This document shows, piece after piece, positions 1 to 64,000 of a stretch of 64,000 bases of DNA. Both the position numbers and the translations under genes were made by a program. The notes below the pieces were generated by a model, which was not told the DNA's origin, made no database searches, and was given only the letters and a program-made list of their open reading frames with translations. The stretch's first letter is position 1, and each line of letters starts with the position of its first letter. This DNA is from Candidatus Omnitrophota bacterium (GTDB lineage Bacteria > Omnitrophota > Gorgyraeia > Zapsychrales > JANLHA01): positions 6,447 to 70,446 of the forward strand of contig JAKQKX010000069.1 of the NCBI GenBank assembly GCA_029560465.1. The letters run 5' to 3'.

Positions 1-1606
1 CCAGGAAGAGTTCCTGTTTCAAATTGAGCGTACACGTTTCGAGGGGCGGCTCAAGCCGCTCGGTGTTTGGCCGGTACCTGGAGAACGCACTTCAGATTTA
101 GATCGTACAGGCGGGGTTATCCAGGTCAGTGCGGATGCTGAGGATCTAGAGGACGCGGTTATGCGTTGTCGTCAGTATCTGAATCGAAACTTGGGGCTCG
201 ATCATAAGGATTCTTTCAAACAGTTGGCTGTCTTATTGTTAGCAAAGATTTATGATGAAACTTTATCGATTGAACAGCGCAAGTTTTGGATAAAAGGAGA
301 TGAACCATTTACAGATGCTGGGCAACAGGCCATTCAGCGACGCATCAACGAATGTATCACTGCTGCTAAAGTTTGGCAACCCGGCTTACTGACACGAGGT
401 TGGGATTTAACGCTGTCTTCTCAAGAAACCGCTCGGGTAGTGTCTGAGCTGAGCCGCTACTCTTTTAGTGAAACTCAACCCCGATACCGAACAAGTGCAT
501 TCCGTGCTATTGCCCGCAGTGTGATGGACGGGAGGGAAGGGCGCTATCCTACACCGCTAAATGTGGCCGATCTGGCAGTGCAAATGCTTCATCCTAAACC
601 GAATGAACGCATAATGGATTGTTCTAGCGGGACTGGCACCTTCTTAGCCATGACCGCGACCCATATTTTCAAAATTTATTTAGCATCTATGGGTACAACT
701 CCTGAAATGGCTAACAACGAACAGATATTGCAAGCACAACGTGAAACAGCTGCCTGGGCGGCCGGTAATGCACTTGGTTGTGATATCGATCCATTCTTGG
801 TGGTCACAAGCCGTATGAATCTGTTGTTCACTATAGGCAACCCTGGACGCATTTTCCGGATTGATGCTCGCAGTTTTCCCGATGGAGATTTAGACGGTAT
901 CGAAACAGCTCGACCTGCGATATCACTGGGAAGTATGGACGTGGTTTTGCTCAATCCATGGTTCTCGACGCAGGATACAGTCAGTGACACTTCGATCTTG
1001 AGGCGCTACGAATTGGGAAATGTCTGGGAGCGGGATGAGGATGGCGGTTATCGTAGTACCGGTAATATGAATACCGGTGGAGTGCCCCCAGAAGTGCTGT
1101 TTTTGGAACGTGCTTTGCAGTGGGTGAAGCCTGGAACTGGTCGTATAGGAATTTTGTTGCCGGATGGTCTATTAGGTAATCCCGGAGATGAATATGTCCG
1201 TTGGTGGATTCTGCGTCATTGTGAGGTTCTGGCAAGTGTTGATCTCCCGGTGGAGCCTTTCAAAGTTACTGTTAAAGAGTACGGTATGACACCTGCATTG
1301 CCGAGTCTGCTGGTGCTGCGCCGCCGTAGCCAGGAAGAATTGATCAACACCGAACATCCGGAATATAATGTTTTTATGGCTGTTGTAGATCGATCTGGTG
1401 TGGATGCTCGGGGTAACCTACTATTTCAGCGAGCACCTGATGGTGAAGAGTTAATCTTTGATGAAGAAGTTATAGAGCGTATTCGCGAAGGGGGCGAAGT
1501 GGAAATTCGGCGTACTACACGGAGCTCTCGTCGTATTCATGATGAATTACCATTGGTAGCAAGAAAATATAAGGAATTCTGCTCGACCGGAGAGGTGATG
1601 TCATGA
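1..1606 (+). CDS. Type I restriction-modification-like N6-adenine DNA methyltransferase (HsdM-like), 5' end outside the window
   Basis: The frame stays open from nt 2 to the stop at 1604-1606. Motif I-like D-C-S-S-G-T-G-T-F-L sits near nt 613-642. A catalytic motif IV variant, LLNPWF (NPWF instead of NPPF), lies near nt 949-966. The N-terminal region resembles HsdM_N (LAVLLLAKIYDE). The stop overlaps the next start as ATGA. Confidence 0.7.
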   Translation, partial: QEEFLFQIERTRFEGRLKPLGVWPVPGERTSDLDRTGGVIQVSADAEDLEDAVMRCRQYLNRNLGLDHKDSFKQLAVLLLAKIYDETLSIEQRKFWIKGDEPFTDAGQQAIQRRINECITAAKVWQPGLLTRGWDLTLSSQETARVVSELSRYSFSETQPRYRTSAFRAIARSVMDGREGRYPTPLNVADLAVQMLHPKPNERIMDCSSGTGTFLAMTATHIFKIYLASMGTTPEMANNEQILQAQRETAAWAAGNALGCDIDPFLVVTSRMNLLFTIGNPGRIFRIDARSFPDGDLDGIETARPAISLGSMDVVLLNPWFSTQDTVSDTSILRRYELGNVWERDEDGGYRSTGNMNTGGVPPEVLFLERALQWVKPGTGRIGILLPDGLLGNPGDEYVRWWILRHCEVLASVDLPVEPFKVTVKEYGMTPALPSLLVLRRRSQEELINTEHPEYNVFMAVVDRSGVDARGNLLFQRAPDGEELIFDEEVIERIREGGEVEIRRTTRSSRRIHDELPLVARKYKEFCSTGEVMS

Positions 1607-3000
1607 GCAGAAAGTTTCAGTGCAAGGCGATTCCAAGCTCATGGATTGAAAAGCAGGGCCGTCGGCTTGATTGTGGACCATATATGTCAGGAGCAATGGA
1701 AGCGCGAGAATTGCTTCGCAAACTAAAGGCGAGAAAGGATCATCTTCAAAATTTAACAGAGGGCGGTATTTCGGGGATCATTAATGCAGGACGAATTACG
1801 CGCCGGTGGGTAGATACTACTGAACATGGGTATCCATTCCTATCTAGTTCGGACATTCTTCAGGCCGATTTAGCTAACATAAGCCATATTGCAAAATCAG
1901 TTGCCCGAAAGAATAGTCAGCTTCTAATAAAAACAAGTTGGATCCTCATCACCCGCTCTGGCAATATTGGTCGTATGGCTTACGTGCGTGCCGATATGAA
2001 CGGAATGGCTTGTTCGGAAGATGTTTTAAGGATCATTCCGGATGAAAGCACTATCAAACCGGGTTATCTCTATGCATACCTTAGCACGAAGTTTGGCGTG
2101 CCAATCGTTATTTCTGGGACATATGGCTCGATCATAACCCATCTTGAACCTAATCATATCGCTGACCTCCCTGTTCCGCGTCTCGGCGCGGTGGAAGATC
2201 AAGCCCATAAGCTGATTCAACAAGCAGCAGATTTGCGAGTTGAAGGTGCAAAAGCATTCAATGAAGCAAAATTTATTTTTGATGAGATGTTGGAGGTTCG
2301 GGATAATGACAAACCTCTTTGTGGTTTGTCATTTTCAACCGTTAATGCTTCATCGTTACTGAAACGTGTTGATGCCGCCTATCATTCGCCATCGGCTATC
2401 CGCATAGAAGGCAATATTCACTCAGGATCTCATACATCAGTTGGCGAAATTGCAAACGTAATGTTGCCTCCAATTAGTTCCAGAGTCATGACTAATGAAC
2501 CCGATTACGGGTATCCATATTTCTCGGGGGATGCTCTTTATTATTGGACGCCAGAACCGAAGGGGCATTTAGCAAGAAAATCACCCAAGATTGAGACGCT
2601 CATAGTTAATGAAGAGGGGATTTTAGTACAGGCGTTTGGTCAAACCTATGGCCTGATCTGTCGTCCCACTTGGATAATTCCTAGTCTTGTTGGCTCCGCG
2701 ATTAGTGGTTTGATGCTGCGACTGACATCACCAGATAAGCGTATGTTGAGATACCTTTATGCTTTTATAGCATCTCGGGCGGGACAAATTGTGACGAAAA
2801 GGCTACCCTATGGCGGCTCTATTCCACATATGAATGAAGGCCAATATCGAGAAGTTCCAGTTCCTTTATTTGAAGACGGCTTGATCGATCGAGTTTGTGA
2901 AAAAATGGAGATTTTCATTAATTCGAAAACAACGAGCAATGCTTTAGAATCCCAAGCTCGTACCCTCGTTGAGCGCGCTATTGAAGAGGGAGGTTGCTAA
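1603..3000 (+). CDS. Type I R-M specificity subunit (HsdS-like), two target-recognition domains
   Basis: 465 aa. It shows two repeats of the conserved HsdS spacer region (LPVPRLGAVEDQAHKLIQ... and VPVPLFEDGLIDRVCEKME...). Its ATG overlaps the upstream stop, and its own stop shares one nucleotide with the next start (TAATG). Confidence 0.7.
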   Translation: MSRKFQCKAIPSSWIEKQGRRLDCGPYMSGAMEARELLRKLKARKDHLQNLTEGGISGIINAGRITRRWVDTTEHGYPFLSSSDILQADLANISHIAKSVARKNSQLLIKTSWILITRSGNIGRMAYVRADMNGMACSEDVLRIIPDESTIKPGYLYAYLSTKFGVPIVISGTYGSIITHLEPNHIADLPVPRLGAVEDQAHKLIQQAADLRVEGAKAFNEAKFIFDEMLEVRDNDKPLCGLSFSTVNASSLLKRVDAAYHSPSAIRIEGNIHSGSHTSVGEIANVMLPPISSRVMTNEPDYGYPYFSGDALYYWTPEPKGHLARKSPKIETLIVNEEGILVQAFGQTYGLICRPTWIIPSLVGSAISGLMLRLTSPDKRMLRYLYAFIASRAGQIVTKRLPYGGSIPHMNEGQYREVPVPLFEDGLIDRVCEKMEIFINSKTTSNALESQARTLVERAIEEGGC

Positions 3001-6000
3001 TGGCGAAAGTTATACCCATTGGGCAACCCACGAACGAATCTGAACGTCAAGCGATTGGGTTTCTTCGGGACCATTTGCCTGACGGCTGGTTAATATTTCA
3101 TAATTTCGAGATGCGTCAGAGTGAGGAAGTTTTCGAGATTGACATCGCTATTCTCGCTCCTCACGCAATTTATTTGGTGGATGTCAAAGGTACGAGGGGC
3201 AATATCGATGTTTACGGTTCCAAGTGGTATCCTGAGGGACGACAGCCGTTTTTTTCGCCACTGGCCAAATTGCGTAGTCACGCCAAGAGCATGGCTGCGA
3301 TTATTCGTGAAAGCAACACCGGTCTCATCGAGTTGCGCAAGGCTCACGTGCATGCCACCGTACTGCTCACTGCCGACGACGCCACCGTATATGACCAAGC
3401 AGGTATCGATAGCCCTGATGTAACTGATCTGAAGCACTGCCTGAAATATTTCCGTGACCAAAGCCGCATCCCTGACAATCGGTTGGATAACATTTCCCGC
3501 TTCCACTCTCAAATTATCAAGGCGATCACTGGTAACGCCAAACCCAAAAGTGCGGCCATGGTATTTCGTGATTGGCAGGTTGAAGAGAAGCTGGGTGGAA
3601 CTGACCGGTATACTGAGTATCGTGCCAAGCACAATTTGTTAGGTAAGAGTGGGGGGTTTGCCCGGTTGCGTGTATATAAGACCGATCCTTATCAGGATGA
3701 AGTCGCTCGTAAGGAAGAATTTAAGAAGATAAGTAATGCGTACCGCGCTGTGGCGCACATGCCAACCCATGCCAATATATTGGCTGTTAAGGACCTTTTT
3801 ATCAATGATGATGAAGATAAGGTCGTATTAGTTACTGAGGATTTGCCTAGCCAAGCCTTGCGGTTGCATATAAATAAAACATCGCTAGCTCTGACCTTTG
3901 ACCAGAAACTTCAGGTAATGCGGGATGTTTTGTCGGCCTTGGATCATGCTCATCGCCATGAGGTAATCCATCGCAATCTGACTACGGATGCACTACTGAT
4001 AACCAAAGGGGGACAAGCGCGCGTTACTGGTTTCGATTTTGCCCGGGTTGGCAAAAATCGCACCTCGACGATTGCTGATCAGATTGTAGATGACCTCGAT
4101 GCAGCTTACCAATCTCCAGAGTGCTTTAAGGACCCTTCCCAGGCGAGCATTGCCTCTGATTTATATGCCGCTGGCCTAATTTTTTATGAACTGTTAACTG
4201 GTGAATTGCCTTTTGAAAATGTTGATCAGATGATGGAGGCTGATGGCAAATTTCCGATGAAACCTACGGAGCATAAACCGGACTTACCCAATGGGATCGA
4301 CGAATGGTTACAGATGTTCTGTGAGTTTGATCCGGAAGATCGTTATGCCAGTGCAGCTATTGCCAGGAAAGCCTTAGATGATCTGATTTTACCTGAAGCC
4401 AAGAATAATTCCACACCTGTCGCAGGTAGTCCATTGTCAGAAACACCAAAGTTCCCGGATGATTTGACTAATTTACCGCAGGATTTTATTTTGGCAGATC
4501 GATTTCGCATTCAAAAGAAATTAGGAAGTGGAGGTTTCGGAGTAGCCTATAAGGTATTTGATTCCTTGGGTGATGTAGTACGGGTTATCAAGTTGGTGAC
4601 GAAAGACCGTCGAAGTATTTATGAGCGCTTACGCCGAGAATATAAAACTCTCACTAACCTACCAGAGCATCCTCACGTTGTAAAGGTTGTTTGGGCAGAC
4701 AGGATGACTGATGCTAAGCAGACACCATATATTGTTTTTGACTACGTGGAAGGTCTTGATGTTTCAGGTCTGATCGAGGCGGAGGCTTTGTCGCTTGAAG
4801 ATTCCGTGCGTATAGTCCGAGAAGCTGCGGAGGGACTTGGACATCTGCATAAGCATGGGGTATATCACCAAGACGTGAAGCCTTCTAATCTTCTTTGGAC
4901 AGACAAGGGTGTCCGAATAATTGATTTCAATGTTGCTGTTTCTGAAAACAATGAGGTTATGGGGGGAGGTGGCACCCGTCGTTATGTTCCACCAGATTAT
5001 AATTATTCAAGTGAACCCGAAGCTGCTGATCGTAAAGACCGGGACCTCTATGCTCTGGGGATTACATTTTATGAATGTTTAACTGGAAAATATCCGTTTG
5101 ACGGGCCGACTCCACCGATTAAGGGGCAGGCAAAGGATCCTAAACAGTTCAAGGGCTGTGCAGATTTAAGTTTATCCTTGATCGCTGTGTTGGTGAAGAT
5201 GATCGAACCGGAACGTAAGGATAGATTTGCTTCGGTACAGGAGTTTTTATCTGCTTTAGCGGTGGTTAAACATTATCGGTCGGTTCTTAGCACCAGTGAA
5301 ATAGATGCCGGTCATAAAGTTGTAGCTAAATTGAGCTTCGAGCCAACCAAACCGAACACAAATCCCTTTGTGATGCATCTTTTAACACTATATAGTCAAA
5401 GTCAAGTGTCTAATGCGGGGACTCGTGGCTTAGACGAAGTAGGCAAAGCGACATATGTATCGACTTATCTTGACGAAAAACTCCAACCCGCTCTGCTTAA
5501 AGGGGAGTTTCGGTTGGTGATCATCAGTGGTAATGCGGGTGACGGCAAGACGGCTTTTATCCAGCAATTTGAAACCTTTGCGGAAAGTAAGGGTGCACAG
5601 ATGCAACGGGGAGTTAATGGTGCTGTCTTTCAGCTTAAGGGGCACACATATCAGAGTAACTATGATGGTAGCCAGGATGAAGGGGATGAACGTAATGACG
5701 CTGTATTGCAGAAATTTTTTGCGCCTTTTGTCGGGAAAGATAATTCGGCCTGGCCCGAAAATCAAACTCGACTGATTGCGATTAATGAGGGCCGCCTCGT
5801 TGATTTCTTTCTTGAACATGAGGACAAATTCCCATTGTTGTCTATGCATATTAAGAAGGGACTTTTGGGGAGCATGCCGGAAGAAGGGGTGGTGGTAATT
5901 AACCTTAATCTACGCTCAGTGGTAGCTGAGCCCTCGGGAACTCAATCTTCAATTCTGGAACGCCTACTTGCACGCATGTGCAATCAGGAATATTGGCAAG

Positions 6001-7136
6001 CTTGTGAAAAGTGCGACATCAAGGCCAAATGTTACGCCTATCACAATATCAAGACTTTTCAGGATCCTGTCGCTGGCCCCAAGGTGATAGACCGATTGAA
6101 AATGCTTTACACTATTACCCATTTGCGGGGTAGATTGCACATCACAATGCGTGACCTGCGGTCAGCGTTGGCTTTTATGCTAGTTGGAACACGTAATTGC
6201 GACGATATCCATAATCTTTACCAAAACGGTGGAGAAGTGAACAAGAATCGAATTCTTGATAGCCTCTACTTTAACTCATGGTTGGGGGGAAGTGAAGGTT
6301 CAAATGACCGGCTCATCTCATTATTACGAGAGATCGATGTGGCTGAGGTAAGCAATCCAGCAATGGATCGTGAAATGGATTTCTTAAATCCACAATCTAA
6401 ACCGATGAGCCGGTTTTCCTTTACTGAAAGAGCCGGTTATGACGATGAGCTTATTGCGGCGCTGTTTCGTAACCTACCCAGAGAATTTACTTCTAAAAAC
6501 CGTCCAAGATTGATTTCAAAACATCGTGATTATCTTTCCCATATGCGCCGCCGCCTTTTTTTTGAACATCGTGATAGTGCCTGGAAAGGGATGCTTCCAT
6601 ATGGAAGCATTGATTCATTTCTTGCAGCCATTAAGGATTCCGGTATAAAAAATAAAAATGACGCCGCAACAATTCTTCGTGCAATTAACCGAGGTGAAGG
6701 CCTAAGTGATCCAGACCGGTTAGGTAATCAATTAGCATTAAAAGTCCGCCAGGTGGAAAAAGGTACTATTCGTAGTTATCGACTTTTTGACGGAGGACTC
6801 TTTACTCTACGCACTGAACAAGAAACAGCCGCCCATCCATTTCTGGAATGTTTGTCCCAAGCTCTTGTACTTATTTATAATTCTGGTGATAACCACGTGG
6901 CCAGCTTGCGAATTAATCTCGATGTTTATGAAATGTTGATGCGGTTAAACAAAGGATATAGACCGAGTATCGAGGAACAAGAGGGCTTTTATCTCAGTTT
7001 GGCTGTTTTCAAAAATATTCTTTCCGCTGCGCCATACCATGAAATTCTTTTGACGGAAAGCGGTTTTGATTTCTTCCAGATCCGTCGTAAGGAAAACGGT
7101 GTCCTGCATCTGGGGAAAGTAAGCCGGGAGACATAA
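3000..7136 (+). CDS. Multidomain protein: N-terminal NERD nuclease-related domain, two Hanks-type protein-kinase-like domains, and a C-terminal P-loop NTPase region of about 540 aa
   Basis: NERD signature: EVFEIDIAILAPHAIYLVDVKGTRGNI. Kinase-like domain 1 has a G-rich loop GKSGGFA, catalytic loop HRNLTT (Asn in place of the catalytic Asp, nt 3968-3979) and DFA. Kinase domain 2 has GSGGFGVAY, VIKL, HQDVKPSN (nt about 4864-4890), DFN and an APE-like PPDY...DLYALG. Walker A is ISGNAGDGKT at nt about 5524-5553. A GGGAGG RBS lies upstream. Confidence 0.8.
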   Translation: MAKVIPIGQPTNESERQAIGFLRDHLPDGWLIFHNFEMRQSEEVFEIDIAILAPHAIYLVDVKGTRGNIDVYGSKWYPEGRQPFFSPLAKLRSHAKSMAAIIRESNTGLIELRKAHVHATVLLTADDATVYDQAGIDSPDVTDLKHCLKYFRDQSRIPDNRLDNISRFHSQIIKAITGNAKPKSAAMVFRDWQVEEKLGGTDRYTEYRAKHNLLGKSGGFARLRVYKTDPYQDEVARKEEFKKISNAYRAVAHMPTHANILAVKDLFINDDEDKVVLVTEDLPSQALRLHINKTSLALTFDQKLQVMRDVLSALDHAHRHEVIHRNLTTDALLITKGGQARVTGFDFARVGKNRTSTIADQIVDDLDAAYQSPECFKDPSQASIASDLYAAGLIFYELLTGELPFENVDQMMEADGKFPMKPTEHKPDLPNGIDEWLQMFCEFDPEDRYASAAIARKALDDLILPEAKNNSTPVAGSPLSETPKFPDDLTNLPQDFILADRFRIQKKLGSGGFGVAYKVFDSLGDVVRVIKLVTKDRRSIYERLRREYKTLTNLPEHPHVVKVVWADRMTDAKQTPYIVFDYVEGLDVSGLIEAEALSLEDSVRIVREAAEGLGHLHKHGVYHQDVKPSNLLWTDKGVRIIDFNVAVSENNEVMGGGGTRRYVPPDYNYSSEPEAADRKDRDLYALGITFYECLTGKYPFDGPTPPIKGQAKDPKQFKGCADLSLSLIAVLVKMIEPERKDRFASVQEFLSALAVVKHYRSVLSTSEIDAGHKVVAKLSFEPTKPNTNPFVMHLLTLYSQSQVSNAGTRGLDEVGKATYVSTYLDEKLQPALLKGEFRLVIISGNAGDGKTAFIQQFETFAESKGAQMQRGVNGAVFQLKGHTYQSNYDGSQDEGDERNDAVLQKFFAPFVGKDNSAWPENQTRLIAINEGRLVDFFLEHEDKFPLLSMHIKKGLLGSMPEEGVVVINLNLRSVVAEPSGTQSSILERLLARMCNQEYWQACEKCDIKAKCYAYHNIKTFQDPVAGPKVIDRLKMLYTITHLRGRLHITMRDLRSALAFMLVGTRNCDDIHNLYQNGGEVNKNRILDSLYFNSWLGGSEGSNDRLISLLREIDVAEVSNPAMDREMDFLNPQSKPMSRFSFTERAGYDDELIAALFRNLPREFTSKNRPRLISKHRDYLSHMRRRLFFEHRDSAWKGMLPYGSIDSFLAAIKDSGIKNKNDAATILRAINRGEGLSDPDRLGNQLALKVRQVEKGTIRSYRLFDGGLFTLRTEQETAAHPFLECLSQALVLIYNSGDNHVASLRINLDVYEMLMRLNKGYRPSIEEQEGFYLSLAVFKNILSAAPYHEILLTESGFDFFQIRRKENGVLHLGKVSRET

Positions 7137-7138
7137 TT

Positions 7139-8830
7139 ATGAGTATCAAAAGTAGAGATAAGGAATTCCGTACACCTAAAACAACTTATATTGATTTTAA
7201 ACATATTGAAATGGACCGAGTTTTAACAATGTTATTCCCTCGACTTAAATATGATGGTTATGCCAGCCGATTTAGCCGAGGACGAATTTTAGATGTTGAT
7301 GATTTTCTTAACGAATTTCTTGATAGGGGGGAATGGTTTGATGGTTTTGGTGATCATAAGGAAGTCTGTCGAAAATGGATAGAAACAGATTTATTGGATT
7401 TGGTAAATCGTGGGAAAGCTAATCAAGCTGTCGCTGCGCCACGGCCATTACATGGAAACACCTATAAATTTCGTAATGTTAAGCATACCCGCGATTATGG
7501 TGCTGCCGAACAAATTTATTGGCTGCTCTTTTACGCTCGCAGAGGTAAGGGGCAAGCTGCTCGTGATGCTTTGAAACGTTTCTTTTTCACAGGCTATGAC
7601 TTCCATACGGATAAGTATGATGCAAATCTTAATGTTGATGTAGAAACTCAGGCAATTTTGCGTCTTGATCATCAAGTTACTCAGGATACCAAAAGCTCTG
7701 ATGAGCCTACCAGATTCCAACCATTGTGTATAGGTCAGGCTGATATCATGGCGGATGATTTATTGCGGCTTTTAGCGTATGAACCTTATATCCCCCGGTC
7801 TGTGTTGGTAGATTATTTAAAAACTTTGATGGCTTTCCATTTGGCTTTATATCACCTTAAGTTGTTACACATGCTCCCTAAGCTGGTGAAGCAACGTTCT
7901 GGCAATGATCTTTGTAGTATGAAGGAATGTCCAATTAAATCTGGCTTGGACAATGCACTGGAAGGGTGTCCATATCGGATCTCTATAATCGTGGATATGG
8001 CAGATGTAAATAATCCACATATGTCGGAACTCGCTCGCAAATCAACCGACCGTTTATATCGACAAATCCCTGTTTTTGTGCAGGCCAATTTCATCATAAA
8101 GAAACTAGATGAAATGGCAGACAACCTTCGCCTTCAAGGGAAAATGCCGTTGCCCTCTTATGGATTTTTTAGCGTGAATGATCTATTGTCGCTACTCAAA
8201 CCAGAACATCAACAAAATAGGGAAACATATTTTTCTGCTCGTCTTTCCAGGATGGTTGAAGACTCTGGTTCTAATGGGGAAGAATTAGACCCAGAGATTC
8301 GAGAAGTTTTGTCTATAGATCTTGATGATTTCGACAAGTTTATTGAAATTCTTATGGCATATCGAGGCAAATACCATAGGCAATATATTACTGAGTGTTT
8401 AGATTCATTACTTCTTAAGAATAAGGAAAACGGTTTGCTTGCACAGTCCCGCACTAAAGGTAGTCCCCGTCGATTTGTCCTTGGAAGCAAGCTCCTTGAA
8501 GTGCTATTGCAGGTTGCTGTGTTAGCATATGAGGAAGGACGTTTCGTAACTCGTGAATTACGAGTTGAAGATCTACTGGGCTTTTTAAGAAATCGATATG
8601 GCTTATACATAGATCGCCTGCCGGAAGATGGCCAGCACATTAAAGCTAATAATTGCAGTATCGTAGATAGGCGGGCACTTCGCTTAAATCTTGAAGCATT
8701 CAAACGACGATTGCGTGAAATAGGTTTTTACCAAGATTTGTCGGACGCGTATGTGACCCAGAAAATATCGCCTCGTTATGCTATCGAGAGAGGCCAAGGG
8801 GCTATGCTGGATGGAGAGCCACGTAAATGA
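7139..8830 (+). CDS. Hypothetical protein (563 aa), middle gene of the operon; I recognise no catalytic motif
   Basis: ORF with 2-nt spacing from the upstream stop, and an ATGA overlap with the downstream gene. Coding-like composition. No motif I can name. Confidence 0.6.
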   Translation: MSIKSRDKEFRTPKTTYIDFKHIEMDRVLTMLFPRLKYDGYASRFSRGRILDVDDFLNEFLDRGEWFDGFGDHKEVCRKWIETDLLDLVNRGKANQAVAAPRPLHGNTYKFRNVKHTRDYGAAEQIYWLLFYARRGKGQAARDALKRFFFTGYDFHTDKYDANLNVDVETQAILRLDHQVTQDTKSSDEPTRFQPLCIGQADIMADDLLRLLAYEPYIPRSVLVDYLKTLMAFHLALYHLKLLHMLPKLVKQRSGNDLCSMKECPIKSGLDNALEGCPYRISIIVDMADVNNPHMSELARKSTDRLYRQIPVFVQANFIIKKLDEMADNLRLQGKMPLPSYGFFSVNDLLSLLKPEHQQNRETYFSARLSRMVEDSGSNGEELDPEIREVLSIDLDDFDKFIEILMAYRGKYHRQYITECLDSLLLKNKENGLLAQSRTKGSPRRFVLGSKLLEVLLQVAVLAYEEGRFVTRELRVEDLLGFLRNRYGLYIDRLPEDGQHIKANNCSIVDRRALRLNLEAFKRRLREIGFYQDLSDAYVTQKISPRYAIERGQGAMLDGEPRK

Positions 8831-11800
8831 GCAATACTTTTACTAAATTATCTAGGGATAAAATGAACGATACGGTTGCTGAATTGCTAGGCCCTCGTAT
8901 TGAAGCGACTTTAGACGGCCGTGGTCCGGGGCATTGTATGCGGGTGACAGACCTTGACGATGATGTAATGGAATCTGTCTGTAAAGAACTTCGTCGGACT
9001 TATACAGATGGAAACATCTTTATTCTGGGTGGTCATGATCACGAAGAACTCCCCTTTCGGATTACATCCACCAAGTTAGTCGAAATACGAAATCCTAGTG
9101 CTAACGGTGAGCTGCGAAAACCATTGCTTGTTTTTATTCCAAACTCACTTCGAACCAGCGCCGAGGATTCCTTTGGAGTGGCTACCTTTGAGGAACTTTC
9201 ATTTAATGGCATCTATAAGGAATTGGTCAAATCTCTCATTGATCGATTGCCTGCAACATTAGTTGGACCTATACATGATTTATTCGACTTATTAGCTGAA
9301 GAAGATTGGATATATGTAGATGATGTCGCAAGTGCTAGGTATTTGTTGACGGCTTTAGAGAATGGTATTGATGGTGAAACATTGGGAGCCAGCCTATACG
9401 AGTTAACTTTAATTCCGGATTTCAAACTCTTTGCTGATCCTGCGATGGTCAATGTAAAGATCCGAAGAAATCTTAGCAGTATCCGTGGTCTGATGACCTC
9501 ACATAAATCTGTGCGCGGACGTATTGTAGAACTGGGCTTAAGCGATAAGGATCTCGAAGCCCGTCTGTTTGCCTTTTTCCAGAAGAATGATATTCAGGAG
9601 CCCGACGGCTGGGCATCTATTATAGCTACCGATAAAAAGTGGTGGAATATTTCGTTTGATAAATGGTCTTTTCAGGAAGAGCTTTCTTTGGATAAGATCC
9701 ATTTGGCTGTTCTGGAAACGGATCTTCCGGTGGCGCAGGACGAGGAAAAGAATGGGCAGTTATCTGGGCTTACGGGACAGCAGATTTTGGTGCCCACTGA
9801 TCGACGAAAAATAAATGTTCTTTTTGAAGTCAATCCACACCCTAGCAAGGTCAACGGGTTAGATCATTTTACAATACAAATTGTCTCTCAAAATGACGGC
9901 CCTGTGGGGAAGTCAAAAAAAATCAAATCTTGGAAACCTGCTCGTCTTCAGTGTACGGTTAATCTAGCCAAACTCAATAAAATTGAATTTGAGGAGGGTT
10001 GGCATTTTATCAGAATTCTTCCTTGGACTGCCGATGGAGATCCAATCCCTTTGGAAACGGAATATAGTTCTGATTCATCCAGACGATCCCATGAGAGCGA
10101 ACCATTTTATGTTCTTCCAGGAGGTAGCTTGGAAGAAGATCCCCCACAAAGAGCAATACCAATTGACAAGAGTGTTGAACATGCACGCTTTAGGTTGCAG
10201 TTCACGGCACTTGGTGACGAGAGAGATCCTGATGATATAGCCATTTCTAGTTTATCATGGGCAGAAGCAGGGCGAACGAGAAGAACTTCACGTCAGGCTA
10301 CAGTGTTGGCTAAATTCGGACGAGAGGGAGCCATTCAAATTCCATTGTCACAAATGCTTAAAACAATCGAACAGCGAATTTTAGACAAGCCAAAACATCT
10401 TTCTGGATGGAGGATGCAAATCAATTTAGATGCCGCAGAAAACCCTTCGGAAATTGGTCTGATTTTCCCTCAATCTTCCGCAATGGCTTCATTCTTATCT
10501 GCTCGTGAGGATTTGTTTGCTTCTGTGCATCAAGATAAGTCCGAATTGATTATGCAAGGGTTTTCGTTCAGAGACCATGAAAAAAAGTGTCTAACATATG
10601 CCGAGGCCTACCTCGATTGGGTATGTAGCCTGATGCGACAGGCCGAAGCAGCTTCTGGAACTGAGCGGCAGAATCATCTTCAGGCTTTGCGCAATGTGCT
10701 AGCTGTAGATTCAATTCATGTGATCTTGACGGATTTCCGAGGCAGACATAGAGAGGCGGTATTGGTTTCTTCAACTCATCCTTTGCGTGTGTTATGGCTG
10801 TCAAGTTGGGTAAGTCTTGGTCAGGATTGGATTGATAAGATTAAGTCAGGAGGCAAAGATTATATTTCTTATGTGCGTACAGCTCTTTTGGATGGGTTGG
10901 TTCCTTCAGCTTACCCAGTGGGTATTCCAGTTGAAGATGGACGAATATTTACTCCGGTAGATAATCTGAATCCATTTTGGGCGCTTTACGCTCCTACCAC
11001 TGAAGAGAACTCCAGGGGGTTAATGGCCGAAATTTGTTCTGCGCTTGGGTTATCCGAGCCATCGGTTGCGGGATCAGATATTTCTGGAAAAGTGATAGCA
11101 GACAAAATTGAACGATACCTGTCCCAGCACCCCTATGTTCGTGAATTATCTCTGAACATTTTTAATCCTGGGGCGGGCTCAGTGATCGCAGACGCCTTAT
11201 TATCTCTGCAACAAAAACGAGAATACTCAGATTTACGCTATAACATTCGTCTTTTTACATCGGACCCTGATTCGCCAGTGTTGGGTGATGCTCTGGAGTC
11301 TATGCTTCGGCCAGGAACAACGGTTAACGAGGCAGCCGACGCTTTTGCAACATCTACAGGTAGCCATTTATTTTCGAAATTAAATTTAGCCAAACATTCA
11401 GTGTCGGATTTCCACACCAATGTTAAAGAATACTTCGCGCATATCAGTATTTTGCTTGATGTATTCCCTGCTGAGGAACTTGCTATCATCGAGAAGCCTT
11501 CGGGAATTATTCCACTGCATGGCTTAATACAAGATTTTGAAACCGAATTTGTGGATGATGACTCGGGTACCTACTGGAATAAACGGCCGATAGTTGGAAG
11601 AGTTTTAAATACTGATAGCCAGCTAGCCTGCTTTGATTTGCTTTCTTCCTTAAGTAGCGAATTGTGCTTGGCAACAGCCGCTGTTGCGGCATCAGGTGCA
11701 AGTTTTAAAGCGGTGCCTGTTGTAACCCTTGGATTGGATGTTGCGCAACGCGAACTAATATATGAAGTTCATAAAAGAAGCGACTGGGTCTTCACCATTG

Positions 11801-14277
11801 ATCGAAACATGGGAATAGAGTTTTTTGATCACGGAGGTCGAAAAAACAGACCAGACTATCTGATTGATTATGTGCCTGGATCCAGTTCACAGGCAACCCA
11901 CAACTTGATTATCTCTTCGAGATCTGTTGATGAGCTTGAAGCTATGTTGAAACCTATTCTCCAAAGCCATGGCATATCTGTTGACGGGGAGCAATCAATA
12001 CAGATTTTGTCTCATCTTCGTTCTCTTTCGGGTCAGCTTGCTTTGAAATTGATTTCCGCCCCTACACAACAGGCCGAAGCTCTTGGTTTGGCTTTGGCCA
12101 GATTATTCCTTGAGTATCAAGGAGCTTTGAGTAATCAGATTATTATTCCTTTGGATTCTCATACAAATCTGTACCGATCCGGCGGAGAAGAAGAAAATGT
12201 TGATGACGCTATCAGTCTACAACGTACAGATTTAGCACTGTTTGATTTGAATTTGGCAAAGAGGATCATTTCGTGCAATCTGGTGGAAGTGAAATGTTAT
12301 TCGCAAGTGGGCGATTTCTCGGCTTTTAATCAACTTAAAGAAAGAATTTCTGCGCAGATTAACCAGAGTGAACGTGTCCTCCAGAGACATTTTGATCCTG
12401 CATTGAGAAAGCCGGATCGACCTGACCGACTGCTTAAAAGCCGTGAGTTGGCACAAATTCTTCGTTTTTATCTTGAACGATCCTTGCGTTACAATATTTT
12501 TGATAAGATTGCATCGCAGGAAGCGCGTGTATTCCTCGAATCTATTGAACAGGGATATACCCTTCAATTCCGGCGTTGTGCATTAATTTTTGATTTTGAA
12601 AAGAATGGAACCGAGGAACCGGAAAATGAAGTTGGTATTGAATTTCATCGGATAGGTAAAGATTTAATACACGCTTTGTTGGATAACTGTCGCAGGCCGA
12701 CTGCAACAGGGGTTGAGGAAGAATCGTTTGCTATTCATTCACTCAGTGAGCAACTAATTGCAAAAGTACCCAAAATAGAAACTGCGGCTTTCATTGTGCC
12801 TAAACGGGAAAGATCGACATCGTGGACGATAGAAGAGCCTTTATATGATGCTAAGAAAAATGCCGATGATGACAGTATAAGTGACAAAACTAATAATGTC
12901 GCTTTGGGCGATCGGGCATTTTCTCCTACAGCTGGTGAGAAATTTTCAAGGCCTACTGTGATTGAGACCGGAATTGATGAAAAGAAAGTTGAAGATTACG
13001 AGCAAGGCTCCTCAGATGAGGCATCATTTTCCGAGAATGAAAAGGTTTCAGAACCAAGAATGATAGACGAGCCCGAGCAAATTCTCAATTACGACATAAT
13101 GATTGGTGTTAATGGAAGATCGCCACAATATGGTTTACTGGGTGAGGTGTCTGGAAGAAAGATTGCCTTGGATTTGAACCATACTCATACAATTAGCCTT
13201 TTTGGGGTTCAAGGCGGTGGTAAGAGTTATACATTAGGTACAGTGGTTGAGATGGCTTCGATGGCAATAGAAAATATTAATATCCTTCCAAGTCCGCTCT
13301 CCGCCGTAATCTTTCACTACAGTCCGACACAGGATTATGCGCCTGAATTTACATCTATGACTCGACCGAATTCAGTTTTGGAGGAAGTAGAGATCCTCCG
13401 AGAGCGTTATAAGGCGCGGCCAGAGGCATTGCGAGATGTTTTGATACTTACGCCCTTAAATAAGGTTGCGGCCCGAAAGGCAGAATATCCAGAAATCGAA
13501 GTGCGACCAATTGCTTTCTCAGCTTCTGAATTAAAAGCCGCTCACTGGAAATTTTTAATGGGGGCAATTGGCAGCCAAAGCATGTATATGCGGCAAATCA
13601 ACCTTATAATGCGGACTCTTCGAGAAAGTTTAACGTTAAATAATATACGCAATGGAATAGAGAATTCCAACTTGACCGACCATTTGAAAGAATTGGCTAG
13701 AACCCGGTTGCTTTTCGCGAGCGAATACATTGATGACAATCAGCGACTCCAGGATTTGATTCATCCTGGACGATTAATTATTGTGGATTTGCGAGATGAA
13801 TATATTGAGAAAGATGAGGCCCTAGGTTTGTTCGTAGTTATGCTGCAAATTTTTTCTGAGGCTACCTATTGTGGTAAAACTTTTAATAAATTAGTGGTTT
13901 TTGACGAGGCCCATAAATACATTGAGAATGCTGACCTGATTTCCGGTTTGGTTGAGGTTGTGCGTGAAATGAGACATAAAGGAACCAGCATTTTAGTGGC
14001 ATCTCAAGATCCTCCTTCAGTTCCTGTGGCGCTAATTGAGCTGTCATCCCAGATCATCTTGCATAAATTTAATTCACCAGCTTGGCTGAAGCATATACAG
14101 AAGGCCAATGCTGCATTAGGTGGGTTAACGTCCGCAAAAATGAGTCACCTAAGTGCAGGGGAAGCATATATTTGGTCAAGTAAGGCATCGGATGAATCAT
14201 TTACTAAAGGTGCTGTAAAAGTAAAATGTCGGCCAAGGATAACACAACATGGTGGTTATACGAAAACGGCATTATAA
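8827..14277 (+). CDS. Large protein (1816 aa): about 1400-aa N-terminal region of unknown function plus a C-terminal HerA/FtsK-superfamily (DUF87-like) ATPase
   Basis: Walker A context LDLNHTHTISLFGVQGGGKSYTLG (nt about 13180-13240). Walker B is KLVVFDEAHKYIE (nt about 13893-13925). Sensor-like ILVASQDPPSVP. Start overlaps the upstream stop (ATGA). Confidence 0.8.
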   Translation: MSNTFTKLSRDKMNDTVAELLGPRIEATLDGRGPGHCMRVTDLDDDVMESVCKELRRTYTDGNIFILGGHDHEELPFRITSTKLVEIRNPSANGELRKPLLVFIPNSLRTSAEDSFGVATFEELSFNGIYKELVKSLIDRLPATLVGPIHDLFDLLAEEDWIYVDDVASARYLLTALENGIDGETLGASLYELTLIPDFKLFADPAMVNVKIRRNLSSIRGLMTSHKSVRGRIVELGLSDKDLEARLFAFFQKNDIQEPDGWASIIATDKKWWNISFDKWSFQEELSLDKIHLAVLETDLPVAQDEEKNGQLSGLTGQQILVPTDRRKINVLFEVNPHPSKVNGLDHFTIQIVSQNDGPVGKSKKIKSWKPARLQCTVNLAKLNKIEFEEGWHFIRILPWTADGDPIPLETEYSSDSSRRSHESEPFYVLPGGSLEEDPPQRAIPIDKSVEHARFRLQFTALGDERDPDDIAISSLSWAEAGRTRRTSRQATVLAKFGREGAIQIPLSQMLKTIEQRILDKPKHLSGWRMQINLDAAENPSEIGLIFPQSSAMASFLSAREDLFASVHQDKSELIMQGFSFRDHEKKCLTYAEAYLDWVCSLMRQAEAASGTERQNHLQALRNVLAVDSIHVILTDFRGRHREAVLVSSTHPLRVLWLSSWVSLGQDWIDKIKSGGKDYISYVRTALLDGLVPSAYPVGIPVEDGRIFTPVDNLNPFWALYAPTTEENSRGLMAEICSALGLSEPSVAGSDISGKVIADKIERYLSQHPYVRELSLNIFNPGAGSVIADALLSLQQKREYSDLRYNIRLFTSDPDSPVLGDALESMLRPGTTVNEAADAFATSTGSHLFSKLNLAKHSVSDFHTNVKEYFAHISILLDVFPAEELAIIEKPSGIIPLHGLIQDFETEFVDDDSGTYWNKRPIVGRVLNTDSQLACFDLLSSLSSELCLATAAVAASGASFKAVPVVTLGLDVAQRELIYEVHKRSDWVFTIDRNMGIEFFDHGGRKNRPDYLIDYVPGSSSQATHNLIISSRSVDELEAMLKPILQSHGISVDGEQSIQILSHLRSLSGQLALKLISAPTQQAEALGLALARLFLEYQGALSNQIIIPLDSHTNLYRSGGEEENVDDAISLQRTDLALFDLNLAKRIISCNLVEVKCYSQVGDFSAFNQLKERISAQINQSERVLQRHFDPALRKPDRPDRLLKSRELAQILRFYLERSLRYNIFDKIASQEARVFLESIEQGYTLQFRRCALIFDFEKNGTEEPENEVGIEFHRIGKDLIHALLDNCRRPTATGVEEESFAIHSLSEQLIAKVPKIETAAFIVPKRERSTSWTIEEPLYDAKKNADDDSISDKTNNVALGDRAFSPTAGEKFSRPTVIETGIDEKKVEDYEQGSSDEASFSENEKVSEPRMIDEPEQILNYDIMIGVNGRSPQYGLLGEVSGRKIALDLNHTHTISLFGVQGGGKSYTLGTVVEMASMAIENINILPSPLSAVIFHYSPTQDYAPEFTSMTRPNSVLEEVEILRERYKARPEALRDVLILTPLNKVAARKAEYPEIEVRPIAFSASELKAAHWKFLMGAIGSQSMYMRQINLIMRTLRESLTLNNIRNGIENSNLTDHLKELARTRLLFASEYIDDNQRLQDLIHPGRLIIVDLRDEYIEKDEALGLFVVMLQIFSEATYCGKTFNKLVVFDEAHKYIENADLISGLVEVVREMRHKGTSILVASQDPPSVPVALIELSSQIILHKFNSPAWLKHIQKANAALGGLTSAKMSHLSAGEAYIWSSKASDESFTKGAVKVKCRPRITQHGGYTKTAL

Positions 14278-14375
14278 ATCAGCAGACAGCAAAGCGATGA
14301 TTCTTCTGAAAATATTTAGCTGATCTTAAAAGAATGGAATTACCAGTTGGGCGAATTACCAGTTGCTAGAAATAA

Positions 14376-14404
14376 TTGACATATCCAAAAACTGGGCGTA
14401 TATT
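14376..14404 (+). promoter_or_regulatory. Sigma70-like promoter (TTGACA-N17-TATATT), preceded by a direct repeat GAATTACCAGTTG x2
   Basis: TTGACA at 14376-14381, 17-nt spacer, TATATT at 14399-14404. The tandem 13-nt repeat at about 14337-14368 could be an operator. Confidence 0.35.
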
Positions 14405-14454
14405 AATAAATAATATTCAGTGGTGCGTTTGAAGGGGGAATCCTCCACTTTAAA

Positions 14455-14496
14455 AAAGTCAAACCTTTGCTCGATTGGGCAGAGGTTTTTATTTTA
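14455..14496. terminator. Rho-independent, possibly bidirectional terminator for the operon
   Basis: Stem AAACCTTTGC / GCAGAGGTTT (10 bp, one G-U pair) with an 8-nt loop. An A-run lies before it and TTTTTATTTTAT after it. Confidence 0.5.
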
Positions 14497-14530
14497 TCGG
14501 AATAAATTTTAGAATTGGAGGGAAATCATA

Positions 14531-14704
14531 ATGCAGAACCGAACACTTACTGGCACGATTGCGTATTGGACAATGTTTTTCTTAACCCGGATTATTATGT
14601 TCCTGCTGGCGTGGAGTATCGTGCTGATTGTCCGGGCTTTCCGGTTTATTTTCCGGATCCCCGTGAAAGAAAAGGCGCCCATTGGGTTCCACGTGGTCAG
14701 ATGA
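14531..14704 (+). CDS. Small hydrophobic membrane protein (57 aa), absent from the ORF track because it is under 60 aa
   Basis: ATG at 14531 with GGAGGG 9 nt upstream. Translation is MQNRTLTGTIAYWTMFFLTRIIMFLLAWSIVLIVRAFRFIFRIPVKEKAPIGFHVVR. One or two predicted TM helices. Confidence 0.3.
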   Translation: MQNRTLTGTIAYWTMFFLTRIIMFLLAWSIVLIVRAFRFIFRIPVKEKAPIGFHVVR

Positions 14705-15039
14705 AGGGCGTTTATGTCAGCAATGGATAGAAAATCTGTGCTTTTGGCTATAAATAATGGCTTAAAGTACTTTCCTGCCATCTGCCTCCTGCTCGGCTTG
14801 AGTCTAATGCTGTTTCCCGCGAATTTTAACAAGGTGCTGTATAATCCTAACGACCAGTCTTACCGAATGGTTAAAATCAATTATTCGCGGGATACGCGGA
14901 TTGTCAATTGGCGTATTATCGGGCTTATATTTATCGGAAGCAGTTTTTGTCATTTCAAAAACGGCCGCAAAGGCCTCTCCTGATTTTTTCACTTTTCTTC
15001 CTTAGAAGTCTGAATCCCACCGGTTTTTCGAGCGAAATC

Positions 15040-15180
15040 CTTTCTTGATTCTTGTCTTTTGATTCTACCACATGGTCAAGGACGTCGTCCCGGCAAGCGT
15101 GACTCGCAAGTGGCTCTGTGAGCCATCCTTGACTTTCATGTGGCCTTTCTTGAATCAAAAAGAATCAAGAAAGGAGCCGT
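15040..15180 (+). promoter_or_regulatory. Long nested inverted-repeat structure in the 5' leader of the 15184 ORF; the 3' arm overlaps the RBS
   Basis: CCTTTCTTGATTC (15040-15052) is the exact reverse complement of GAATCAAGAAAGG (15163-15175). That sequence is the 3' half of the local near-palindrome TTTCTTGAATC-AAAAA-GAATCAAGAAA and overlaps the AAAGGAG RBS. An inner inverted repeat is CCACATGGTCAAGGA ... TCCTTGAC..CATGTGG. Confidence 0.45.
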
Positions 15181-15183
15181 GCG

Positions 15184-15414
15184 ATGGACAAGTCAGACAA
15201 ACTTTATTTGGCGATCAATATCAATGATTACAGAGATTATTTCAGGAGAGGCGAGACCAGTGAGCCGAAGGTTTCATTTCAGCTTATTAAAGCAAAGAAT
15301 ATTAAAAGTGCGAAAGAAATCGTTCGGAAGGATCATCCCGGAAGCACATGGGGTGTGGTTCCGGTCGGGCAGATAGAGAAACACATGGTTTTTGAAAGGA
15401 GCACCAAGGCTTAA
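15184..15414 (+). CDS. Small hypothetical protein (76 aa)
   Basis: ATG 7 nt after the AAAGGAG RBS. No recognisable motif. Confidence 0.45.
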   Translation: MDKSDKLYLAININDYRDYFRRGETSEPKVSFQLIKAKNIKSAKEIVRKDHPGSTWGVVPVGQIEKHMVFERSTKA

Positions 15415-15898
15415 TGTTTTCTCTTAATTTTGAGTCGATTATTTCTCGTCGATGAATTGATCCGATGGAACATTTTGGTATTAAAATGCCGGGAGATATG
15501 ATAAAATATATATAAATTCACAGAAGATATCCAGCCGCTATCATAGCTGGCAAACGAAAAGAGGCTTATTAAAAAGAACTCTTTTCCTTTCCTCAAAACT
15601 ACATCCCGTAATTTTAGTCGGTTTTATTTCTCTGCCTTTAAGTTTCCTCTTGATATTTCTTCCAGTTCGGCAAGTAAGAATATTTTTAAAAAAGTTCTAA
15701 AAACGCCCACCTTTCTAATATTCATATTTAGGAACGGTGGATTTTATGGTCAAAATCATCAGATCAGCCAAAATAATCCAAAAAACAATCTTGCGCCGCG
15801 CCATAGGACTATTGTCATGTCTTGTGGATGGCGCGGTTGTTTGATGTTTGGGCTGAGCGCTGGTCTGCTAACCGACATTATTAGGGGAGGAGATCATT

Positions 15899-16855
15899 AT
15901 GGATGAAGACTTTAAGTCACCAGATGAAGGTTTTGAGTCACCAGATGAAGATTTTGAGTCACCACAAGAGGCTCTTAACGCTGTCCTGAAAACTAGCGAT
16001 GGGCAAGCCCTGATATGTTATTGTGAGCGATTTGCAAGAGGCCTTATGGCGCAGCGTTATTGGAAAGGAACTCGTGGGGGCATCCCTCCGGGAGGATATG
16101 GGCCGGAAGATATCGTTGAAATTGTGATTATTAAAACGTTAAATGAAACAATCAATTGCAACCAGAAGATTAAACTAAAAACATTCCTTTGCATGAATAT
16201 CAGATCGGTTGTCTCGGCTATGTCACGGTCAAAGGAAAATAGATGTGTGCGCTCTGAGCAGTATTTTGAATCCACCTTTCGCAGTTATAACAATGCCTTT
16301 GACCTGATAGTTTCTCTGGGGTTGAGTGAGGGTAACGGTTTAAGTTTTGAGATTGACGAAAAAGAGGTGAAAGAAATATTGATGGAGTATTTAAAAACTG
16401 TTCAAAACGACATAATGCTTTCGAAGGTAGGAAAAATTCTTATTTTGGGCAGAGTTGTGTTTCCGGAATGTTTTTGTCATATTGTGGACGATGTTGATGG
16501 TTTGGCGCGCAATTTGGTTCGCTATGGTTATATAGACGATGACGGTATGGTTCAGGACAGTTTCTTTAGTTTGAAATGTTATTCGGAGATGCGGCTTTAT
16601 AAAAGATTTTCTGTGGTTAAGGATCAAATTTATTGCGTTATTTCTCGATCCATAGATCCTGATTTGGAGATGCCCGTTGTCATGGCGCAATGGCTTAACG
16701 TGGACGCCTGTAGAGCGTATTACTTTAGGGAGAAGTTGAGAGAATCATTGCTGAAATATTTAAGAAGGTTTAACAAGGAGGAATTGGCATGGATAATTCG
16801 TATACTAAAAAGCCGTCAGAGGGATTGCATGCTTTGTTCAATTTTGCCGGAATAA
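15899..16855 (+). CDS. Hypothetical protein with an acidic N-terminal repeat (SPDE(D/G)FE x3); weak resemblance to sigma-70 region 2
   Basis: 318-aa ORF with GGGGAGG upstream. The segment PEDIVEIVIIKTLN...FLCMNIRSVVSAMSRSK is reminiscent of sigma region 2.1-2.2 but not convincing. Confidence 0.45.
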   Translation: MDEDFKSPDEGFESPDEDFESPQEALNAVLKTSDGQALICYCERFARGLMAQRYWKGTRGGIPPGGYGPEDIVEIVIIKTLNETINCNQKIKLKTFLCMNIRSVVSAMSRSKENRCVRSEQYFESTFRSYNNAFDLIVSLGLSEGNGLSFEIDEKEVKEILMEYLKTVQNDIMLSKVGKILILGRVVFPECFCHIVDDVDGLARNLVRYGYIDDDGMVQDSFFSLKCYSEMRLYKRFSVVKDQIYCVISRSIDPDLEMPVVMAQWLNVDACRAYYFREKLRESLLKYLRRFNKEELAWIIRILKSRQRDCMLCSILPE

Positions 16856-18042
16856 AAGAAGAAGATATCGCTAAATGCCATGAAGATAGGGTTGGCAGCC
16901 TCACTGTGACCAACGAGCAGGAAGCCCTATCCGATGTCGGGCGCTTTATTCGTCATAACTTTGATGTCATTGCCAAGAAGTCCGATCTTAAAGACAGCGG
17001 TCTTTTCGATAAAATCGATGGTTTCTTGAAAGAAAAAGACTCTTTCCAGAATGAGAAAGCCTGGCTGTTAATGAAAGGTATGCTGGATTCATGGCCGGAT
17101 GCGATTTATTTCAAAAACAGGCTGGGTGAGCTTATCTTGGTCAATGAGGCTCATGCCAGAGGGATGCGAAACAAATTTATTGATGTCATCGGTAAAACAG
17201 ATTGGGATTTATTTCCGCCTAAAGAAGCTAAAGCAATGGCTGAGGACGATGAATGGGTGATGTCATCCGGCAAGATGATTATAGACAAGTTGGAGTACAT
17301 TACTTTTGCCGACGGCACAAAACATTATGTGTCAACAACCAAGGTTCCCCGCTGGGATGAAAATGGCAATGTTGTAGGGCTTATGGGGATAACCCGGGAT
17401 GTCACGAGCAGGGTTAATTTATATGAGATGCTTTTTGCTACTTATCAGGGCTGTATTTTTATTACAACAAAAGAGGGCAAGTGGGTTGATATCAATGAAG
17501 AGGGAGCCAAGTTTTTTGGTTATACGGGTAAGAAAGAGTTTATTGACCAGACATCTGTCCGCGATATTTACTATTATCCGGGAGACAGGCAAAAATATAT
17601 GCGGATCATGCAGGAACACAAGAGTGTTAAGAATTATGAAATTAAATTGAAAAAGAAGGACGGCACGTCTATTGATGTGCAAATTACGGCGTCGGCTAGA
17701 TTTGACCAGAACGGCAAGGTTCAAGGGTATCATGGGACCATCCGGGACGTGACGGAGGAAATGAAAGCGCAACTGGAATGGAAGAATAAGGTGAGTGATT
17801 TGACCAAGCGGATCAACTCTATGACCAGTCTTATCCTCAAAGCGATAACGAATAGTCTGAAGGTTCTTTGTGGCGGGCTGGAGGGCGAGACGACAACTGC
17901 GATTAACAATATGACTGGTAAGGAAAAAGAGTTTTTTCCTCTGTTTATTCTGGGTAAGTCGGATCAGGAAATCGCTGCATTGACGAATTGCCCTGAAGAA
18001 ACCGTTGCCAGACACCGTTATGAGATTTATAAAAAAGGCTGA
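16789..18042 (+). CDS. PAS-PAS-LuxR/GerE-type HTH transcriptional regulator
   Basis: Two PAS-like blocks (AIYFKNRLGELILVNEAH...GLMGITRDVTSR and CIFITTKEGKWVDINEEG...GYHGTIRDVTEE). C-terminal LuxR-type HTH GKSDQEIAALTNCPEETVARHRYEIYKK. The start is uncertain because of a 66-nt overlap with the upstream ORF. Confidence 0.65.
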   Translation: MDNSYTKKPSEGLHALFNFAGIKEEDIAKCHEDRVGSLTVTNEQEALSDVGRFIRHNFDVIAKKSDLKDSGLFDKIDGFLKEKDSFQNEKAWLLMKGMLDSWPDAIYFKNRLGELILVNEAHARGMRNKFIDVIGKTDWDLFPPKEAKAMAEDDEWVMSSGKMIIDKLEYITFADGTKHYVSTTKVPRWDENGNVVGLMGITRDVTSRVNLYEMLFATYQGCIFITTKEGKWVDINEEGAKFFGYTGKKEFIDQTSVRDIYYYPGDRQKYMRIMQEHKSVKNYEIKLKKKDGTSIDVQITASARFDQNGKVQGYHGTIRDVTEEMKAQLEWKNKVSDLTKRINSMTSLILKAITNSLKVLCGGLEGETTTAINNMTGKEKEFFPLFILGKSDQEIAALTNCPEETVARHRYEIYKKG

Positions 18043-18180
18043 TCTTGCCAATTTCGAAGAATGTTTACTTTGGTCAGAAAAAAGCGGGTTCAGCCTATTG
18101 ATAAAATGGTTGATCTTTTTTATGATACCGGATGGGACTACTTTAAAGTGGTTTTGTCCGGTTGGTCGCCGGACGTAGTG

Positions 18181-18212
18181 GGGGAGCATCGCAAGCACGT
18201 GCTCCCCTTTTT
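18181..18212 (+). terminator. Rho-independent terminator
   Basis: GGGGAGCA-loop-TGCTCCCC followed by TTTTTG. Confidence 0.5.
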
Positions 18213-18420
18213 GTCTTTCTAATACAAGTATATATCAAAAGACTATACGATTGCCAAATCCTCAGCGTGAATTAGAAAAAATTTAAATATTTTCTTGTGC
18301 CTCCCTTGACAGCGCGAAAGTGATGTGGCATACTTCGCGCAAATTCAATTACAAGATTCACCGCGGTTAGCAGAGAATTGATCTTGGTCTTGGCTTGACC
18401 AGCCAAAAGACTTGATAACA

Positions 18421-18488
18421 GGGCAGTGCTTGAGACAGTTATGTTCTATCTACGATATAACTTCAAGCGCTGCCCTTTTTTTTATTGG
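18421..18488 (+). terminator. Strong rho-independent terminator, possibly the 3' end of a small RNA
   Basis: 13-bp stem GGGCAGTGCTTGA / TCAAGCGCTGCCC (one mismatch), about 29-nt loop, then T8. A TTGACA box lies about 115 nt upstream at 18305-18310. No credible ORF between them. Confidence 0.5.
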
Positions 18489-18872
18489 AGGGTGTGTGCG
18501 ATGCGTGATTATCGGGCGTGTGTTCAGTTTCTTTGTACGTATTTTATCTGTTGTCTGTTGTTCGTTTACGCGGGGGTTCCGAAAACGGAACCATATTTCT
18601 TTAAGAAAAGCCGAGGGATAACGAGACGCATAAAAACTCAGGGCTATAGCCGTATGACAAAAGAAAGAATTACCGATAAGGATATTCATTACTATGTCAT
18701 AACAAAGGTCGTTTCATACTAATCAACAGAATAATCCCGGGGAGGTGTCTGTTCTTTTCTGCGGGTGAATGTGTCTGATGTGGTAAAACGCGACAAGCCA
18801 GCGTAGACCCACGTTCTACATTGTAGCTTTACGAAAAGAACAGATATCTCATAAAAGGAAACAAATCAAAAT

Positions 18873-18910
18873 AAAGCCATCCCAGATCTGGCTGTGGGGT
18901 GGCTTTTTGT
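18873..18910 (+). repeat. Copy 1 of a near-identical 38-40 nt hairpin + T-run element
   Basis: AAAGCCATCCCAGATCTGGCTGTGGGGTGGCTTTTTGT. Stem GCCAUCCC/GGGGUGGC. Copy 2 at 19892-19929 differs at 2 nt. Confidence 0.55.
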
Positions 18911-18944
18911 CTTTTATTGCTTAAATCACAAGGGGAGGGATGCG

Positions 18945-19112
18945 ATGGAAAAAGAAGTTTATTATGTCGAGTTTGAATCATGGAGGATTTCGGCCAAGAG
19001 CTTAAATGAGGCCTGTGCCGTTGTTCAGGCCAAATTAAACAAGGGAGAGTTCCCGGCCATAGCGTATATCGAGCTCGATAAAAGGATGCCGTTACGAAAG
19101 TGTGATTTATGA
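18945..19112 (+). CDS. Small hypothetical protein (about 56 aa)
   Basis: ATG after AAGGGGAGGGA. MEKEVYYVEFESWRISAKSLNEACAVVQAKLNKGEFPAIAYIELDKRMPLRKCDL. The track ORF starts earlier at 18894. Confidence 0.35.
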   Translation: MEKEVYYVEFESWRISAKSLNEACAVVQAKLNKGEFPAIAYIELDKRMPLRKCDL

Positions 19113-19173
19113 GGATAGCCGGTCATAAGGGAACGGTTTGACAGGTAAAACTAAAAACAGGGAGGTCAATGAG

Positions 19174-19461
19174 ATGATGGAAGAAACACTTCAAATGAGA
19201 GTCGCGGGGAAAGTAAGAATGATTGATAAGGGCCGTATCTTAAAAGCCTTTGTCGATATCTGTTTCAACAATGTAATTACTGTCAAGAGTATTCGAATTC
19301 TGGATGGGAAGAAAGGCTTGTTTGTATCCATGCCTCAGCACAGGGGCCGGGACGGTAAATGGTATGACACCATTTATTGTCCGAATACCCAAATCCGGGG
19401 AGAAATCAGCGAGTTTATATTATCCGCATACAGAAGAAATTTAGATTCGGATCGTAAATAA
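19174..19461 (+). CDS. spoVG: SpoVG family protein
   Basis: VKSIRILDGKKGLFVSMPQHRGRDGKWYDTIYCPNTQIRGEISEFILSAY matches the conserved SpoVG core (V.DI.VI.G.NGLFVAMPS.R..DG...DIAHPIN...R..I). GGGAGG 10 nt before the ATG. The track's start at 19138 is a TTG. Confidence 0.8.
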   Translation: MMEETLQMRVAGKVRMIDKGRILKAFVDICFNNVITVKSIRILDGKKGLFVSMPQHRGRDGKWYDTIYCPNTQIRGEISEFILSAYRRNLDSDRK

Positions 19462-19517
19462 TAAATTATGTGGTGCGTTTTTTACGGAGAAAAGGGAATG
19501 AATCAGGACTCCTGGAA

Positions 19518-19710
19518 AATTTCAAAATTGTTTCAATTTTGAAATGATTTTGAAAGACGCGGCGCTCCCATCTTCTTTTATTTCTAAGGGAATCTGTTCA
19601 CTTGCGTTCGCAGATTGTTCAAGACCACCCTTTCTCAACCATAGGTTTTTTAAGAGAAATGGTGGTCTTGAACGACCCTAAGAAATAAAAGAAAGGGAGC
19701 TGGTTTTTTT
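19518..19710. other. Highly structured non-coding region, candidate oriT of the adjacent conjugative element
   Basis: Nested inverted repeats. TTCAAAATTG..AATTTTGAA. An outer repeat of about 25 bp, GCGCTCCCATCTTCTTTTATTTCTAAGGG / CCCTAAGAAATAAAAGAAAGGGAGC. Inner AATCTG..CAGATT. A perfect 12-bp repeat TTCAAGACCACC / GGTGGTCTTGAA. Lies about 250 nt upstream of the replication-relaxation gene. Confidence 0.4.
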
Positions 19711-19891
19711 ATGAAGTAGAACAAAAAAATTCAAAAAGTATCGATCATTTGAACATACATAAGTGAACGCAAATAATATTTTCAATTGTGTGTAAAGAGG
19801 TTAATGTTGTGAATATTATCAAGTTTTACAATCCATAAAAGTTGACGGGTAAAGAGCAGGATCGCTACCTGCTTACCCCAAACAGTTATTA

Positions 19892-19929
19892 AAAGCCATC
19901 CCAGATCTGGCTCGGGGGTGGCTTTTTGT
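19892..19929 (+). repeat. Copy 2 of the same hairpin + T-run element
   Basis: AAAGCCATCCCAGATCTGGCTCGGGGGTGGCTTTTTGT. Lies about 35 nt upstream of the RBS of the 19966 gene. Confidence 0.55.
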
Positions 19930-19965
19930 TTGGGGGAAGAGATGATACCGAGAAAGGAAGGTTAA

Positions 19966-20706
19966 ATGAATGACATTCCAATCAAAATTGCAATTCTGAA
20001 GTTCGTCGCAGAGCAGGGGGTTGTCACGGTTGATGATGTGATGCGGAAGTTTGGCCGGTGGTCGAGTAGTGATCCGGTAAGGATGACCATGACGCAAGTA
20101 GGCATTACTCACCAGAAATTCGGTTCAGTGAAACACGGATTATGGTTCATTGATAAGCCGGAGCTTTTTGCCTTGTTGCGAAGATATTATCGGGACATCC
20201 CGAAATTCAAGGTCAGGGGCATGCGCCTTCTACTGAAAGTCCCGCACTCGTTAGGGGTGAATCATATTCGAATCGGGTTTGAAAAGTCTTCAAAAATTAA
20301 AGTCGTTGATTGGTGGAGTGAGGAATATATCCGGGCCTTGCCACCCGGTAAAAGGGATGGGATTACGGCCCATAAAATACCGGACGCGATCTTTTGGCAC
20401 CAGCGTAAAGATGGAACTCATAGCAAGTTTTTTCTTGAATATGAGCGTTCTTTAAAGGCCCCGCATCGTTACGGAAAGATATTCCAATTTTATGACAAGC
20501 GGGTTGATGTCAAAAACAAGAACGTTATTTACGTCTGCGAGACAGAGTTTGTCCGGGACAAGTTAATAGCCATTGAACAAGCTTTAGCGAAAGGAGGAAA
20601 AATCAAGGGAACGGGATTGAATTTCACATTTATCACACTGGATGAATTTAACAGGGCTTATTCCGAAGCCAAACAATCAAAGGAGGAGGACGATGAGAAA
20701 CTCTAA
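19966..20706 (+). CDS. Replication-relaxation family protein (putative mobilisation or relaxase-like protein of the element)
   Basis: N-terminal winged-HTH-like region. Downstream H..G.NH, PDAIF and FLEYERS motifs typical of the Replic_Relax family. Sits next to the T4SS genes. Confidence 0.45.
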   Translation: MNDIPIKIAILKFVAEQGVVTVDDVMRKFGRWSSSDPVRMTMTQVGITHQKFGSVKHGLWFIDKPELFALLRRYYRDIPKFKVRGMRLLLKVPHSLGVNHIRIGFEKSSKIKVVDWWSEEYIRALPPGKRDGITAHKIPDAIFWHQRKDGTHSKFFLEYERSLKAPHRYGKIFQFYDKRVDVKNKNVIYVCETEFVRDKLIAIEQALAKGGKIKGTGLNFTFITLDEFNRAYSEAKQSKEEDDEKL

Positions 20707-20980
20707 ATGGATATGTTTTGAATCTTGTTTTAAGACGCTGGCTTTGCTGGCAATTTTTGTTGGGCTTGCAACCCCGGCATTTGCTGATTTGGAAGGCAGT
20801 ATGGCAAGTCTGATGGATGCCATCAGGTCGCTGTCAACGCCGGTGGCGATCATACTGCTAATTTTTGCGGGTTGGCAACGTATGCTTGGGAATTCGCAAA
20901 TTTTTTATGCGGCGCTGATCGGGGCGGTCATTGTTTTTGCTGCGCCGATGATCGTGGAATTAATAAGCTCTGTATTCTAA
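20693..20980 (+). CDS. T4SS pilin, TrbC/VirB2-like
   Basis: Signal peptide MRNSKWICFESCFKTLALLAIFVGLATPAFA, then a hydrophilic stretch and a second hydrophobic helix. About 95 aa. Its start overlaps the upstream gene. Confidence 0.55.
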   Translation: MRNSKWICFESCFKTLALLAIFVGLATPAFADLEGSMASLMDAIRSLSTPVAIILLIFAGWQRMLGNSQIFYAALIGAVIVFAAPMIVELISSVF

Positions 20981-20994
20981 AGGAGGGATGAATT

Positions 20995-23769
20995 ATGCGT
21001 TCTTTCACGGAATCATGTCTGAGGAATCTTCAGGATAGGCAGCGGATTCTTGGCTTTGAGGAATTCGATCTCTTTATCGTTCTGGGGATTTTTATGACTT
21101 TGCATCTGTTTAAGGTTAACGGTTGTGTGTCATTGACCTTCACCGGGGTTGTGGCAGGGCTCCTTCTTTTTATAAAAAGAGGGAAGCCCGCCAAGACAGT
21201 TGAACATTGTTTGCAATGGTTCTTTAAGGCCAAACAGTACACAGCCGTTCCGCAATCGATCATTGAAGTGATTAAAGGGCGGGGCGTTGATATCCGGCTG
21301 AACGCTTTGCAGGAAATCCTGCCTTACAGCCACATGGAAGACGGCTTCTTGATTTTTAAGGATGATTCCCTTTCGGTCGGTTATTCCCTTGATTGTCCCT
21401 ATGCGGGGAATCTATCCGGGGAAGAACTTATTCGGCATTCTGCCATGATCGAGACCTTCCTTAATAATCTGACCGAGAAGGCGTCCTATCAGGTGATCTT
21501 TGATTTTGACGGTCATTACAGGGATGTGATTGAGGAACACAGTGAGATTAAAACAAATAACCGTCTCATCAGGGCCATGCACGCCCATCGCTTGGAGAAG
21601 CTGAAGGACATTGAGGACAATGGCACTTTCCGCCGCCCGCGCTGTTTTCTGTTTGTCAATTTCGCGGGAGGAGAGAACAGGAAACGCAAAGGTGCCATCA
21701 CACAGAGTTTCAAAAAGTTCAAGGACGTCTGTGAGGAAGATGTCCGAAGGCTTAAAACGGAATTCATCCGTATTCTGGAATTGGTGGAAGGAGGGTTAAG
21801 AAGCGGCAGGTTGTCATTCCGCCGCCTTAATGAACAGGAGTGTATGCGGTTTGTTTACGATTACCTGAACCCGGATAGGGTTCAGGCCGGGCTTGATTGT
21901 CCTTCTGCCAGAAAATATGAGTTGCTCCCCCGGCAGGTCTGTTGTTCGGATTTCTCCGTTGATTCATCCCGTGGAGAGTATATGCACTGGGGCGGACAAT
22001 ACCACAAGTTCATTACCCTCAAAATCGTTCCCGAATCCACTTATCCGATAATGCTGAGGGCATTATCAGGCCTGTCATTCAAACAGTTCGATGTTATTGT
22101 CAACTTTGAGGCCCCGCCCAAAGAATGGGGAAAAAAAACCATTGAATCCCTTCGTCGGCGTGAGTACGGGAATTTGCTGGGGATGATGGGGATAACCAAC
22201 AAAGATGCTGAAGTGAAAATCCAGCAGTACGAAACTTTGCTGGAAGAGATACAGCAAACCAACCAGAAACTTTTTCGGGCGCAACTGACCCTGCACGTAT
22301 ACAGCGATACGCTTGAAGAGGTAAGTCGTAATGCCTCGGAAGTCATCCGGCTGTTTTCCGGCATGAACGGGGCGGAAATGCACGATGAACGTTACGGCGG
22401 GGTTGTTCCAATATTCCTGAGCACCCTGCCCGGATGGACGAAGGAATCGTCCCGCTGGATATTACTGAAAACCCTGCATCTGTCCGACCTGCTTCCTTTG
22501 TACTCGGATTTTTACGGAAGCGGCCGGGGGGAGACTATCTTCTTTAACACTACACAAGGGTTGGCCGCTTATGATCCGTTTGCCAGCGATTTGCCGGCCT
22601 TTAATTCCATCCTGGTCGGACCCGCCGGCAGCGGGAAAAGTTTTCTGGTCAATCAGATTATCAACCAGTACAGCAAGAATGACGCCATTGAGGTCTTTAT
22701 CGACATCGGAGGGTCATACAAACGGCAGGTTTCTCTTAAAGGCGGGGAGTACATCAACCTGGGCCTGAAAGAGAAATTCACGATTAACCTTTTTGACCTG
22801 CCCGGAGGTAAGAAGTTCTCCGAGTTTAGTGATGAGGAGCAGAATGAAATCCTTGTCATGAAAACAAAGATCATCGAACAGATGGTCGGTAAGACAAGCC
22901 GTTTCGCTCAATCAGATCAGATTGTGGAGGACTTTATATCCCGCAGTATCCGTCATCTGTATAACACGGTCGAGTATCCGGTCTTAAGCGATTTCAAGAC
23001 GGCATTAACTCAGACGGCCAAAAACAACGACCAATGGCTTCCGTTCGTTCACCAAATTACCGGCCTCTTGGGAATATGGCTTTCCGGCGGGCAGTTCGGC
23101 GCTTTTACGGATGGACGTTCAACGATTTCCTTTGATAAAAGCATTGTCTGTTTTGACCTTAAAGGATTGGAAAACCAGCGCCTTCAAACGACGATGTTGA
23201 CCATTATTACGAATTTCGTTTGGGGGAAGTTTATGAGTGAGCGCGGGCGTCGCAAACTGCTCATTCTGGATGAGTGCTGGAAATTGCTGGCTACACCCGA
23301 GGCGGCCGGGTTTATTGCCGAGGCGTTCAGGACGTTTCGCAAATACGGCGCCGGGGCCATTTCCGTCACGCAATCCTTGAGTGACTTCACCAAAGGAGGA
23401 CTGGAAGACGCCATCCTTGGTAACGCCCATACCCGTTTTATCTTAAGCCAGAATTCAGCGCCTATTCTGCAGGGCATTGTCGATTATTTCAGGTTCAATG
23501 AACAGGAGAAACATCAAATCGAATCCTTAAAAATTCAGAAAGGCGAAGGGGCGGAGGTTTTCTTTTCACAGGCCAAGGGGCTAAAGCCGGTGAGCGGCAC
23601 AATCGTTATTTATCCGACACCGGTGGAGTATTGGGTTGCGACTACCGACGCGCTGGATATTGCCTGCTATGAGAAAGTTCAGGCGGATAATCCCGGTTTG
23701 TCTATGTATGACGTTATTTTGAAATGCGCTGAAGAGTATCCGCGAGGAGTTTCCTATACAAACAAATAA
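20995..23769 (+). CDS. T4SS ATPase, VirB3-VirB4 fusion (TrbE/TraC-like)
   Basis: N-terminal two-TM VirB3-like segment. Walker A VGPAGSGKSF, Walker B LLILDECWKLL. 924 aa. AAGGAGGG RBS. Confidence 0.8.
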   Translation: MRSFTESCLRNLQDRQRILGFEEFDLFIVLGIFMTLHLFKVNGCVSLTFTGVVAGLLLFIKRGKPAKTVEHCLQWFFKAKQYTAVPQSIIEVIKGRGVDIRLNALQEILPYSHMEDGFLIFKDDSLSVGYSLDCPYAGNLSGEELIRHSAMIETFLNNLTEKASYQVIFDFDGHYRDVIEEHSEIKTNNRLIRAMHAHRLEKLKDIEDNGTFRRPRCFLFVNFAGGENRKRKGAITQSFKKFKDVCEEDVRRLKTEFIRILELVEGGLRSGRLSFRRLNEQECMRFVYDYLNPDRVQAGLDCPSARKYELLPRQVCCSDFSVDSSRGEYMHWGGQYHKFITLKIVPESTYPIMLRALSGLSFKQFDVIVNFEAPPKEWGKKTIESLRRREYGNLLGMMGITNKDAEVKIQQYETLLEEIQQTNQKLFRAQLTLHVYSDTLEEVSRNASEVIRLFSGMNGAEMHDERYGGVVPIFLSTLPGWTKESSRWILLKTLHLSDLLPLYSDFYGSGRGETIFFNTTQGLAAYDPFASDLPAFNSILVGPAGSGKSFLVNQIINQYSKNDAIEVFIDIGGSYKRQVSLKGGEYINLGLKEKFTINLFDLPGGKKFSEFSDEEQNEILVMKTKIIEQMVGKTSRFAQSDQIVEDFISRSIRHLYNTVEYPVLSDFKTALTQTAKNNDQWLPFVHQITGLLGIWLSGGQFGAFTDGRSTISFDKSIVCFDLKGLENQRLQTTMLTIITNFVWGKFMSERGRRKLLILDECWKLLATPEAAGFIAEAFRTFRKYGAGAISVTQSLSDFTKGGLEDAILGNAHTRFILSQNSAPILQGIVDYFRFNEQEKHQIESLKIQKGEGAEVFFSQAKGLKPVSGTIVIYPTPVEYWVATTDALDIACYEKVQADNPGLSMYDVILKCAEEYPRGVSYTNK

Positions 23770-23789
23770 CCATTTTTATCTGTGAGGAG

Positions 23790-24155
23790 GTGTGTATGAA
23801 CACGATTAAGACAATGATAATTTTGTTGCTGGTTTTTGCAGTGTCGGGATGTACGACAACACAAAAACGTGCTTTTGCTTTTGGTTCTATCGGAACCCTT
23901 TTGGGCGGCGTTATCGGACATCAATCCGGCGACGGCGTTAAAGGGGCCGCTATCGGCGGGCTTACAGGGACGACTGTTAGTTTGGCGTTTGATACCGACA
24001 AGAAAAAGAAAACTCCATACGACAAGGGATATGAAGAAGGATACCGGCAGGGACAGGTAGATTATGCCAACAAAAATTGGAAAAAGAAAACCGGACAATG
24101 CGTTGGAGTAGTTTCCCCCGAGGAAACAACGGAAGGAGTTAAACAATGCGAGTAA
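23790..24155 (+). CDS. Lipoprotein with a glycine-zipper segment (VirB7-like position)
   Basis: Lipobox LLVFAVSGC. GxxxG-rich GSIGTLLGGVIGHQSGDGVKGAAIGGLTG. The start may be the ATG at 23796. Confidence 0.5.
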   Translation: MCMNTIKTMIILLLVFAVSGCTTTQKRAFAFGSIGTLLGGVIGHQSGDGVKGAAIGGLTGTTVSLAFDTDKKKKTPYDKGYEEGYRQGQVDYANKNWKKKTGQCVGVVSPEETTEGVKQCE

Positions 24156-24850
24156 TTATCATTCTTTCTGTCTTGATATTTTCTTTGAGTTCACCGGCTT
24201 GGGCGCTGAGTGATGCCTGGGCTATTTTGCAGCAAACCGCAACGCAGACGGCGGAGCACATCAAACGATTGGAAGAAGCCATCAAGCAGGTTGAGTTGGT
24301 GAAAACTCAAGTGGAGTTGGCTTTGGAAGCCAGCCGGGGATTCGACGGTGTGGACTTTATCAGCGATTTCAGGAATATTGTTCTTGAGACCAATGATATC
24401 CTTTCGGATCTTGACGGGTATATCACCGAGATAAGTAATATCTCAAGCGAATGGAAGGATATCTTCGGTTCGCTGGACAATTGGGTGGATAACCCCAAGG
24501 AGACTTTTGAGTATATCTCTATGGCGGATGATATTAATTCCGCTGGGTACCGAATCGCGGATACATTTCAGGACACGTATAAACGTAATGCCGAGTACGC
24601 CCAGAAATTTATCACTCACGCTAAAGGACTTAATGAGAAAGGGGCCTTAAAGCAGATCGCCGAACAACTGGGGCATCTTATGCAGATGCAGAATGAAGTA
24701 ATCTACATTCTCTCGCAATCGGTGAAACAACAAAGCATTGAAAACTCAAATCAGAATTCAGAAAGGAAAGAAGACATTATCCATCAGGAACAGGAAAATT
24801 CCGGAGTCAAACGGTTCATCCAATCGGCTAACCGAACCTTTGGCATGTAA
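24146..24850 (+). CDS. Secreted alpha-helical protein, VirB5-like minor pilin
   Basis: Signal peptide ...SSPAWALSD. About 210-aa mature helical protein. Position between the B7-like and B6-like genes. Confidence 0.45.
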   Translation: MRVIIILSVLIFSLSSPAWALSDAWAILQQTATQTAEHIKRLEEAIKQVELVKTQVELALEASRGFDGVDFISDFRNIVLETNDILSDLDGYITEISNISSEWKDIFGSLDNWVDNPKETFEYISMADDINSAGYRIADTFQDTYKRNAEYAQKFITHAKGLNEKGALKQIAEQLGHLMQMQNEVIYILSQSVKQQSIENSNQNSERKEDIIHQEQENSGVKRFIQSANRTFGM

Positions 24851-24864
24851 ACGGGAGGAATCAA

Positions 24865-25854
24865 ATGGACTTTATAATCGGGGTCATAAACAGTGATCTG
24901 GCGGGCATAATCCAACTGGGGCAATTCTTGCTCGGCGGATTCTTTGTCCTCGCCTGTTTCGTTACTTATTTAGGTGTTTTCCAAAATAAGGCCAACTGGT
25001 CGGGGTTGATTGTCAGGTTAGTTATCGGTTTTTTTCTCTTGCAGAACTACATCTTGGTTATGGAGACAACACGGGATATCGTTGCCGGTATTGATTTGAA
25101 GATCAGCCCTGACCAGAATGCGACGAATCAGTATGTCAACATGTGCGAGAATATGCAGAAAATTTATGAAGATAACCAGCAGAAAGGCTTCTCGTTGGCT
25201 GTCTTTGGGACAAAGACACTTCATAATTTTACGATTAACCTTTCGTTTATCTTTTATTCAATTGTTTCAAATGTTATGGATTCGGTTCGGACCGCGATTG
25301 TCGCCATTATTTACAAGCTGGGACCGATTTTAATGCCTCTGATCCTTTTCGATTCCACGAAAAAGATATTACAGGGATGGTTTACTTCTTATGTTTCTGT
25401 CCTGTCCTGGCCGATATTATGGCATGTTGTGTTGACGATAACCGTGGCGTTAAGCGGACAGATTAGTCCGACGCTGGACGGGATAGAGAAGTTCGCGATG
25501 ATGAATTTTGCCGTATGTTTCGTGTTGATATATTCTCCATTGATCGTAAGCGGTCTGGTGGCCGGAATAGGCGTTGGTGCCGCCGCTTCTCTTGCTTCTA
25601 TGGGAGCGGTCAATAAGGTGTCGGAAGGCGTACGAGGCAGCAGCAGGATCGCAGGAGGCGGGGTCGCGCAGGGATTGGAAGGAGTCGCAGGAGCTTTGGT
25701 AACACACAATTATTTGAAAATCCTTCCTATGGCCTTGGGTGGCGGAATCAAAGGTATGGCGGATAAGGCAGGTATCCATCTCTCCGAGGGAGAAAAGAGC
25801 ACGTTTCAAGCCATTAAGAATATGATGTCATCAAAAAAAGGAGGAGTTAAATGA
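24865..25854 (+). CDS. Polytopic membrane protein, VirB6/TrbL-like
   Basis: At least 5 predicted TM helices. Gly/Ala-rich C-terminal tail. Gene order. Confidence 0.5.
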   Translation: MDFIIGVINSDLAGIIQLGQFLLGGFFVLACFVTYLGVFQNKANWSGLIVRLVIGFFLLQNYILVMETTRDIVAGIDLKISPDQNATNQYVNMCENMQKIYEDNQQKGFSLAVFGTKTLHNFTINLSFIFYSIVSNVMDSVRTAIVAIIYKLGPILMPLILFDSTKKILQGWFTSYVSVLSWPILWHVVLTITVALSGQISPTLDGIEKFAMMNFAVCFVLIYSPLIVSGLVAGIGVGAAASLASMGAVNKVSEGVRGSSRIAGGGVAQGLEGVAGALVTHNYLKILPMALGGGIKGMADKAGIHLSEGEKSTFQAIKNMMSSKKGGVK

Positions 25855-26450
25855 GCGAACTGGCATTTAACCGGGCTATTCTGGAAAAGACTGTCCAGAT
25901 ATTGTCATTAATTGTCGTTGGTCTGGTTGTTCTGTTGATCTTGCAGTCGGCTTCATTGGTCGTTTCATCAAATCGGCCCCAGCAGGTTGTGTATTCGGGT
26001 GGGGAACAAATATTACCGCTTGAGACAAAGAATTATGAAGTTGACGAGATCATCCTGAAAAACTTTGTCAGATGGATAGCGAGGGAGTATTTCAGTTTCT
26101 CGCCGACATCATTGCCCAAGCAGATTGATAGTATCAGCGAGTATCTTACATCCGCTCCCAAGAAGGCCATCCTTGACGCTTATCAGAAAAACAAGTCTAT
26201 CATTCAGGAAGGGACATATTTTCAATTTGATATTGCCGAGGTCTCGATTGTCAAACAATCGAATCCTTATCATGTTGAGCTGTCCGGCGTCATGAGCATC
26301 ATTGACAGAAGCGGGAATTATATAAACGATCTCAAGACGTATGTTTTTGAGGTTCAGCAGGTCAAGCCGACGAAGGAGAATCCGTACGGGTTGAAGGTTT
26401 TGCGGATTCAGGAGAAAACTTTAAGCGAGAAAAAGGAGGAAACAAAATGA
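25851..26450 (+). CDS. VirB8-like bitopic protein
   Basis: N-terminal single TM (ILSLIVVGLVVLLIL) and an about 150-aa periplasmic domain. ATGA overlap with the upstream gene. Confidence 0.45.
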   Translation: MSELAFNRAILEKTVQILSLIVVGLVVLLILQSASLVVSSNRPQQVVYSGGEQILPLETKNYEVDEIILKNFVRWIAREYFSFSPTSLPKQIDSISEYLTSAPKKAILDAYQKNKSIIQEGTYFQFDIAEVSIVKQSNPYHVELSGVMSIIDRSGNYINDLKTYVFEVQQVKPTKENPYGLKVLRIQEKTLSEKKEETK

Positions 26451-26803
26451 GATGGCTTCTAATCGTTGGAATACTCTGTCTTTCCTTACCGGGATACGCT
26501 TATTCGGACACTTCTGTTTTAGGTGATATTCAGCGGACAAAGGATATTGTCCGCGTCTATGTTCACCCGGAATACGTCACTAAACTGGAATTCGCTGATG
26601 AAATCATGCTGGTTGTTGCCGGGGATAATTCGCTTTTGCACATCGAGCTATCTGGCGATAAGAAGGGTGTTCTAATTAAGCCGATGGACAGATCCGGGGA
26701 AACTAATTTGATTATCGACACACTGAGCCGAAAATTTACATACGAGATTGTTGTGTCAGATGAAAAACCGGCGGTTTACAGGCTTGATACGGCACAAAAA
26801 TAA
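26447..26803 (+). CDS. Small secreted T4SS-associated protein (118 aa; possibly a VirB9/TraK-like domain)
   Basis: Signal peptide MRWLLIVGILCLSLPGYAYS. Beta-rich sequence. Coupled start. Confidence 0.3.
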   Translation: MRWLLIVGILCLSLPGYAYSDTSVLGDIQRTKDIVRVYVHPEYVTKLEFADEIMLVVAGDNSLLHIELSGDKKGVLIKPMDRSGETNLIIDTLSRKFTYEIVVSDEKPAVYRLDTAQK

Positions 26804-26827
26804 ACTAAACGCGAGAGGAGCGAGAAG

Positions 26828-27754
26828 ATGAAAGTTCTTGATCTCTTATTTAAGAAAGACCATACCGGCAAAAGGACACCCACGATTTTAATGTGGTCGA
26901 TTATATGTGTAGGAGTGTTCGTAACTTTTTTTCTGTCGAAAGAAGAAAAGGTTGTTAAAGACAAAACGCCGGAGCAGGAGATTATCAAACGGCAGGATGT
27001 CACGAATGCCTCTATTGAAGCTAGTCAGAATGGAAAAAGGAAGGAGGATATTCTGGCTTCACTGTTATTGTCCGGCGCGAAAAAGGAAAAGGCAACGAAG
27101 GATAGCGAACGCCTAACCCGGAATAAGGCCGATGCTCAGGTTATCGTCTACGACAACACGAAGTCTTCGGATAAATACAAGGCGAAGCACAAGCTCCCGC
27201 TGGGAACAATGATTGAATGTATGCTGATTCATAATATCGTGACAAATAATTTTAGTTCTCCGGTCATAGCGCAAGTGGCGGATGATTTTTACTTTAATGG
27301 CATTCTGTTACTCTCAAGGGATACCCGTATTTATGGAGAAGCAAGGGCTGGGAGAGAGAGAGACCGGGTGTTGGTCGCCTTTAAGACAATTGTTTTGCAT
27401 GACGGCACGGAATTCCCGATTCAGGCCAGAGGTCTTAACGCCGACGGTTCAGGCGGGATTAAGGCCACAATCGTCAATGAATTCACGAAAGAAAAACTTT
27501 TGACAAAGGTCATGAATTTTTTTAGCGGGGCGTTTCTGGGTTTTCAGGAGAAAACAACCAACGCGATTACGGGAATTGATCAAGTTTCTGTCAATTCACG
27601 CAATGCCATATTGGAAGGAGGGTCAAAGGTCTTTAGCGAAGAGGCCAAAAGGATGCAGGATGAAGTACGTAACGCTCAAGGGTATGGCGTCATTGTCGCT
27701 GGAGAAAGACTAATTATTTACTTTGATGAATCCGTTGAAATAAGGACGAAATGA
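26828..27754 (+). CDS. VirB10/TrbI-like protein
   Basis: N-terminal TM (ILMWSIICVGVFVTFFL), Lys/Glu-rich linker, C-terminal beta domain. Gene order. Confidence 0.5.
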   Translation: MKVLDLLFKKDHTGKRTPTILMWSIICVGVFVTFFLSKEEKVVKDKTPEQEIIKRQDVTNASIEASQNGKRKEDILASLLLSGAKKEKATKDSERLTRNKADAQVIVYDNTKSSDKYKAKHKLPLGTMIECMLIHNIVTNNFSSPVIAQVADDFYFNGILLLSRDTRIYGEARAGRERDRVLVAFKTIVLHDGTEFPIQARGLNADGSGGIKATIVNEFTKEKLLTKVMNFFSGAFLGFQEKTTNAITGIDQVSVNSRNAILEGGSKVFSEEAKRMQDEVRNAQGYGVIVAGERLIIYFDESVEIRTK

Positions 27755-27755
27755 A

Positions 27756-29486
27756 ATGCCGGAATTAATAGGGATTGTATTAGTGATCTTGGGTGCTTTC
27801 CTTTTCAAATACAGGGACAGTGTTCAGGAGGCCATGCGCAACCCTGTTCTCGTTTTCATCTTTTTGCTCGGGGCAGGAGTTCTTATTTTTGTTATCTTTA
27901 TCTTCGGGCATTATCTTGAGAAAGTTTTCAACAGAATCAATATGTGGCGTCAGGGGATTAATGGTTCCGATAAGCATGATGTTGTTCGGTTCTCGTTTAT
28001 CAACTTTGATTTGAAAAAATTGTTGGAGAAGTTTTATCAACAGGATGTAAATAAAGAGCAGACGTTCATCGGGATGAATGCCGAGAAGTCCAATAAGGAA
28101 ATCGTGAGTATTCCCGATATCCAAAGGACTCAGCACTTGCAGGTCTTGGGCATGACCGGTACAGGAAAGACAACCGGGGTGTTTCTTCCTCTGATATATC
28201 AGGACGCCTTGAAGAACAGACCCATTATCATCATTGACGCCAAAGGCGAGATGGAGGTCATCAATCAGTTGTATTCCATCCTTGAGGCATCCGGCTGCGC
28301 CGAAAAGTTTATGCTGTTTTCCCTGACGCATAAGGATATTTCCTGTACGTATAATCCATTGTATTCGGAGGGAGTCGATCCTCAAATCGTCATCGATGCC
28401 TTTTTTAATAATTTTGAGGACGAAAATTCTTTCTTCCGGGAAATGTCCAAGGCCATTTTCACTAATACGTTTTACATCCTGCATTCTTTTGCCAAGCCGT
28501 TTACGCCGATGGATGTGTATTGCTATTTGAATAACGAGGCTTGCCGTCAGGAGATGAACAAGAAGGTTACCCGTAACAATAAGCAGGGAACGCTGTATTT
28601 GAAAATGTTCAACCAGATTATTTCTGATTTAACGGAGCAATACCGGGGCTGGAAACACGCGATCTCCGGCTTTAATAATTTTCTCTTAAGCCATGGAGAC
28701 GCGCTCCTGAATGAAGACGACAGTGATATTGTTCTCATGGAAGCGATCCTGTACCGGAAGATTGTATATTTTCAACTTCCGACCAATGCTTACCCGATTC
28801 AAGCGGTGAGCATTGCCCGTATGATTCAGGCGAATCTGCGGTATATCTCCTCACTTATCCAGACCGGCCAAATCCCCCGGGATATTTTGGTGAGCGTTAT
28901 TATCGACGAGTATGGTTCGTTCGCCGAGGAGTCTTTTGTCGAAGTTCTTAACAAGGCCCGCAGTAGCGGCATGATGGTTACTTTGGCCCATCAGAGCTTG
29001 AGCGATCTTAAGCATATTTCGGAAAGTTTTATGAAGAGGATTGACGAGAACACGTTAAATAAGATTTATTTCAAACAAACTGATCCTGAGCTTTGTGAGC
29101 TGATCGCCAAGAGTATGGGGACATATCGAAAAGAGGAAAAGACTTACCGTATGACCGGGGGGCAATACGGGAATCAGATACATGTCGGCGAGTCTTCAAA
29201 CAAGATCGTGAACGAATTCCATTTCCCGCCGGATAAAATTAAAAATCTGCACCGCTTCGGACAAGGATATTTGATAAGCCGTGCGGACAATCAGCACAGA
29301 TGTGTCAATTTTGGCCGGTTTGAAGAAAAACCTCACGCTGTCTATCAAAAGCGCGCGAAGGCGAAGAAGAAAGAGGGTTTGCGGTTGTTTGAGAAATATT
29401 ATTTGAAGCAATCGCCGATAATAGAGAAATTAGTTAAAGCAAGTCCGTCTGAGAATGAGGACTTTTTGAAGGGGATTATTGAGTAA
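27756..29486 (+). CDS. Type IV coupling protein (VirD4/TraG-like)
   Basis: Two N-terminal TM helices. Walker A VLGMTGTGKTT, Walker B VSVIIDEYGSF. 576 aa. Confidence 0.7.
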   Translation: MPELIGIVLVILGAFLFKYRDSVQEAMRNPVLVFIFLLGAGVLIFVIFIFGHYLEKVFNRINMWRQGINGSDKHDVVRFSFINFDLKKLLEKFYQQDVNKEQTFIGMNAEKSNKEIVSIPDIQRTQHLQVLGMTGTGKTTGVFLPLIYQDALKNRPIIIIDAKGEMEVINQLYSILEASGCAEKFMLFSLTHKDISCTYNPLYSEGVDPQIVIDAFFNNFEDENSFFREMSKAIFTNTFYILHSFAKPFTPMDVYCYLNNEACRQEMNKKVTRNNKQGTLYLKMFNQIISDLTEQYRGWKHAISGFNNFLLSHGDALLNEDDSDIVLMEAILYRKIVYFQLPTNAYPIQAVSIARMIQANLRYISSLIQTGQIPRDILVSVIIDEYGSFAEESFVEVLNKARSSGMMVTLAHQSLSDLKHISESFMKRIDENTLNKIYFKQTDPELCELIAKSMGTYRKEEKTYRMTGGQYGNQIHVGESSNKIVNEFHFPPDKIKNLHRFGQGYLISRADNQHRCVNFGRFEEKPHAVYQKRAKAKKKEGLRLFEKYYLKQSPIIEKLVKASPSENEDFLKGIIE

Positions 29487-29511
29487 TTGAAATTAAAGGA
29501 GGGGGCTAAGC

Positions 29512-29703
29512 ATGAAACAATTAATTACGGTTCGTGAACTGGCAGAGGTCTTGAATGTCCCTATCAGCTGGATTTATCAGAGAACGTCTATGGGGCAAAA
29601 AGGAATTCCCCACGTGAAGATGGGGAAGTATGTCCGTTTTGATGCGGACGAGGTCATGCGTTTTTTGAGGGCCAACGGGACCACAAGGGCTTTTAAAGGC
29701 TAA
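29512..29703 (+). CDS. Excisionase/AlpA-like HTH DNA-binding protein
   Basis: 63 aa. VRELAEVLNVPISWIYQ...KMGKYVRFDADEVMRFL. GGAGGGGG RBS. Confidence 0.6.
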   Translation: MKQLITVRELAEVLNVPISWIYQRTSMGQKGIPHVKMGKYVRFDADEVMRFLRANGTTRAFKG

Positions 29704-29756
29704 TACAAAATTGACTTTTGATAGGTAAAGGATACAAAAAATGTTAAAATATCTTC

Positions 29757-29963
29757 ATGTTATTAACCACGTGGGAAGCGACACAGAAGTACGATATTTC
29801 TATGAGCCATTTGCGATTATTGATGCGCACTGGCAAGGTAAAAGGGCGGGAGGCGCAGATCACTGGAACCCGAACGATATGGCTTATAGAGGAATCGTCT
29901 TTGAAGAAATATTTAAGAACGGAAAGAAAGCCAGGGCCAAAGCCCAAGAGAAGAAGTTCTTGA
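29757..29963 (+). CDS. Second excisionase-family HTH protein
   Basis: ATQKYDISMSHLRLLMRTGKVKGREAQITGTRTIWLIEESSLKKYL. I prefer it to the overlapping 29741-30019 ORF in another frame. Confidence 0.5.
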   Translation: MLLTTWEATQKYDISMSHLRLLMRTGKVKGREAQITGTRTIWLIEESSLKKYLRTERKPGPKPKRRSS

Positions 29964-30015
29964 GATGTAGTCGAAGCTCAGCTATAATACTGTTTCTAGC
30001 GAAAGGAGCAGTATT

Positions 30016-31251
30016 ATGAAGGTAACCGGAAAAATCCGTACACGTTGTGATACCTGCCGAAAGAATAACCTGAACGGTTTTGCCCCCTGCCAATGTAAGA
30101 CCAGACGCAAATATGTCGCCGAGTTTCGTATTGACGGAAAGAAATTTCGGGAAACCGTCGGATACAGCAAACGAAACGCCGAGCGCCGCCTCGCCGAAAT
30201 ATTTTCTCAGGTTCATGACGGGACATTCTTCAAGGACAAAAAGACAGAGACAGGGTTTAATGAATTCGCCGAGAAATGGCTGAATGACTACGCCAAGCCC
30301 CGCGTCAAAGAGCGCACGTATGTAACCTACCGGGGATATATCAGAAATCACCTGACCCCTTATTTTGAACAGGCCGAGATAACTTCCATAACGCAGGAAG
30401 TTATTGAAGGTTGTCTTTCAAAGCTCAATGAAAAACTTAATCCGAATACCGTTAATAAAATTCTGAAGATGCTTAAGACCATGTTTAAGTATGCCCGTCG
30501 GTGGAAGTATCGAGAAGACAACCCGGCATGGGATATTGACTGTTTTCTGGAAAAGCACCGTGAGATGGATTATTTAAACCCCGAAGAAATCCGTCTTTTG
30601 TTGGAACACAGCAGGGAGCCGGAAAGAACTATTTTTTTAACAGCTATTTTGACCGGGATGCGCAAAGGAGAAGTCTTGGCTTTACAATGGGGCGACATAG
30701 ATTGGAACAGCGATACCATTTATGTGCGAAGAAGCCTGCGCTGGAGGATTCGCAGAGATATCGGCGCTGAAGACAAGCGCTGGTGGTTTGATTCCCCCAA
30801 GACCAGAAATTCTGTGCGCGCGATTATCATGTCCCCACGGCTCAAGGAGGCGCTGGAAAAACACCGATTTATTCAGACTGTGGAGTTTGCTCAGAAAGAG
30901 AAGGGAAAGAAGCCATTCAATGCTGATGAGCTGGTATTTACCAATGGTGCCGGGGCCCCGGTTGATCCTGATAACATGATTAAACGGAGTTTCCAGCCGG
31001 CCTTGGAAGCGGCCGGACTGCGCAGGATTCGCTTTCACGACTTACGCCACACATTTGCCAGTCTGCTGATCGATCAGGGCGAAAACATCAAATTCATCCA
31101 GTCCCAGCTTGGCCATGCTTCTATTCAGACCACGATTGACCGCTACGGCCACCTCATGCCGCTTAAGAACTACATGGGCGTAGGGAAGAGGCTGGATGAA
31201 AAGATTTTTGTGGAACAAAGCCAAGAAATTCAAGAAGATAGCAAAATTTAA
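30016..31251 (+). CDS. int: Tyrosine site-specific integrase
   Basis: C-terminal catalytic motifs R...HDLRHTFASLLI...GHASIQTTIDRYGHL (R-H-R-Y). N-terminal Cys-rich region. AAAGGAG RBS. Confidence 0.9.
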   Translation: MKVTGKIRTRCDTCRKNNLNGFAPCQCKTRRKYVAEFRIDGKKFRETVGYSKRNAERRLAEIFSQVHDGTFFKDKKTETGFNEFAEKWLNDYAKPRVKERTYVTYRGYIRNHLTPYFEQAEITSITQEVIEGCLSKLNEKLNPNTVNKILKMLKTMFKYARRWKYREDNPAWDIDCFLEKHREMDYLNPEEIRLLLEHSREPERTIFLTAILTGMRKGEVLALQWGDIDWNSDTIYVRRSLRWRIRRDIGAEDKRWWFDSPKTRNSVRAIIMSPRLKEALEKHRFIQTVEFAQKEKGKKPFNADELVFTNGAGAPVDPDNMIKRSFQPALEAAGLRRIRFHDLRHTFASLLIDQGENIKFIQSQLGHASIQTTIDRYGHLMPLKNYMGVGKRLDEKIFVEQSQEIQEDSKI

Positions 31252-31327
31252 GTGTGAATATATAAGGCTATTTAGATTATTAGGTCGTTCAAAATCGAAG
31301 TCTCCCCCTTGATACGCCTGCCGGGGG

Positions 31328-31675
31328 TTGAGATATATCGGTGTGGTAAAAAATAATAAAGGTTGCGTTATCGCAACCTTTATGTATAATATAACCATGA
31401 TCAAAGTGCGCAATTTTAAAATAACGCAAGTTAGCGATGGTAAGGATAATTCGTTTGAATATCAGAAACATGTTCTTGTGCCGTTACCCAAAATTCGGGT
31501 AGAGGAAGAAGAGCGGCCGGATGAATTGTCCGTGACGGAGTTTGCAGAGCAGGCAGGGATTACGCCCCAAGGTGTCAGAAAGATGATTAGTGAGGATAGA
31601 CTCTCTGCATTAAAGCTTGGAAAACGTTATGTAATCAACAAAGAAGAGTTGGTCAGGTATTTACAAACACAGTAA
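31328..31675 (+). CDS. HTH (excisionase-family) DNA-binding protein; start uncertain
   Basis: C-terminal LSVTEFAEQAGITPQGVRKMISEDRLSALKLGKRYVINKEELVRYLQ. Preceded by a perfect hairpin AAAGGTTGCG-TTAT-CGCAACCTTT at about 31359-31382. Confidence 0.5.
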   Translation: MRYIGVVKNNKGCVIATFMYNITMIKVRNFKITQVSDGKDNSFEYQKHVLVPLPKIRVEEEERPDELSVTEFAEQAGITPQGVRKMISEDRLSALKLGKRYVINKEELVRYLQTQ

Positions 31676-31725
31676 ATTTTTTTACCCTGGGAGTTTCCAA
31701 ATCGCAACTTTTAAGGAGAAATCAA

Positions 31726-32130
31726 ATGGAAGTATCAGACTTAATTTTGGCCGATTATGCGGCCGCAAACGAGGGGGGTAAATTTACACTGGTGGGAGCC
31801 GGATTCACTAAAATCAGTACTAAAAAGATTCCTTGTGTCCATCCAATGATGTTCTTGCTTGTGCGTCTTAAAGTTACGATCGCAGACAAAGGTAAGAACA
31901 AGGTGGATATCAAGATTATTGGAAATAAAGGAACGATTTTTAGGGCGGAGTGTGATGTGGATGTTTCCGATAATCATAAGGACGAAGAACACCTGCCTCT
32001 TCCGATTCGGATCAATAATCTCAAATTCGAACATGCCGGGGATTATACAATTGATGTCATGATCAACGGCCAATCAAAGTCGAGCCAAGCACTGACAATC
32101 GTTCAAATAAATCAGCCTGTTGGTAAATAG
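31726..32130 (+). CDS. Hypothetical protein (134 aa)
   Basis: AAGGAGA RBS. No recognisable motif. Confidence 0.4.
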   Translation: MEVSDLILADYAAANEGGKFTLVGAGFTKISTKKIPCVHPMMFLLVRLKVTIADKGKNKVDIKIIGNKGTIFRAECDVDVSDNHKDEEHLPLPIRINNLKFEHAGDYTIDVMINGQSKSSQALTIVQINQPVGK

Positions 32131-32152
32131 GCTTCAGAGAGGAGATAAAGGT

Positions 32153-32857
32153 ATGGGTGCCTATAACATTTATTGTGATGAGAGTTGCCATCTTGAAAAT
32201 GACGGCAAAGACGTCATGGTTCTAGGTGCTGTTTGGTGTCCCCAGGACAGTAAGCAAACAATCTTCAAAGAAATTCGGGCAATAAAAAAGAAGCATGGCT
32301 TGGCCAAGAATTTTGAAGTGAAGTGGACTAAAGTATCTCCTGCCAAAGTCGATTTCTACAAAGATCTCGTGCGGTATTTCTTTGAAAATGATAATCTCCA
32401 TTTTCGAGCAGTTGTGGCAATCAATAGAAACAAGCTAAATCACAAGGCTTTTAATCAGGATCATGATACATGGTATTACAAGATGTTTTTCTTGATGCTT
32501 CGAGTTATCTTTGCCCCCGAGAACACCTACAGAATATTTTTGGACATAAAAGATACGTGTAGTGCTGATAAAGTAAATCAGTTACATAAGGTTTTATGTA
32601 ATGACAAGTGGGATTTTAATAGAGAAGCAATCCAGACTGTTCAGGCAATTTCTTCTCGCGAGGTTGAGTTGATACAGCTAGCGGATCTCTTGATTGGAGC
32701 ATTATCTTATACAAACAGAAATGAAAAATCAAGTCAAGGGAAGCTTCAGCTTATTGATTATATCAGAAAACTGGGGGGATGTAGTTTAACGAAAACTACT
32801 CTTGAGAAAGAAGAAAAATTTAATACCTTTGTTTGGGACCCCCAGGAGATCAATTAA
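32153..32857 (+). CDS. DUF3800 family protein
   Basis: N-terminal YNIYCDESCHLEN matches the DUF3800 hallmark (IY.DESG). GAGGAG RBS. The stop overlaps the next start (TAATG). Confidence 0.55.
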   Translation: MGAYNIYCDESCHLENDGKDVMVLGAVWCPQDSKQTIFKEIRAIKKKHGLAKNFEVKWTKVSPAKVDFYKDLVRYFFENDNLHFRAVVAINRNKLNHKAFNQDHDTWYYKMFFLMLRVIFAPENTYRIFLDIKDTCSADKVNQLHKVLCNDKWDFNREAIQTVQAISSREVELIQLADLLIGALSYTNRNEKSSQGKLQLIDYIRKLGGCSLTKTTLEKEEKFNTFVWDPQEIN

Positions 32858-33417
32858 TGTGTAAACAACTCGAATGGCTACCTAGAAAACTGGATTACAA
32901 TAATGATTTCGGCGGCAACTGGGATGAATTTATAAGCCACATATATAATTTATTTTGCAAGGATTTCCTTAAGAAGCCGTATCCTCGATTTGATAACCGA
33001 AAAGTCGAATGTGATAGGAGAATTTCAGATGGGACGAAGAAAGAGGATGGTTTTTGGCATTTAGTTGACTGCGATGAAGAAGAAGACCGTTTGCCGGATT
33101 TAAGAAGAGCTGAAAAATTGCCGTGGGCTCGAGGCATTATTGATTATGCGGATAGCCCCCCTTCTGAACTTAAAGTGTGGGGAAATAGAGAGAAGCATAA
33201 AGGGAAGAAGGTGATAATTGTTTACATGTGGCTTGAAGCATTTGATTACGTAGTTATCTTGAAGAAGCTACCGTATACATACATGTTGGTATCAGGGTAT
33301 CACATAAAATATGGACACAAAAGAAGAGAGTTAAGGAAAAAATATAAGAAACGGATACAATGGAAAAGCGCCGTTCATTCGAACGACGCTTCAACTCCTT
33401 CCACGCATGGTAGATGA
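32857..33417 (+). CDS. Hypothetical protein (186 aa), translationally coupled to the DUF3800 gene
   Basis: ATG overlaps the upstream TAA. Basic C-terminus. No known motif. Confidence 0.4.
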   Translation: MCKQLEWLPRKLDYNNDFGGNWDEFISHIYNLFCKDFLKKPYPRFDNRKVECDRRISDGTKKEDGFWHLVDCDEEEDRLPDLRRAEKLPWARGIIDYADSPPSELKVWGNREKHKGKKVIIVYMWLEAFDYVVILKKLPYTYMLVSGYHIKYGHKRRELRKKYKKRIQWKSAVHSNDASTPSTHGR

Positions 33418-33510
33418 GCTGATTAACTATAACATTTTGTTAATAATAATGCAAGATATGCTTTTGCTATATTGGGGTCAGTGTAATGACCCCCATTAAG
33501 CAAGCATTTT

Positions 33511-34293
33511 TTAAGTTAGAGCAGGCTCTTTGTTATAGATCGTTTTTTCATAAAACTGTGTCGGCGTCAGGTTGCCTAGCGATTGGTGCGGGAAGTCGGT
33601 GTTGTAATCGTGAATCCACTTAGCCAAACGGACTTCAAAGTCAAAAGGATTCTCCCAATCGTAGGGCCAGACAATGTCTTCTTTAATGGTGCGCATGACA
33701 CGTTCAGTATCTGAGTTGCCTTTGGGGTTGGACCAGGTTGTAAAAATTTGTTTGAGTCCCAGGATTGAGCAATTCATCATAAATCGTTGACTCGTTGGTT
33801 GACAGCCGTTGTCCGATATCAAGAATAATTTTTGATCTTTGAGAGTTTCGCGAATGCCGTTGGGGAATCGGTCGTTGACCGCCATTTGCAATGCGTCGAG
33901 CCAGTGATCGGTTTTGGACTGAAGGCTCAAGGAATAGCCGACGATTTCTTTGGAGTGCCAATCAAGGACGATGCAAAGATACAACCAGCCCCAGCCGTGG
34001 AGTTTTATCTTGGTCATGTCGATACCCCAGAACTGATTGGGGCGTGAAGCGATGGGCTTGGGGCGGATGGGGCCACGTTTGGCCTTAAGACGCACTTGCG
34101 GAGTCACGATCAAGTTTTGTTCTTTCATGAGACGATAAACACGTTTTTTGTTAACTGTGATGCCTTGACGATATTTGAGATAAGACCAGATTCTGCGGTA
34201 ACCCCACAAGGGATGATCGGTCTTGATTTGTTTAATTTGATCCAGCATTTCTTGATTACGACGCATCACTGATTGGGATTTTGCTCTTTTCAT
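33511..34293 (-). CDS. IS3 transposase OrfB (DDE integrase core, rve)
   Basis: WGIDMTKI...LDWHSKEIVG...SDNGCQ...ERVMRTIKEDIV. In the -1 frame relative to orfA, with an ATGA overlap. Confidence 0.8.
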   Translation of the reverse strand: MKRAKSQSVMRRNQEMLDQIKQIKTDHPLWGYRRIWSYLKYRQGITVNKKRVYRLMKEQNLIVTPQVRLKAKRGPIRPKPIASRPNQFWGIDMTKIKLHGWGWLYLCIVLDWHSKEIVGYSLSLQSKTDHWLDALQMAVNDRFPNGIRETLKDQKLFLISDNGCQPTSQRFMMNCSILGLKQIFTTWSNPKGNSDTERVMRTIKEDIVWPYDWENPFDFEVRLAKWIHDYNTDFPHQSLGNLTPTQFYEKTIYNKEPALT

Positions 34294-34565
34294 AGCTCGT
34301 ATTCGCTTTTTTTTAACTCGACAGTAAGATCGCCGATGATTTTTTTAAGTTGGACGACTTCTTGCTGGAGATGTTGTTCTTTCTTGGTGATATTCTTGGT
34401 TTCAAAGGCTTGGTGACCGAATTTCAGCAGATTATCGCGCCACTGGTAGTATTGCGTTTGAGCGATTTGATATTTGGCGCAAAGTTTGCTGATTTCAATT
34501 TGGCCGGATAAGCCTTCCAGCACGATTTGCAGTTTCTGCTGGCTTGTCCATTTACGTTTTTTCAT
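34290..34565 (-). CDS. IS3 transposase OrfA (HTH)
   Basis: 91 aa. MKKRKWTSQQKLQIVLEG...leucine-zipper-like C-terminus. On the - strand it ends ...TTAAAAAAAAGCGAATACGAGCTATGA, which contains an A-run slippery site. Confidence 0.8.
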   Translation of the reverse strand: MKKRKWTSQQKLQIVLEGLSGQIEISKLCAKYQIAQTQYYQWRDNLLKFGHQAFETKNITKKEQHLQQEVVQLKKIIGDLTVELKKSEYEL

Positions 34566-34961
34566 CGAATAAGCCTCCTTGTTTGGGAGCCTTATTCTAA
34601 CTTAAAATCCTCATTCTGTTAATGGGGAGCAGTATATCAGTATAATGAAGAGGTGGAGAAGTGGAATATTGAAAGTAAGAAGGTTATTTGATAATATTGC
34701 ACTAAAAGACTAAATTTATTAGCTATATCTCTACATATGCTCAAGTAAAGGCTTTATCGAACCATGCCATTGTGGTTCGATAAATTAAATATCCCTAACA
34801 TATTTAAATGCATAAGTCTATGTTATGTGCATGGTTCGGTAGGTCTGGCAATTTCAATATTTGAAATTGCCAGATAATAATTAAACTGCATGAATTATAA
34901 ATTAAAAACCTTGCAAAATATATAGAAATATTCTATACTTTAAGCGAGGAGATGAAAGAAA

Positions 34962-35555
34962 ATGAAAGCACTTAAAGAATTAAAAAGACATTTAAAACAG
35001 GGGCAAGTTTATCGTAGAAGTGATCTTGCCCAATGGTCCAATGCTGTAGATAGACATGTAAAACAACTTGTGGAAGAGGGAACTTTACAAAAGTTAGCTC
35101 AGGGATTGTACTATTATCCTATGAAAGCATCATTTGGTAATGTGCCTCCTGCAGATGAAAAACTTGTTGGTGCTTTTTTAAAAAGTGAAGACTTTTTATT
35201 AACCACACCTAATTTATATAATTCATTAGGAGTTGGTACGACACAATTATATAACAAGCGAGTGGTATATAATCATAAAAGGCATGGGCAATTTGTGTTA
35301 GGGGGAAAACAATTTGATTTTCGCCTTAAACATAAATTTCCCAAAAATCTTTCAGAGGAATTCTTATTAGTTGATTTGTTAAATAATTTAAATGAATTAG
35401 CAGAAGATAGAGAAGAAGTGGTGAAGAGTGTCAAAGTAAAAGTATTGGAAGAATCAGAATCACGGATGAAACGTACAGTTAATGAATATGCGGGAGAAAG
35501 AACCAAATCTTTATTTAACCAATGGCTATCAGAGGAATCTTTAGCACATGCCTGA
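34962..35555 (+). CDS. AbiEi-like antitoxin/transcriptional regulator (type IV TA)
   Basis: 197 aa. N-terminal wHTH-like GQVYRRSDLAQWSNAVDRHVKQLVEEGTLQKLAQGLYYYP. Overlaps the downstream AbiEii gene by 8 nt. Confidence 0.55.
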   Translation: MKALKELKRHLKQGQVYRRSDLAQWSNAVDRHVKQLVEEGTLQKLAQGLYYYPMKASFGNVPPADEKLVGAFLKSEDFLLTTPNLYNSLGVGTTQLYNKRVVYNHKRHGQFVLGGKQFDFRLKHKFPKNLSEEFLLVDLLNNLNELAEDREEVVKSVKVKVLEESESRMKRTVNEYAGERTKSLFNQWLSEESLAHA

Positions 35556-36495
35556 TTATCTGCATAATCATCCTGAATTCAAAGAACTTTTGCGGACCGT
35601 AGAGCATGAAAAAAGTATTGAACGTAGTCTTGTTGAAAAAGACTACTGGATCATGCATGTTTTATATGGACTACAACAGGGTGGATTTGAATTTGAGCTA
35701 AAAGGCGGCACATCACTTTCGAAAGGATACGGTATCATTCATCGTTTTTCTGAGGATATTGATATTCGTATTGAGCCTCCTGCGGATATGGATGTGAAGA
35801 CGGGCAAGAATCACATAAAGCCTGCTCATTGTGCAAGTCGTAAGAATTTCTATGATTGGCTTGCAGCAAACATTAAGATTGATGGAATAGAAAAAATAGC
35901 ACGTGATACTGCTTTTGATGACGAAATATATAGGAGTGGAGGGATTCGATTTTATTATAAGGATGCGTTGCCCCTTAAGGGCGGATTAAAAGAAGGAATT
36001 TTGCTTGAGGTAGGATTTGATAATATTACGCCTAATAGCCCTTTAACAATTAGTTCTTGGGCGCTTGATTTTGCACAGAAGAATAATATGGATGTAGTGG
36101 ATAATAAAGTTTATGATGTTAAATGCTATCATCCCGGTTATACTTTTGTCGAGAAGTTGCAAACTATTACAAGAAAATTTCGTCAATTTCAGGACACTGG
36201 GAAATTATCCCCAAATTTTATTCGACATTATTATGATGTCGCTTGTCTTTTAGATATCAAAGATGTTCAGGATTTTATAGGAACCAAAGAGTATTTAGAG
36301 CATAAAGATCGTCGATTTCGTGGAGGGGATAAAGAAATTCCTATTCAAGAACAAGAAGCTTTCTTGTTAAAAAATGCTGAAACAAGAAAACTTCTTGAAA
36401 AAGAGTATCAAAATACGTCTGCATTGTATTATCAGGGCCAAATTGCTTTGGATGATATTTTCAAGAAAATATCAGAGAATTTGAGCAATTTGTAA
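35548..36495 (+). CDS. AbiEii/AbiGii nucleotidyltransferase toxin (DUF1814)
   Basis: KGGTSLSKGYGIIHRFSEDIDIRI matches the family motif GGTAL...RFSEDIDF. Confidence 0.75.
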   Translation: MPDYLHNHPEFKELLRTVEHEKSIERSLVEKDYWIMHVLYGLQQGGFEFELKGGTSLSKGYGIIHRFSEDIDIRIEPPADMDVKTGKNHIKPAHCASRKNFYDWLAANIKIDGIEKIARDTAFDDEIYRSGGIRFYYKDALPLKGGLKEGILLEVGFDNITPNSPLTISSWALDFAQKNNMDVVDNKVYDVKCYHPGYTFVEKLQTITRKFRQFQDTGKLSPNFIRHYYDVACLLDIKDVQDFIGTKEYLEHKDRRFRGGDKEIPIQEQEAFLLKNAETRKLLEKEYQNTSALYYQGQIALDDIFKKISENLSNL

Positions 36496-36664
36496 GTCTA
36501 AAATGCTACCACTTTTGGTACCCGCTGGGTACCCAGTTTGTGCACAAAAAGGCAAAAAACGGGGAAACATGAAAGAAACGATATCTCTTATAACCGCATA
36601 CAGTGTATATGGATATAGAGAATCAGATACCATCAGAAAACACCTTGAAAAACGTCGATTCTAG

Positions 36665-36709
36665 CTCATAACCTGAAGGTCCTAGGTTCAAATCCTAGCC
36701 CCGCAACCA
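36665..36709 (+). other. att-type repeat: 3' fragment of a tRNA gene (anticodon loop to CCA), initiator-tRNA-Met-like
   Basis: CTCATAACCTGAAGGTCCTAGGTTCAAATCCTAGCCCCGCAACCA. Perfect T-arm CTAGG-TTCAAAT-CCTAG and a CAU anticodon loop. Compare E. coli tRNA-fMet ...CTCATAACCCGAAGGTCGTCGGTTCAAATCCGGCCCCCGCAACCA. No matching 5' half lies upstream. Confidence 0.6.
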
Positions 36710-37032
36710 ATATAAACCCCTGTTTCTCGTCGAGGAACGGGGGTTTTGTTTTGTCATTTTCCGGACCTTCATTCTTGATGAATTTTGACCAATTAGGCCC
36801 TATTTTGATGAAAAGTTGGCACGTATATGGCACATATTTGGCACACCAAAATCCCCCCCCAAGAGACTCCTTATCACAGTTTGAAATAAAGTGACTTGAG
36901 ATCGTTTATCAGCGCTCCACTGAGCGCATAAGAATGCGATTCGCAGGGCCCGCTGAGAAATACTTTGGTAATATAAAATGATGGTGTTACAATATGTAAC
37001 ACTTCGGAATAATCCCCCGAAAGGAAAAAATA

Positions 37033-37155
37033 TGCCCCGAAAAGAAGTTGTTACAGCAGAAGAAGTCGCTAAGTATTTAAGAATACATCCATATACAGTC
37101 AGACGATTAGCCCGGGAAGGAAAACTCCCGGGCTTTAAAGTTGGTGGGCAATAGA
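37033..37155 (+). pseudogene. Excisionase-family HTH gene remnant (frameshift plus in-frame TAG)
   Basis: From the ATG it reads MPRKEVVTAEEVAKYL and then shifts frame. The +1 frame continues RIHPYTVRRLAREGKLPGFKVGGQ-TAG-RFKKEEID. Confidence 0.5.
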
Positions 37156-37200
37156 GGTTTAAAAAAGAAGAAATCGATAACCCGAAGGACACAAAATAAT

Positions 37201-45986: not shown

Positions 45987-47102
45987 ATGAAAATAATAAA
46001 GAGACTGTTAATTTATACCAGCGTGTTATTTTGGGTTTATGGTTGTGCATCAGCCAATCTTAACAAAACTATAGCTAAAGGCAATACTCAGAAAGCATTA
46101 AAGCAAATTTCTTCCGGTAAATATATTGATAAGAAAGACAAAGACGGTAATACGGCTTTACATGTCGCTGCCTCGAATGGCAATTACCAAGTAATTGAGG
46201 CGCTGTTAAGCAAAGGCATTAATATAAACACCCGAAATCATTCAGGCAATACTCCCTTACATTCGAGTATCTTAAGTAAGAATATAAATTTAAAGGTTAT
46301 TGATCTTCTTATAGATAGTGGTGCCGATATCAATGCAAGCAATAATCAAGACCACACACCCCTTATTTTAGCTGGCAATGCAACGGAATTTAAAGACGAC
46401 CAAATCAAGCTGGTTGAGACCTTGATAGCCAGAGGGGCCGAGCCCGATGCTGTGGATAGGCTTGGAATGACTGCCCTCCATTATGCGGCTTTCAAAGGTG
46501 AGCCTTTAGAAGTTATTGAAATATTGGCGGACGCAGTGAATGACATTAATACTCAAAATATCTATGGTTTCACTCCATACGATTTGGCTGCCCAAAATGG
46601 CAAAGTTGATGCTGCCAGAATTTTTTTGAAAAGGGGAGTAATCCCGCATGTGATCGTAAAAGCTGCTACAGAGCAGGAAAAAGTAGATGATGCAGAGGAT
46701 GATCCGGCAGTAAATTTAGCTTATATAAGCACTGCTCGGGGGTATAAGTTTTATAGTGATTGGCTTAAGGAAAATAATAAATCAGGGGAAACCGTAGAAA
46801 TGTATGAAACATCGATGACGCATTATGAGAAAGCGATTGACGAATATGAGAGAGTTATTGCCATTTATCAAGGGATGATATCAAGAGCCAAAAGAAAGAA
46901 CAGAAATAATGTCATAAAAAGTGTTTTCGCTTCAACGGTCGGGGTGGCTTTAGCCTGCACCGTGGGAGTTGGATTTGTTTCTATCCCAATAAATGCCAAC
47001 ACTGTGCCGTTATGTGAAGAAGTGATATATGGTTACCAGCGGGATATTAACGCATGTCGGAAAGAAATGAGGGATATTGAAACATCTTTAGCAGACATAT
47101 AG
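45987..47102 (+). CDS. Ankyrin-repeat lipoprotein with a C-terminal TM helix
   Basis: Lipobox VLFWVYGCAS. At least 5 ankyrin repeats (DKDGNTALHVAASNGNYQVIEALLSKGININ...). C-terminal hydrophobic stretch VGVALACTVGVGFVSI. Confidence 0.7.
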   Translation: MKIIKRLLIYTSVLFWVYGCASANLNKTIAKGNTQKALKQISSGKYIDKKDKDGNTALHVAASNGNYQVIEALLSKGININTRNHSGNTPLHSSILSKNINLKVIDLLIDSGADINASNNQDHTPLILAGNATEFKDDQIKLVETLIARGAEPDAVDRLGMTALHYAAFKGEPLEVIEILADAVNDINTQNIYGFTPYDLAAQNGKVDAARIFLKRGVIPHVIVKAATEQEKVDDAEDDPAVNLAYISTARGYKFYSDWLKENNKSGETVEMYETSMTHYEKAIDEYERVIAIYQGMISRAKRKNRNNVIKSVFASTVGVALACTVGVGFVSIPINANTVPLCEEVIYGYQRDINACRKEMRDIETSLADI

Positions 47103-47286
47103 TGAAGTGGCCCTCATCTGAATATGCTGTTTAACGTTGTATGAGTTATTGGGGCTTTCCTGGACATAATCCCTATTCTATGTAATACCCCCCTAAGGGT
47201 ATTACATGCGACATGTTATACCCTAAGAGGTATGATTCTATTAATAAATTATTGAAATTATACCCGGAAGGTGCTATATTTTTACT

Positions 47287-47568
47287 ATGGTTAAATCAGA
47301 AAAGTCGGATAACATTATGACAGTTCACATTGCTTCACAAATAAAAGATTTACGTAAAAAAATCGGTTTAACCCAAATCGAATTTGCTAAACGGGTCGGC
47401 GTGGGTTTGCGTTTTTTAAGGGAACTTGAACAGGGTAAGACCACTGTGAGGATGGATAAGCTCAGCCAAGTTTTGGAATTCCTGGGATATCATCTGGAAA
47501 TAAAAAAGAATGAGCCGCAATCAACAATTAAACATCCTAAAACGGATTTGATGGATACTGATCAATGA
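47287..47568 (+). CDS. hipB: XRE-family HTH protein, HipB-like
   Basis: IKDLRKKIGLTQIEFAKRVGVGLRFLRELEQGKTTVRMDKLSQVLEFLG. Its stop overlaps the next start. Confidence 0.6.
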   Translation: MVKSEKSDNIMTVHIASQIKDLRKKIGLTQIEFAKRVGVGLRFLRELEQGKTTVRMDKLSQVLEFLGYHLEIKKNEPQSTIKHPKTDLMDTDQ

Positions 47569-47894
47569 GTATGATGAGAAAAGCCAGTATTTTTTATAAT
47601 AATGAATTGGCGGGATATTTAACTGAAACCTCGGATGGGTATACTTTTCAGTATGAGTACGAATTTTTAAAGAAAAATATCCCAATCTCAATTTCTTTGC
47701 CGCCCAGACCAGAACCGTATCATTCAAAAGAGTTGTTCCCTTTTTTTAAGGGACTCTTGCCGGAAGGGTGGTATTTGAATATTGTCAGCGCGACACAGAA
47801 GATTGATCATAAAGATTATTTTGGACTTTTGATCGGGACTGCGAGCGTAGATACTATTGGCGCGGTTACCGTGGAGCTGTCCCAGTCGGCGTAA
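47565..47894 (+). CDS. hipS: HipS-like protein (stand-alone HipA N-terminal subdomain)
   Basis: 109 aa. It resembles the HipA_N coupling domain (VFYNNELAGYL...YTFQYEY...LPPRPEPY...FKGLLPEG). Confidence 0.6.
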   Translation: MSMMRKASIFYNNELAGYLTETSDGYTFQYEYEFLKKNIPISISLPPRPEPYHSKELFPFFKGLLPEGWYLNIVSATQKIDHKDYFGLLIGTASVDTIGAVTVELSQSA

Positions 47895-47910
47895 TATAGG
47901 GAAATTTCTC

Positions 47911-48774
47911 GTGAATGAAAAATTTCTTAAAGCAATGTTTAATTCCTCGAAGGTCCCGGTAATCGACTTCGGTTTGAGCGATATATTGCAACAGGCCCAG
48001 AAGTTAGTGGGGAAGCTGTCGATTTCAGGTGTGCAACCGAAATTATCCGTCAAGTTAGATAAAAAGCAAAACATGTTGATTGTCGTGAGTGAGGGCGGCG
48101 AATATATTCTAAAACCGCAAACGGCGACCTTTCCCCATATCCCGGAAAATGAGCAATGCTGTATGGATATTGCGCAAGAATTAGACATTGAGGTGCCGCT
48201 GCATTGCGTGATTCCTCTGAAAGATAAAAACCTTGCTTATGTGGTCAAAAGATTCGACAGAGAAAAGGGAAATAAGGTCCATCAGGAAGATTTTGCGCAG
48301 ATCCTTGAAGCCAATGATAAGTATCGAGGCTCGGTGGAGCAGATAGGAAGCAAGCTCAAGGAAATTTCAGCCGCCCCTGGCTATGACGCGCAACTTTTGT
48401 TTGAACGGGTTGTGCTGAATTTTGTTCTCGCCAATGGCGACGCCCACTTGAAAAATTATTCAATATCATACAAGGAAGATGGTATCCGTTTGACGCCGGC
48501 TTATGATATTGTGTGTTCACGACTTGCGATCCCAGACGAGCAAGAAGAGTCGGCAATAAACATCAACGGCAAAAAGAATCGCTTGTCGAGGGAAGATTTT
48601 GATAAATTGGCAGATTATTTGAATGTGCCTCTTAAGGTGCGTTATGAAAAGGTTGAAGGCAAATTAGAAGTTATGAAGAAGCGCATCAAAGCTTCCCGCT
48701 TCAGCAAGGCAGACCAGAATAAGTTCCTCGACATTATTAAAGAACGTTTGCGGCGGTTAGGATTATCTGAATAG
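47911..48774 (+). CDS. hipT: HipT-like Ser/Thr kinase (HipA C-terminal kinase core)
   Basis: ISGVQPKLSV (phosphate-binding loop), VKRFDRE, GDAHLKNYSISY catalytic motif, TPAYDIVCS. The start (GTG 47911 or ATG 47935) is uncertain. The track ORF 47857 overlaps hipS. Confidence 0.7.
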   Translation: MNEKFLKAMFNSSKVPVIDFGLSDILQQAQKLVGKLSISGVQPKLSVKLDKKQNMLIVVSEGGEYILKPQTATFPHIPENEQCCMDIAQELDIEVPLHCVIPLKDKNLAYVVKRFDREKGNKVHQEDFAQILEANDKYRGSVEQIGSKLKEISAAPGYDAQLLFERVVLNFVLANGDAHLKNYSISYKEDGIRLTPAYDIVCSRLAIPDEQEESAININGKKNRLSREDFDKLADYLNVPLKVRYEKVEGKLEVMKKRIKASRFSKADQNKFLDIIKERLRRLGLSE

Positions 48775-49003
48775 GGGCAGTAAATGATGCAGGGGAACAG
48801 ATAATTCGTATCAACATCATCTGAGGAAGCGGGCTTTTTGTTGTCAAAACATCTTTCTCAGAAATGTCTCATTTTATATCAATTTTGATTAATTTTTATG
48901 CCTTTCGATCTGCAGTTGGCACAAATTTGGCAAAACGAATGGGGGCAAGTTATCTTGGGGAATGCAAAATTCTTGAAATAGGAAAAATTTTTCAAAAATA
49001 TTG

Positions 49004-49031
49004 TTGACAAAATTCTTATTTATTGTATATT
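49004..49031 (+). promoter_or_regulatory. Sigma70-like promoter of the hspR-like gene
   Basis: TTGACA (49004-49009), 16-nt spacer, TATATT (49026-49031). An imperfect inverted repeat CTTGAAAT..ATTTTTCAA lies at 48970-48998. Confidence 0.45.
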
Positions 49032-49055
49032 CTATGTCAGAAAGAGGAAACGCGT

Positions 49056-49355
49056 ATGGGGGAGCCTAAGGGATGTGACAAGAACCGGGATTTTATTGAA
49101 GTCCCCATTGACAATGATGAACCGATATTCACAACAGGCGTTATTTGTAAACTTCTTTCGATCCCGCATCATGTCTTAAAACAGCTTGACGAGGAAGGGA
49201 TCGTGACCCCGCCCCGAAAGAAAGGGAAAAGCCGTCTTTATTCGAAACGGGAACTGAAGAAGATTCAAATATGTTGGTGTTATATTAATGAAAAGAAGGT
49301 GAACATCCCGGCGCTTAGGATTATTTTGGAAATGGAAGAGGAGAGGAGCCTCTAA
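49056..49355 (+). CDS. hspR: MerR-family HTH regulator, HspR-like
   Basis: PIFTTGVICKLLSIPHHVLKQLDEEGIVTPPRKKGKSRLYSKRELKKIQ is a MerR-type HTH. It sits directly upstream of the Hsp20 genes. Confidence 0.55.
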   Translation: MGEPKGCDKNRDFIEVPIDNDEPIFTTGVICKLLSIPHHVLKQLDEEGIVTPPRKKGKSRLYSKRELKKIQICWCYINEKKVNIPALRIILEMEEERSL

Positions 49356-49372
49356 AATTTTTTGTCCACAAA

Positions 49373-49399
49373 TTGGCACTCTCTTCATTCGAGTGCCAA
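49373..49399. promoter_or_regulatory. Perfect 9-bp inverted repeat TTGGCACTC-N9-GAGTGCCAA between hspR and hsp20 (candidate operator)
   Basis: Seen directly. It shares the TTGGCAC core with the att-flanking direct repeats. Confidence 0.4.
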
Positions 49400-49543
49400 T
49401 AGAATGAACAGGAAAAATAAAAGGAGGTGAGTTACAATGAAAAGTATTGAAAAGTTTATCGGCAAATTAAAAAATATTGGTGGCCTGATAAAAGAGAAGA
49501 TAAGAAAAAGCAAATAAGACAGACTAATTCGGAGGTGATTAAC

Positions 49544-50014
49544 ATGGCACTTATTCCTTACAGGAGAGAGAATTGGTGGTCGGACCCGTTCTTTGAATTA
49601 GAGAATATCCAGAAGCAAATGAATCAGCTTTTTGATTTTTCTTTATCCCGTGGTCCCGGAGGAGACACAACGTTGCTGGGCGGGCAATGGGCACCGGCTG
49701 TCGATGTTTATGATTCTAAAGACAATCTTTTAGTAAAGGCCGACCTGCCGGGTTTGACCAAGGATGAGATTGAAGTTTCCATTCAGGACAATCATCTTGT
49801 CCTGAAGGGGGAAAAGAAAAAGGATCATGAAATCAAGGAAGAAAATTATTTTAAGACAGAAAGGTATTACGGGAGCTTCTTTAGGACGATCCCCTTGCCA
49901 TCTGAGATAGACGCCGCTAAGGTTGAGGCGAAGTATCAGGATGGCGTCTTGACTTTGACGTTACCCAAGAAAGAAGAGGCCAAACCGAAACAGATTACAA
50001 TTAACGTTCAATAA
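49544..50014 (+). CDS. Hsp20/alpha-crystallin small heat-shock protein
   Basis: Alpha-crystallin domain PAVDVYDSKDNLLVKADLPGLTKDEIEVSI...GVLTLTLPK. GGAGG RBS. Confidence 0.8.
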   Translation: MALIPYRRENWWSDPFFELENIQKQMNQLFDFSLSRGPGGDTTLLGGQWAPAVDVYDSKDNLLVKADLPGLTKDEIEVSIQDNHLVLKGEKKKDHEIKEENYFKTERYYGSFFRTIPLPSEIDAAKVEAKYQDGVLTLTLPKKEEAKPKQITINVQ

Positions 50015-50067
50015 TCCCAGGGGGCTTTTTTCTTCCCCCTGGAGGCCCGTGACAGGAGGTGGTTTCA

Positions 50068-50433
50068 ATGTTAGAAAAATTTAAAAAGAATCAGGAGCAG
50101 CTGGCTGTCGTAGCCCCGTATGCTAATATATACGAACAAGGTAAAGACATTGTGCTTTCCGTCGAAATGCCCGGAGTGGAAAAGGGCACGATTGATGTCA
50201 ACCTTAACGGGAATCTTTTGGTGATCCAGGCCAGGAAAATGAAAGAGGAAATCAGCAAAGAATATAAACCGGTTTATCAGGAGAGGTTTCCTGTCGCTTA
50301 CGAGCGCCGGTTCGAAATCAACACAGAAATAGACCGTGACGCTATCGAGGCCGAGTATAAGAATGGGATATTAAAAGTTTCGTTAGCCAAATCAGAAGCG
50401 GCCCAACCCCAAAAGATAGCCATTAAAACTTAA
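50068..50433 (+). CDS. Hsp20/alpha-crystallin small heat-shock protein
   Basis: ANIYEQGKDIVLSVEMPGVEKGTIDVNL...NGILKVSLAK. AGGAGG RBS. Confidence 0.8.
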   Translation: MLEKFKKNQEQLAVVAPYANIYEQGKDIVLSVEMPGVEKGTIDVNLNGNLLVIQARKMKEEISKEYKPVYQERFPVAYERRFEINTEIDRDAIEAEYKNGILKVSLAKSEAAQPQKIAIKT

Positions 50434-50488
50434 GCAGGGGAGACCGCTTCCCTGCCCACTTTTTCATGAGAGGGGAAGGTGAATCACG

Positions 50489-50737
50489 ATGAATAAGATC
50501 GATGTGTTTGATGTGTTTTTTAACGGTTTTTCATATACCTGGAAACACCAGTTGCTGCAGGGGGTGTTGTTTATATTGCTCGGGATTATTATTGTCCTGA
50601 TGCCGCAATTGTTAGTGGCGATGGTCGCTTCATTCTTTGTCGTTATTGGCCTTGTTTTGATAGGATCGGCTTGGGCAATGCGGCGGGTCCGTAAACAATA
50701 TGACGGGTTCAGAAGCGAACTTTTTGAAATTTTTTAA
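50489..50737 (+). CDS. Small two-TM membrane protein (HdeD/DUF308-like)
   Basis: 82 aa with two hydrophobic helices (LLQGVLFILLGIIIVLMP..., VASFFVVIGLVLIGSAWA). Confidence 0.4.
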   Translation: MNKIDVFDVFFNGFSYTWKHQLLQGVLFILLGIIIVLMPQLLVAMVASFFVVIGLVLIGSAWAMRRVRKQYDGFRSELFEIF

Positions 50738-50787
50738 TTTTAGAAGGTTATAAGGAATACCCGGTATTCTCAAGGGGGGTGTTGTTT

Positions 50788-51426
50788 ATGAACAAGAAAT
50801 TTAAAATTCTTTTTATTGGCGGTATTGTCTTGCTCGCTTGTGTTCTTTTGTTTAATAGGGGTTTTGTGGCCTTCGCTCAGGAGGACCAGGTTGAGGTTTT
50901 AAAGAAGCGGATCGAGTCCCTGCAAAAGCGTGTGGAGGAGTTGGAGGCCGGCCAGGTCAAAGCGGCGCAGAAGGCTCAGGAAGGAGCCAGGGGCTATTTT
51001 AAAACAAGCCCGGACCGATGGGATCCTTTTTCCGAGATTTATCGTATGCAGGCAGAAATGGATCGGATGTTTCAGGATTCTTTTTTCATGGGCGGCCCGA
51101 CCAGTAAAGGGATGTTTAGAAGTAATATGTATTATGACGATACCTTCGCCATGGAAGAAAAAGAGGATAAATATGTCATGGAATTCGATATGGCGGGAAT
51201 GAACGAAGGGAAGATTGATATTCAGGTGAACCAGCGGTCGCTGACGGTGAAAGGTGAACAGAAGGCGCAGCGGCAGGACGAGGGTTTGAACCGCTCCTTC
51301 AGCTCCCAGAGTTATGCCACGTTCATGAAGACGATATCGGTCCCGCCGGACGCTGACACTTCGCGGATGACAACGGAAAATAAGGGAGGCAAATTGATTA
51401 TCACGTTGCCCAAAAAGACTATTTAA
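50788..51426 (+). CDS. Secreted Hsp20-domain protein
   Basis: N-terminal signal/TM, coiled-coil segment, C-terminal alpha-crystallin-like KYVMEFDMAGMNEGKIDIQV...GKLIITLPKK. Confidence 0.6.
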   Translation: MNKKFKILFIGGIVLLACVLLFNRGFVAFAQEDQVEVLKKRIESLQKRVEELEAGQVKAAQKAQEGARGYFKTSPDRWDPFSEIYRMQAEMDRMFQDSFFMGGPTSKGMFRSNMYYDDTFAMEEKEDKYVMEFDMAGMNEGKIDIQVNQRSLTVKGEQKAQRQDEGLNRSFSSQSYATFMKTISVPPDADTSRMTTENKGGKLIITLPKKTI

Positions 51427-51551
51427 CGGCCATGGGCGACCATTGTAGCCCGGCCATTGTCAAGTATTACTTAATATTCATAAAAAATGTTAAGCTGTAC
51501 TTGACAATGGCCCGGACTTAATGTATACTTCATCTTAAAGGAAAGAGGACC

Positions 51552-52103
51552 ATGAAAAGTTTGGGGATTAATTTAAAAAGGTTGCGGGAGGACCAAGGAA
51601 CAACCCTGAGAGAGATGGCCAAAGATATCGGGGTGAGCCCGAGTTTCCTTTCCCAGGTTGAAAAAGGCAAAGCGTCGCCATCGTTGACCACACTAAAATC
51701 TATTGCGGATGCTTTACAGACGACTATCGGGAATTTAGTCGGAGAGGACGCCAATCAGAAAGAAAAGATGATCACGAGAGAAGATGAGCGAAAATCCCTG
51801 AAGCAAGTCAGCCAGGGGATTCAGATGTATCTCTTGTCGGAAGTCAATCCTTATAAACAAATGCAACCCTTGTTGTTTAAATTGGCCGTTAATGCCGCCT
51901 CGGGAGAAACGTCCTACGCTCATTATGGCCAGGAGTTTGTTTTGGTCCTGAAGGGGGCGATAGAGATAAGCCTGGGGGAGAAGAATTATCAGCTTAAAAA
52001 AGGTGACAGTATTTATTTCAATTCCAGTACGCCGCATTCTTTTAAAAATTTAAATAAAGGAGAAACAGAGGCTTTATGGATCGTAACGCCTCCCAGTTTT
52101 TAA
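51552..52103 (+). CDS. XRE-family HTH plus cupin domain transcriptional regulator
   Basis: N-terminal LKRLREDQGTTLREMAKDIGVSPSFLSQVEKGK. C-terminal cupin GQEFVLVLKGAIEISLGEKNYQLKKGDSIYF. Confidence 0.65.
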   Translation: MKSLGINLKRLREDQGTTLREMAKDIGVSPSFLSQVEKGKASPSLTTLKSIADALQTTIGNLVGEDANQKEKMITREDERKSLKQVSQGIQMYLLSEVNPYKQMQPLLFKLAVNAASGETSYAHYGQEFVLVLKGAIEISLGEKNYQLKKGDSIYFNSSTPHSFKNLNKGETEALWIVTPPSF

Positions 52104-52224
52104 CGGCAAATTTTTTTGCCTTCTATGTTAACTAATACTTAATATAATAAATAAATACTTAACATATTGTCTGCAGGAGCCTTGGTCCGGGGAGGATCAG
52201 GGAACAATAGAACAGGAGGGTAAG

Positions 52225-53181
52225 ATGAGTTTAATACACCATGAAGGAGACAGAGGGGATGATTTTGGCGTTGAGAGCCGGGTTAACCTGGATGATATTA
52301 TTCATTCCATGAAAAGCGGGCTTTATGTCGCGGATAATAACGGCAATATCTCCTTCGCGAACCAGGCTTTTGCTGAAATTTTTCAGTACCGCACCCGGGA
52401 TGATATTGTGGGGTTGAATTTAGCGGAGAATTTGTATGAAAGGAGAAAAGACCGGATCACTTTTTTGCGGCAATTGATGGAAAACGGCTTTGTTTCCGAT
52501 TATATCATCCCCATGGTCCGGCGAGACGGCAGCCGGGTCGTCATTTCCGCCCGGAGCAATTTTCTGAAGGATAAAACGGGGCGGGTCGTTGGGGTGCAAG
52601 GGATTGTCAAGGAGCTCCCGGAGGAGCAGGAAGTCCGGGGAAATAAGGGCCAGGAAATTCATGATCTGGCCTATCAGGATGAAGAAGCGTGCCGTACACT
52701 CGACAAGTTGATCCGGGATCCTTTGACAGGGCTTTATAATTATCAGTATTTTATGAGATGCTTGGAAGCCGAGACCCTGCGGGCGGACCGGTTTTTTCAG
52801 CCGTTGAGTCTGATCATGATAGACATCGATAATTTTGAGGTCTTTAACAATCAATTCGGCCGGGAGGAGGGGGATGCCCTGATCAAGGAAGTTGGCGCCC
52901 TTTTTCGTAAGAATTTTCGTGATACTGATATTGTATGCCGGCAATCGCAGGATCAGTTTTTGGTCATATTGCCGGAAACTAAAAAAGAAGAGGCATTGTC
53001 CGTCGCGAAGGCCGTTAAAGACGTTATTCAAGAATCGTCTTTTCAAACATCTGTGACGTGCAGTATGGGATTGAGCCGGTATATCTCCGGCATGACAACG
53101 CAGGAGCTCTTGTTAAAGGCTAATCTTGGTTTATATATGGCCAAAGAGATGGGAAGGAATGAGGCGTGTCTTTACGGTTAA
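52225..53181 (+). CDS. PAS domain protein with a degenerate GGDEF domain
   Basis: PAS block LYVADNNGNISFANQAF...GVQGIVKE. GGDEF-fold region DPLTGLYNYQYFMRCLEAE...IMIDIDNFEVFNNQFGREEGD, but the signature reads RQSQDQF instead of R(Y/F)GGEEF. Confidence 0.7.
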   Translation: MSLIHHEGDRGDDFGVESRVNLDDIIHSMKSGLYVADNNGNISFANQAFAEIFQYRTRDDIVGLNLAENLYERRKDRITFLRQLMENGFVSDYIIPMVRRDGSRVVISARSNFLKDKTGRVVGVQGIVKELPEEQEVRGNKGQEIHDLAYQDEEACRTLDKLIRDPLTGLYNYQYFMRCLEAETLRADRFFQPLSLIMIDIDNFEVFNNQFGREEGDALIKEVGALFRKNFRDTDIVCRQSQDQFLVILPETKKEEALSVAKAVKDVIQESSFQTSVTCSMGLSRYISGMTTQELLLKANLGLYMAKEMGRNEACLYG

Positions 53182-53226
53182 TTGGATTTTTGTTAACGGC
53201 TTAAAAAGTAAAAAGGAGAAAATATC

Positions 53227-54228
53227 ATGTACACGGAGGCTATAAGACGGATTCGGGAACGGGCAAAAAAGAACCCTCAAAGGATTATTTTTCCTGAACC
53301 AGAGGATGATCGCGTCCTGCGCGCCGTTGATTATATCCGGACGGAAGGCCTTGCCGAGCCGTTTCTGCTCTCGCAGGAGTCTATGGACCCTTCCCAGCAA
53401 GACCAATTCGCTTTTTTGCTTTATGAATTCCGGAAAGCCAAGGGCATGACGTATGAAAAAGCCAGGGGATTGATGGACAACGTGCTTTTTTATGCGGCGA
53501 TGATGCTGCGTTGTGGCTTTGTGGACGGCATGGTGGCGGGGGCCGCTCACTCGACGGCCGCGGTGATGCGCGCGGTCGTGAATTGTTTGGAAATCAATGA
53601 TAGGGTCGGACTTGTGACCAGTTGCTTCCTGATGGGGATCCCCAACAGTACATTCGGAGAGGAAGGTGTTCTCCTTTATGCGGACTGTGGCGTCCTTCCT
53701 AACCCGACCAGTGAACAGCTGGCGAGGATCGCTGTTTCTAGTGCTCAATTTTTTCAGGACATTACGGACAAGACGGCGCGGGTCGCCATGCTGAGTTTCT
53801 CCACGAAGGGAAGCGCGAACGGCGATCTGGTCGAGAAAGTGAAAAGATCCGTTGAGCTCGCCAAAGATTTGAAGAAAGATTTTTTTATCGATGGGGAATT
53901 GCAGGCGGATAGTGCCCTTGTCCCGGAAATCGCCGCCCGTAAACTGAAGGATAGCGATGTCGCCGGCAAAGCCAATGTCCTCATATTCCCGAACTTAGAT
54001 GCAGGGAATATTAGTTATAAACTGACGGAACGGCTGGCCAATGCGCGCGCTATAGGTCCTGTTATTTTAGGGACTTTGCAGCCGTGCAGTGATCTGTCGC
54101 GGGGGTGCTGTGTCGATGACATTATTGATGCTGCGGCCGTGACGGCTATCCGGGCCCAGAAAAAATATTTTAATAGGGAAAATGTATTTATTAATTTTGA
54201 CAAGCACTATGCGTATACTTGTGTTTAA
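53227..54228 (+). CDS. pta: Phosphate acetyltransferase (class I, about 330 aa)
   Basis: Pta/Ptb family length and organisation. It is followed directly by acetate kinase. Confidence 0.75.
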   Translation: MYTEAIRRIRERAKKNPQRIIFPEPEDDRVLRAVDYIRTEGLAEPFLLSQESMDPSQQDQFAFLLYEFRKAKGMTYEKARGLMDNVLFYAAMMLRCGFVDGMVAGAAHSTAAVMRAVVNCLEINDRVGLVTSCFLMGIPNSTFGEEGVLLYADCGVLPNPTSEQLARIAVSSAQFFQDITDKTARVAMLSFSTKGSANGDLVEKVKRSVELAKDLKKDFFIDGELQADSALVPEIAARKLKDSDVAGKANVLIFPNLDAGNISYKLTERLANARAIGPVILGTLQPCSDLSRGCCVDDIIDAAAVTAIRAQKKYFNRENVFINFDKHYAYTCV

Positions 54229-55423
54229 CGGCGGAAGCTCATCGTTGAGCTATAAAATCTTTGATTGGCACAACGCCCTTCAAGTTGATTTAATTTTAAA
54301 AGGGAAGGCCTACCGGGTGGGCGTGAAAGGGACCAGGGATTCTTATGTTGAAAATTGTTTCCAGGGCAGGGCTGAAAGAAAGGTTGTTCCCATCCCCGAT
54401 CACTCCGCCGCGGCGATTTTAGCGGCCACGTATATTAAGCAAAATAAAATACATGTGGACGCTATTGGACACCGGTTTGTCCACGGCGGGGAATATTTTA
54501 AGCGGGCTGCGGTGATTGACCGGGATAATTTTAAGAGACTAGAACGGTGTTTGCCTTTGGCCCCGCTTCATAACCCGATTTCGTTTAACGTCATTAAGGA
54601 AGCCAGGAAGCTATTCCCGCGGGTCCCGCAGTACGCTGTTATGGATTCCGCTTTTCATTCGACGTTGCCCCCCAAGGCGTATGCTTATCCGCTTCCTGAA
54701 AGAATTATCCGGCGATACAAATATCGCCGTTACGGGTTTCATGGGATTTCCTGTTCGTATATTTGCCGTCGTGTCCCGGAGTTTTTGAAGATTAATCCTA
54801 GGACGATTAATATGATCATCTGCCACTTAGGAACGGGTGGGGCCAGTGTCACGGCGGTCCGGGGGGGGTGTTCTGTTGACACCTCGATGGGGGCGTCCCC
54901 CAATACGGGGCTGATTATGAGCACGCGTTCGGGGGATATTGATCCGATGGTTATCTTTCATTTGATGCGGACGCGAGGCTATGGCTCAGAGGAGGTGGAG
55001 GATTTGTTGAATAAAAAAAGCGGGCTTTTAGGGCTTTCCGGGTTTTCGAGCGATATCACGGATATTATCGATGGGATGAAGGATAAACGGTTTCAAAAAA
55101 AGGCCCGGTTGGCTTTTGACACGTATGTCCACCGGCTGAAGAATTACATCGGAAGCTATGTCGCTGTCCTCGGCGGCCGGATCGACGCGTTAGTTTTTAC
55201 GGATGACATAGGCGTTCATAATCCGTTGATTCGTGAGAAAGTGTGCTCTTCGCTGCATTGGGCGGGGATTGTCCTGGACAGAAGAAGAAACCGGCGGGCG
55301 CCGATGAATCAGCCGGCCCTTATTCAATCCTCCTGTTCAGAGGTTGCAATCGTAACGATGCCCACTGATGAGGAACTTATGATTTGTCTTGAGGGGGGGC
55401 GGCTTTGGGAGGGCAGGACATGA
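54182..55423 (+). CDS. ackA: Acetate kinase
   Basis: N-terminal MRILVFNGGSSSLSYKIF (NxGSSSxKY signature), YGFHG, HLGTGGAS, MSTRSGDIDP. It overlaps the end of pta. The alternative start is 54209. Confidence 0.85.
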   Translation: MYLLILTSTMRILVFNGGSSSLSYKIFDWHNALQVDLILKGKAYRVGVKGTRDSYVENCFQGRAERKVVPIPDHSAAAILAATYIKQNKIHVDAIGHRFVHGGEYFKRAAVIDRDNFKRLERCLPLAPLHNPISFNVIKEARKLFPRVPQYAVMDSAFHSTLPPKAYAYPLPERIIRRYKYRRYGFHGISCSYICRRVPEFLKINPRTINMIICHLGTGGASVTAVRGGCSVDTSMGASPNTGLIMSTRSGDIDPMVIFHLMRTRGYGSEEVEDLLNKKSGLLGLSGFSSDITDIIDGMKDKRFQKKARLAFDTYVHRLKNYIGSYVAVLGGRIDALVFTDDIGVHNPLIREKVCSSLHWAGIVLDRRRNRRAPMNQPALIQSSCSEVAIVTMPTDEELMICLEGGRLWEGRT

Positions 55424-56151
55424 TCCCGGGTGGCCAGGACCGTTTTTTTTCGCGCTTGCCGGAATTTGCCAGGTTATACGCTATCCCGTATGAATTGTCG
55501 CAGCAGGGTGTTCAAAAACACGGCAGGGACGGCGTAATTCATCGATGGGCGCTTGAAAGAATCACAAACAAGACTGGGCAGAAATTTCACAAGGTCATAG
55601 GTATTTTGATCGGTGAGCACACGAATCTCGCCGCGATCAGGGCTGGCCAGCCCATTGATGTCAGCGATGGATTCTCCCGCCTGGACGGCCTTTTTTCGGA
55701 AACCCGCTGCGGGGCGATCGACAGTTCGGTCATTTTTCAGATGCTTGGTGACGGAATTTCCGGGGAGAGGATTGAAGAGGTGTTGTCTCAAGAGAGCGGG
55801 TTTAAGGCTTTGGCGGGAGGGGAATGCACGTTGAACCATATTCTTCAAAGGAGAGATTCGAAAGCGAAATTCGCAAAGGAAGTTTTTTGTTATCAGATTT
55901 TGAAATATATAGGAGCCTTTACCGCAAGCTTGGGGGGCGTGGACCTGATTCTGTTTGTGGGAGAAGGCAGCCTACAAATTAGAAGATTGGCATTTGATTT
56001 GACCGGCCACTTGAGGTTTATGGGGGTCAAAAAAAAAGCAGCGGTTCCTTCTGGAGAAATCGCGTGGTTAACGACCCGCGGTTCAACCATTAAGGTTTGC
56101 TTTATAAATTGTTTGGGGCAGCCAGCCCCCTCGCCGCGGTCCGGTCGGTGA
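55405..56151 (+). pseudogene. 5'-truncated, degenerate acetate kinase paralog (C-terminal half only)
   Basis: It aligns to AckA residues about 190-400 (YAIPYEL..., KYIGAFTASLGGVDLILFVGEGS...), but the conserved motifs are degraded (HLGNGAS is GEHTNLAA, SMGxTPLEG is SDGFSRLDG). It has no N-terminal domain. Confidence 0.55.
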
Positions 56152-56263
56152 ACTTTTCGTGTGCACGCTCCCACAAAAATATGGAAAGCTTTTTACTGAA
56201 GAAAGATGTAAAATATCTTTTTGTCATTCAATGGGGGATGACGAAAGACGAAAGGAAGAATCA

Positions 56264-56650
56264 ATGAACAAAACGATGGGAGTGCTGCTTTTGAGCCTTG
56301 GTTTTTGGGCCTTGGGGTGCGGGAACCAGCAGGCTCAAGCGGCCGATCCGCAGGATACTGTGGCAGCCGAGGTGAGCGAGGTGGAGGCTGTCGTGAAAGA
56401 GGATCCACTGACTGAAAGCTTGGCGAAGAAAGCCAAAACTTTTTTGGCCCGGGCCCAGCAATTTTTGGACGAAGGACAGTACAAAGACGCAATCGCCGTG
56501 GCTCAAAATATTTTGAGTTTTGATCCTAAAAATGCCGACGCTCAAAAAATTTTTGAAACAGCCAAGGCTAAACTTGCCGAATTGACAAAGGAAAAAGCGG
56601 GGAACGTGACGTCCGGCTTGCTGGATACGCTGGGGACGACAGAAGAATAA
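56264..56650 (+). CDS. Lipoprotein with a TPR-like helical region
   Basis: Signal and lipobox MNKTMGVLLLSLGFWALGCG. Helical, Ala/Lys-rich C-terminal part. The track ORF starts at 56159. Confidence 0.45.
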   Translation: MNKTMGVLLLSLGFWALGCGNQQAQAADPQDTVAAEVSEVEAVVKEDPLTESLAKKAKTFLARAQQFLDEGQYKDAIAVAQNILSFDPKNADAQKIFETAKAKLAELTKEKAGNVTSGLLDTLGTTEE

Positions 56651-56688
56651 AGACCGTCGCGACGGTTTTCAAGAAATTTCCTTTTTCC

Positions 56689-56728
56689 CGGCCCTGTTTC
56701 TTATCAGGAAACAGGGTTTTTTTTGTTC
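56689..56728 (+). terminator. Rho-independent terminator
   Basis: CCCTGTTTC-TTATCAG-GAAACAGGG followed by T8. Confidence 0.5.
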
Positions 56729-56946
56729 CTTGGAGGTATAATATGTGTTGTCTAGCGTCGTTATGGTTAAAAGGTGGATCAGATTATGCTTGGAGGACGT
56801 TAGATTTTTAAAGTTTTTTCGTCTAGTATTAAGAGAGCGGTTTCTGTTTTTCGGATTTTTATTTTCGCTTTTATCTGAATATCAGCCTCAGACAGCCTTT
56901 CCTGATTCAGGAATAATATATTATCAACCCCACAAAGGAGACTTTT

Positions 56947-59900
56947 ATGCCCCAACACATGCCCCCTCAGCGCTGGAAAACAATCGTAACGGCCGTGCTT
57001 TCTGCGGCCGTGTTTGCGTTAAGCGTTCCCGCTTACGCGGCCGGCCTTTACGCGGATATCATTACGGCCAATGAAAATGCCGAAACCGGTTCAGTATTAG
57101 TGAACAATGAGGATAACACGTTCACTAGGATTACTCCTGATGTGGTGTTGGGCAGGTATCCTAATTATGTCGCTGCCGCTGATTTTAATGAAGATGATAT
57201 CCCGGATCTGGTGGCCGTTAATGGAAGGGGAGAGCATACGTTAGGTTTTCTTACGGGGAAGGGCAATGGCGAGTTTGAGCCGCGCACCATTTATGATGTG
57301 GGGTATGAAGTCGCCAATGGTGTGGCCATGGGGGATTTTAATAAAGATGGTCATCTGGATATTCTGGTGCCAAACTGGAATCCTGGAGGAATGGTGCAGA
57401 TCCTTGCAGGGGATGGGAACGGGAATTTTTCTCTCTCCGGCACCTGGGCTGTCGATGGCTGGGCCAATAATGTCACCGTGGGGGATTATAACAAGGACGG
57501 GAACCTTGATGGCGCGGTGTGCAATTGGACCTCATCGGAGATTACTATCCTCTATGGTGATGGTAACGGCGGCTTTTCATCAGATCAAAAGTTAGCCACT
57601 GAAATACGGCCGCAAAATATCCAAACAAGCGATTTTGATCATGACGGCAATGATGATCTCGTCCTTGCCTGCGCGTTGAACCCGGCGGTAACGGTGTTTT
57701 TGAACAACGGCGATAACACTTTTGCCCGCCAGGAATTGAATCTTAACACGGATTTGGGCGGGTCAGGCATAGTGCGTATCGGAGATTTTAATAATGATAC
57801 TTATCCGGATTTGGTGACGTTCACGAGACTGTCCGGGCAATGGTTTTTGTCGGTTTTTCTGTGGGATGTTGGTAATCAAAAATTTGCTTCTCATTTGAAT
57901 TCTCAAATCGAGAATCTGGTCTATACGCCTAGCGGAATGGCAGCGGCGGATTTTAATGGCGATGGGTTGATGGATGTTGTTTTCGGGAACCTGGAAGATC
58001 AAAAAGTTTCTATTTATTTAGGGAAGGGTAAGGGCACGTTCGACACCGAATCTCCAATCGATGTCGTTGTGGGTGGGACGCCAGTGGGACTAACCGTGCT
58101 TGATTGGGATTACGAGCCGCCGTTTCCTCCTTTAGGGGAAGGGTTGCTTTTGAAGTACACATTCTCCAATGATAACGGCAGTATTGTACTGGATGAAAGC
58201 GGCAACGGGCACAACGCCGCGGTTCTGAACGGCGCGGCTTATACCAGTGAAGGCCGTTTCGGGGGGGCGTATCATTTTGACGGGAGCAATGACGTTATCC
58301 TGGTGAATGATGATTTGGGGTATCAGCCGTCCGGGACGATTTCTTTCTGGATGAAAGCGGACGCGGTGGAAAACTGGCGCAACCCTTTCTCGACGGATTA
58401 CGCCAGCTGGGATGATAATATCCGTTTTGAAGAAAGTGTTGACGGGAAGTTCACCATGGGCGCCTTGGGGTTGAGCACGGTGACCCCGGCCCCGGAGGGC
58501 GTGTATGAAGAAACTTACACGGATTCTCTTCAGGCTAACCGCTGGTACCACGTGGTGTACGCCTGGGATGAAGCGCGTGATTACGGGTATCTGGACGGGC
58601 AACTGGTTTTCACCAGCTTTCATCCGGCCGCGGATGTTAAAGTGCATCCCAACCTTGGCACCGCCGGTTCTTACCGGCCGATAACCTTGGATTTGAACCG
58701 TGTGGCTGTCGGCAACGGGTATTCGCAGGAAGCCAACCGGTATTGGAAGGGTTTTGTGGATGAGGTTTATATTTATAACCGGGTGATTTCCTCCGAGGAG
58801 GTGCTTGCCTTATACAACGGGGTTTCCCGGGGGCGCGTGTACCAGGATTTTGAAGCGGGCAATGGCACTCCAGCCATGTATTGTCAGGGGATTAACGGCG
58901 CAACCGCTGGCGTGTCTACAAACATTGTCCGTTCTGGGAATTCTTCTTGTGAGCAAGTAGGTTCCACTTGGGGAGGGATAACAGTGTATCCCCAGAGCCC
59001 GGCAGGCCACATAGATTTTGACCCGGAGCATAATGACCGGTTGAGTTTCTGGATTTATCCTTTACCGGCGACGGGCCCTAATAACGTTGCGGTGCGGTTT
59101 TTTGATGACGGTTTGTATGACGGGATAAGTCATCCGGGTTTTGAGATTTGGACTACCAAGAAAGTAGATGTCGGTGAATGGTCAGAGTTGACGGTCTTGT
59201 TCTCACAGCTGCCGGATGATTTTAATTTGAATCATGTCGTGAAAATAAATTTCGTCAACTATCACGCCGGAACGTATTATTTTGATGATATGCGGGTTGT
59301 TTTGGGTGATCGCCCTTATCAGGCTTTTGAGCGGAATGTGCTTGATGGCCCGTTGCCGTGGGGATATCCGGGTGGTGCCTGGTTTGGCACTGCGGGATAT
59401 TCTGGTTCGGGAGAACCAGTTTATGAAGGCAACTCTTCCTGGAAACTCATCACCGATCCCGGTAAATCCGGTGAATGGGCGGGAGTGTGGTTGATATCTC
59501 AGGAACGTGCTTGTGATGCTTCTGGCGACCACTGTTATAGACCTGATAATGGGGATGATTACCGTCATGTCAACCTAAACCCGGCACATCTTGTCCTGCC
59601 GCAGTTTGACAAACTGACATTTTGGGTGTATCAGTTGGCTGAGAATGGGATGAGCAATAATGTTAACGTGCAGTTTTTGGATAACGGGGATTATAGGAAT
59701 TCTCCTTTATCAATTTGGACAGAAAAGAGTGCTGAATATGGGCAATGGACCCGTCTGGACATTCCTTTCAGCGCCATACAAGAGAAGAGCCTTTCTGAGG
59801 GGAAGATCTTTAATTTACAGGATTTATATGAAGTTAAGCTTCAGATTTTCTGGCCGGGGACGTATTATTTTGATGACATCCGGGTGACGGCGTTGCCGGA

Positions 59901-62838
59901 GTTGACGATCAATCAGGCTTTGCTTCCCGAAGGGATTGCCTCTTGGAATAAATATCTGGACGGCGCGCAATACACGCTGCAGCAAAGTGACGCCGGGCCA
60001 GAGGGGCCGTGGACAACGATTTATTCCGGCCCGGAAACGAGCGTCGATCTTCAGGAACTGGAGAGTTCCTGGCTGCGGGTGCGCTGGGGTATTCCCAATG
60101 AAATCGACGGAGTTGTTTTGGTGGAATCCGATTGGAGCGACGTGGTTGAGTATTTCGCCAAACCGGCGCTGATCAAATACGCCCGTTTGCAGGAAGGGTA
60201 TGTGGAATGGGCGGCCCAGCCGCTGGCGGTTTCCTACGTGGTGGAAAAAGGAGCCGGCCGTGACGGCGGCTGGACGCAGATTTACAGCGGGCCGCAGACC
60301 ACGTTAACTTTGTCGGGTTCCGACATCGGTAAATGGTACCGCGTACGCGCGGTGGGTGAGGTTGACAGCGGCGCGTGGAGCCCGGCGTTGTTGTATGACC
60401 CGGAGGGTTTTGTGCGGGCGGCGGGGCTTCATCTCCGGGAGCGGAATGGCGCCGGTGATGTGGTGCAGCTTAAAGGGGTTAACCTGGGGAATTACCTGCT
60501 CCTTGAATCCTGGATGCTGGGCAAGGGCCCGGAGTTTGAAAAACATCTGGATGATCCGGAGCCGGGCGGCAAGTATTTTGATGACTGGGCTATTCGTGAA
60601 TATTTAGGCGCCCAAGCCCAGAATGTTTTAGATGTTTATCAGGACGCGTATATTCAGGAAAGCGACTTTGATAATATCCTGCGGATGGGGTTCAACTATA
60701 TTCGCCTGCCGCTTTATTACCGGAATATCTGCGATCTGGATGAGAGCGGTCAATGGACCTGCGGCGGTAATTTTGATTTCAGTAAGATTGATGAAATCGT
60801 GAACTACTGTGCGGACCGTGGGATTTACGTGCTTCTGGATTTGCACGGCGCTCCGGGAAGCCAGAGCGGGGAATTTCATACCGGGCGGGAATCGGTGGAA
60901 CCACCTGGCCCCGGGTATTTCCATCAGTTATTTAATCCGGCGGTGAGCACTTATCGGGACCGGACGGTGGAACTGTGGAATAAGATCGCTGATCATTATA
61001 AAGATAATCCGGCGGTGATCGGCTATGACCTTTTAAACGAGCCGACCGGATTTGAAGATTATGTGGGCGGCCTCGCTTTGCTGCACGCCCTTTATGATGG
61101 TATCTATCAGGAAATCCGTGATACCGTGGGTGACGATCATCATGTTATCGTCATGGAAGGCGCCTGGGATTGGGATTCCCTGCCCAAGCCGGAAGATATG
61201 AGTTGGGAAAACGTGATGTACCAGTTCCACTATTATTGTTGGGAAAATAGAAATGAGGCAACCGGAGAACTCCTGCTTCCTGTCTTGGGTGAGACCTGCC
61301 CTGCGTATAACCCGGAAGAATATTCTGAATTCATTCCTAATCTGACATTTAGTGACGTTATAGACTATCATAAAGCTTTTGTCGACCAAAAGGTGTCGGA
61401 TTCACAGGTTTACCAGGAAGATTATGATGTTCCTGTCCTCGTCGGTGAATTTAACGCCTTTGGCATCAAAGACGCTTGGGAGTATTATTTAAGCCGTTTC
61501 AACGCCGAAGGCTGGAGCTGGTCCTTGTGGTCATATAAGGTGCACAGCTACCCGAATAATTGGGGCTTATACAATCATTTTCTCTATGACGAAACCCTGC
61601 CCAATTTTGACGAGGACAGCCAGGCCGACCTGGAACGGAAGCTTTCCAAGTATGACACGGCTTTGCATCATGTCCCCAACACTTCGTTGATCAATGTCGT
61701 GACGGATAATCTGGGTCGGATTGATTATGACGGGGATGGGCTGTCCGATGCTGTTGACGGCGACGTGACCGGGTATTCCAACAGTTTTAATGATCATGGC
61801 GATCCCGCTACTTACGGCGAGATCCTGAGCCGGGGGGATCAGATCCTGACCATTGTTGACGATCTCGATCCTTTAGCCGGAGTCAGAATTAAGGCCGATG
61901 CCAGCGGCGGCGCTGTTCCCGCGGAAGTGACGGCGTGTTCAGAGGCGGGGAATATCTTCTTGTCTCCCGGTGATGAAGTGGTCGTGACCTGCGGCAGCAT
62001 CGGGGTGGATGTGACGGGCGGGCCTGTTGACATTGAATTGAACGCGATGTCCGGGGATATTGCGACAGCCGTGTTGGAAACCGGGGATAAGATCATCTTT
62101 TATCCGGAAACTTTAACATTCGTTAACAACGGGATGAGGACAATTGTTTTGTCTTTCCGGGGGCGGCAGATTTCAGTAGATGCTGGAACGTCCGGTGTGT
62201 TGAATCATGCCTCTCACGCGCAGCCCGGCCCGGATCAGGTTGTGGAATGCACCGGCCCGCAGGGTTGTGAAGTTGTGCTGGATGGCTCGGGCTCTACGGA
62301 TGAGGACGGAGATCCTTTAACGTATCTCTGGTCTGGTCCGCAGGGGAATATGTCCGGTGTCAGCCAAACCCTTACGCTTTCTCTGGGAGTCCACACGTTC
62401 ACTTTGACAGTGCAGGATCCTCTCGGAGAAACGGATTCGAAAACAGTGCAGGTGACTGTGCAGGACACCACTTTGCCGCAGTTGAGTGTGAGCGTGAACC
62501 CTGCTGTTTTATGGCCGCCAAACCATAAAATGGTCAAGGTAACGCCTGTTGTTGCGGCCACGGATACCTGTGACCCTGCTCCCTTGGTGATGTTAACGTC
62601 CATTACCATGAATGAAGGCGATCAAATCAATACCTATGATCCTAATTATGATGCCGGAGTGTCGGAGGGAAACACGTTGCAGGACATACGGGTTGATGCG
62701 GACGGCCAAATTTATTTGCGGGCCGAACGGCACGGCGCCTCGAATGGCCGGACTTATACGATCCTTTACACCGCGATGGACGCCTCCGGGAACAGTAAGA
62801 GCGCCGCAGCCATTGTGGCTGTGCCCAAGAACCCGTAA
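56947..62838 (+). CDS. Giant secreted protein: FG-GAP/VCBS repeat beta-propeller, LamG-like jelly roll, glycoside hydrolase family 5 domain, PKD domain
   Basis: Signal peptide ...VFALSVPAYAAGL. Repeated GDFNxDGxxD FG-GAP units. LamG-like segment SGTISFWMKADAV. GH5 motifs NYIRLPLYY, LDLHGAPGSQ, GYDLLNEP (NEP acid/base). PKD-like DGSGSTDEDGDPLTYLWS. AAGGAG RBS. Confidence 0.85.
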   Translation: MPQHMPPQRWKTIVTAVLSAAVFALSVPAYAAGLYADIITANENAETGSVLVNNEDNTFTRITPDVVLGRYPNYVAAADFNEDDIPDLVAVNGRGEHTLGFLTGKGNGEFEPRTIYDVGYEVANGVAMGDFNKDGHLDILVPNWNPGGMVQILAGDGNGNFSLSGTWAVDGWANNVTVGDYNKDGNLDGAVCNWTSSEITILYGDGNGGFSSDQKLATEIRPQNIQTSDFDHDGNDDLVLACALNPAVTVFLNNGDNTFARQELNLNTDLGGSGIVRIGDFNNDTYPDLVTFTRLSGQWFLSVFLWDVGNQKFASHLNSQIENLVYTPSGMAAADFNGDGLMDVVFGNLEDQKVSIYLGKGKGTFDTESPIDVVVGGTPVGLTVLDWDYEPPFPPLGEGLLLKYTFSNDNGSIVLDESGNGHNAAVLNGAAYTSEGRFGGAYHFDGSNDVILVNDDLGYQPSGTISFWMKADAVENWRNPFSTDYASWDDNIRFEESVDGKFTMGALGLSTVTPAPEGVYEETYTDSLQANRWYHVVYAWDEARDYGYLDGQLVFTSFHPAADVKVHPNLGTAGSYRPITLDLNRVAVGNGYSQEANRYWKGFVDEVYIYNRVISSEEVLALYNGVSRGRVYQDFEAGNGTPAMYCQGINGATAGVSTNIVRSGNSSCEQVGSTWGGITVYPQSPAGHIDFDPEHNDRLSFWIYPLPATGPNNVAVRFFDDGLYDGISHPGFEIWTTKKVDVGEWSELTVLFSQLPDDFNLNHVVKINFVNYHAGTYYFDDMRVVLGDRPYQAFERNVLDGPLPWGYPGGAWFGTAGYSGSGEPVYEGNSSWKLITDPGKSGEWAGVWLISQERACDASGDHCYRPDNGDDYRHVNLNPAHLVLPQFDKLTFWVYQLAENGMSNNVNVQFLDNGDYRNSPLSIWTEKSAEYGQWTRLDIPFSAIQEKSLSEGKIFNLQDLYEVKLQIFWPGTYYFDDIRVTALPELTINQALLPEGIASWNKYLDGAQYTLQQSDAGPEGPWTTIYSGPETSVDLQELESSWLRVRWGIPNEIDGVVLVESDWSDVVEYFAKPALIKYARLQEGYVEWAAQPLAVSYVVEKGAGRDGGWTQIYSGPQTTLTLSGSDIGKWYRVRAVGEVDSGAWSPALLYDPEGFVRAAGLHLRERNGAGDVVQLKGVNLGNYLLLESWMLGKGPEFEKHLDDPEPGGKYFDDWAIREYLGAQAQNVLDVYQDAYIQESDFDNILRMGFNYIRLPLYYRNICDLDESGQWTCGGNFDFSKIDEIVNYCADRGIYVLLDLHGAPGSQSGEFHTGRESVEPPGPGYFHQLFNPAVSTYRDRTVELWNKIADHYKDNPAVIGYDLLNEPTGFEDYVGGLALLHALYDGIYQEIRDTVGDDHHVIVMEGAWDWDSLPKPEDMSWENVMYQFHYYCWENRNEATGELLLPVLGETCPAYNPEEYSEFIPNLTFSDVIDYHKAFVDQKVSDSQVYQEDYDVPVLVGEFNAFGIKDAWEYYLSRFNAEGWSWSLWSYKVHSYPNNWGLYNHFLYDETLPNFDEDSQADLERKLSKYDTALHHVPNTSLINVVTDNLGRIDYDGDGLSDAVDGDVTGYSNSFNDHGDPATYGEILSRGDQILTIVDDLDPLAGVRIKADASGGAVPAEVTACSEAGNIFLSPGDEVVVTCGSIGVDVTGGPVDIELNAMSGDIATAVLETGDKIIFYPETLTFVNNGMRTIVLSFRGRQISVDAGTSGVLNHASHAQPGPDQVVECTGPQGCEVVLDGSGSTDEDGDPLTYLWSGPQGNMSGVSQTLTLSLGVHTFTLTVQDPLGETDSKTVQVTVQDTTLPQLSVSVNPAVLWPPNHKMVKVTPVVAATDTCDPAPLVMLTSITMNEGDQINTYDPNYDAGVSEGNTLQDIRVDADGQIYLRAERHGASNGRTYTILYTAMDASGNSKSAAAIVAVPKNP

Positions 62839-62868
62839 CGTTTGCGGATGATAATTCGTTTTTAGGCA

Positions 62869-62918
62869 CGCCGGTTTTGTCCTCAATATCAGGAGGCAAA
62901 GCCGGCGTGTTTTTTTGG
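62869..62918 (+). terminator. Rho-independent terminator
   Basis: CACGCCGGTTTTG ... CAAAGCCGGCGTG followed by T7. Confidence 0.55.
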
Positions 62919-63020
62919 GGGAACCCAGGACGTTCATCTCAGCAGATATTTCACATAGGTGTTGCGTCCGGTTGATCCCTTGGAGATAATGATTTTATCA
63001 GGACACCGAGTGAGAAATTT

Positions 63021-63743
63021 ATGTATTCAAAAATTAGATACAAAAACATTGAGGTTAGTTTTCTTTGGCGCCTGAACGGTGGCGGCATTATTTTTGCACA
63101 CGAGTTTGTCCATATTGTCTCTCAAAAAATAGGGAAGGTCGGGCATGTGTTTGAATACTGCGCCGGGCCGGGGTTTATCGGATTCTCCCTGCTGGCGAAT
63201 GGTTTATGCGACAGGTTGACCGTGGCGGACGTGAACCCTTTGGCCGTCGATGTTTTGAAAGACACGGTCAAAAATAATAATCTGCAGGACAGGGTGGCCG
63301 TGTATCACTCTGATTGCCTGGATGCCATTCCCGAAACGGAACGGTGGGACCTGGTCGTGGGCAACCCGCCGTGGATCCTGGATTCTAAAAACACGAAAGA
63401 GATCGCGGTGTGCGACCCCGGGGGCCGGGTGCATAAAAAATTTTTTAAGGATATTAAAGAACACCTTGTTCCCGGGGGATCGATTTTATTTATCGAAAGC
63501 ACTTGGTTCACGAGTGCCGGATCTTTTAAAGAGATGGTCGAGAGCAATGGATTAACGTTCCGGCAGATCCTCGGGCCGGTGTCTTACCCGGGTATTTTTA
63601 AAAACTGGGCGGAGTACAAAGGGCTTAAAACCCCGTTGATTATTTTCCTGCGTCTTTGTTTGGCTTTCCGGGACGCTTATTTTCTTTGGATTATGAGTCA
63701 AGACGATCTTCCTGTTCCTCCTTCCGGCCCTGGCCTGCTTTAG
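63021..63743 (+). CDS. Class I SAM-dependent methyltransferase (small MTase domain, NPPW motif)
   Basis: VFEYCAGPGFIGFSL (motif I-like) and LVVGNPPWIL (motif IV). The substrate is not assignable. Confidence 0.55.
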   Translation: MYSKIRYKNIEVSFLWRLNGGGIIFAHEFVHIVSQKIGKVGHVFEYCAGPGFIGFSLLANGLCDRLTVADVNPLAVDVLKDTVKNNNLQDRVAVYHSDCLDAIPETERWDLVVGNPPWILDSKNTKEIAVCDPGGRVHKKFFKDIKEHLVPGGSILFIESTWFTSAGSFKEMVESNGLTFRQILGPVSYPGIFKNWAEYKGLKTPLIIFLRLCLAFRDAYFLWIMSQDDLPVPPSGPGLL

Positions 63744-64000
63744 CCGGGGCCTTCAAAAAAGCCTTTCTGTCCACACATAAGTGTGGTATAATTTTCCCTG
63801 TATGCATGTATTAGACAAGTTATCTGCTCTGGCAAACAGCGCAAAATACGATGTCAGTTGCGCGTCCAGCGGTTCAACCCGGCAAGGAGGCGCCTTGGGC
63901 CGGGCGACTCTGGGAGGAATCTGCCACAGCTGGTCAGCGGATGGCCGGTGCATTTCTTTGTTAAAGGTCCTGTTCTCGAACATCTGCGTTTATGATTGCG

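Follow-up and report, generated by a model that had tools for sequence, protein, structure and literature searches.

Sequence-based assignment of a methylation, kinase and ATPase gene cassette to a seven-gene MADS operon

The methylation-associated defence system (MADS) was described in Pseudomonas aeruginosa SMC4386, where it is encoded by the genes mad1-mad8 (Maestri et al. 2023 preprint, 10.1101/2023.03.30.534895). In that strain host DNA is marked by N6-adenine methylation (m6A) at a bipartite, type I-like motif, TCAGNNNNTCC, and this mark is gone in a mad2 deletion strain; the system stops phages and plasmids whose sites are unmethylated, methylation by Mad2 shields plasmids from restriction by the same operon, and phages can escape epigenetically (10.1101/2023.03.30.534895). 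Defence requires the Mad6 kinase, Mad7 and the Mad8 ATPase, deletion of any of which abolishes it, and also requires Mad3 and Mad4 (10.1101/2023.03.30.534895).

MADS is an already known and named system: its phenotype has been published, PADLOC and NCBIfam both have models for it, and RefSeq annotates it routinely. The description reportedly appeared in its final form as Maestri et al., Cell Host Microbe 2024. MADS is defined by its authors' MacSyFinder model, in which MAD6, MAD7 and MAD8 are mandatory and MAD3 and MAD4 accessory. MANTIS (Gao_RL), which also surfaced in the literature, is a separate system.

Here a stretch of 64,000 nucleotides (termed the window) is analysed, at the start of which the original prediction had placed a five-gene cassette of a composition found in no described system. 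Judged by their profile matches, the five genes are the downstream part of an anti-phage MADS operon: positions 1-14498 are assigned to the last five genes of the order mad1-mad2a-mad2b-mad5-mad6-mad7-mad8 (Table 1). The explanation favoured here for the locus as a whole--a seven-gene MADS operon carried on an island and combining an m6A-marking module with a DndFGH/SspFGH-like restriction machine--is given a probability of about 0.9.

Table 1. Features of the MADS operon within the window (nucleotide positions unless marked aa).
Feature	Position	Strand	Description
mad2b	1-1606	+	second of tandem MAD2 methyltransferase paralogues; NCBIfam MADS2; 5' end cut
mad5	1603-3000	+	type I-like specificity (S) subunit; 465 aa; NCBIfam MADS5, PADLOC mad5
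mad6	3000-7136	+	1378 aa from ATG; start in ORF list, TTG 2994
Mad6 NERD nuclease-like domain	about 3033-3317	+	Pfam
Mad6 pseudokinase	about 3705-4364	+	HRN; Pfam
Mad6 Ser/Thr kinase	about 4506-5231	+	active-looking, HQDVKPSN and DFN; Pfam
Mad6 SspF/DndF-like P-loop domain	about 5460-6974	+	SspF/DndF profiles
mad7	7139-8830	+	DndG/SspG-like; 563 aa; NCBIfam MADS7, PADLOC mad7
mad8	8827-14277	+	DndH-like giant; 1816 aa
Mad8 N-terminal MAD8 signature	aa 35-238
Mad8 PD-(D/E)xK restriction-endonuclease fold	about 11911-12693	+	predicted fold
Mad8 linker	aa ~1300-1420		unconserved
Mad8 HerA/FtsK-type ATPase	13093-14268	+
Intrinsic terminator, operon end	14461-14488, annotated to 14498	+	12-bp stem, 5 G-C pairs, T-rich tail

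The five genes follow one another head to tail on the plus strand of positions 1-14277, as established both by ORF calls and by reading the junctions directly: ATGA at 1603-1606 (mad2b/mad5), TAATG at 2998-3002 (mad5/mad6), TAA-TT-ATG at 7134-7141, with a 2-nt gap (mad6/mad7), and ATGA at 8827-8830 (mad7/mad8). The terminator stem, which is followed by TTATTTTAT, is the top terminator-like site within 1-16000. The five genes constitute one co-translated operon. The gene orientation, junctions and single terminator of the original prediction are borne out, as is its structural reading, in which a type I-like M+S module is coupled to two giant proteins, one with kinase domains and one with an ATPase; the length that it gave for the kinase protein, 1379 aa, is corrected to 1378. 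Conjugation and integrase genes adjoin the operon, which rides an integrative, conjugative-type island. Rfam and tRNA scans of the window returned no matches, and the protein encoded at 41960-43210 gave none when looked up.

All five window proteins match curated NCBIfam equivalog models (MAD2, MAD5, MAD6, MAD7 and MAD8), and the PADLOC mad2, mad5, mad6, mad7 and mad8 models agree with these calls. Four of the five exceed the NCBIfam cut-offs: Mad5 (460.7 against 400; PADLOC 1e-29), Mad6 (832 against 460; PADLOC 6e-118), Mad7 (651 against 410; PADLOC 1e-115) and Mad8 (235 against 175; PADLOC 2e-39). The truncated Mad2b falls below its cut-off because the window start cuts the gene: its 534-codon open frame runs off the window start and stops at 1606, and it scores 656 bits over profile positions 130-654 of 654, whereas the full-length MAD2 copies on the source contig score 795.6 (Mad2b, 673 aa) and 1022.8 against a cut-off of 720. 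The locus thus encodes MAD6, MAD7 and MAD8 together, i.e., the full mandatory set, with the N6-adenine methyltransferase MAD2 and the specificity subunit MAD5 in the same operon. Homologues of Mad7 carry the precomputed Pfam assignment PF26611 (MAD7) and the NCBI name MAD7. By the terms of the original prediction itself, strong homology between the downstream genes and any system that already has a name would count against novelty; such homology, to MADS, is what was found.

The genes just upstream were read from a metagenome source contig that is 100% identical to the window over positions 1-600. They are mad1, which encodes a 98-aa HTH_17 protein at the operon head (a borderline NCBIfam MADS1 match, at 80.3 against a cut-off of 80), and the first mad2 (mad2a), with a divergent HTH gene beyond; the supposed five-gene cassette really has seven genes. 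RefSeq annotates the same seven genes in identical order in Escherichia coli APEC E956, where every gene is annotated as MADS (mads1, 2, 2, 5, 6, 7, 8). With positions 1-14500 as the query, megablast gave no matches in complete E. coli genomes or in plasmids, and the E. coli homologue surfaced only under sensitive blastn, at 69% identity.

These flanking data bear on whether the locus is a classical type I restriction-modification system with hsdR just beyond the window, the three large genes being an embedded, independent insert. Its M and S subunits are type I-like, and both MAD2 paralogues have an HSDR_N_2 domain at the N-terminus. What lies upstream on the source contig, however, is mad1, mad2a and the divergent HTH gene with no hsdR, and the annotated E. 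coli locus likewise has no intact hsdR, only a downstream 165-nt 'restriction endonuclease' pseudogene fragment; this arrangement has next to no probability. More generally, HsdR, PglZ and Dnd/Ssp modification genes are missing both from the annotated genes of the window and from the 2.8 kb that precede it on the identical contig, which agrees with what had been noted from the visible DNA.

The domain calls made earlier--N6_Mtase, Methylase_S, the NERD domain and two kinases of Mad6, its P-loop domain, and the HerA-type ATPase of Mad8--were confirmed, and profile matches link each of the three downstream proteins to DndFGH/SspFGH subunits, as had been proposed by analogy. The C-terminal 600 aa of Mad6 match SspF at 1e-31 over nearly its full length (profile positions 39-526 of 560) and DndF at 1e-8; a sequence search of this region against solved structures gave no match. 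The Walker A motif GNAGDGKT lies within 5526-5558, and the Mad6 motifs are kept in 66 homologues. Mad7 matches the PADLOC SspG model at 2e-7; it gave no detectable match in a sequence search against solved structures, and a 40-sequence Mad7 profile did not reach the DndG structure that the MADS authors report by HHpred, so that its link to DndG rests on the PADLOC SspG matches and the literature. Mad8 matches DndH at 5e-8 over about 200 residues and also matches a HerA profile. The locus thus encodes homologues, albeit distant ones, of the F, G and H subunits together, and the domain grammar of Mad6 and Mad8 agrees with published dissections of DndF and DndH (PMC10853773).

Such matches could also be read as a Dnd/Ssp restriction module that depends on phosphorothioate modification by genes elsewhere in the genome, and the SspF, SspG and DndH matches, along with the JGI naming of Mad8 homologues, speak for it. 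Yet among the window and source-contig genes annotated by Pfam, NCBIfam, PADLOC or precomputed Pfam there is no dndABCDE or sspABCD gene; the MADS profiles match far more strongly than the Dnd/Ssp profiles; and the operon has its own methylation module, of a family whose mark is m6A by experiment. A phosphorothioate system here is highly improbable.

The other half of Mad6 points toward PglW: residues 15-709 align with it (5.8e-63 in PADLOC and 2.4e-62 in NCBIfam), and the NERD-pseudokinase-kinase order equals that published for PglW (PMC12839542). The likeness to Pgl/BREX type 2 that had been proposed stands for this N-terminal region; it does not extend to a BREX type 2 variant in which Mad6 acts as PglW, the chances of which are very slim. 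The PglW equivalog gives 211 bits, where its cut-off is 990, and aligns only with the N-terminal half of Mad6, the C-terminal half resembling SspF and not the C-terminus of PglW; the operon has no PglZ, PglX or BrxC/PglY; and its methyltransferases are MAD2 proteins, with BREX PglX models scoring 20 bits or less. Fusions of DndF to NERD and to inactive and active kinases have been described (PMC10853773).

Within Mad8, the residues D1135/D1140...E1154-V-K1156 (within 12223-12297) fall in the predicted nuclease fold, and the restriction-endonuclease domain appears, from this sequence and the fold model, to be intact. Walker A (13204-13233) and Walker B (13891-13920) follow, and the Walker motifs of both Mad6 and Mad8 are intact. 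Many Mad8 homologues bear the JGI name 'DptH'.

Within the methylation module, Mad2a and Mad2b are 38% identical. Motif I of Mad2b reads MDCSSGTGTFL (614-646); its motif IV is atypical, NPWF (within 947-970), and occurs in this form in 45 of 45 Mad2b orthologues, whereas all 56 Mad2a proteins have NPPF. Most likely Mad2b is a partner of Mad2a and Mad5, as a methyltransferase subunit that is either non-canonical or inactive. The median identity of Mad5 to its homologues in related loci is 39%, compared with 74-86% for the other MADS proteins there (except Mad1, 67%), and this low value indicates hypervariable target-recognition domains.

Conservation of the cassette was examined in related genomes by a locus scan based on an alignment of closer Mad7 homologues, a very diverse Mad7 alignment having offered no conserved stretch usable for such a scan. 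The mad5-6-7-8 genes are kept in 80 genome loci, from Acidobacteria to cyanobacteria, about 40 of which have the exact mad2a-mad2b form; this seven-gene form is the commonest MADS form among the 80 loci compared, and is not the experimentally tested one. In one locus mad6 and mad7 are separated by three unassigned ORFs.

These comparisons help to decide whether the operon is one system or two unrelated neighbours, that is, an orphan type I-like M, M, S module beside a standalone DndFGH-type counter-invader module that ignores the methyl mark. A comparative study found DndFGH modules often decoupled from modification and possibly acting alone (PMC10853773), and the gene content between mad2a and mad5 does differ among loci. 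But the five window genes overlap or nearly touch one another at their start and stop codons; mad5, mad6 and mad7 are adjacent, across many phyla, in all but one of the 73 loci in which the region upstream of mad6 is present (72 of 73); and in Pseudomonas Mad2 methylation protects DNA from restriction by the same operon. Unrelated neighbours are accordingly very unlikely, and a single MADS operon remains the preferred reading.

What varies is the slot between mad2a and mad5, where mad2b alternates with MAD3 and MAD4 among related loci (the NCBIfam models confirm the latter two there, scoring 523 and 263 bits), and on a Mad7 tree loci of the two forms are intermingled. The present locus lacks the MAD3 AAA ATPase and MAD4 DUF4276 protein between mad2 and mad5: NCBIfam MADS3 and MADS4 have no match among the five window MADS proteins and the three upstream operon genes, and no DUF4276 was found in the remaining window ORFs checked by Pfam or precomputed Pfam. 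It is possible, if doubtful, that the seven-gene form is a mechanistically distinct MADS subtype in which a conserved but degenerate Mad2b (NPWF) replaces the Mad3/Mad4 pair of ATPase and Toprim-like protein. If so, the repeated exchange of what fills this slot between close relatives would mark interchangeable 'trigger' modules. Mad2a, Mad2b and Mad5 could, by analogy with METTL3-METTL14, form a heteromer that methylates one half-site only, or whose inactive subunit senses unmethylated DNA and signals to the DndFGH-like module.

Because the restriction mechanism of MADS was still given as unknown in a 2026 review (PMC12904381), the roles proposed here for Mad2b, for the NERD domain and kinase of Mad6 and for the Mad8 nuclease are read from sequence and predicted fold. 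Mad2a, which has the canonical NPPF, would write the mark jointly with Mad5, a two-domain S subunit, and Mad6, Mad7 and Mad8 would form a DndFGH/SspFGH-like restriction machine. To this machine Mad6 would contribute a nucleotide-binding, DndF-type P-loop domain, to which a NERD nuclease domain and a pair of pseudokinase and kinase are fused; Mad7 would be a DndG-like DNA-binding subunit; and Mad8 would contribute a HerA/FtsK DNA translocase along with a restriction-endonuclease domain (D...ExK). Unmethylated Mad5-type sites may license the machine, leading to translocation and to cutting or nicking of invading DNA, while Mad2b (with NPWF and divergent SAM motifs), occupying the Mad3/Mad4 slot, may serve as a target-site reader that links recognition to the restriction module.

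The discovery value of the locus is small, and its re-analysis adds modest points: the module architecture, the Mad8 nuclease candidate, and the prevalence of the atypical-paralogue form. For MADS forms without Mad3 and Mad4, an intact Mad8 nuclease domain would be a concrete candidate for the missing nuclease. MADS is best understood as type I-like m6A marking joined to a DndFGH/SspFGH-type restriction machine whose F subunit has a PglW-like NERD-kinase head, and it thereby links three defence families.

Compared with MADS of P. aeruginosa SMC4386, the locus shares the Mad1 HTH protein, Mad2, the S subunit Mad5, Mad6, Mad7 and the HerA-type Mad8, as well as their order; it differs in that a divergent MAD2 paralogue with NPWF occupies the slot of the absent Mad3 AAA ATPase and Mad4 DUF4276 protein, which is the form annotated in E. 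coli RefSeq genomes, unlike the eight-gene P. aeruginosa form. With DndFGH/DptFGH/SspFGH it has in common a P-loop protein, a protein of ~550 aa, and a protein of ~1800 aa with a restriction-endonuclease domain and a HerA/FtsK ATPase at its C-terminal end; in contrast to DndFGH/SspFGH, it has no phosphorothioate genes, its predicted self-mark is m6A set by type I-like M and S subunits of the same operon, and the profile similarity is distant. Like BREX type 2/Pgl, it combines methylation self-marking with a NERD-pseudokinase-kinase protein, but it has no PglZ phosphatase, PglX-type methyltransferase or PglY/BrxC, and its PglW match is far under the cut-off. Finally, as in type I systems (HsdM, HsdS, HsdR), a methyltransferase works with a separate S subunit and the motif of the MADS family is bipartite; unlike them, the operon has two non-identical methyltransferases and no HsdR motor-nuclease, restriction apparently being left to the DndFGH-like module.

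The five-gene operon was originally predicted to be an undescribed defense system, a claim that fails because the operon is a methylation-associated defence system (MADS), which already has a name, experimental support and routine annotation. Curated NCBIfam models match all five genes, the PADLOC mad2, mad5, mad6, mad7 and mad8 models concur, and the truncated methyltransferase scores below its cut-off solely because the window cuts the gene. MADS was found in Pseudomonas aeruginosa SMC4386 as an eight-gene operon encoding an HTH protein (mad1), an N6-methyltransferase (mad2), an ATPase with a Toprim-like region (mad3), a DUF4276 protein (mad4), a specificity subunit (mad5), a kinase (mad6), and DndG/DptG-like (mad7) and HerA-like (mad8) proteins (10.1101/2023.03.30.534895). 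There, both strands of TCAGNNNNTCC are methylated, unmethylated phages and plasmids are restricted, and the phages that escape bear an epigenetic modification; the authors' detection model treats MAD6-8 as mandatory and the rest as accessory, and they describe detection of MAD3 and MAD4 as unreliable in some systems (10.1101/2023.03.30.534895).

The operon itself is genuine and was correctly delimited. The five co-oriented frames that had been proposed are borne out by the ORF list and by the junctions as read from the sequence (ATGA at 1603, TAATG at 2998-3002, an interval of 2 nt ahead of 7139, and ATGA at 8827); the opposite-strand ORFs listed within the operon are short, and the long frames overlap them. 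The single terminator likewise holds: the best terminator-like hairpin of the first 16 kb, a 12-bp stem followed by a T-rich tail, lies at 14461-14488. A Pfam search of the operon proteins detects, in the first three window proteins, N6_Mtase, Methylase_S, and NERD plus two protein-kinase domains, and finds no match for Mad7 or Mad8.

Features of the MADS unit and its surroundings (window positions unless contig L001 is named; model scores from NCBIfam)
Feature	Positions	Strand	Length	Remarks
mad1	L001		98 aa	MADS1 80.3 bits, cut-off 80
mad2a	L001 450-2450		666 aa	first methyltransferase; MADS2 1022.8 bits
mad2b, whole	L001 2447-4468, overlapping window 1-1606		673 aa	MADS2 795.6 bits
mad2b, in window	window start to 1606	+		methyltransferase, open frame running off window edge; MAD2 656 bits, profile positions 130-654 of 654, cut-off 720
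mad5	1603-3000	+	465 aa	S subunit; MAD5 460.7 bits, cut-off 400
mad6	3000-7136	+	1378 aa counted from ATG	kinase giant; MAD6 832 bits, cut-off 460
mad7	7139-8830	+	563 aa	MAD7 651 bits, cut-off 410
mad8	8827-14277	+	1816 aa	MAD8 235 bits, cut-off 175
relaxase-like gene	19966-20706			Replic_Relax; downstream of MADS operon
VirB4/TraC ATPase	20995-23769		924 aa	
coupling protein	27756-29486			
tyrosine integrase	30016-31251			
DUF3800	32120-32857			
IS	33511-34293	minus		rve transposase
AbiEii toxin	35548-36495			
Schlafen-type helicase	37545-39953			fused to S24 peptidase
DUF6933/PRiA4	40796-41809			
AAA_14-DUF4143	41960-43210			
Fic-HTH	44470-45513			
ankyrin-repeat protein	45987-47102			
HipA	47857-48774			
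pta	53227-54228			
ackA	54182-55423			
acetate-kinase-like ORF	55405-56151			second, partial
secreted-type protein	56947-62838		1963 aa	FG-GAP repeats, GH5 cellulase domain

The window's Mad7 exactly matches a protein on several metagenome contigs; L001, such a contig, is 100% identical to window positions 1-600 and reaches 2.8 kb further upstream. Here a divergent HTH gene is followed by mad1, mad2a and mad2b (the latter two being tandem MAD2 paralogues), and the unit therefore comprises seven genes. The same seven genes occur in unchanged order in Escherichia coli APEC E956, where RefSeq names them mads1, mads2, mads2, mads5, mads6, mads7 and mads8 and where they lie within an integrase-bearing island adjoining tRNA-Leu. 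The original prediction had left room for an hsdR gene upstream; L001's upstream sequence contains none, which excludes a type I system with hsdR in that position. Two other candidates were rejected: BREX type 2, since PglZ, PglX and PglY are absent from the operon and the PglW model gives 211 against a cut-off of 990; and a phosphorothioate-dependent module, since no dnd/ssp modification genes occur among the annotated genes of the window or source contig and the family's mark is m6A.

A conservation scan (one genome per species, with locus genes assigned by BLASTP against the window proteins) returned 80 loci ranging over Acidobacteria, Geobacter, Ralstonia, Methylomonas, Chloroflexi, Actinomycetes, cyanobacteria and Spirochaetia. 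Nearly all scanned loci that retain the upstream region keep mad5-mad6-mad7-mad8; in one (L069) additional ORFs separate mad6 from mad7. That the operon instead represents two independent systems lying side by side is argued against by this strict co-occurrence, by the translational coupling of the genes and by the Pseudomonas genetics. In related loci whose other MADS proteins, Mad1 (67%) aside, show 74-86% identity, Mad5 has a median identity of 39% to its homologues, a pattern that would be expected of a specificity-setting subunit.

What differs between loci is the interval (or slot) from the first mad2 to mad5. In about 40 loci mad2b is its only gene; 11 have a pair of genes of about 424 and 213 aa there, some have a Fic-domain gene or unassigned genes, and in three the slot is empty. 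The pair tested at locus L042 is MAD3 (523 bits) and MAD4 (263 bits) by the NCBIfam models; a cyanobacterial pair (L075) falls far under the cut-offs (MADS3 88 bits, MADS4 no match). A neighbour-joining tree of Mad7 interleaves the two main slot forms, with both among the window's closest relatives; hence the slot has been exchanged repeatedly. The Fic-domain protein in the slot of L039 has 373 aa, and slot proteins of comparable size (373-381 aa) and unassigned family occur in L037, L086, L009 and L077, with the extra gene of the last two lying between the two mad2 paralogues. Slot proteins of about 570 aa in two Spirochaetia loci (L084 and L085) match no family.

What the conserved Mad2b paralogue does in seven-gene operons is the one point of some remaining interest here. 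Mad2a and Mad2b are 38% identical and differ at three motifs: motif IV is NPPF in 56/56 Mad2a and NPWF in 45/45 Mad2b sequences; motif I is DPxCGTGGFL (56/56) versus D[CG]xxG[TIM]G[TA]FL (45/45), most commonly DCSSGTGTFL; and a third motif is QYFTP (56/56) versus RYPTP (45/45). The N6_Mtase model gives Mad2b 37 bits versus 110 bits for Mad2a. The change in Mad2b is conserved rather than a sign of decay, and Mad2b is therefore under selection, probably, judging from these motifs, for a role other than that of an ordinary methyltransferase. Both paralogues start with HSDR_N_2, a domain with the fold of the N-terminal nuclease domain in type I HsdR; inspection of the alignment revealed no obvious ExK catalytic motif in it.

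Type IV secretion genes (TrbC, VirB4/TraC, TrbL, CagX/VirB9, TrbI/VirB10 and the coupling protein) occupy about 20-29.5 kb, and the region from 19966 to 31251 looks like a conjugation module, in which HTH_17 excisionase-like genes and the tyrosine integrase come after the coupling protein. Beyond it, a cluster of defence-type and toxin-type genes (32120-48774) lies between att-like repeats. A sequence resembling a tRNA gene's 3' portion (CAT anticodon loop, T arm, acceptor end CCCCGCAACCA) occurs in three direct copies (36666-36710, 43690-43734 and 45650-45669), which resemble repeated attachment sites of the kind that tandem integration of elements leaves behind; ARAGORN finds no complete tRNA within the 64-kb window. 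GC content shifts from about 0.40 to about 0.50 near 50 kb, where housekeeping-type genes (pta, ackA) start, and the remainder, to 64000, probably belongs to the host chromosome, beyond the island. Because of the conjugation genes, the integrase, the att-like repeats and the GC shift, the MADS operon is likely carried as cargo by an integrative conjugative element. Plasmids seldom carry Mad7 homologues (6 of 72,556 records).

Several smaller features were observed. A 318-aa ORF without a family match opens with three tandem 21-nt repeats (15899-15964) that encode DEDFKSP-like heptads; next comes a PAS-PAS protein (16789-18042) whose match to a GerE/LuxR-type HTH is weak and below cut-off. A 38-nt hairpin-forming sequence (AAAGCCATCCCAGATCTGGCT..GGGGTGGCTTTTTGT) occurs in two terminator-like copies 1 kb apart and 95% identical (18873-18910 and 19892-19929), which flank short ORFs and lie upstream of the conjugation genes. 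A member of a 67-nt repeat family comes after each tRNA-fragment copy (36762, 45730 and 48862), and a PAS-GGDEF protein lies among the housekeeping-type genes.

The analogies initially drawn to Pgl and Dnd/Ssp proteins proved sound, as Mad6 has profile matches to SspF/DndF and PglW, Mad7 to SspG, and Mad8 to DndH/HerA. The last 600 residues of Mad6 match SspF over almost its full span (1e-31, profile positions 39-526 of 560) and also DndF, and its first 700 align to PglW of BREX type 2. Across 66 homologues, Mad6 conserves the NERD residues E46, D48, D61 and K63, an HRN pseudokinase, a kinase with HQDVKPSN and DFN, the Walker A motif GNAGDGKT, and an asparagine-type Walker B (INEGRL). The match of Mad7 to SspG is weak; according to the MADS authors, HHpred matches it to the structure of DndG (10.1101/2023.03.30.534895). 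In Mad8, residues 870-1080 match DndH and the C-terminus matches HerA and TdpA; its Walker A and B motifs are kept, and a D1135/D1140...E1154-V-K1156 motif is conserved.

For the MADS family it has been shown experimentally that Mad2 sets an m6A self-mark and that Mad6-8 are needed to restrict unmethylated DNA (10.1101/2023.03.30.534895). In the most likely mechanism for this locus, the mark would be written by Mad2a together with Mad5, and a Mad6-Mad7-Mad8 complex would act in the manner of DndFGH, whose reported activities include nicking and translocase activities (PMC11662687): the predicted nuclease and HerA motor of Mad8 would act on DNA with unmethylated sites, the NERD and kinase domains of Mad6 would serve as co-effectors or regulators, and Mad2b, in place of Mad3/Mad4, would link site recognition to restriction. 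How MADS restricts DNA is still listed as unknown in a 2026 review (PMC12904381).

The published domain order of a subset of DndF proteins is identical to that of Mad6 (PMC10853773), as is that of PglW (PMC12839542), and the published architecture of DndH, in which a restriction-endonuclease domain precedes a HerA/FtsK ATPase, fits Mad8 (PMC10853773).

Follow-up and report, generated by a model that had tools for sequence, protein, structure and literature searches.

MAD8 of a MADS operon without MAD3 and MAD4 in Candidatus Omnitrophota: a probable DndH-type effector

The methylation-associated defence system (MADS) was described in Pseudomonas aeruginosa SMC4386 (Maestri et al., bioRxiv 10.1101/2023.03.30.534895; Cell Host Microbe 2024). 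In that strain m6A is laid down on both strands of the bipartite motif TCAGNNNNTCC in a mad2-dependent manner, and mad6, mad7 and mad8 are each essential (10.1101/2023.03.30.534895). Unmethylated phage and plasmid DNA is restricted, and methylation-dependent restriction has been shown in SMC4386 only. The authors' MacSyFinder model for MADS has three mandatory components, MAD6, MAD7 and MAD8; MAD3 and MAD4 are 'accessory' in the detection model but essential in SMC4386. A 2026 review lists the restriction mechanism of MADS as unknown.

The other systems relevant here are the phosphorothioate-sensing modules DndFGH and SspFGH. DndFGH is often decoupled from dndABCDE, and DndF variants fused to NERD and to inactive and active kinases have been reported, together with the domain order of DndH (PMC10853773). 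The criteria for DndH in that work include two beta-sandwich domains like carbohydrate-binding or macroglobulin sandwiches. DndFGH is described as having nickase and translocase activity (PMC11662687), and a phage kinase inactivates it (PMC12345140). Here we compare with these systems a locus in a 64-kb stretch of Candidatus Omnitrophota DNA, the whole of which is referred to as the window.

The flagged reading frame and its operon

The open reading frame at 8827..14277 (+ strand) starts with ATG, overlaps mad7 by 4 nt (ATGA) and is translated without interruption into 1816 aa, in agreement with the coordinates and length of the initial annotation. A protein identical to that of the window has been deposited from a MAG. 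The searches yielded more than 1100 homologues, among them full-length relatives of 75–79% identity in many phyla; a 50%-identity library held 881 cluster representatives of the family, and species-representative genomes held at least 578 loci, the alignment behind the locus search consisting of 14 MAD8 sequences. The flagged frame is a true gene and not a chance reading frame.

The product of this gene is MAD8, the large effector subunit that a MADS operon encodes. The NCBIfam equivalog NF047742 (MAD8) scored 234.9 bits on aa 35–238 (cutoff 175), and the PADLOC mad8 model matched aa 1423–1814 across profile positions 3–312 of 314 (E = 2e-39; 8e-41 with the C-terminal segment alone). RefSeq labels an E. 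coli homologue with 71% nucleotide identity 'MAD8' / 'mads8' and gives the operon around it as mads1-mads2-mads2-mads5-mads6-mads7-mads8. Here, NCBIfam and PADLOC together gave the order MAD1-MAD2-MAD2'-MAD5-MAD6-MAD7-MAD8, with mad8 last. MAD5 to MAD8 were above the NCBIfam cutoffs in the window, as were MAD1 and two MAD2 copies on an identical upstream contig, L001; PADLOC matches also covered mad5 through mad8. Gene order was identical in all of the approximately 60 loci with sufficient upstream sequence, from about 12 phyla, and genes for an S subunit and for an N6-adenine methyltransferase were conserved neighbours in every locus examined.

The window opens within a mad2 paralog, MAD2b (2..1606, +), of which it holds the 3' 535 codons, the reading frame being open from base 2. 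MAD2b is N6-adenine methyltransferase-like, and its motif IV is a non-canonical NPWF in 24 of 24 orthologues; the canonical copy, MAD2a, has NPPF. Over 18.8 kb L001 and the window are 100% identical, and L001 reaches 2.9 kb further upstream; its two MAD2 copies scored 1022.8 and 795.6 bits with NCBIfam MAD2, the second being full-length MAD2b. A truncated mad2 at the window start was rejected, the gene simply running off the left edge. Next comes mad5 (1603..3000, +), encoding a type-I-like specificity (S) subunit (NCBIfam MAD5 460.7 bits, cutoff 400) that is the most divergent operon member among loci (23–56% identity). The mad6 gene (2994..7136, +; start called at 3000 by JGI) encodes a NERD nuclease domain, two Ser/Thr/Tyr kinase domains and an SspF/DndF-like core. 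Its product matched Pfam NERD (7e-15), Pkinase twice and NCBIfam MAD6 (832 bits), and its residues 781–1380 matched PADLOC SspF at E = 1.1e-31 (profile 39–526 of 560) and DndF at 1.3e-8. The SspG/DndG-like partner is encoded by mad7 (7139..8830, +), which matched NCBIfam MAD7 (651 bits, cutoff 410), PADLOC mad7 (1e-115) and SspG (2.2e-7), and precomputed Pfam PF26611 'MAD7'.

Both mandatory partners, MAD6 and MAD7, are therefore encoded directly upstream of mad8, and the stops and starts of these genes overlap or abut, which suggests translational coupling within the operon. A terminator-like hairpin found by consensus scan only (14461..14488, +; 12-bp stem and T-rich tail), about 185 nt past the mad8 stop, probably marks the operon end. 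Neither MAD3 (ABC ATPase) nor MAD4 (DUF4276/Toprim-like) was found in the operon, where the second MAD2 stands alone between MAD2 and MAD5. The Pseudomonas-type locus L060 contains both, and the slot they take in SMC4386 is filled here by the NPWF MAD2 paralog. The E. coli operon, which has neither MAD3 nor MAD4, is still annotated as MADS by RefSeq; NZ_CP178675.1 is one record that carries it. We conclude that the operon is a MADS subtype without MAD3/MAD4 that occurs naturally in E. coli also, and that MAD8 is a real defence gene of an already described anti-phage system rather than of a new kind. As the outcome of a genome scan, it is an ordinary defence gene, correctly recognisable and already covered by NCBIfam and PADLOC models.

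Domain organization of MAD8

Pfam searches with the whole of MAD8 and with six segments gave nothing significant, and comparison of PDB sequences with the N-terminal 1400 aa, by single sequence and by profile, gave only P-loop/HerA matches, on the C-terminus. The initial annotation had left these roughly 1400 aa unassigned. At the level of Pfam this stands, but the region belongs to a large, collinear and already catalogued family. The folds predicted for MAD8 by structure modelling appear to agree with the DndH domain list of PMC10853773. Conservation of residues was scored across 76 relatives of 22–64% identity.

An alpha/beta lobe like the RecA-like lobe of SF2/SNF2 helicases (aa 30–128; 8914..9210, +; boundaries approximate) has an invariant R88 and no Walker motifs; the inactive N-terminal SWI2/SNF2 lobe with conserved arginine of DndH has its counterpart here. 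An all-helical region follows in the secondary structure of predicted model A (aa 129–285; 9211..9681, +). It evolves fast (mean identity 28%) and, by analogy with DndH domain (ii) in PMC10853773, may be HTH-like. Next are a fast-evolving beta-sandwich domain (aa 290–432; 9694..10122, +) and, in models A and B, a variable alpha+beta module (aa 448–745; 10168..11061, +). The variable module comprises three long helices and a beta-beta-alpha/beta region, with a mean identity of 22–29%. Fold searches gave no specific match attributable to it; it is possibly a TRD-like part.

A class-I methyltransferase fold with non-canonical motifs occupies aa 746–1075 (11062..12051, +). It has the loop N777-x-F-N-P-G782-x-G/A784, 'D878-x-F880' at the motif-IV position and a conserved block H982...D1001...D1014...E1036. 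The catalytic (D/N)PP(Y/F) is absent and the SAM-loop is eroded too. Nested in this fold, directly after the motif-IV strand, is a fast-evolving insert (aa 885–960; 11479..11706, +) with a mean identity of 20%, against 36–40% in the flanking fold. In DndH the nested TRD sits at this place; no fold match marks the insert, or the modules upstream of the methyltransferase fold, as TRDs.

The adjoining segment (aa 1076–1290; 12052..12696, +) is a candidate PD-(D/E)xK-like nuclease module. It is laid out as a helix with E1084, beta1 with D1110/H1112, R1133-T-D1135 at the start of beta2, E1154-V-K1156 on beta3 and Q1177 on the next helix. At least 90% of the 76 relatives, down to 22% identity, retain R1133, D1135, E1154, K1156 and Q1177, which in terms of sequence have the signature of a catalytic site. 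An AF2 model of the module has an alpha-beta-beta-beta-alpha topology carrying D1135/E1154/K1156. With a mean identity of 37%, this segment is one of the more slowly evolving parts of MAD8. Pfam scans of the region in nine diverse members gave one sub-threshold UPF0102/YraN match, in a distant member (E = 6e-4), and nothing in the other eight; hhalign against an alignment of 70 NERD domains was uninformative (probability 0.3%). Fold searches with MAD8 returned no nuclease, the match lists being saturated by methyltransferase folds; the case for a nuclease fold is accordingly one of motif, topology and analogy. The two furthest relatives have lost the ExK, and nuclease activity is therefore not general across the wider family.

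These results bear on two suggestions of the initial annotation. It had proposed that the N-terminal part may hold the nuclease, to be sought as a PD-(D/E)xK motif in a homologue alignment. That alignment did contain a PD-(D/E)xK-like D...ExK triad, at least 90% conserved, which makes the proposal credible as regards a candidate site, but the fold searches did not add a nuclease to it. A separate partner nuclease of the NurA/Sir2 type, also considered, is not what the locus offers: the candidate sits in cis, within MAD8.

An acidic, poorly conserved low-complexity linker (aa 1291–1435; 12697..13131, +; mean identity 18%, alignment coverage 0.62), with pLDDT below 50 from about aa 1336, leads to the C-terminal HerA/FtsK-class ATPase (13132..14274, +), recognised from motifs and from PADLOC and PDB profile matches. 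All the motifs quoted at the outset were found: LDLNHTHTISLFGVQGGGKS at aa 1448–1467, VVFDEAH at 1690–1696 and VASQDP at 1724–1729. Walker A is GVQGGGKS (1460–1467) and Walker B is VVFDEAH; G1460, G1463, G1465, K1466, D1693 and E1694 are invariant or at least 90% conserved. The putative Arg finger R1716 and glutamine sensor Q1727 (..MRHKGTSILVASQDP), whose positions were judged from sequence, are also at least 90% conserved; in PMC10853773 the Arg finger lies immediately upstream of core strand 4, at whose end the glutamine sensor-1 is placed. Against the PDB, the family profile matched HerA structures 8xau (1.2e-15), 8wiv (5.9e-12) and 8yho (4.5e-10), TdpA (1.7e-9), Sulfolobus HerA 4d2i (2.2e-9) and the DptH C-domain 7ES4 (2e-5), and FtsK at 0.64 only. 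HerA models matched the C-terminal segment at 6e-7, while DUF87 (10.9 bits, cutoff 23.2) and HerA_C (14.2 bits, cutoff 22) missed the Pfam gathering thresholds. The ATPase, first assigned to the HerA/FtsK class from its motifs, is a divergent HerA/FtsK-clade member.

Mode of action and alternatives

The best explanation of the whole, and in our judgement probably the right one, is that MAD8 is a DndH-type MADS effector and that MAD6-MAD7-MAD8 work in the manner of DndFGH, as a translocating nickase directed at DNA that lacks m6A. A DndFGH-like complex would be assembled from the three proteins, and the HerA/FtsK domain, probably as a ring, would drive ATP-dependent movement on DNA. DNA-binding and variable modules, the dead methyltransferase fold among them, may interrogate the sites that the S subunit specifies; if the m6A mark is missing there, the PD-(D/E)xK module would nick or cut the DNA. 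In a subtype without the MAD3/MAD4 ATPase-Toprim pair, the MAD8 nuclease would be the most likely executor, with the MAD6 NERD domain as a possible second nuclease.

We put forward only tentatively the further idea that MADS is a motor-nuclease of DndFGH/SspFGH type rewired from phosphorothioate to m6A as self-mark, in which the dead methyltransferase fold reads adenine methylation at the sites set by the S subunit and licenses the neighbouring PD-(D/E)xK module. The conserved glycine loop, the 'DxF' and the H982...D1001 acidic cluster could be the parts of such a reader. In the present subtype, methylation would fall to a heteromeric methyltransferase of canonical MAD2 and the NPWF paralog, without MAD3/MAD4.

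Alternatively, MAD8 could be an ATP-driven motor or scaffold only, its D...ExK a relic, with cutting left to the MAD6 NERD domain or with a BREX-like block to replication and no cutting at all. The NERD match of MAD6 is Pfam-significant (7e-15), the mechanism listed as unknown in the 2026 review could be non-degradative, as proposed for BREX, and both the failure of fold searches to recover a nuclease and the loss of ExK in some distant relatives fit a relic. Against this stand the five putative catalytic residues, retained by at least 90% of 76 relatives within a module that is one of the more slowly evolving ones. DndH, moreover, is reported to retain the full set of REase catalytic residues at the corresponding position (PMC10853773), and DndFGH nicks DNA (PMC11662687). 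We regard a motor-only MAD8 as unlikely.

It is a good deal less probable that MAD8 is an abortive-infection effector that destroys DNA indiscriminately and kills the cell once kinase or sensor modules have sensed infection. NERD and kinase modules have been proposed as suicidal back-up effectors in papers from the Aravind laboratory, and the island in which the locus lies has an abundance of toxin and Abi genes. However, MADS cultures of the reference system grew normally at an MOI of 10, and plasmid transformation shifted 100-fold with the methylated or unmethylated state of a single motif. These two observations point to targeted restriction and not to suicide.

The initial annotation had placed the protein with DptH of DndFGH/SspFGH modules. 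In size, position and architecture the likeness is real, with SspF/DndF- and SspG-like genes upstream and a DndH match in the middle. That MAD8 is a true DndH/DptH or SspH of phosphorothioate-dependent restriction is nevertheless very improbable. Several close homologues are named 'DptH' by JGI, and PADLOC gave weak DndH/SspH matches. The DndH models, however, matched aa 870–1080 only (5e-8 with the whole protein, 4.7e-9 with the segment), about 200 of some 1700 positions in the methyltransferase-fold region, and SspH matched at 1e-3; neither the full-length DndH nor the full-length SspH model was matched, whereas the MAD8 model was passed (234.9 against 175). No dndABCDE or sspABCD genes were found among the annotated ORFs of the window or in the 2.9 kb upstream on L001, the N6-adenine methyltransferase and S subunit are conserved at every locus examined, and the reference MADS works through m6A. 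A true Dnd/Ssp system was rejected, no phosphorothioate genes having been found in this span.

Next to no weight attaches to MAD8 as a VirB4/TraC/FtsK-like DNA pump of the conjugative element 6–17 kb downstream (TraC/VirB4-like ATPase, TrbL, TrbI, coupling protein, integrase), which we rejected even though DNA transfer also uses HerA/FtsK ATPases: that element has a TraC-like ATPase and a coupling protein of its own; the hairpin and a 1.6-kb gap separate mad8 from the genes downstream; mad8 is translationally coupled to mad7, its MADS neighbours are kept in about 60 loci whatever flanks them, and the E. coli locus is flanked by IS elements.

A DndH-type MAD8 would have practical consequences. 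MADS is experimentally validated, and placing MAD6-MAD7-MAD8 with SspFGH/DndFGH makes its restriction mechanism cheaply testable; the seven-gene subtype without MAD3/MAD4 would be simpler to reconstitute. This placement joins two literatures that have been treated separately, on phosphorothioate-sensing restriction and on methylation-based defence, and points to the F-G-H cassette as a portable restriction engine, able to pair with different self-marks. We found no statement of a MADS-DndFGH equivalence in the papers searched; the Cell Host & Microbe supplement may mention DptH hits.

Comparison with known systems

Pseudomonas MADS is the nearest described system. Its MAD8 (L060 serving as proxy) is about 46% identical to the protein studied here, full-length collinear and of similar length, and scores 235.7 bits with NF047742 against 234.9. 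There too, mad8 is last after MAD6 and MAD7 and is linked to genes for an S subunit and an N6-adenine methyltransferase.

Among solved structures, the C-terminal domain has its best relatives in Sir2-HerA (8wiv), DUF4297-HerA (8xau) and TdpA of TdpAB (8wet), with which it has ATPase class and motifs in common. Stand-alone defence HerA ATPases, like MAD8, pair the ATPase with a nuclease or other effector. They are proteins of about 570–700 aa with a separate effector, whereas MAD8 unites an ATPase core of about 380 aa, a disordered linker and about 1400 aa of putative sensor, reader and nuclease modules in one chain. Single-chain motor-nuclease-methyltransferase restriction enzymes are also known, in type ISP LlaBIII (4xqk) and type IIG BpuSI (cited for DndH). 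In these the helicase-like motor and the methyltransferase are active, while both look inactive in MAD8; its motor is the HerA/FtsK domain, and methylation is left to separate MAD2/MAD5.

SspFGH (PMC8092258) and MADS have the F-G-H order in common, and SspF is matched along nearly its whole length by the C-terminal half of MAD6. They differ in that the MADS operon has no sspABCD and that its self-mark is m6A, made by a type-I-like methyltransferase with an S subunit. DndH/DptH and MAD8 are both proteins of about 1700–1800 aa and the last of an F-G-H triad. The predicted domain order of MAD8 follows that of DndH, from an SNF2-like lobe through a helical region, a putative beta-sandwich and modules of variable sequence to a dead methyltransferase fold with nested insert, a candidate PD-(D/E)xK-type module and a HerA/FtsK ATPase. 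The genes linked to MAD8 are those of m6A methylation and not dndABCDE; its ATPase lies closer to defence HerA proteins (1e-15) than to the E. coli DptH structure 7ES4 (2e-5); and the F subunit of MADS, MAD6, carries NERD and two kinase domains as fusions.

Identity of the gene and its operon

The 1816-aa protein encoded from an ATG start at 8827–14277 on the + strand, coordinates that agree with the initial annotation, is MAD8, whose family is named and curated. This assignment follows from NCBIfam and PADLOC matches, from genes upstream on a longer metagenome contig and from the RefSeq annotation of an E. coli operon. Five + strand genes, with overlapping or abutting stops and starts between neighbours, end with mad8, and each matched an NCBIfam equivalog model: a MAD2 paralog cut by the window edge (frame open from base 2), MAD5 (1603–3000; 460.7 bits, cutoff 400), MAD6 (2994–7136; 832.3 bits, cutoff 460), MAD7 (7139–8830; 651.1 bits, cutoff 410) and MAD8 (234.9 bits, cutoff 175). 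PADLOC calls were consistent with this naming. Over 18.8 kb the longer contig matches the window at 100% identity; ahead of the window's MAD2 paralog (795.6 bits) it carries MAD1 and a MAD2 of canonical type (1022.8 bits). In RefSeq the E. coli operon is annotated mads1-mads2-mads2-mads5-mads6-mads7-mads8; this version occurs in 10 of 5426 complete genomes, and its mad8 shows 71% nucleotide identity. The family of the flagged protein is thus already known and covered by curated models.

The Methylation Associated Defence System (MADS) was found in P. aeruginosa SMC4386 by transposon mutagenesis as an operon of eight genes, mad1–8 (Maestri et al., bioRxiv 10.1101/2023.03.30.534895). In that strain mad2–4 and mad6–8 are each required for defence, a mad2-dependent m6A mark is placed on both strands of TCAGNNNNTCC, and unmethylated phage and plasmid DNA is restricted, phage escape being epigenetic; the authors' detection model requires MAD6, MAD7 and MAD8 (10.1101/2023.03.30.534895).

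The mad8 ORF is a genuine gene, conserved across many taxa. A MAG has yielded an identical deposited protein. The homologues scored number more than 1100, and the best 120 are full-length, with 75–79% identity, their sources including Desulfovibrio, Achromobacter, Salmonella, Klebsiella, Terracidiphilus and Methylomonas.

A terminator-like hairpin follows the operon, and downstream lies a mobile island that carries an integrase, conjugation genes and various toxin or defence genes, among them AbiEii, Fic and HipA-like ones. Its conjugative/integrative element (19966–31251), directly downstream of MADS, encodes Replic_Relax-like, TraC/VirB4-like ATPase (924 aa), TrbL/VirB6-like, TrbI, type IV coupling and tyrosine integrase proteins; no tRNA gene was found in the 64-kb window. 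A cluster of low GC (0.37–0.40) at 35548–48774 holds an AbiEii nucleotidyltransferase toxin, DUF6933+PRiA4_ORF3, an AAA_14-DUF4143 ATPase, a Fic/DOC-HTH_17 fusion, a protein with six ankyrin repeats and a HipA_C kinase toxin. At 37545–39953, an unusual 802-aa fusion joins a helicase domain of Schlafen group-3/DUF2075 type (E=9e-91) to a LexA-like S24 peptidase domain at the C-terminus; it could be a defence gene triggered by damage or phage. From about 52 kb the sequence returns to core genes (GGDEF, Pta, AckA), and GC climbs to ~0.50. A 1963-aa secreted-type protein with FG-GAP repeats, LamG, GH5 cellulase and PKD/Ig domains (56947–62838) is unrelated to MADS.

Domain organization of MAD8

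The motifs quoted earlier for the C-terminus were all located, LDLNHTHTISLFGVQGGGKS at aa 1448–1467, VVFDEAH at 1690–1696 and VASQDP at 1724–1729, and its placement in the HerA/FtsK class was borne out by a profile of 76 diverse MAD8 relatives searched against the PDB. Matches were obtained to HerA (8xau, E 1.2e-15; 8wiv, E 5.9e-12), TdpA (8wet, E 1.7e-9), Sulfolobus HerA (4d2i, E 2.2e-9) and the DptH C-domain (7es4, E 2e-5); FtsK (2iuu) reached only E 0.64. In the 76 relatives, residues G1460, G1463, G1465 and K1466 of Walker A, D1693 and E1694 of Walker B, and likewise R1716 and Q1727, are either invariant or conserved to ≥90%. The HerA/FtsK clade is defined by an arginine finger and a glutamine sensor-1 (PMC10853773), roles that R1716 and Q1727, respectively, would fit by sequence. 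Because it passes neither the DUF87 nor the HerA_C Pfam threshold, the domain is considered a divergent member of the clade.

The preceding ~1400 aa had been described as unassigned, accurately at the Pfam level: Pfam scans of MAD8, whole and in segments, returned no match. An exhaustive search with aa 170–1369 recovered 881 cluster representatives, 309 of them at E≤1e-30, and proteins of 1700–1870 aa align collinearly with MAD8 at identities down to 26%. AlphaFold models, built on an alignment of 99 sequences (43–83% identity), reached pLDDT 85.6 for aa 1–700 and pLDDT 82.2, pTM 0.86, for aa 620–1370. A beta-sandwich matched MG domains of complement and alpha2-macroglobulin, carbohydrate-binding modules and GH2/beta-galactosidase sandwiches. 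In the methyltransferase fold, the family retains a conserved N-P-G-x-G/A loop at the motif-I position and has D-x-F at the motif-IV position; the sequence of MAD8 contains no [SDN]PP[FYW] motif.

In line with the earlier proposal, a nuclease does appear to sit in this region, although its family is already named and modelled: the model shows a candidate PD-(D/E)xK module downstream of the methyltransferase fold. Its alpha-beta-beta-beta-alpha layout, as in PD-(D/E)xK nucleases, comprises a helix with E1084, a strand with D1110 and H1112 after it, R1133-T-D1135 followed by a strand, a strand with E1154-V-K1156 and a helix with Q1177; R1133, D1135, E1154, K1156 and Q1177 are ≥90% conserved in the 76 relatives. 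When the region was scanned with Pfam in nine members, one matched UPF0102/YraN over the D...ExK segment, at a sub-threshold E=6e-4; we take this family to belong to the PD-(D/E)xK clan. The main alternative, that MAD8 is a motor or scaffold only and that NERD cuts, or nothing cuts, draws on the lack of a nuclease fold in the saturated match lists of the fold search, and on loss of the ExK motif in the two most distant relatives (P0222 and P0243). We regard it as improbable and favour the candidate nuclease. The same lists gave no confirmation of the HTH, the TRDs or a second beta-sandwich. Alignment of the region to NERD with hhalign gave no informative match.

Mean identity to the window MAD8 was 52% for HerA, 41% for the SNF2-like lobe, 36–40% for the methyltransferase core, 37% for the nuclease module, 28% for the helical region, 26% for the beta-sandwich, 22% for the alpha+beta module and 20% for the insert after the motif-IV strand. 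Outside the ATPase, conservation is highest in the block at aa 982–1036 (11770–11934; H982-xx-SDWV-x-T-x-D992-RN-x-G-x-E-x-F-D1001, with D1014 and E1036), which belongs to the methyltransferase fold's C-terminal half and is separate from the D...ExK triad. Invariant motifs also occur in the SNF2-like lobe, supposedly inactive: GHC-x-R (35–39), TKL-x-E-x-RN (82–89) and EDSF (113–116).

Subtypes of MADS loci

With each species represented by one genome, a scan identified at least 578 mad8 loci across about a dozen phyla. The family is not confined to non-defence contexts: the order methyltransferase(s), S subunit, MAD6, MAD7, MAD8 was kept in all ~60 retrieved loci with enough upstream DNA, and in each of these a single ORF encodes both halves of MAD6, NERD-kinase and C-terminal. 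The S subunit MAD5 is by far the most divergent component, with 23–56% identity in the compared loci (L005–L084) as against 45–89% for the other MADS proteins, which fits a specificity determinant. One MAD5 (locus L050) is a mosaic, with 56% identity in its N-terminal half and 27% in its C-terminal half; by analogy with type I systems, this looks like target-recognition-domain shuffling.

Three subtypes were distinguished: MAD2-MAD2'-MAD5 (the window and E. coli), MAD2-MAD3-MAD4-MAD5 (Pseudomonas) and MAD2-MAD5. MAD3 is an ABC/RecF-like ATPase and MAD4 a predicted nuclease of DUF4276/Toprim type. Both are absent from the window subtype, as judged at the 1603 junction against a Pseudomonas-type locus (L060), where they occupy a ~2-kb slot (791–2781) filled here by the second MAD2 paralog. 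Whereas MAD3 and MAD4 are individually essential in SMC4386, the window operon has neither, and the only candidate nucleases in this subtype are the MAD8 module and the MAD6 NERD domain.

The two MAD2 paralogs (window 2–1606; longer contig 450–4468) share 38% identity. In the upstream copy, motifs I (DPACGTGGF) and IV (NPPF) are canonical; the window paralog has DCSSGTGTF and NPWF. Since NPWF is invariant in 24 of 24 orthologues, the window paralog is a conserved non-canonical subunit rather than a product of decay, and may serve a heteromeric methyltransferase as its non-catalytic partner.

Relation to DndFGH and SspFGH

The initial comparison of MAD8 with DptH-like proteins of DndFGH/SspFGH modules stands as a superfamily resemblance, but the system is the methylation-based MADS, not Dnd or Ssp; that MAD8 is a true PT-dependent DndH is unlikely. 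DndH consists of an inactive SNF2-type lobe with a conserved arginine, an HTH, beta-sandwiches, a TRD, an inactive DAM with a TRD nested after strand 4, an REase and HerA/FtsK (Kaur, Aravind et al., PMC10853773). The architecture of MAD8 would correspond to that of DndH domain for domain, with the HTH, TRDs, second sandwich and nuclease as candidate assignments by analogy. MAD8 matched DndH (4.7e-9) and SspH (1e-3), and MAD7 matched SspG (E 2.2e-7). The C-terminal 600 aa of MAD6 (aa 781–1380; 5334–7133), outside the NCBIfam and PADLOC MAD6 models and seen by Pfam only as a weak P-loop signature, matched nearly the full PADLOC SspF profile (E=1.1e-31) and DndF (E 1.3e-8). DndF variants in which NERD together with inactive as well as active S/T/Y kinases is fused to the DndF core have been described (PMC10853773), and MAD6 has the same make-up. 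On these grounds MAD6-MAD7-MAD8 is equated with the F-G-H triad, a link for which we found no statement in the literature searched, which included the text of the MADS preprint.

Five distant relatives (P0172, P0194, P0219, P0222 and P0243) combine a MAD8-type N-terminal body (E 1e-68 to 1e-124) with a DndH-type or SspH-type ATPase, a swap that is the 'HerA/FtsK capture' pattern of PMC10853773. In locus L086, from Rhizobium phaseoli plasmid pRphaR630c (locus positions 1–11622), a SIR2-family gene is followed by genes for a MAD6-like protein of NERD-kinase-SspF make-up, a protein weakly similar to MAD7 and a 1647-aa ATPase protein resembling MAD8/DndH, with no methyltransferase or S genes. This F-G-H triad is apparently linked to another partner module, and the arrangement suggests that the triad is a portable cassette. 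A MAD8-like gene on Bacteroides finegoldii plasmid NZ_OY725936.1 (92908–98418; 31% identity, 87% coverage) lies beside an annotated PP2C-family protein phosphatase, which hints at phospho-regulation in some relatives.

The DndFGH complex is reported to have nickase and translocase activities (PMC11662687), and a phage kinase inactivates DndFGH through phosphorylation (PMC12345140). We propose that MAD6, MAD7 and MAD8 would form a complex in which the HerA/FtsK domain powers DNA movement, the variable modules and dead methyltransferase fold of MAD8 read sites defined by the S subunit, and its PD-(D/E)xK module would nick or cleave DNA that carries no m6A. Roles of MAD8 in abortive infection or conjugation are unlikely. 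The domain dissection of MAD8 and the equivalence of MAD6-MAD7-MAD8 with F-G-H provide testable hypotheses on the mechanism of MADS restriction.
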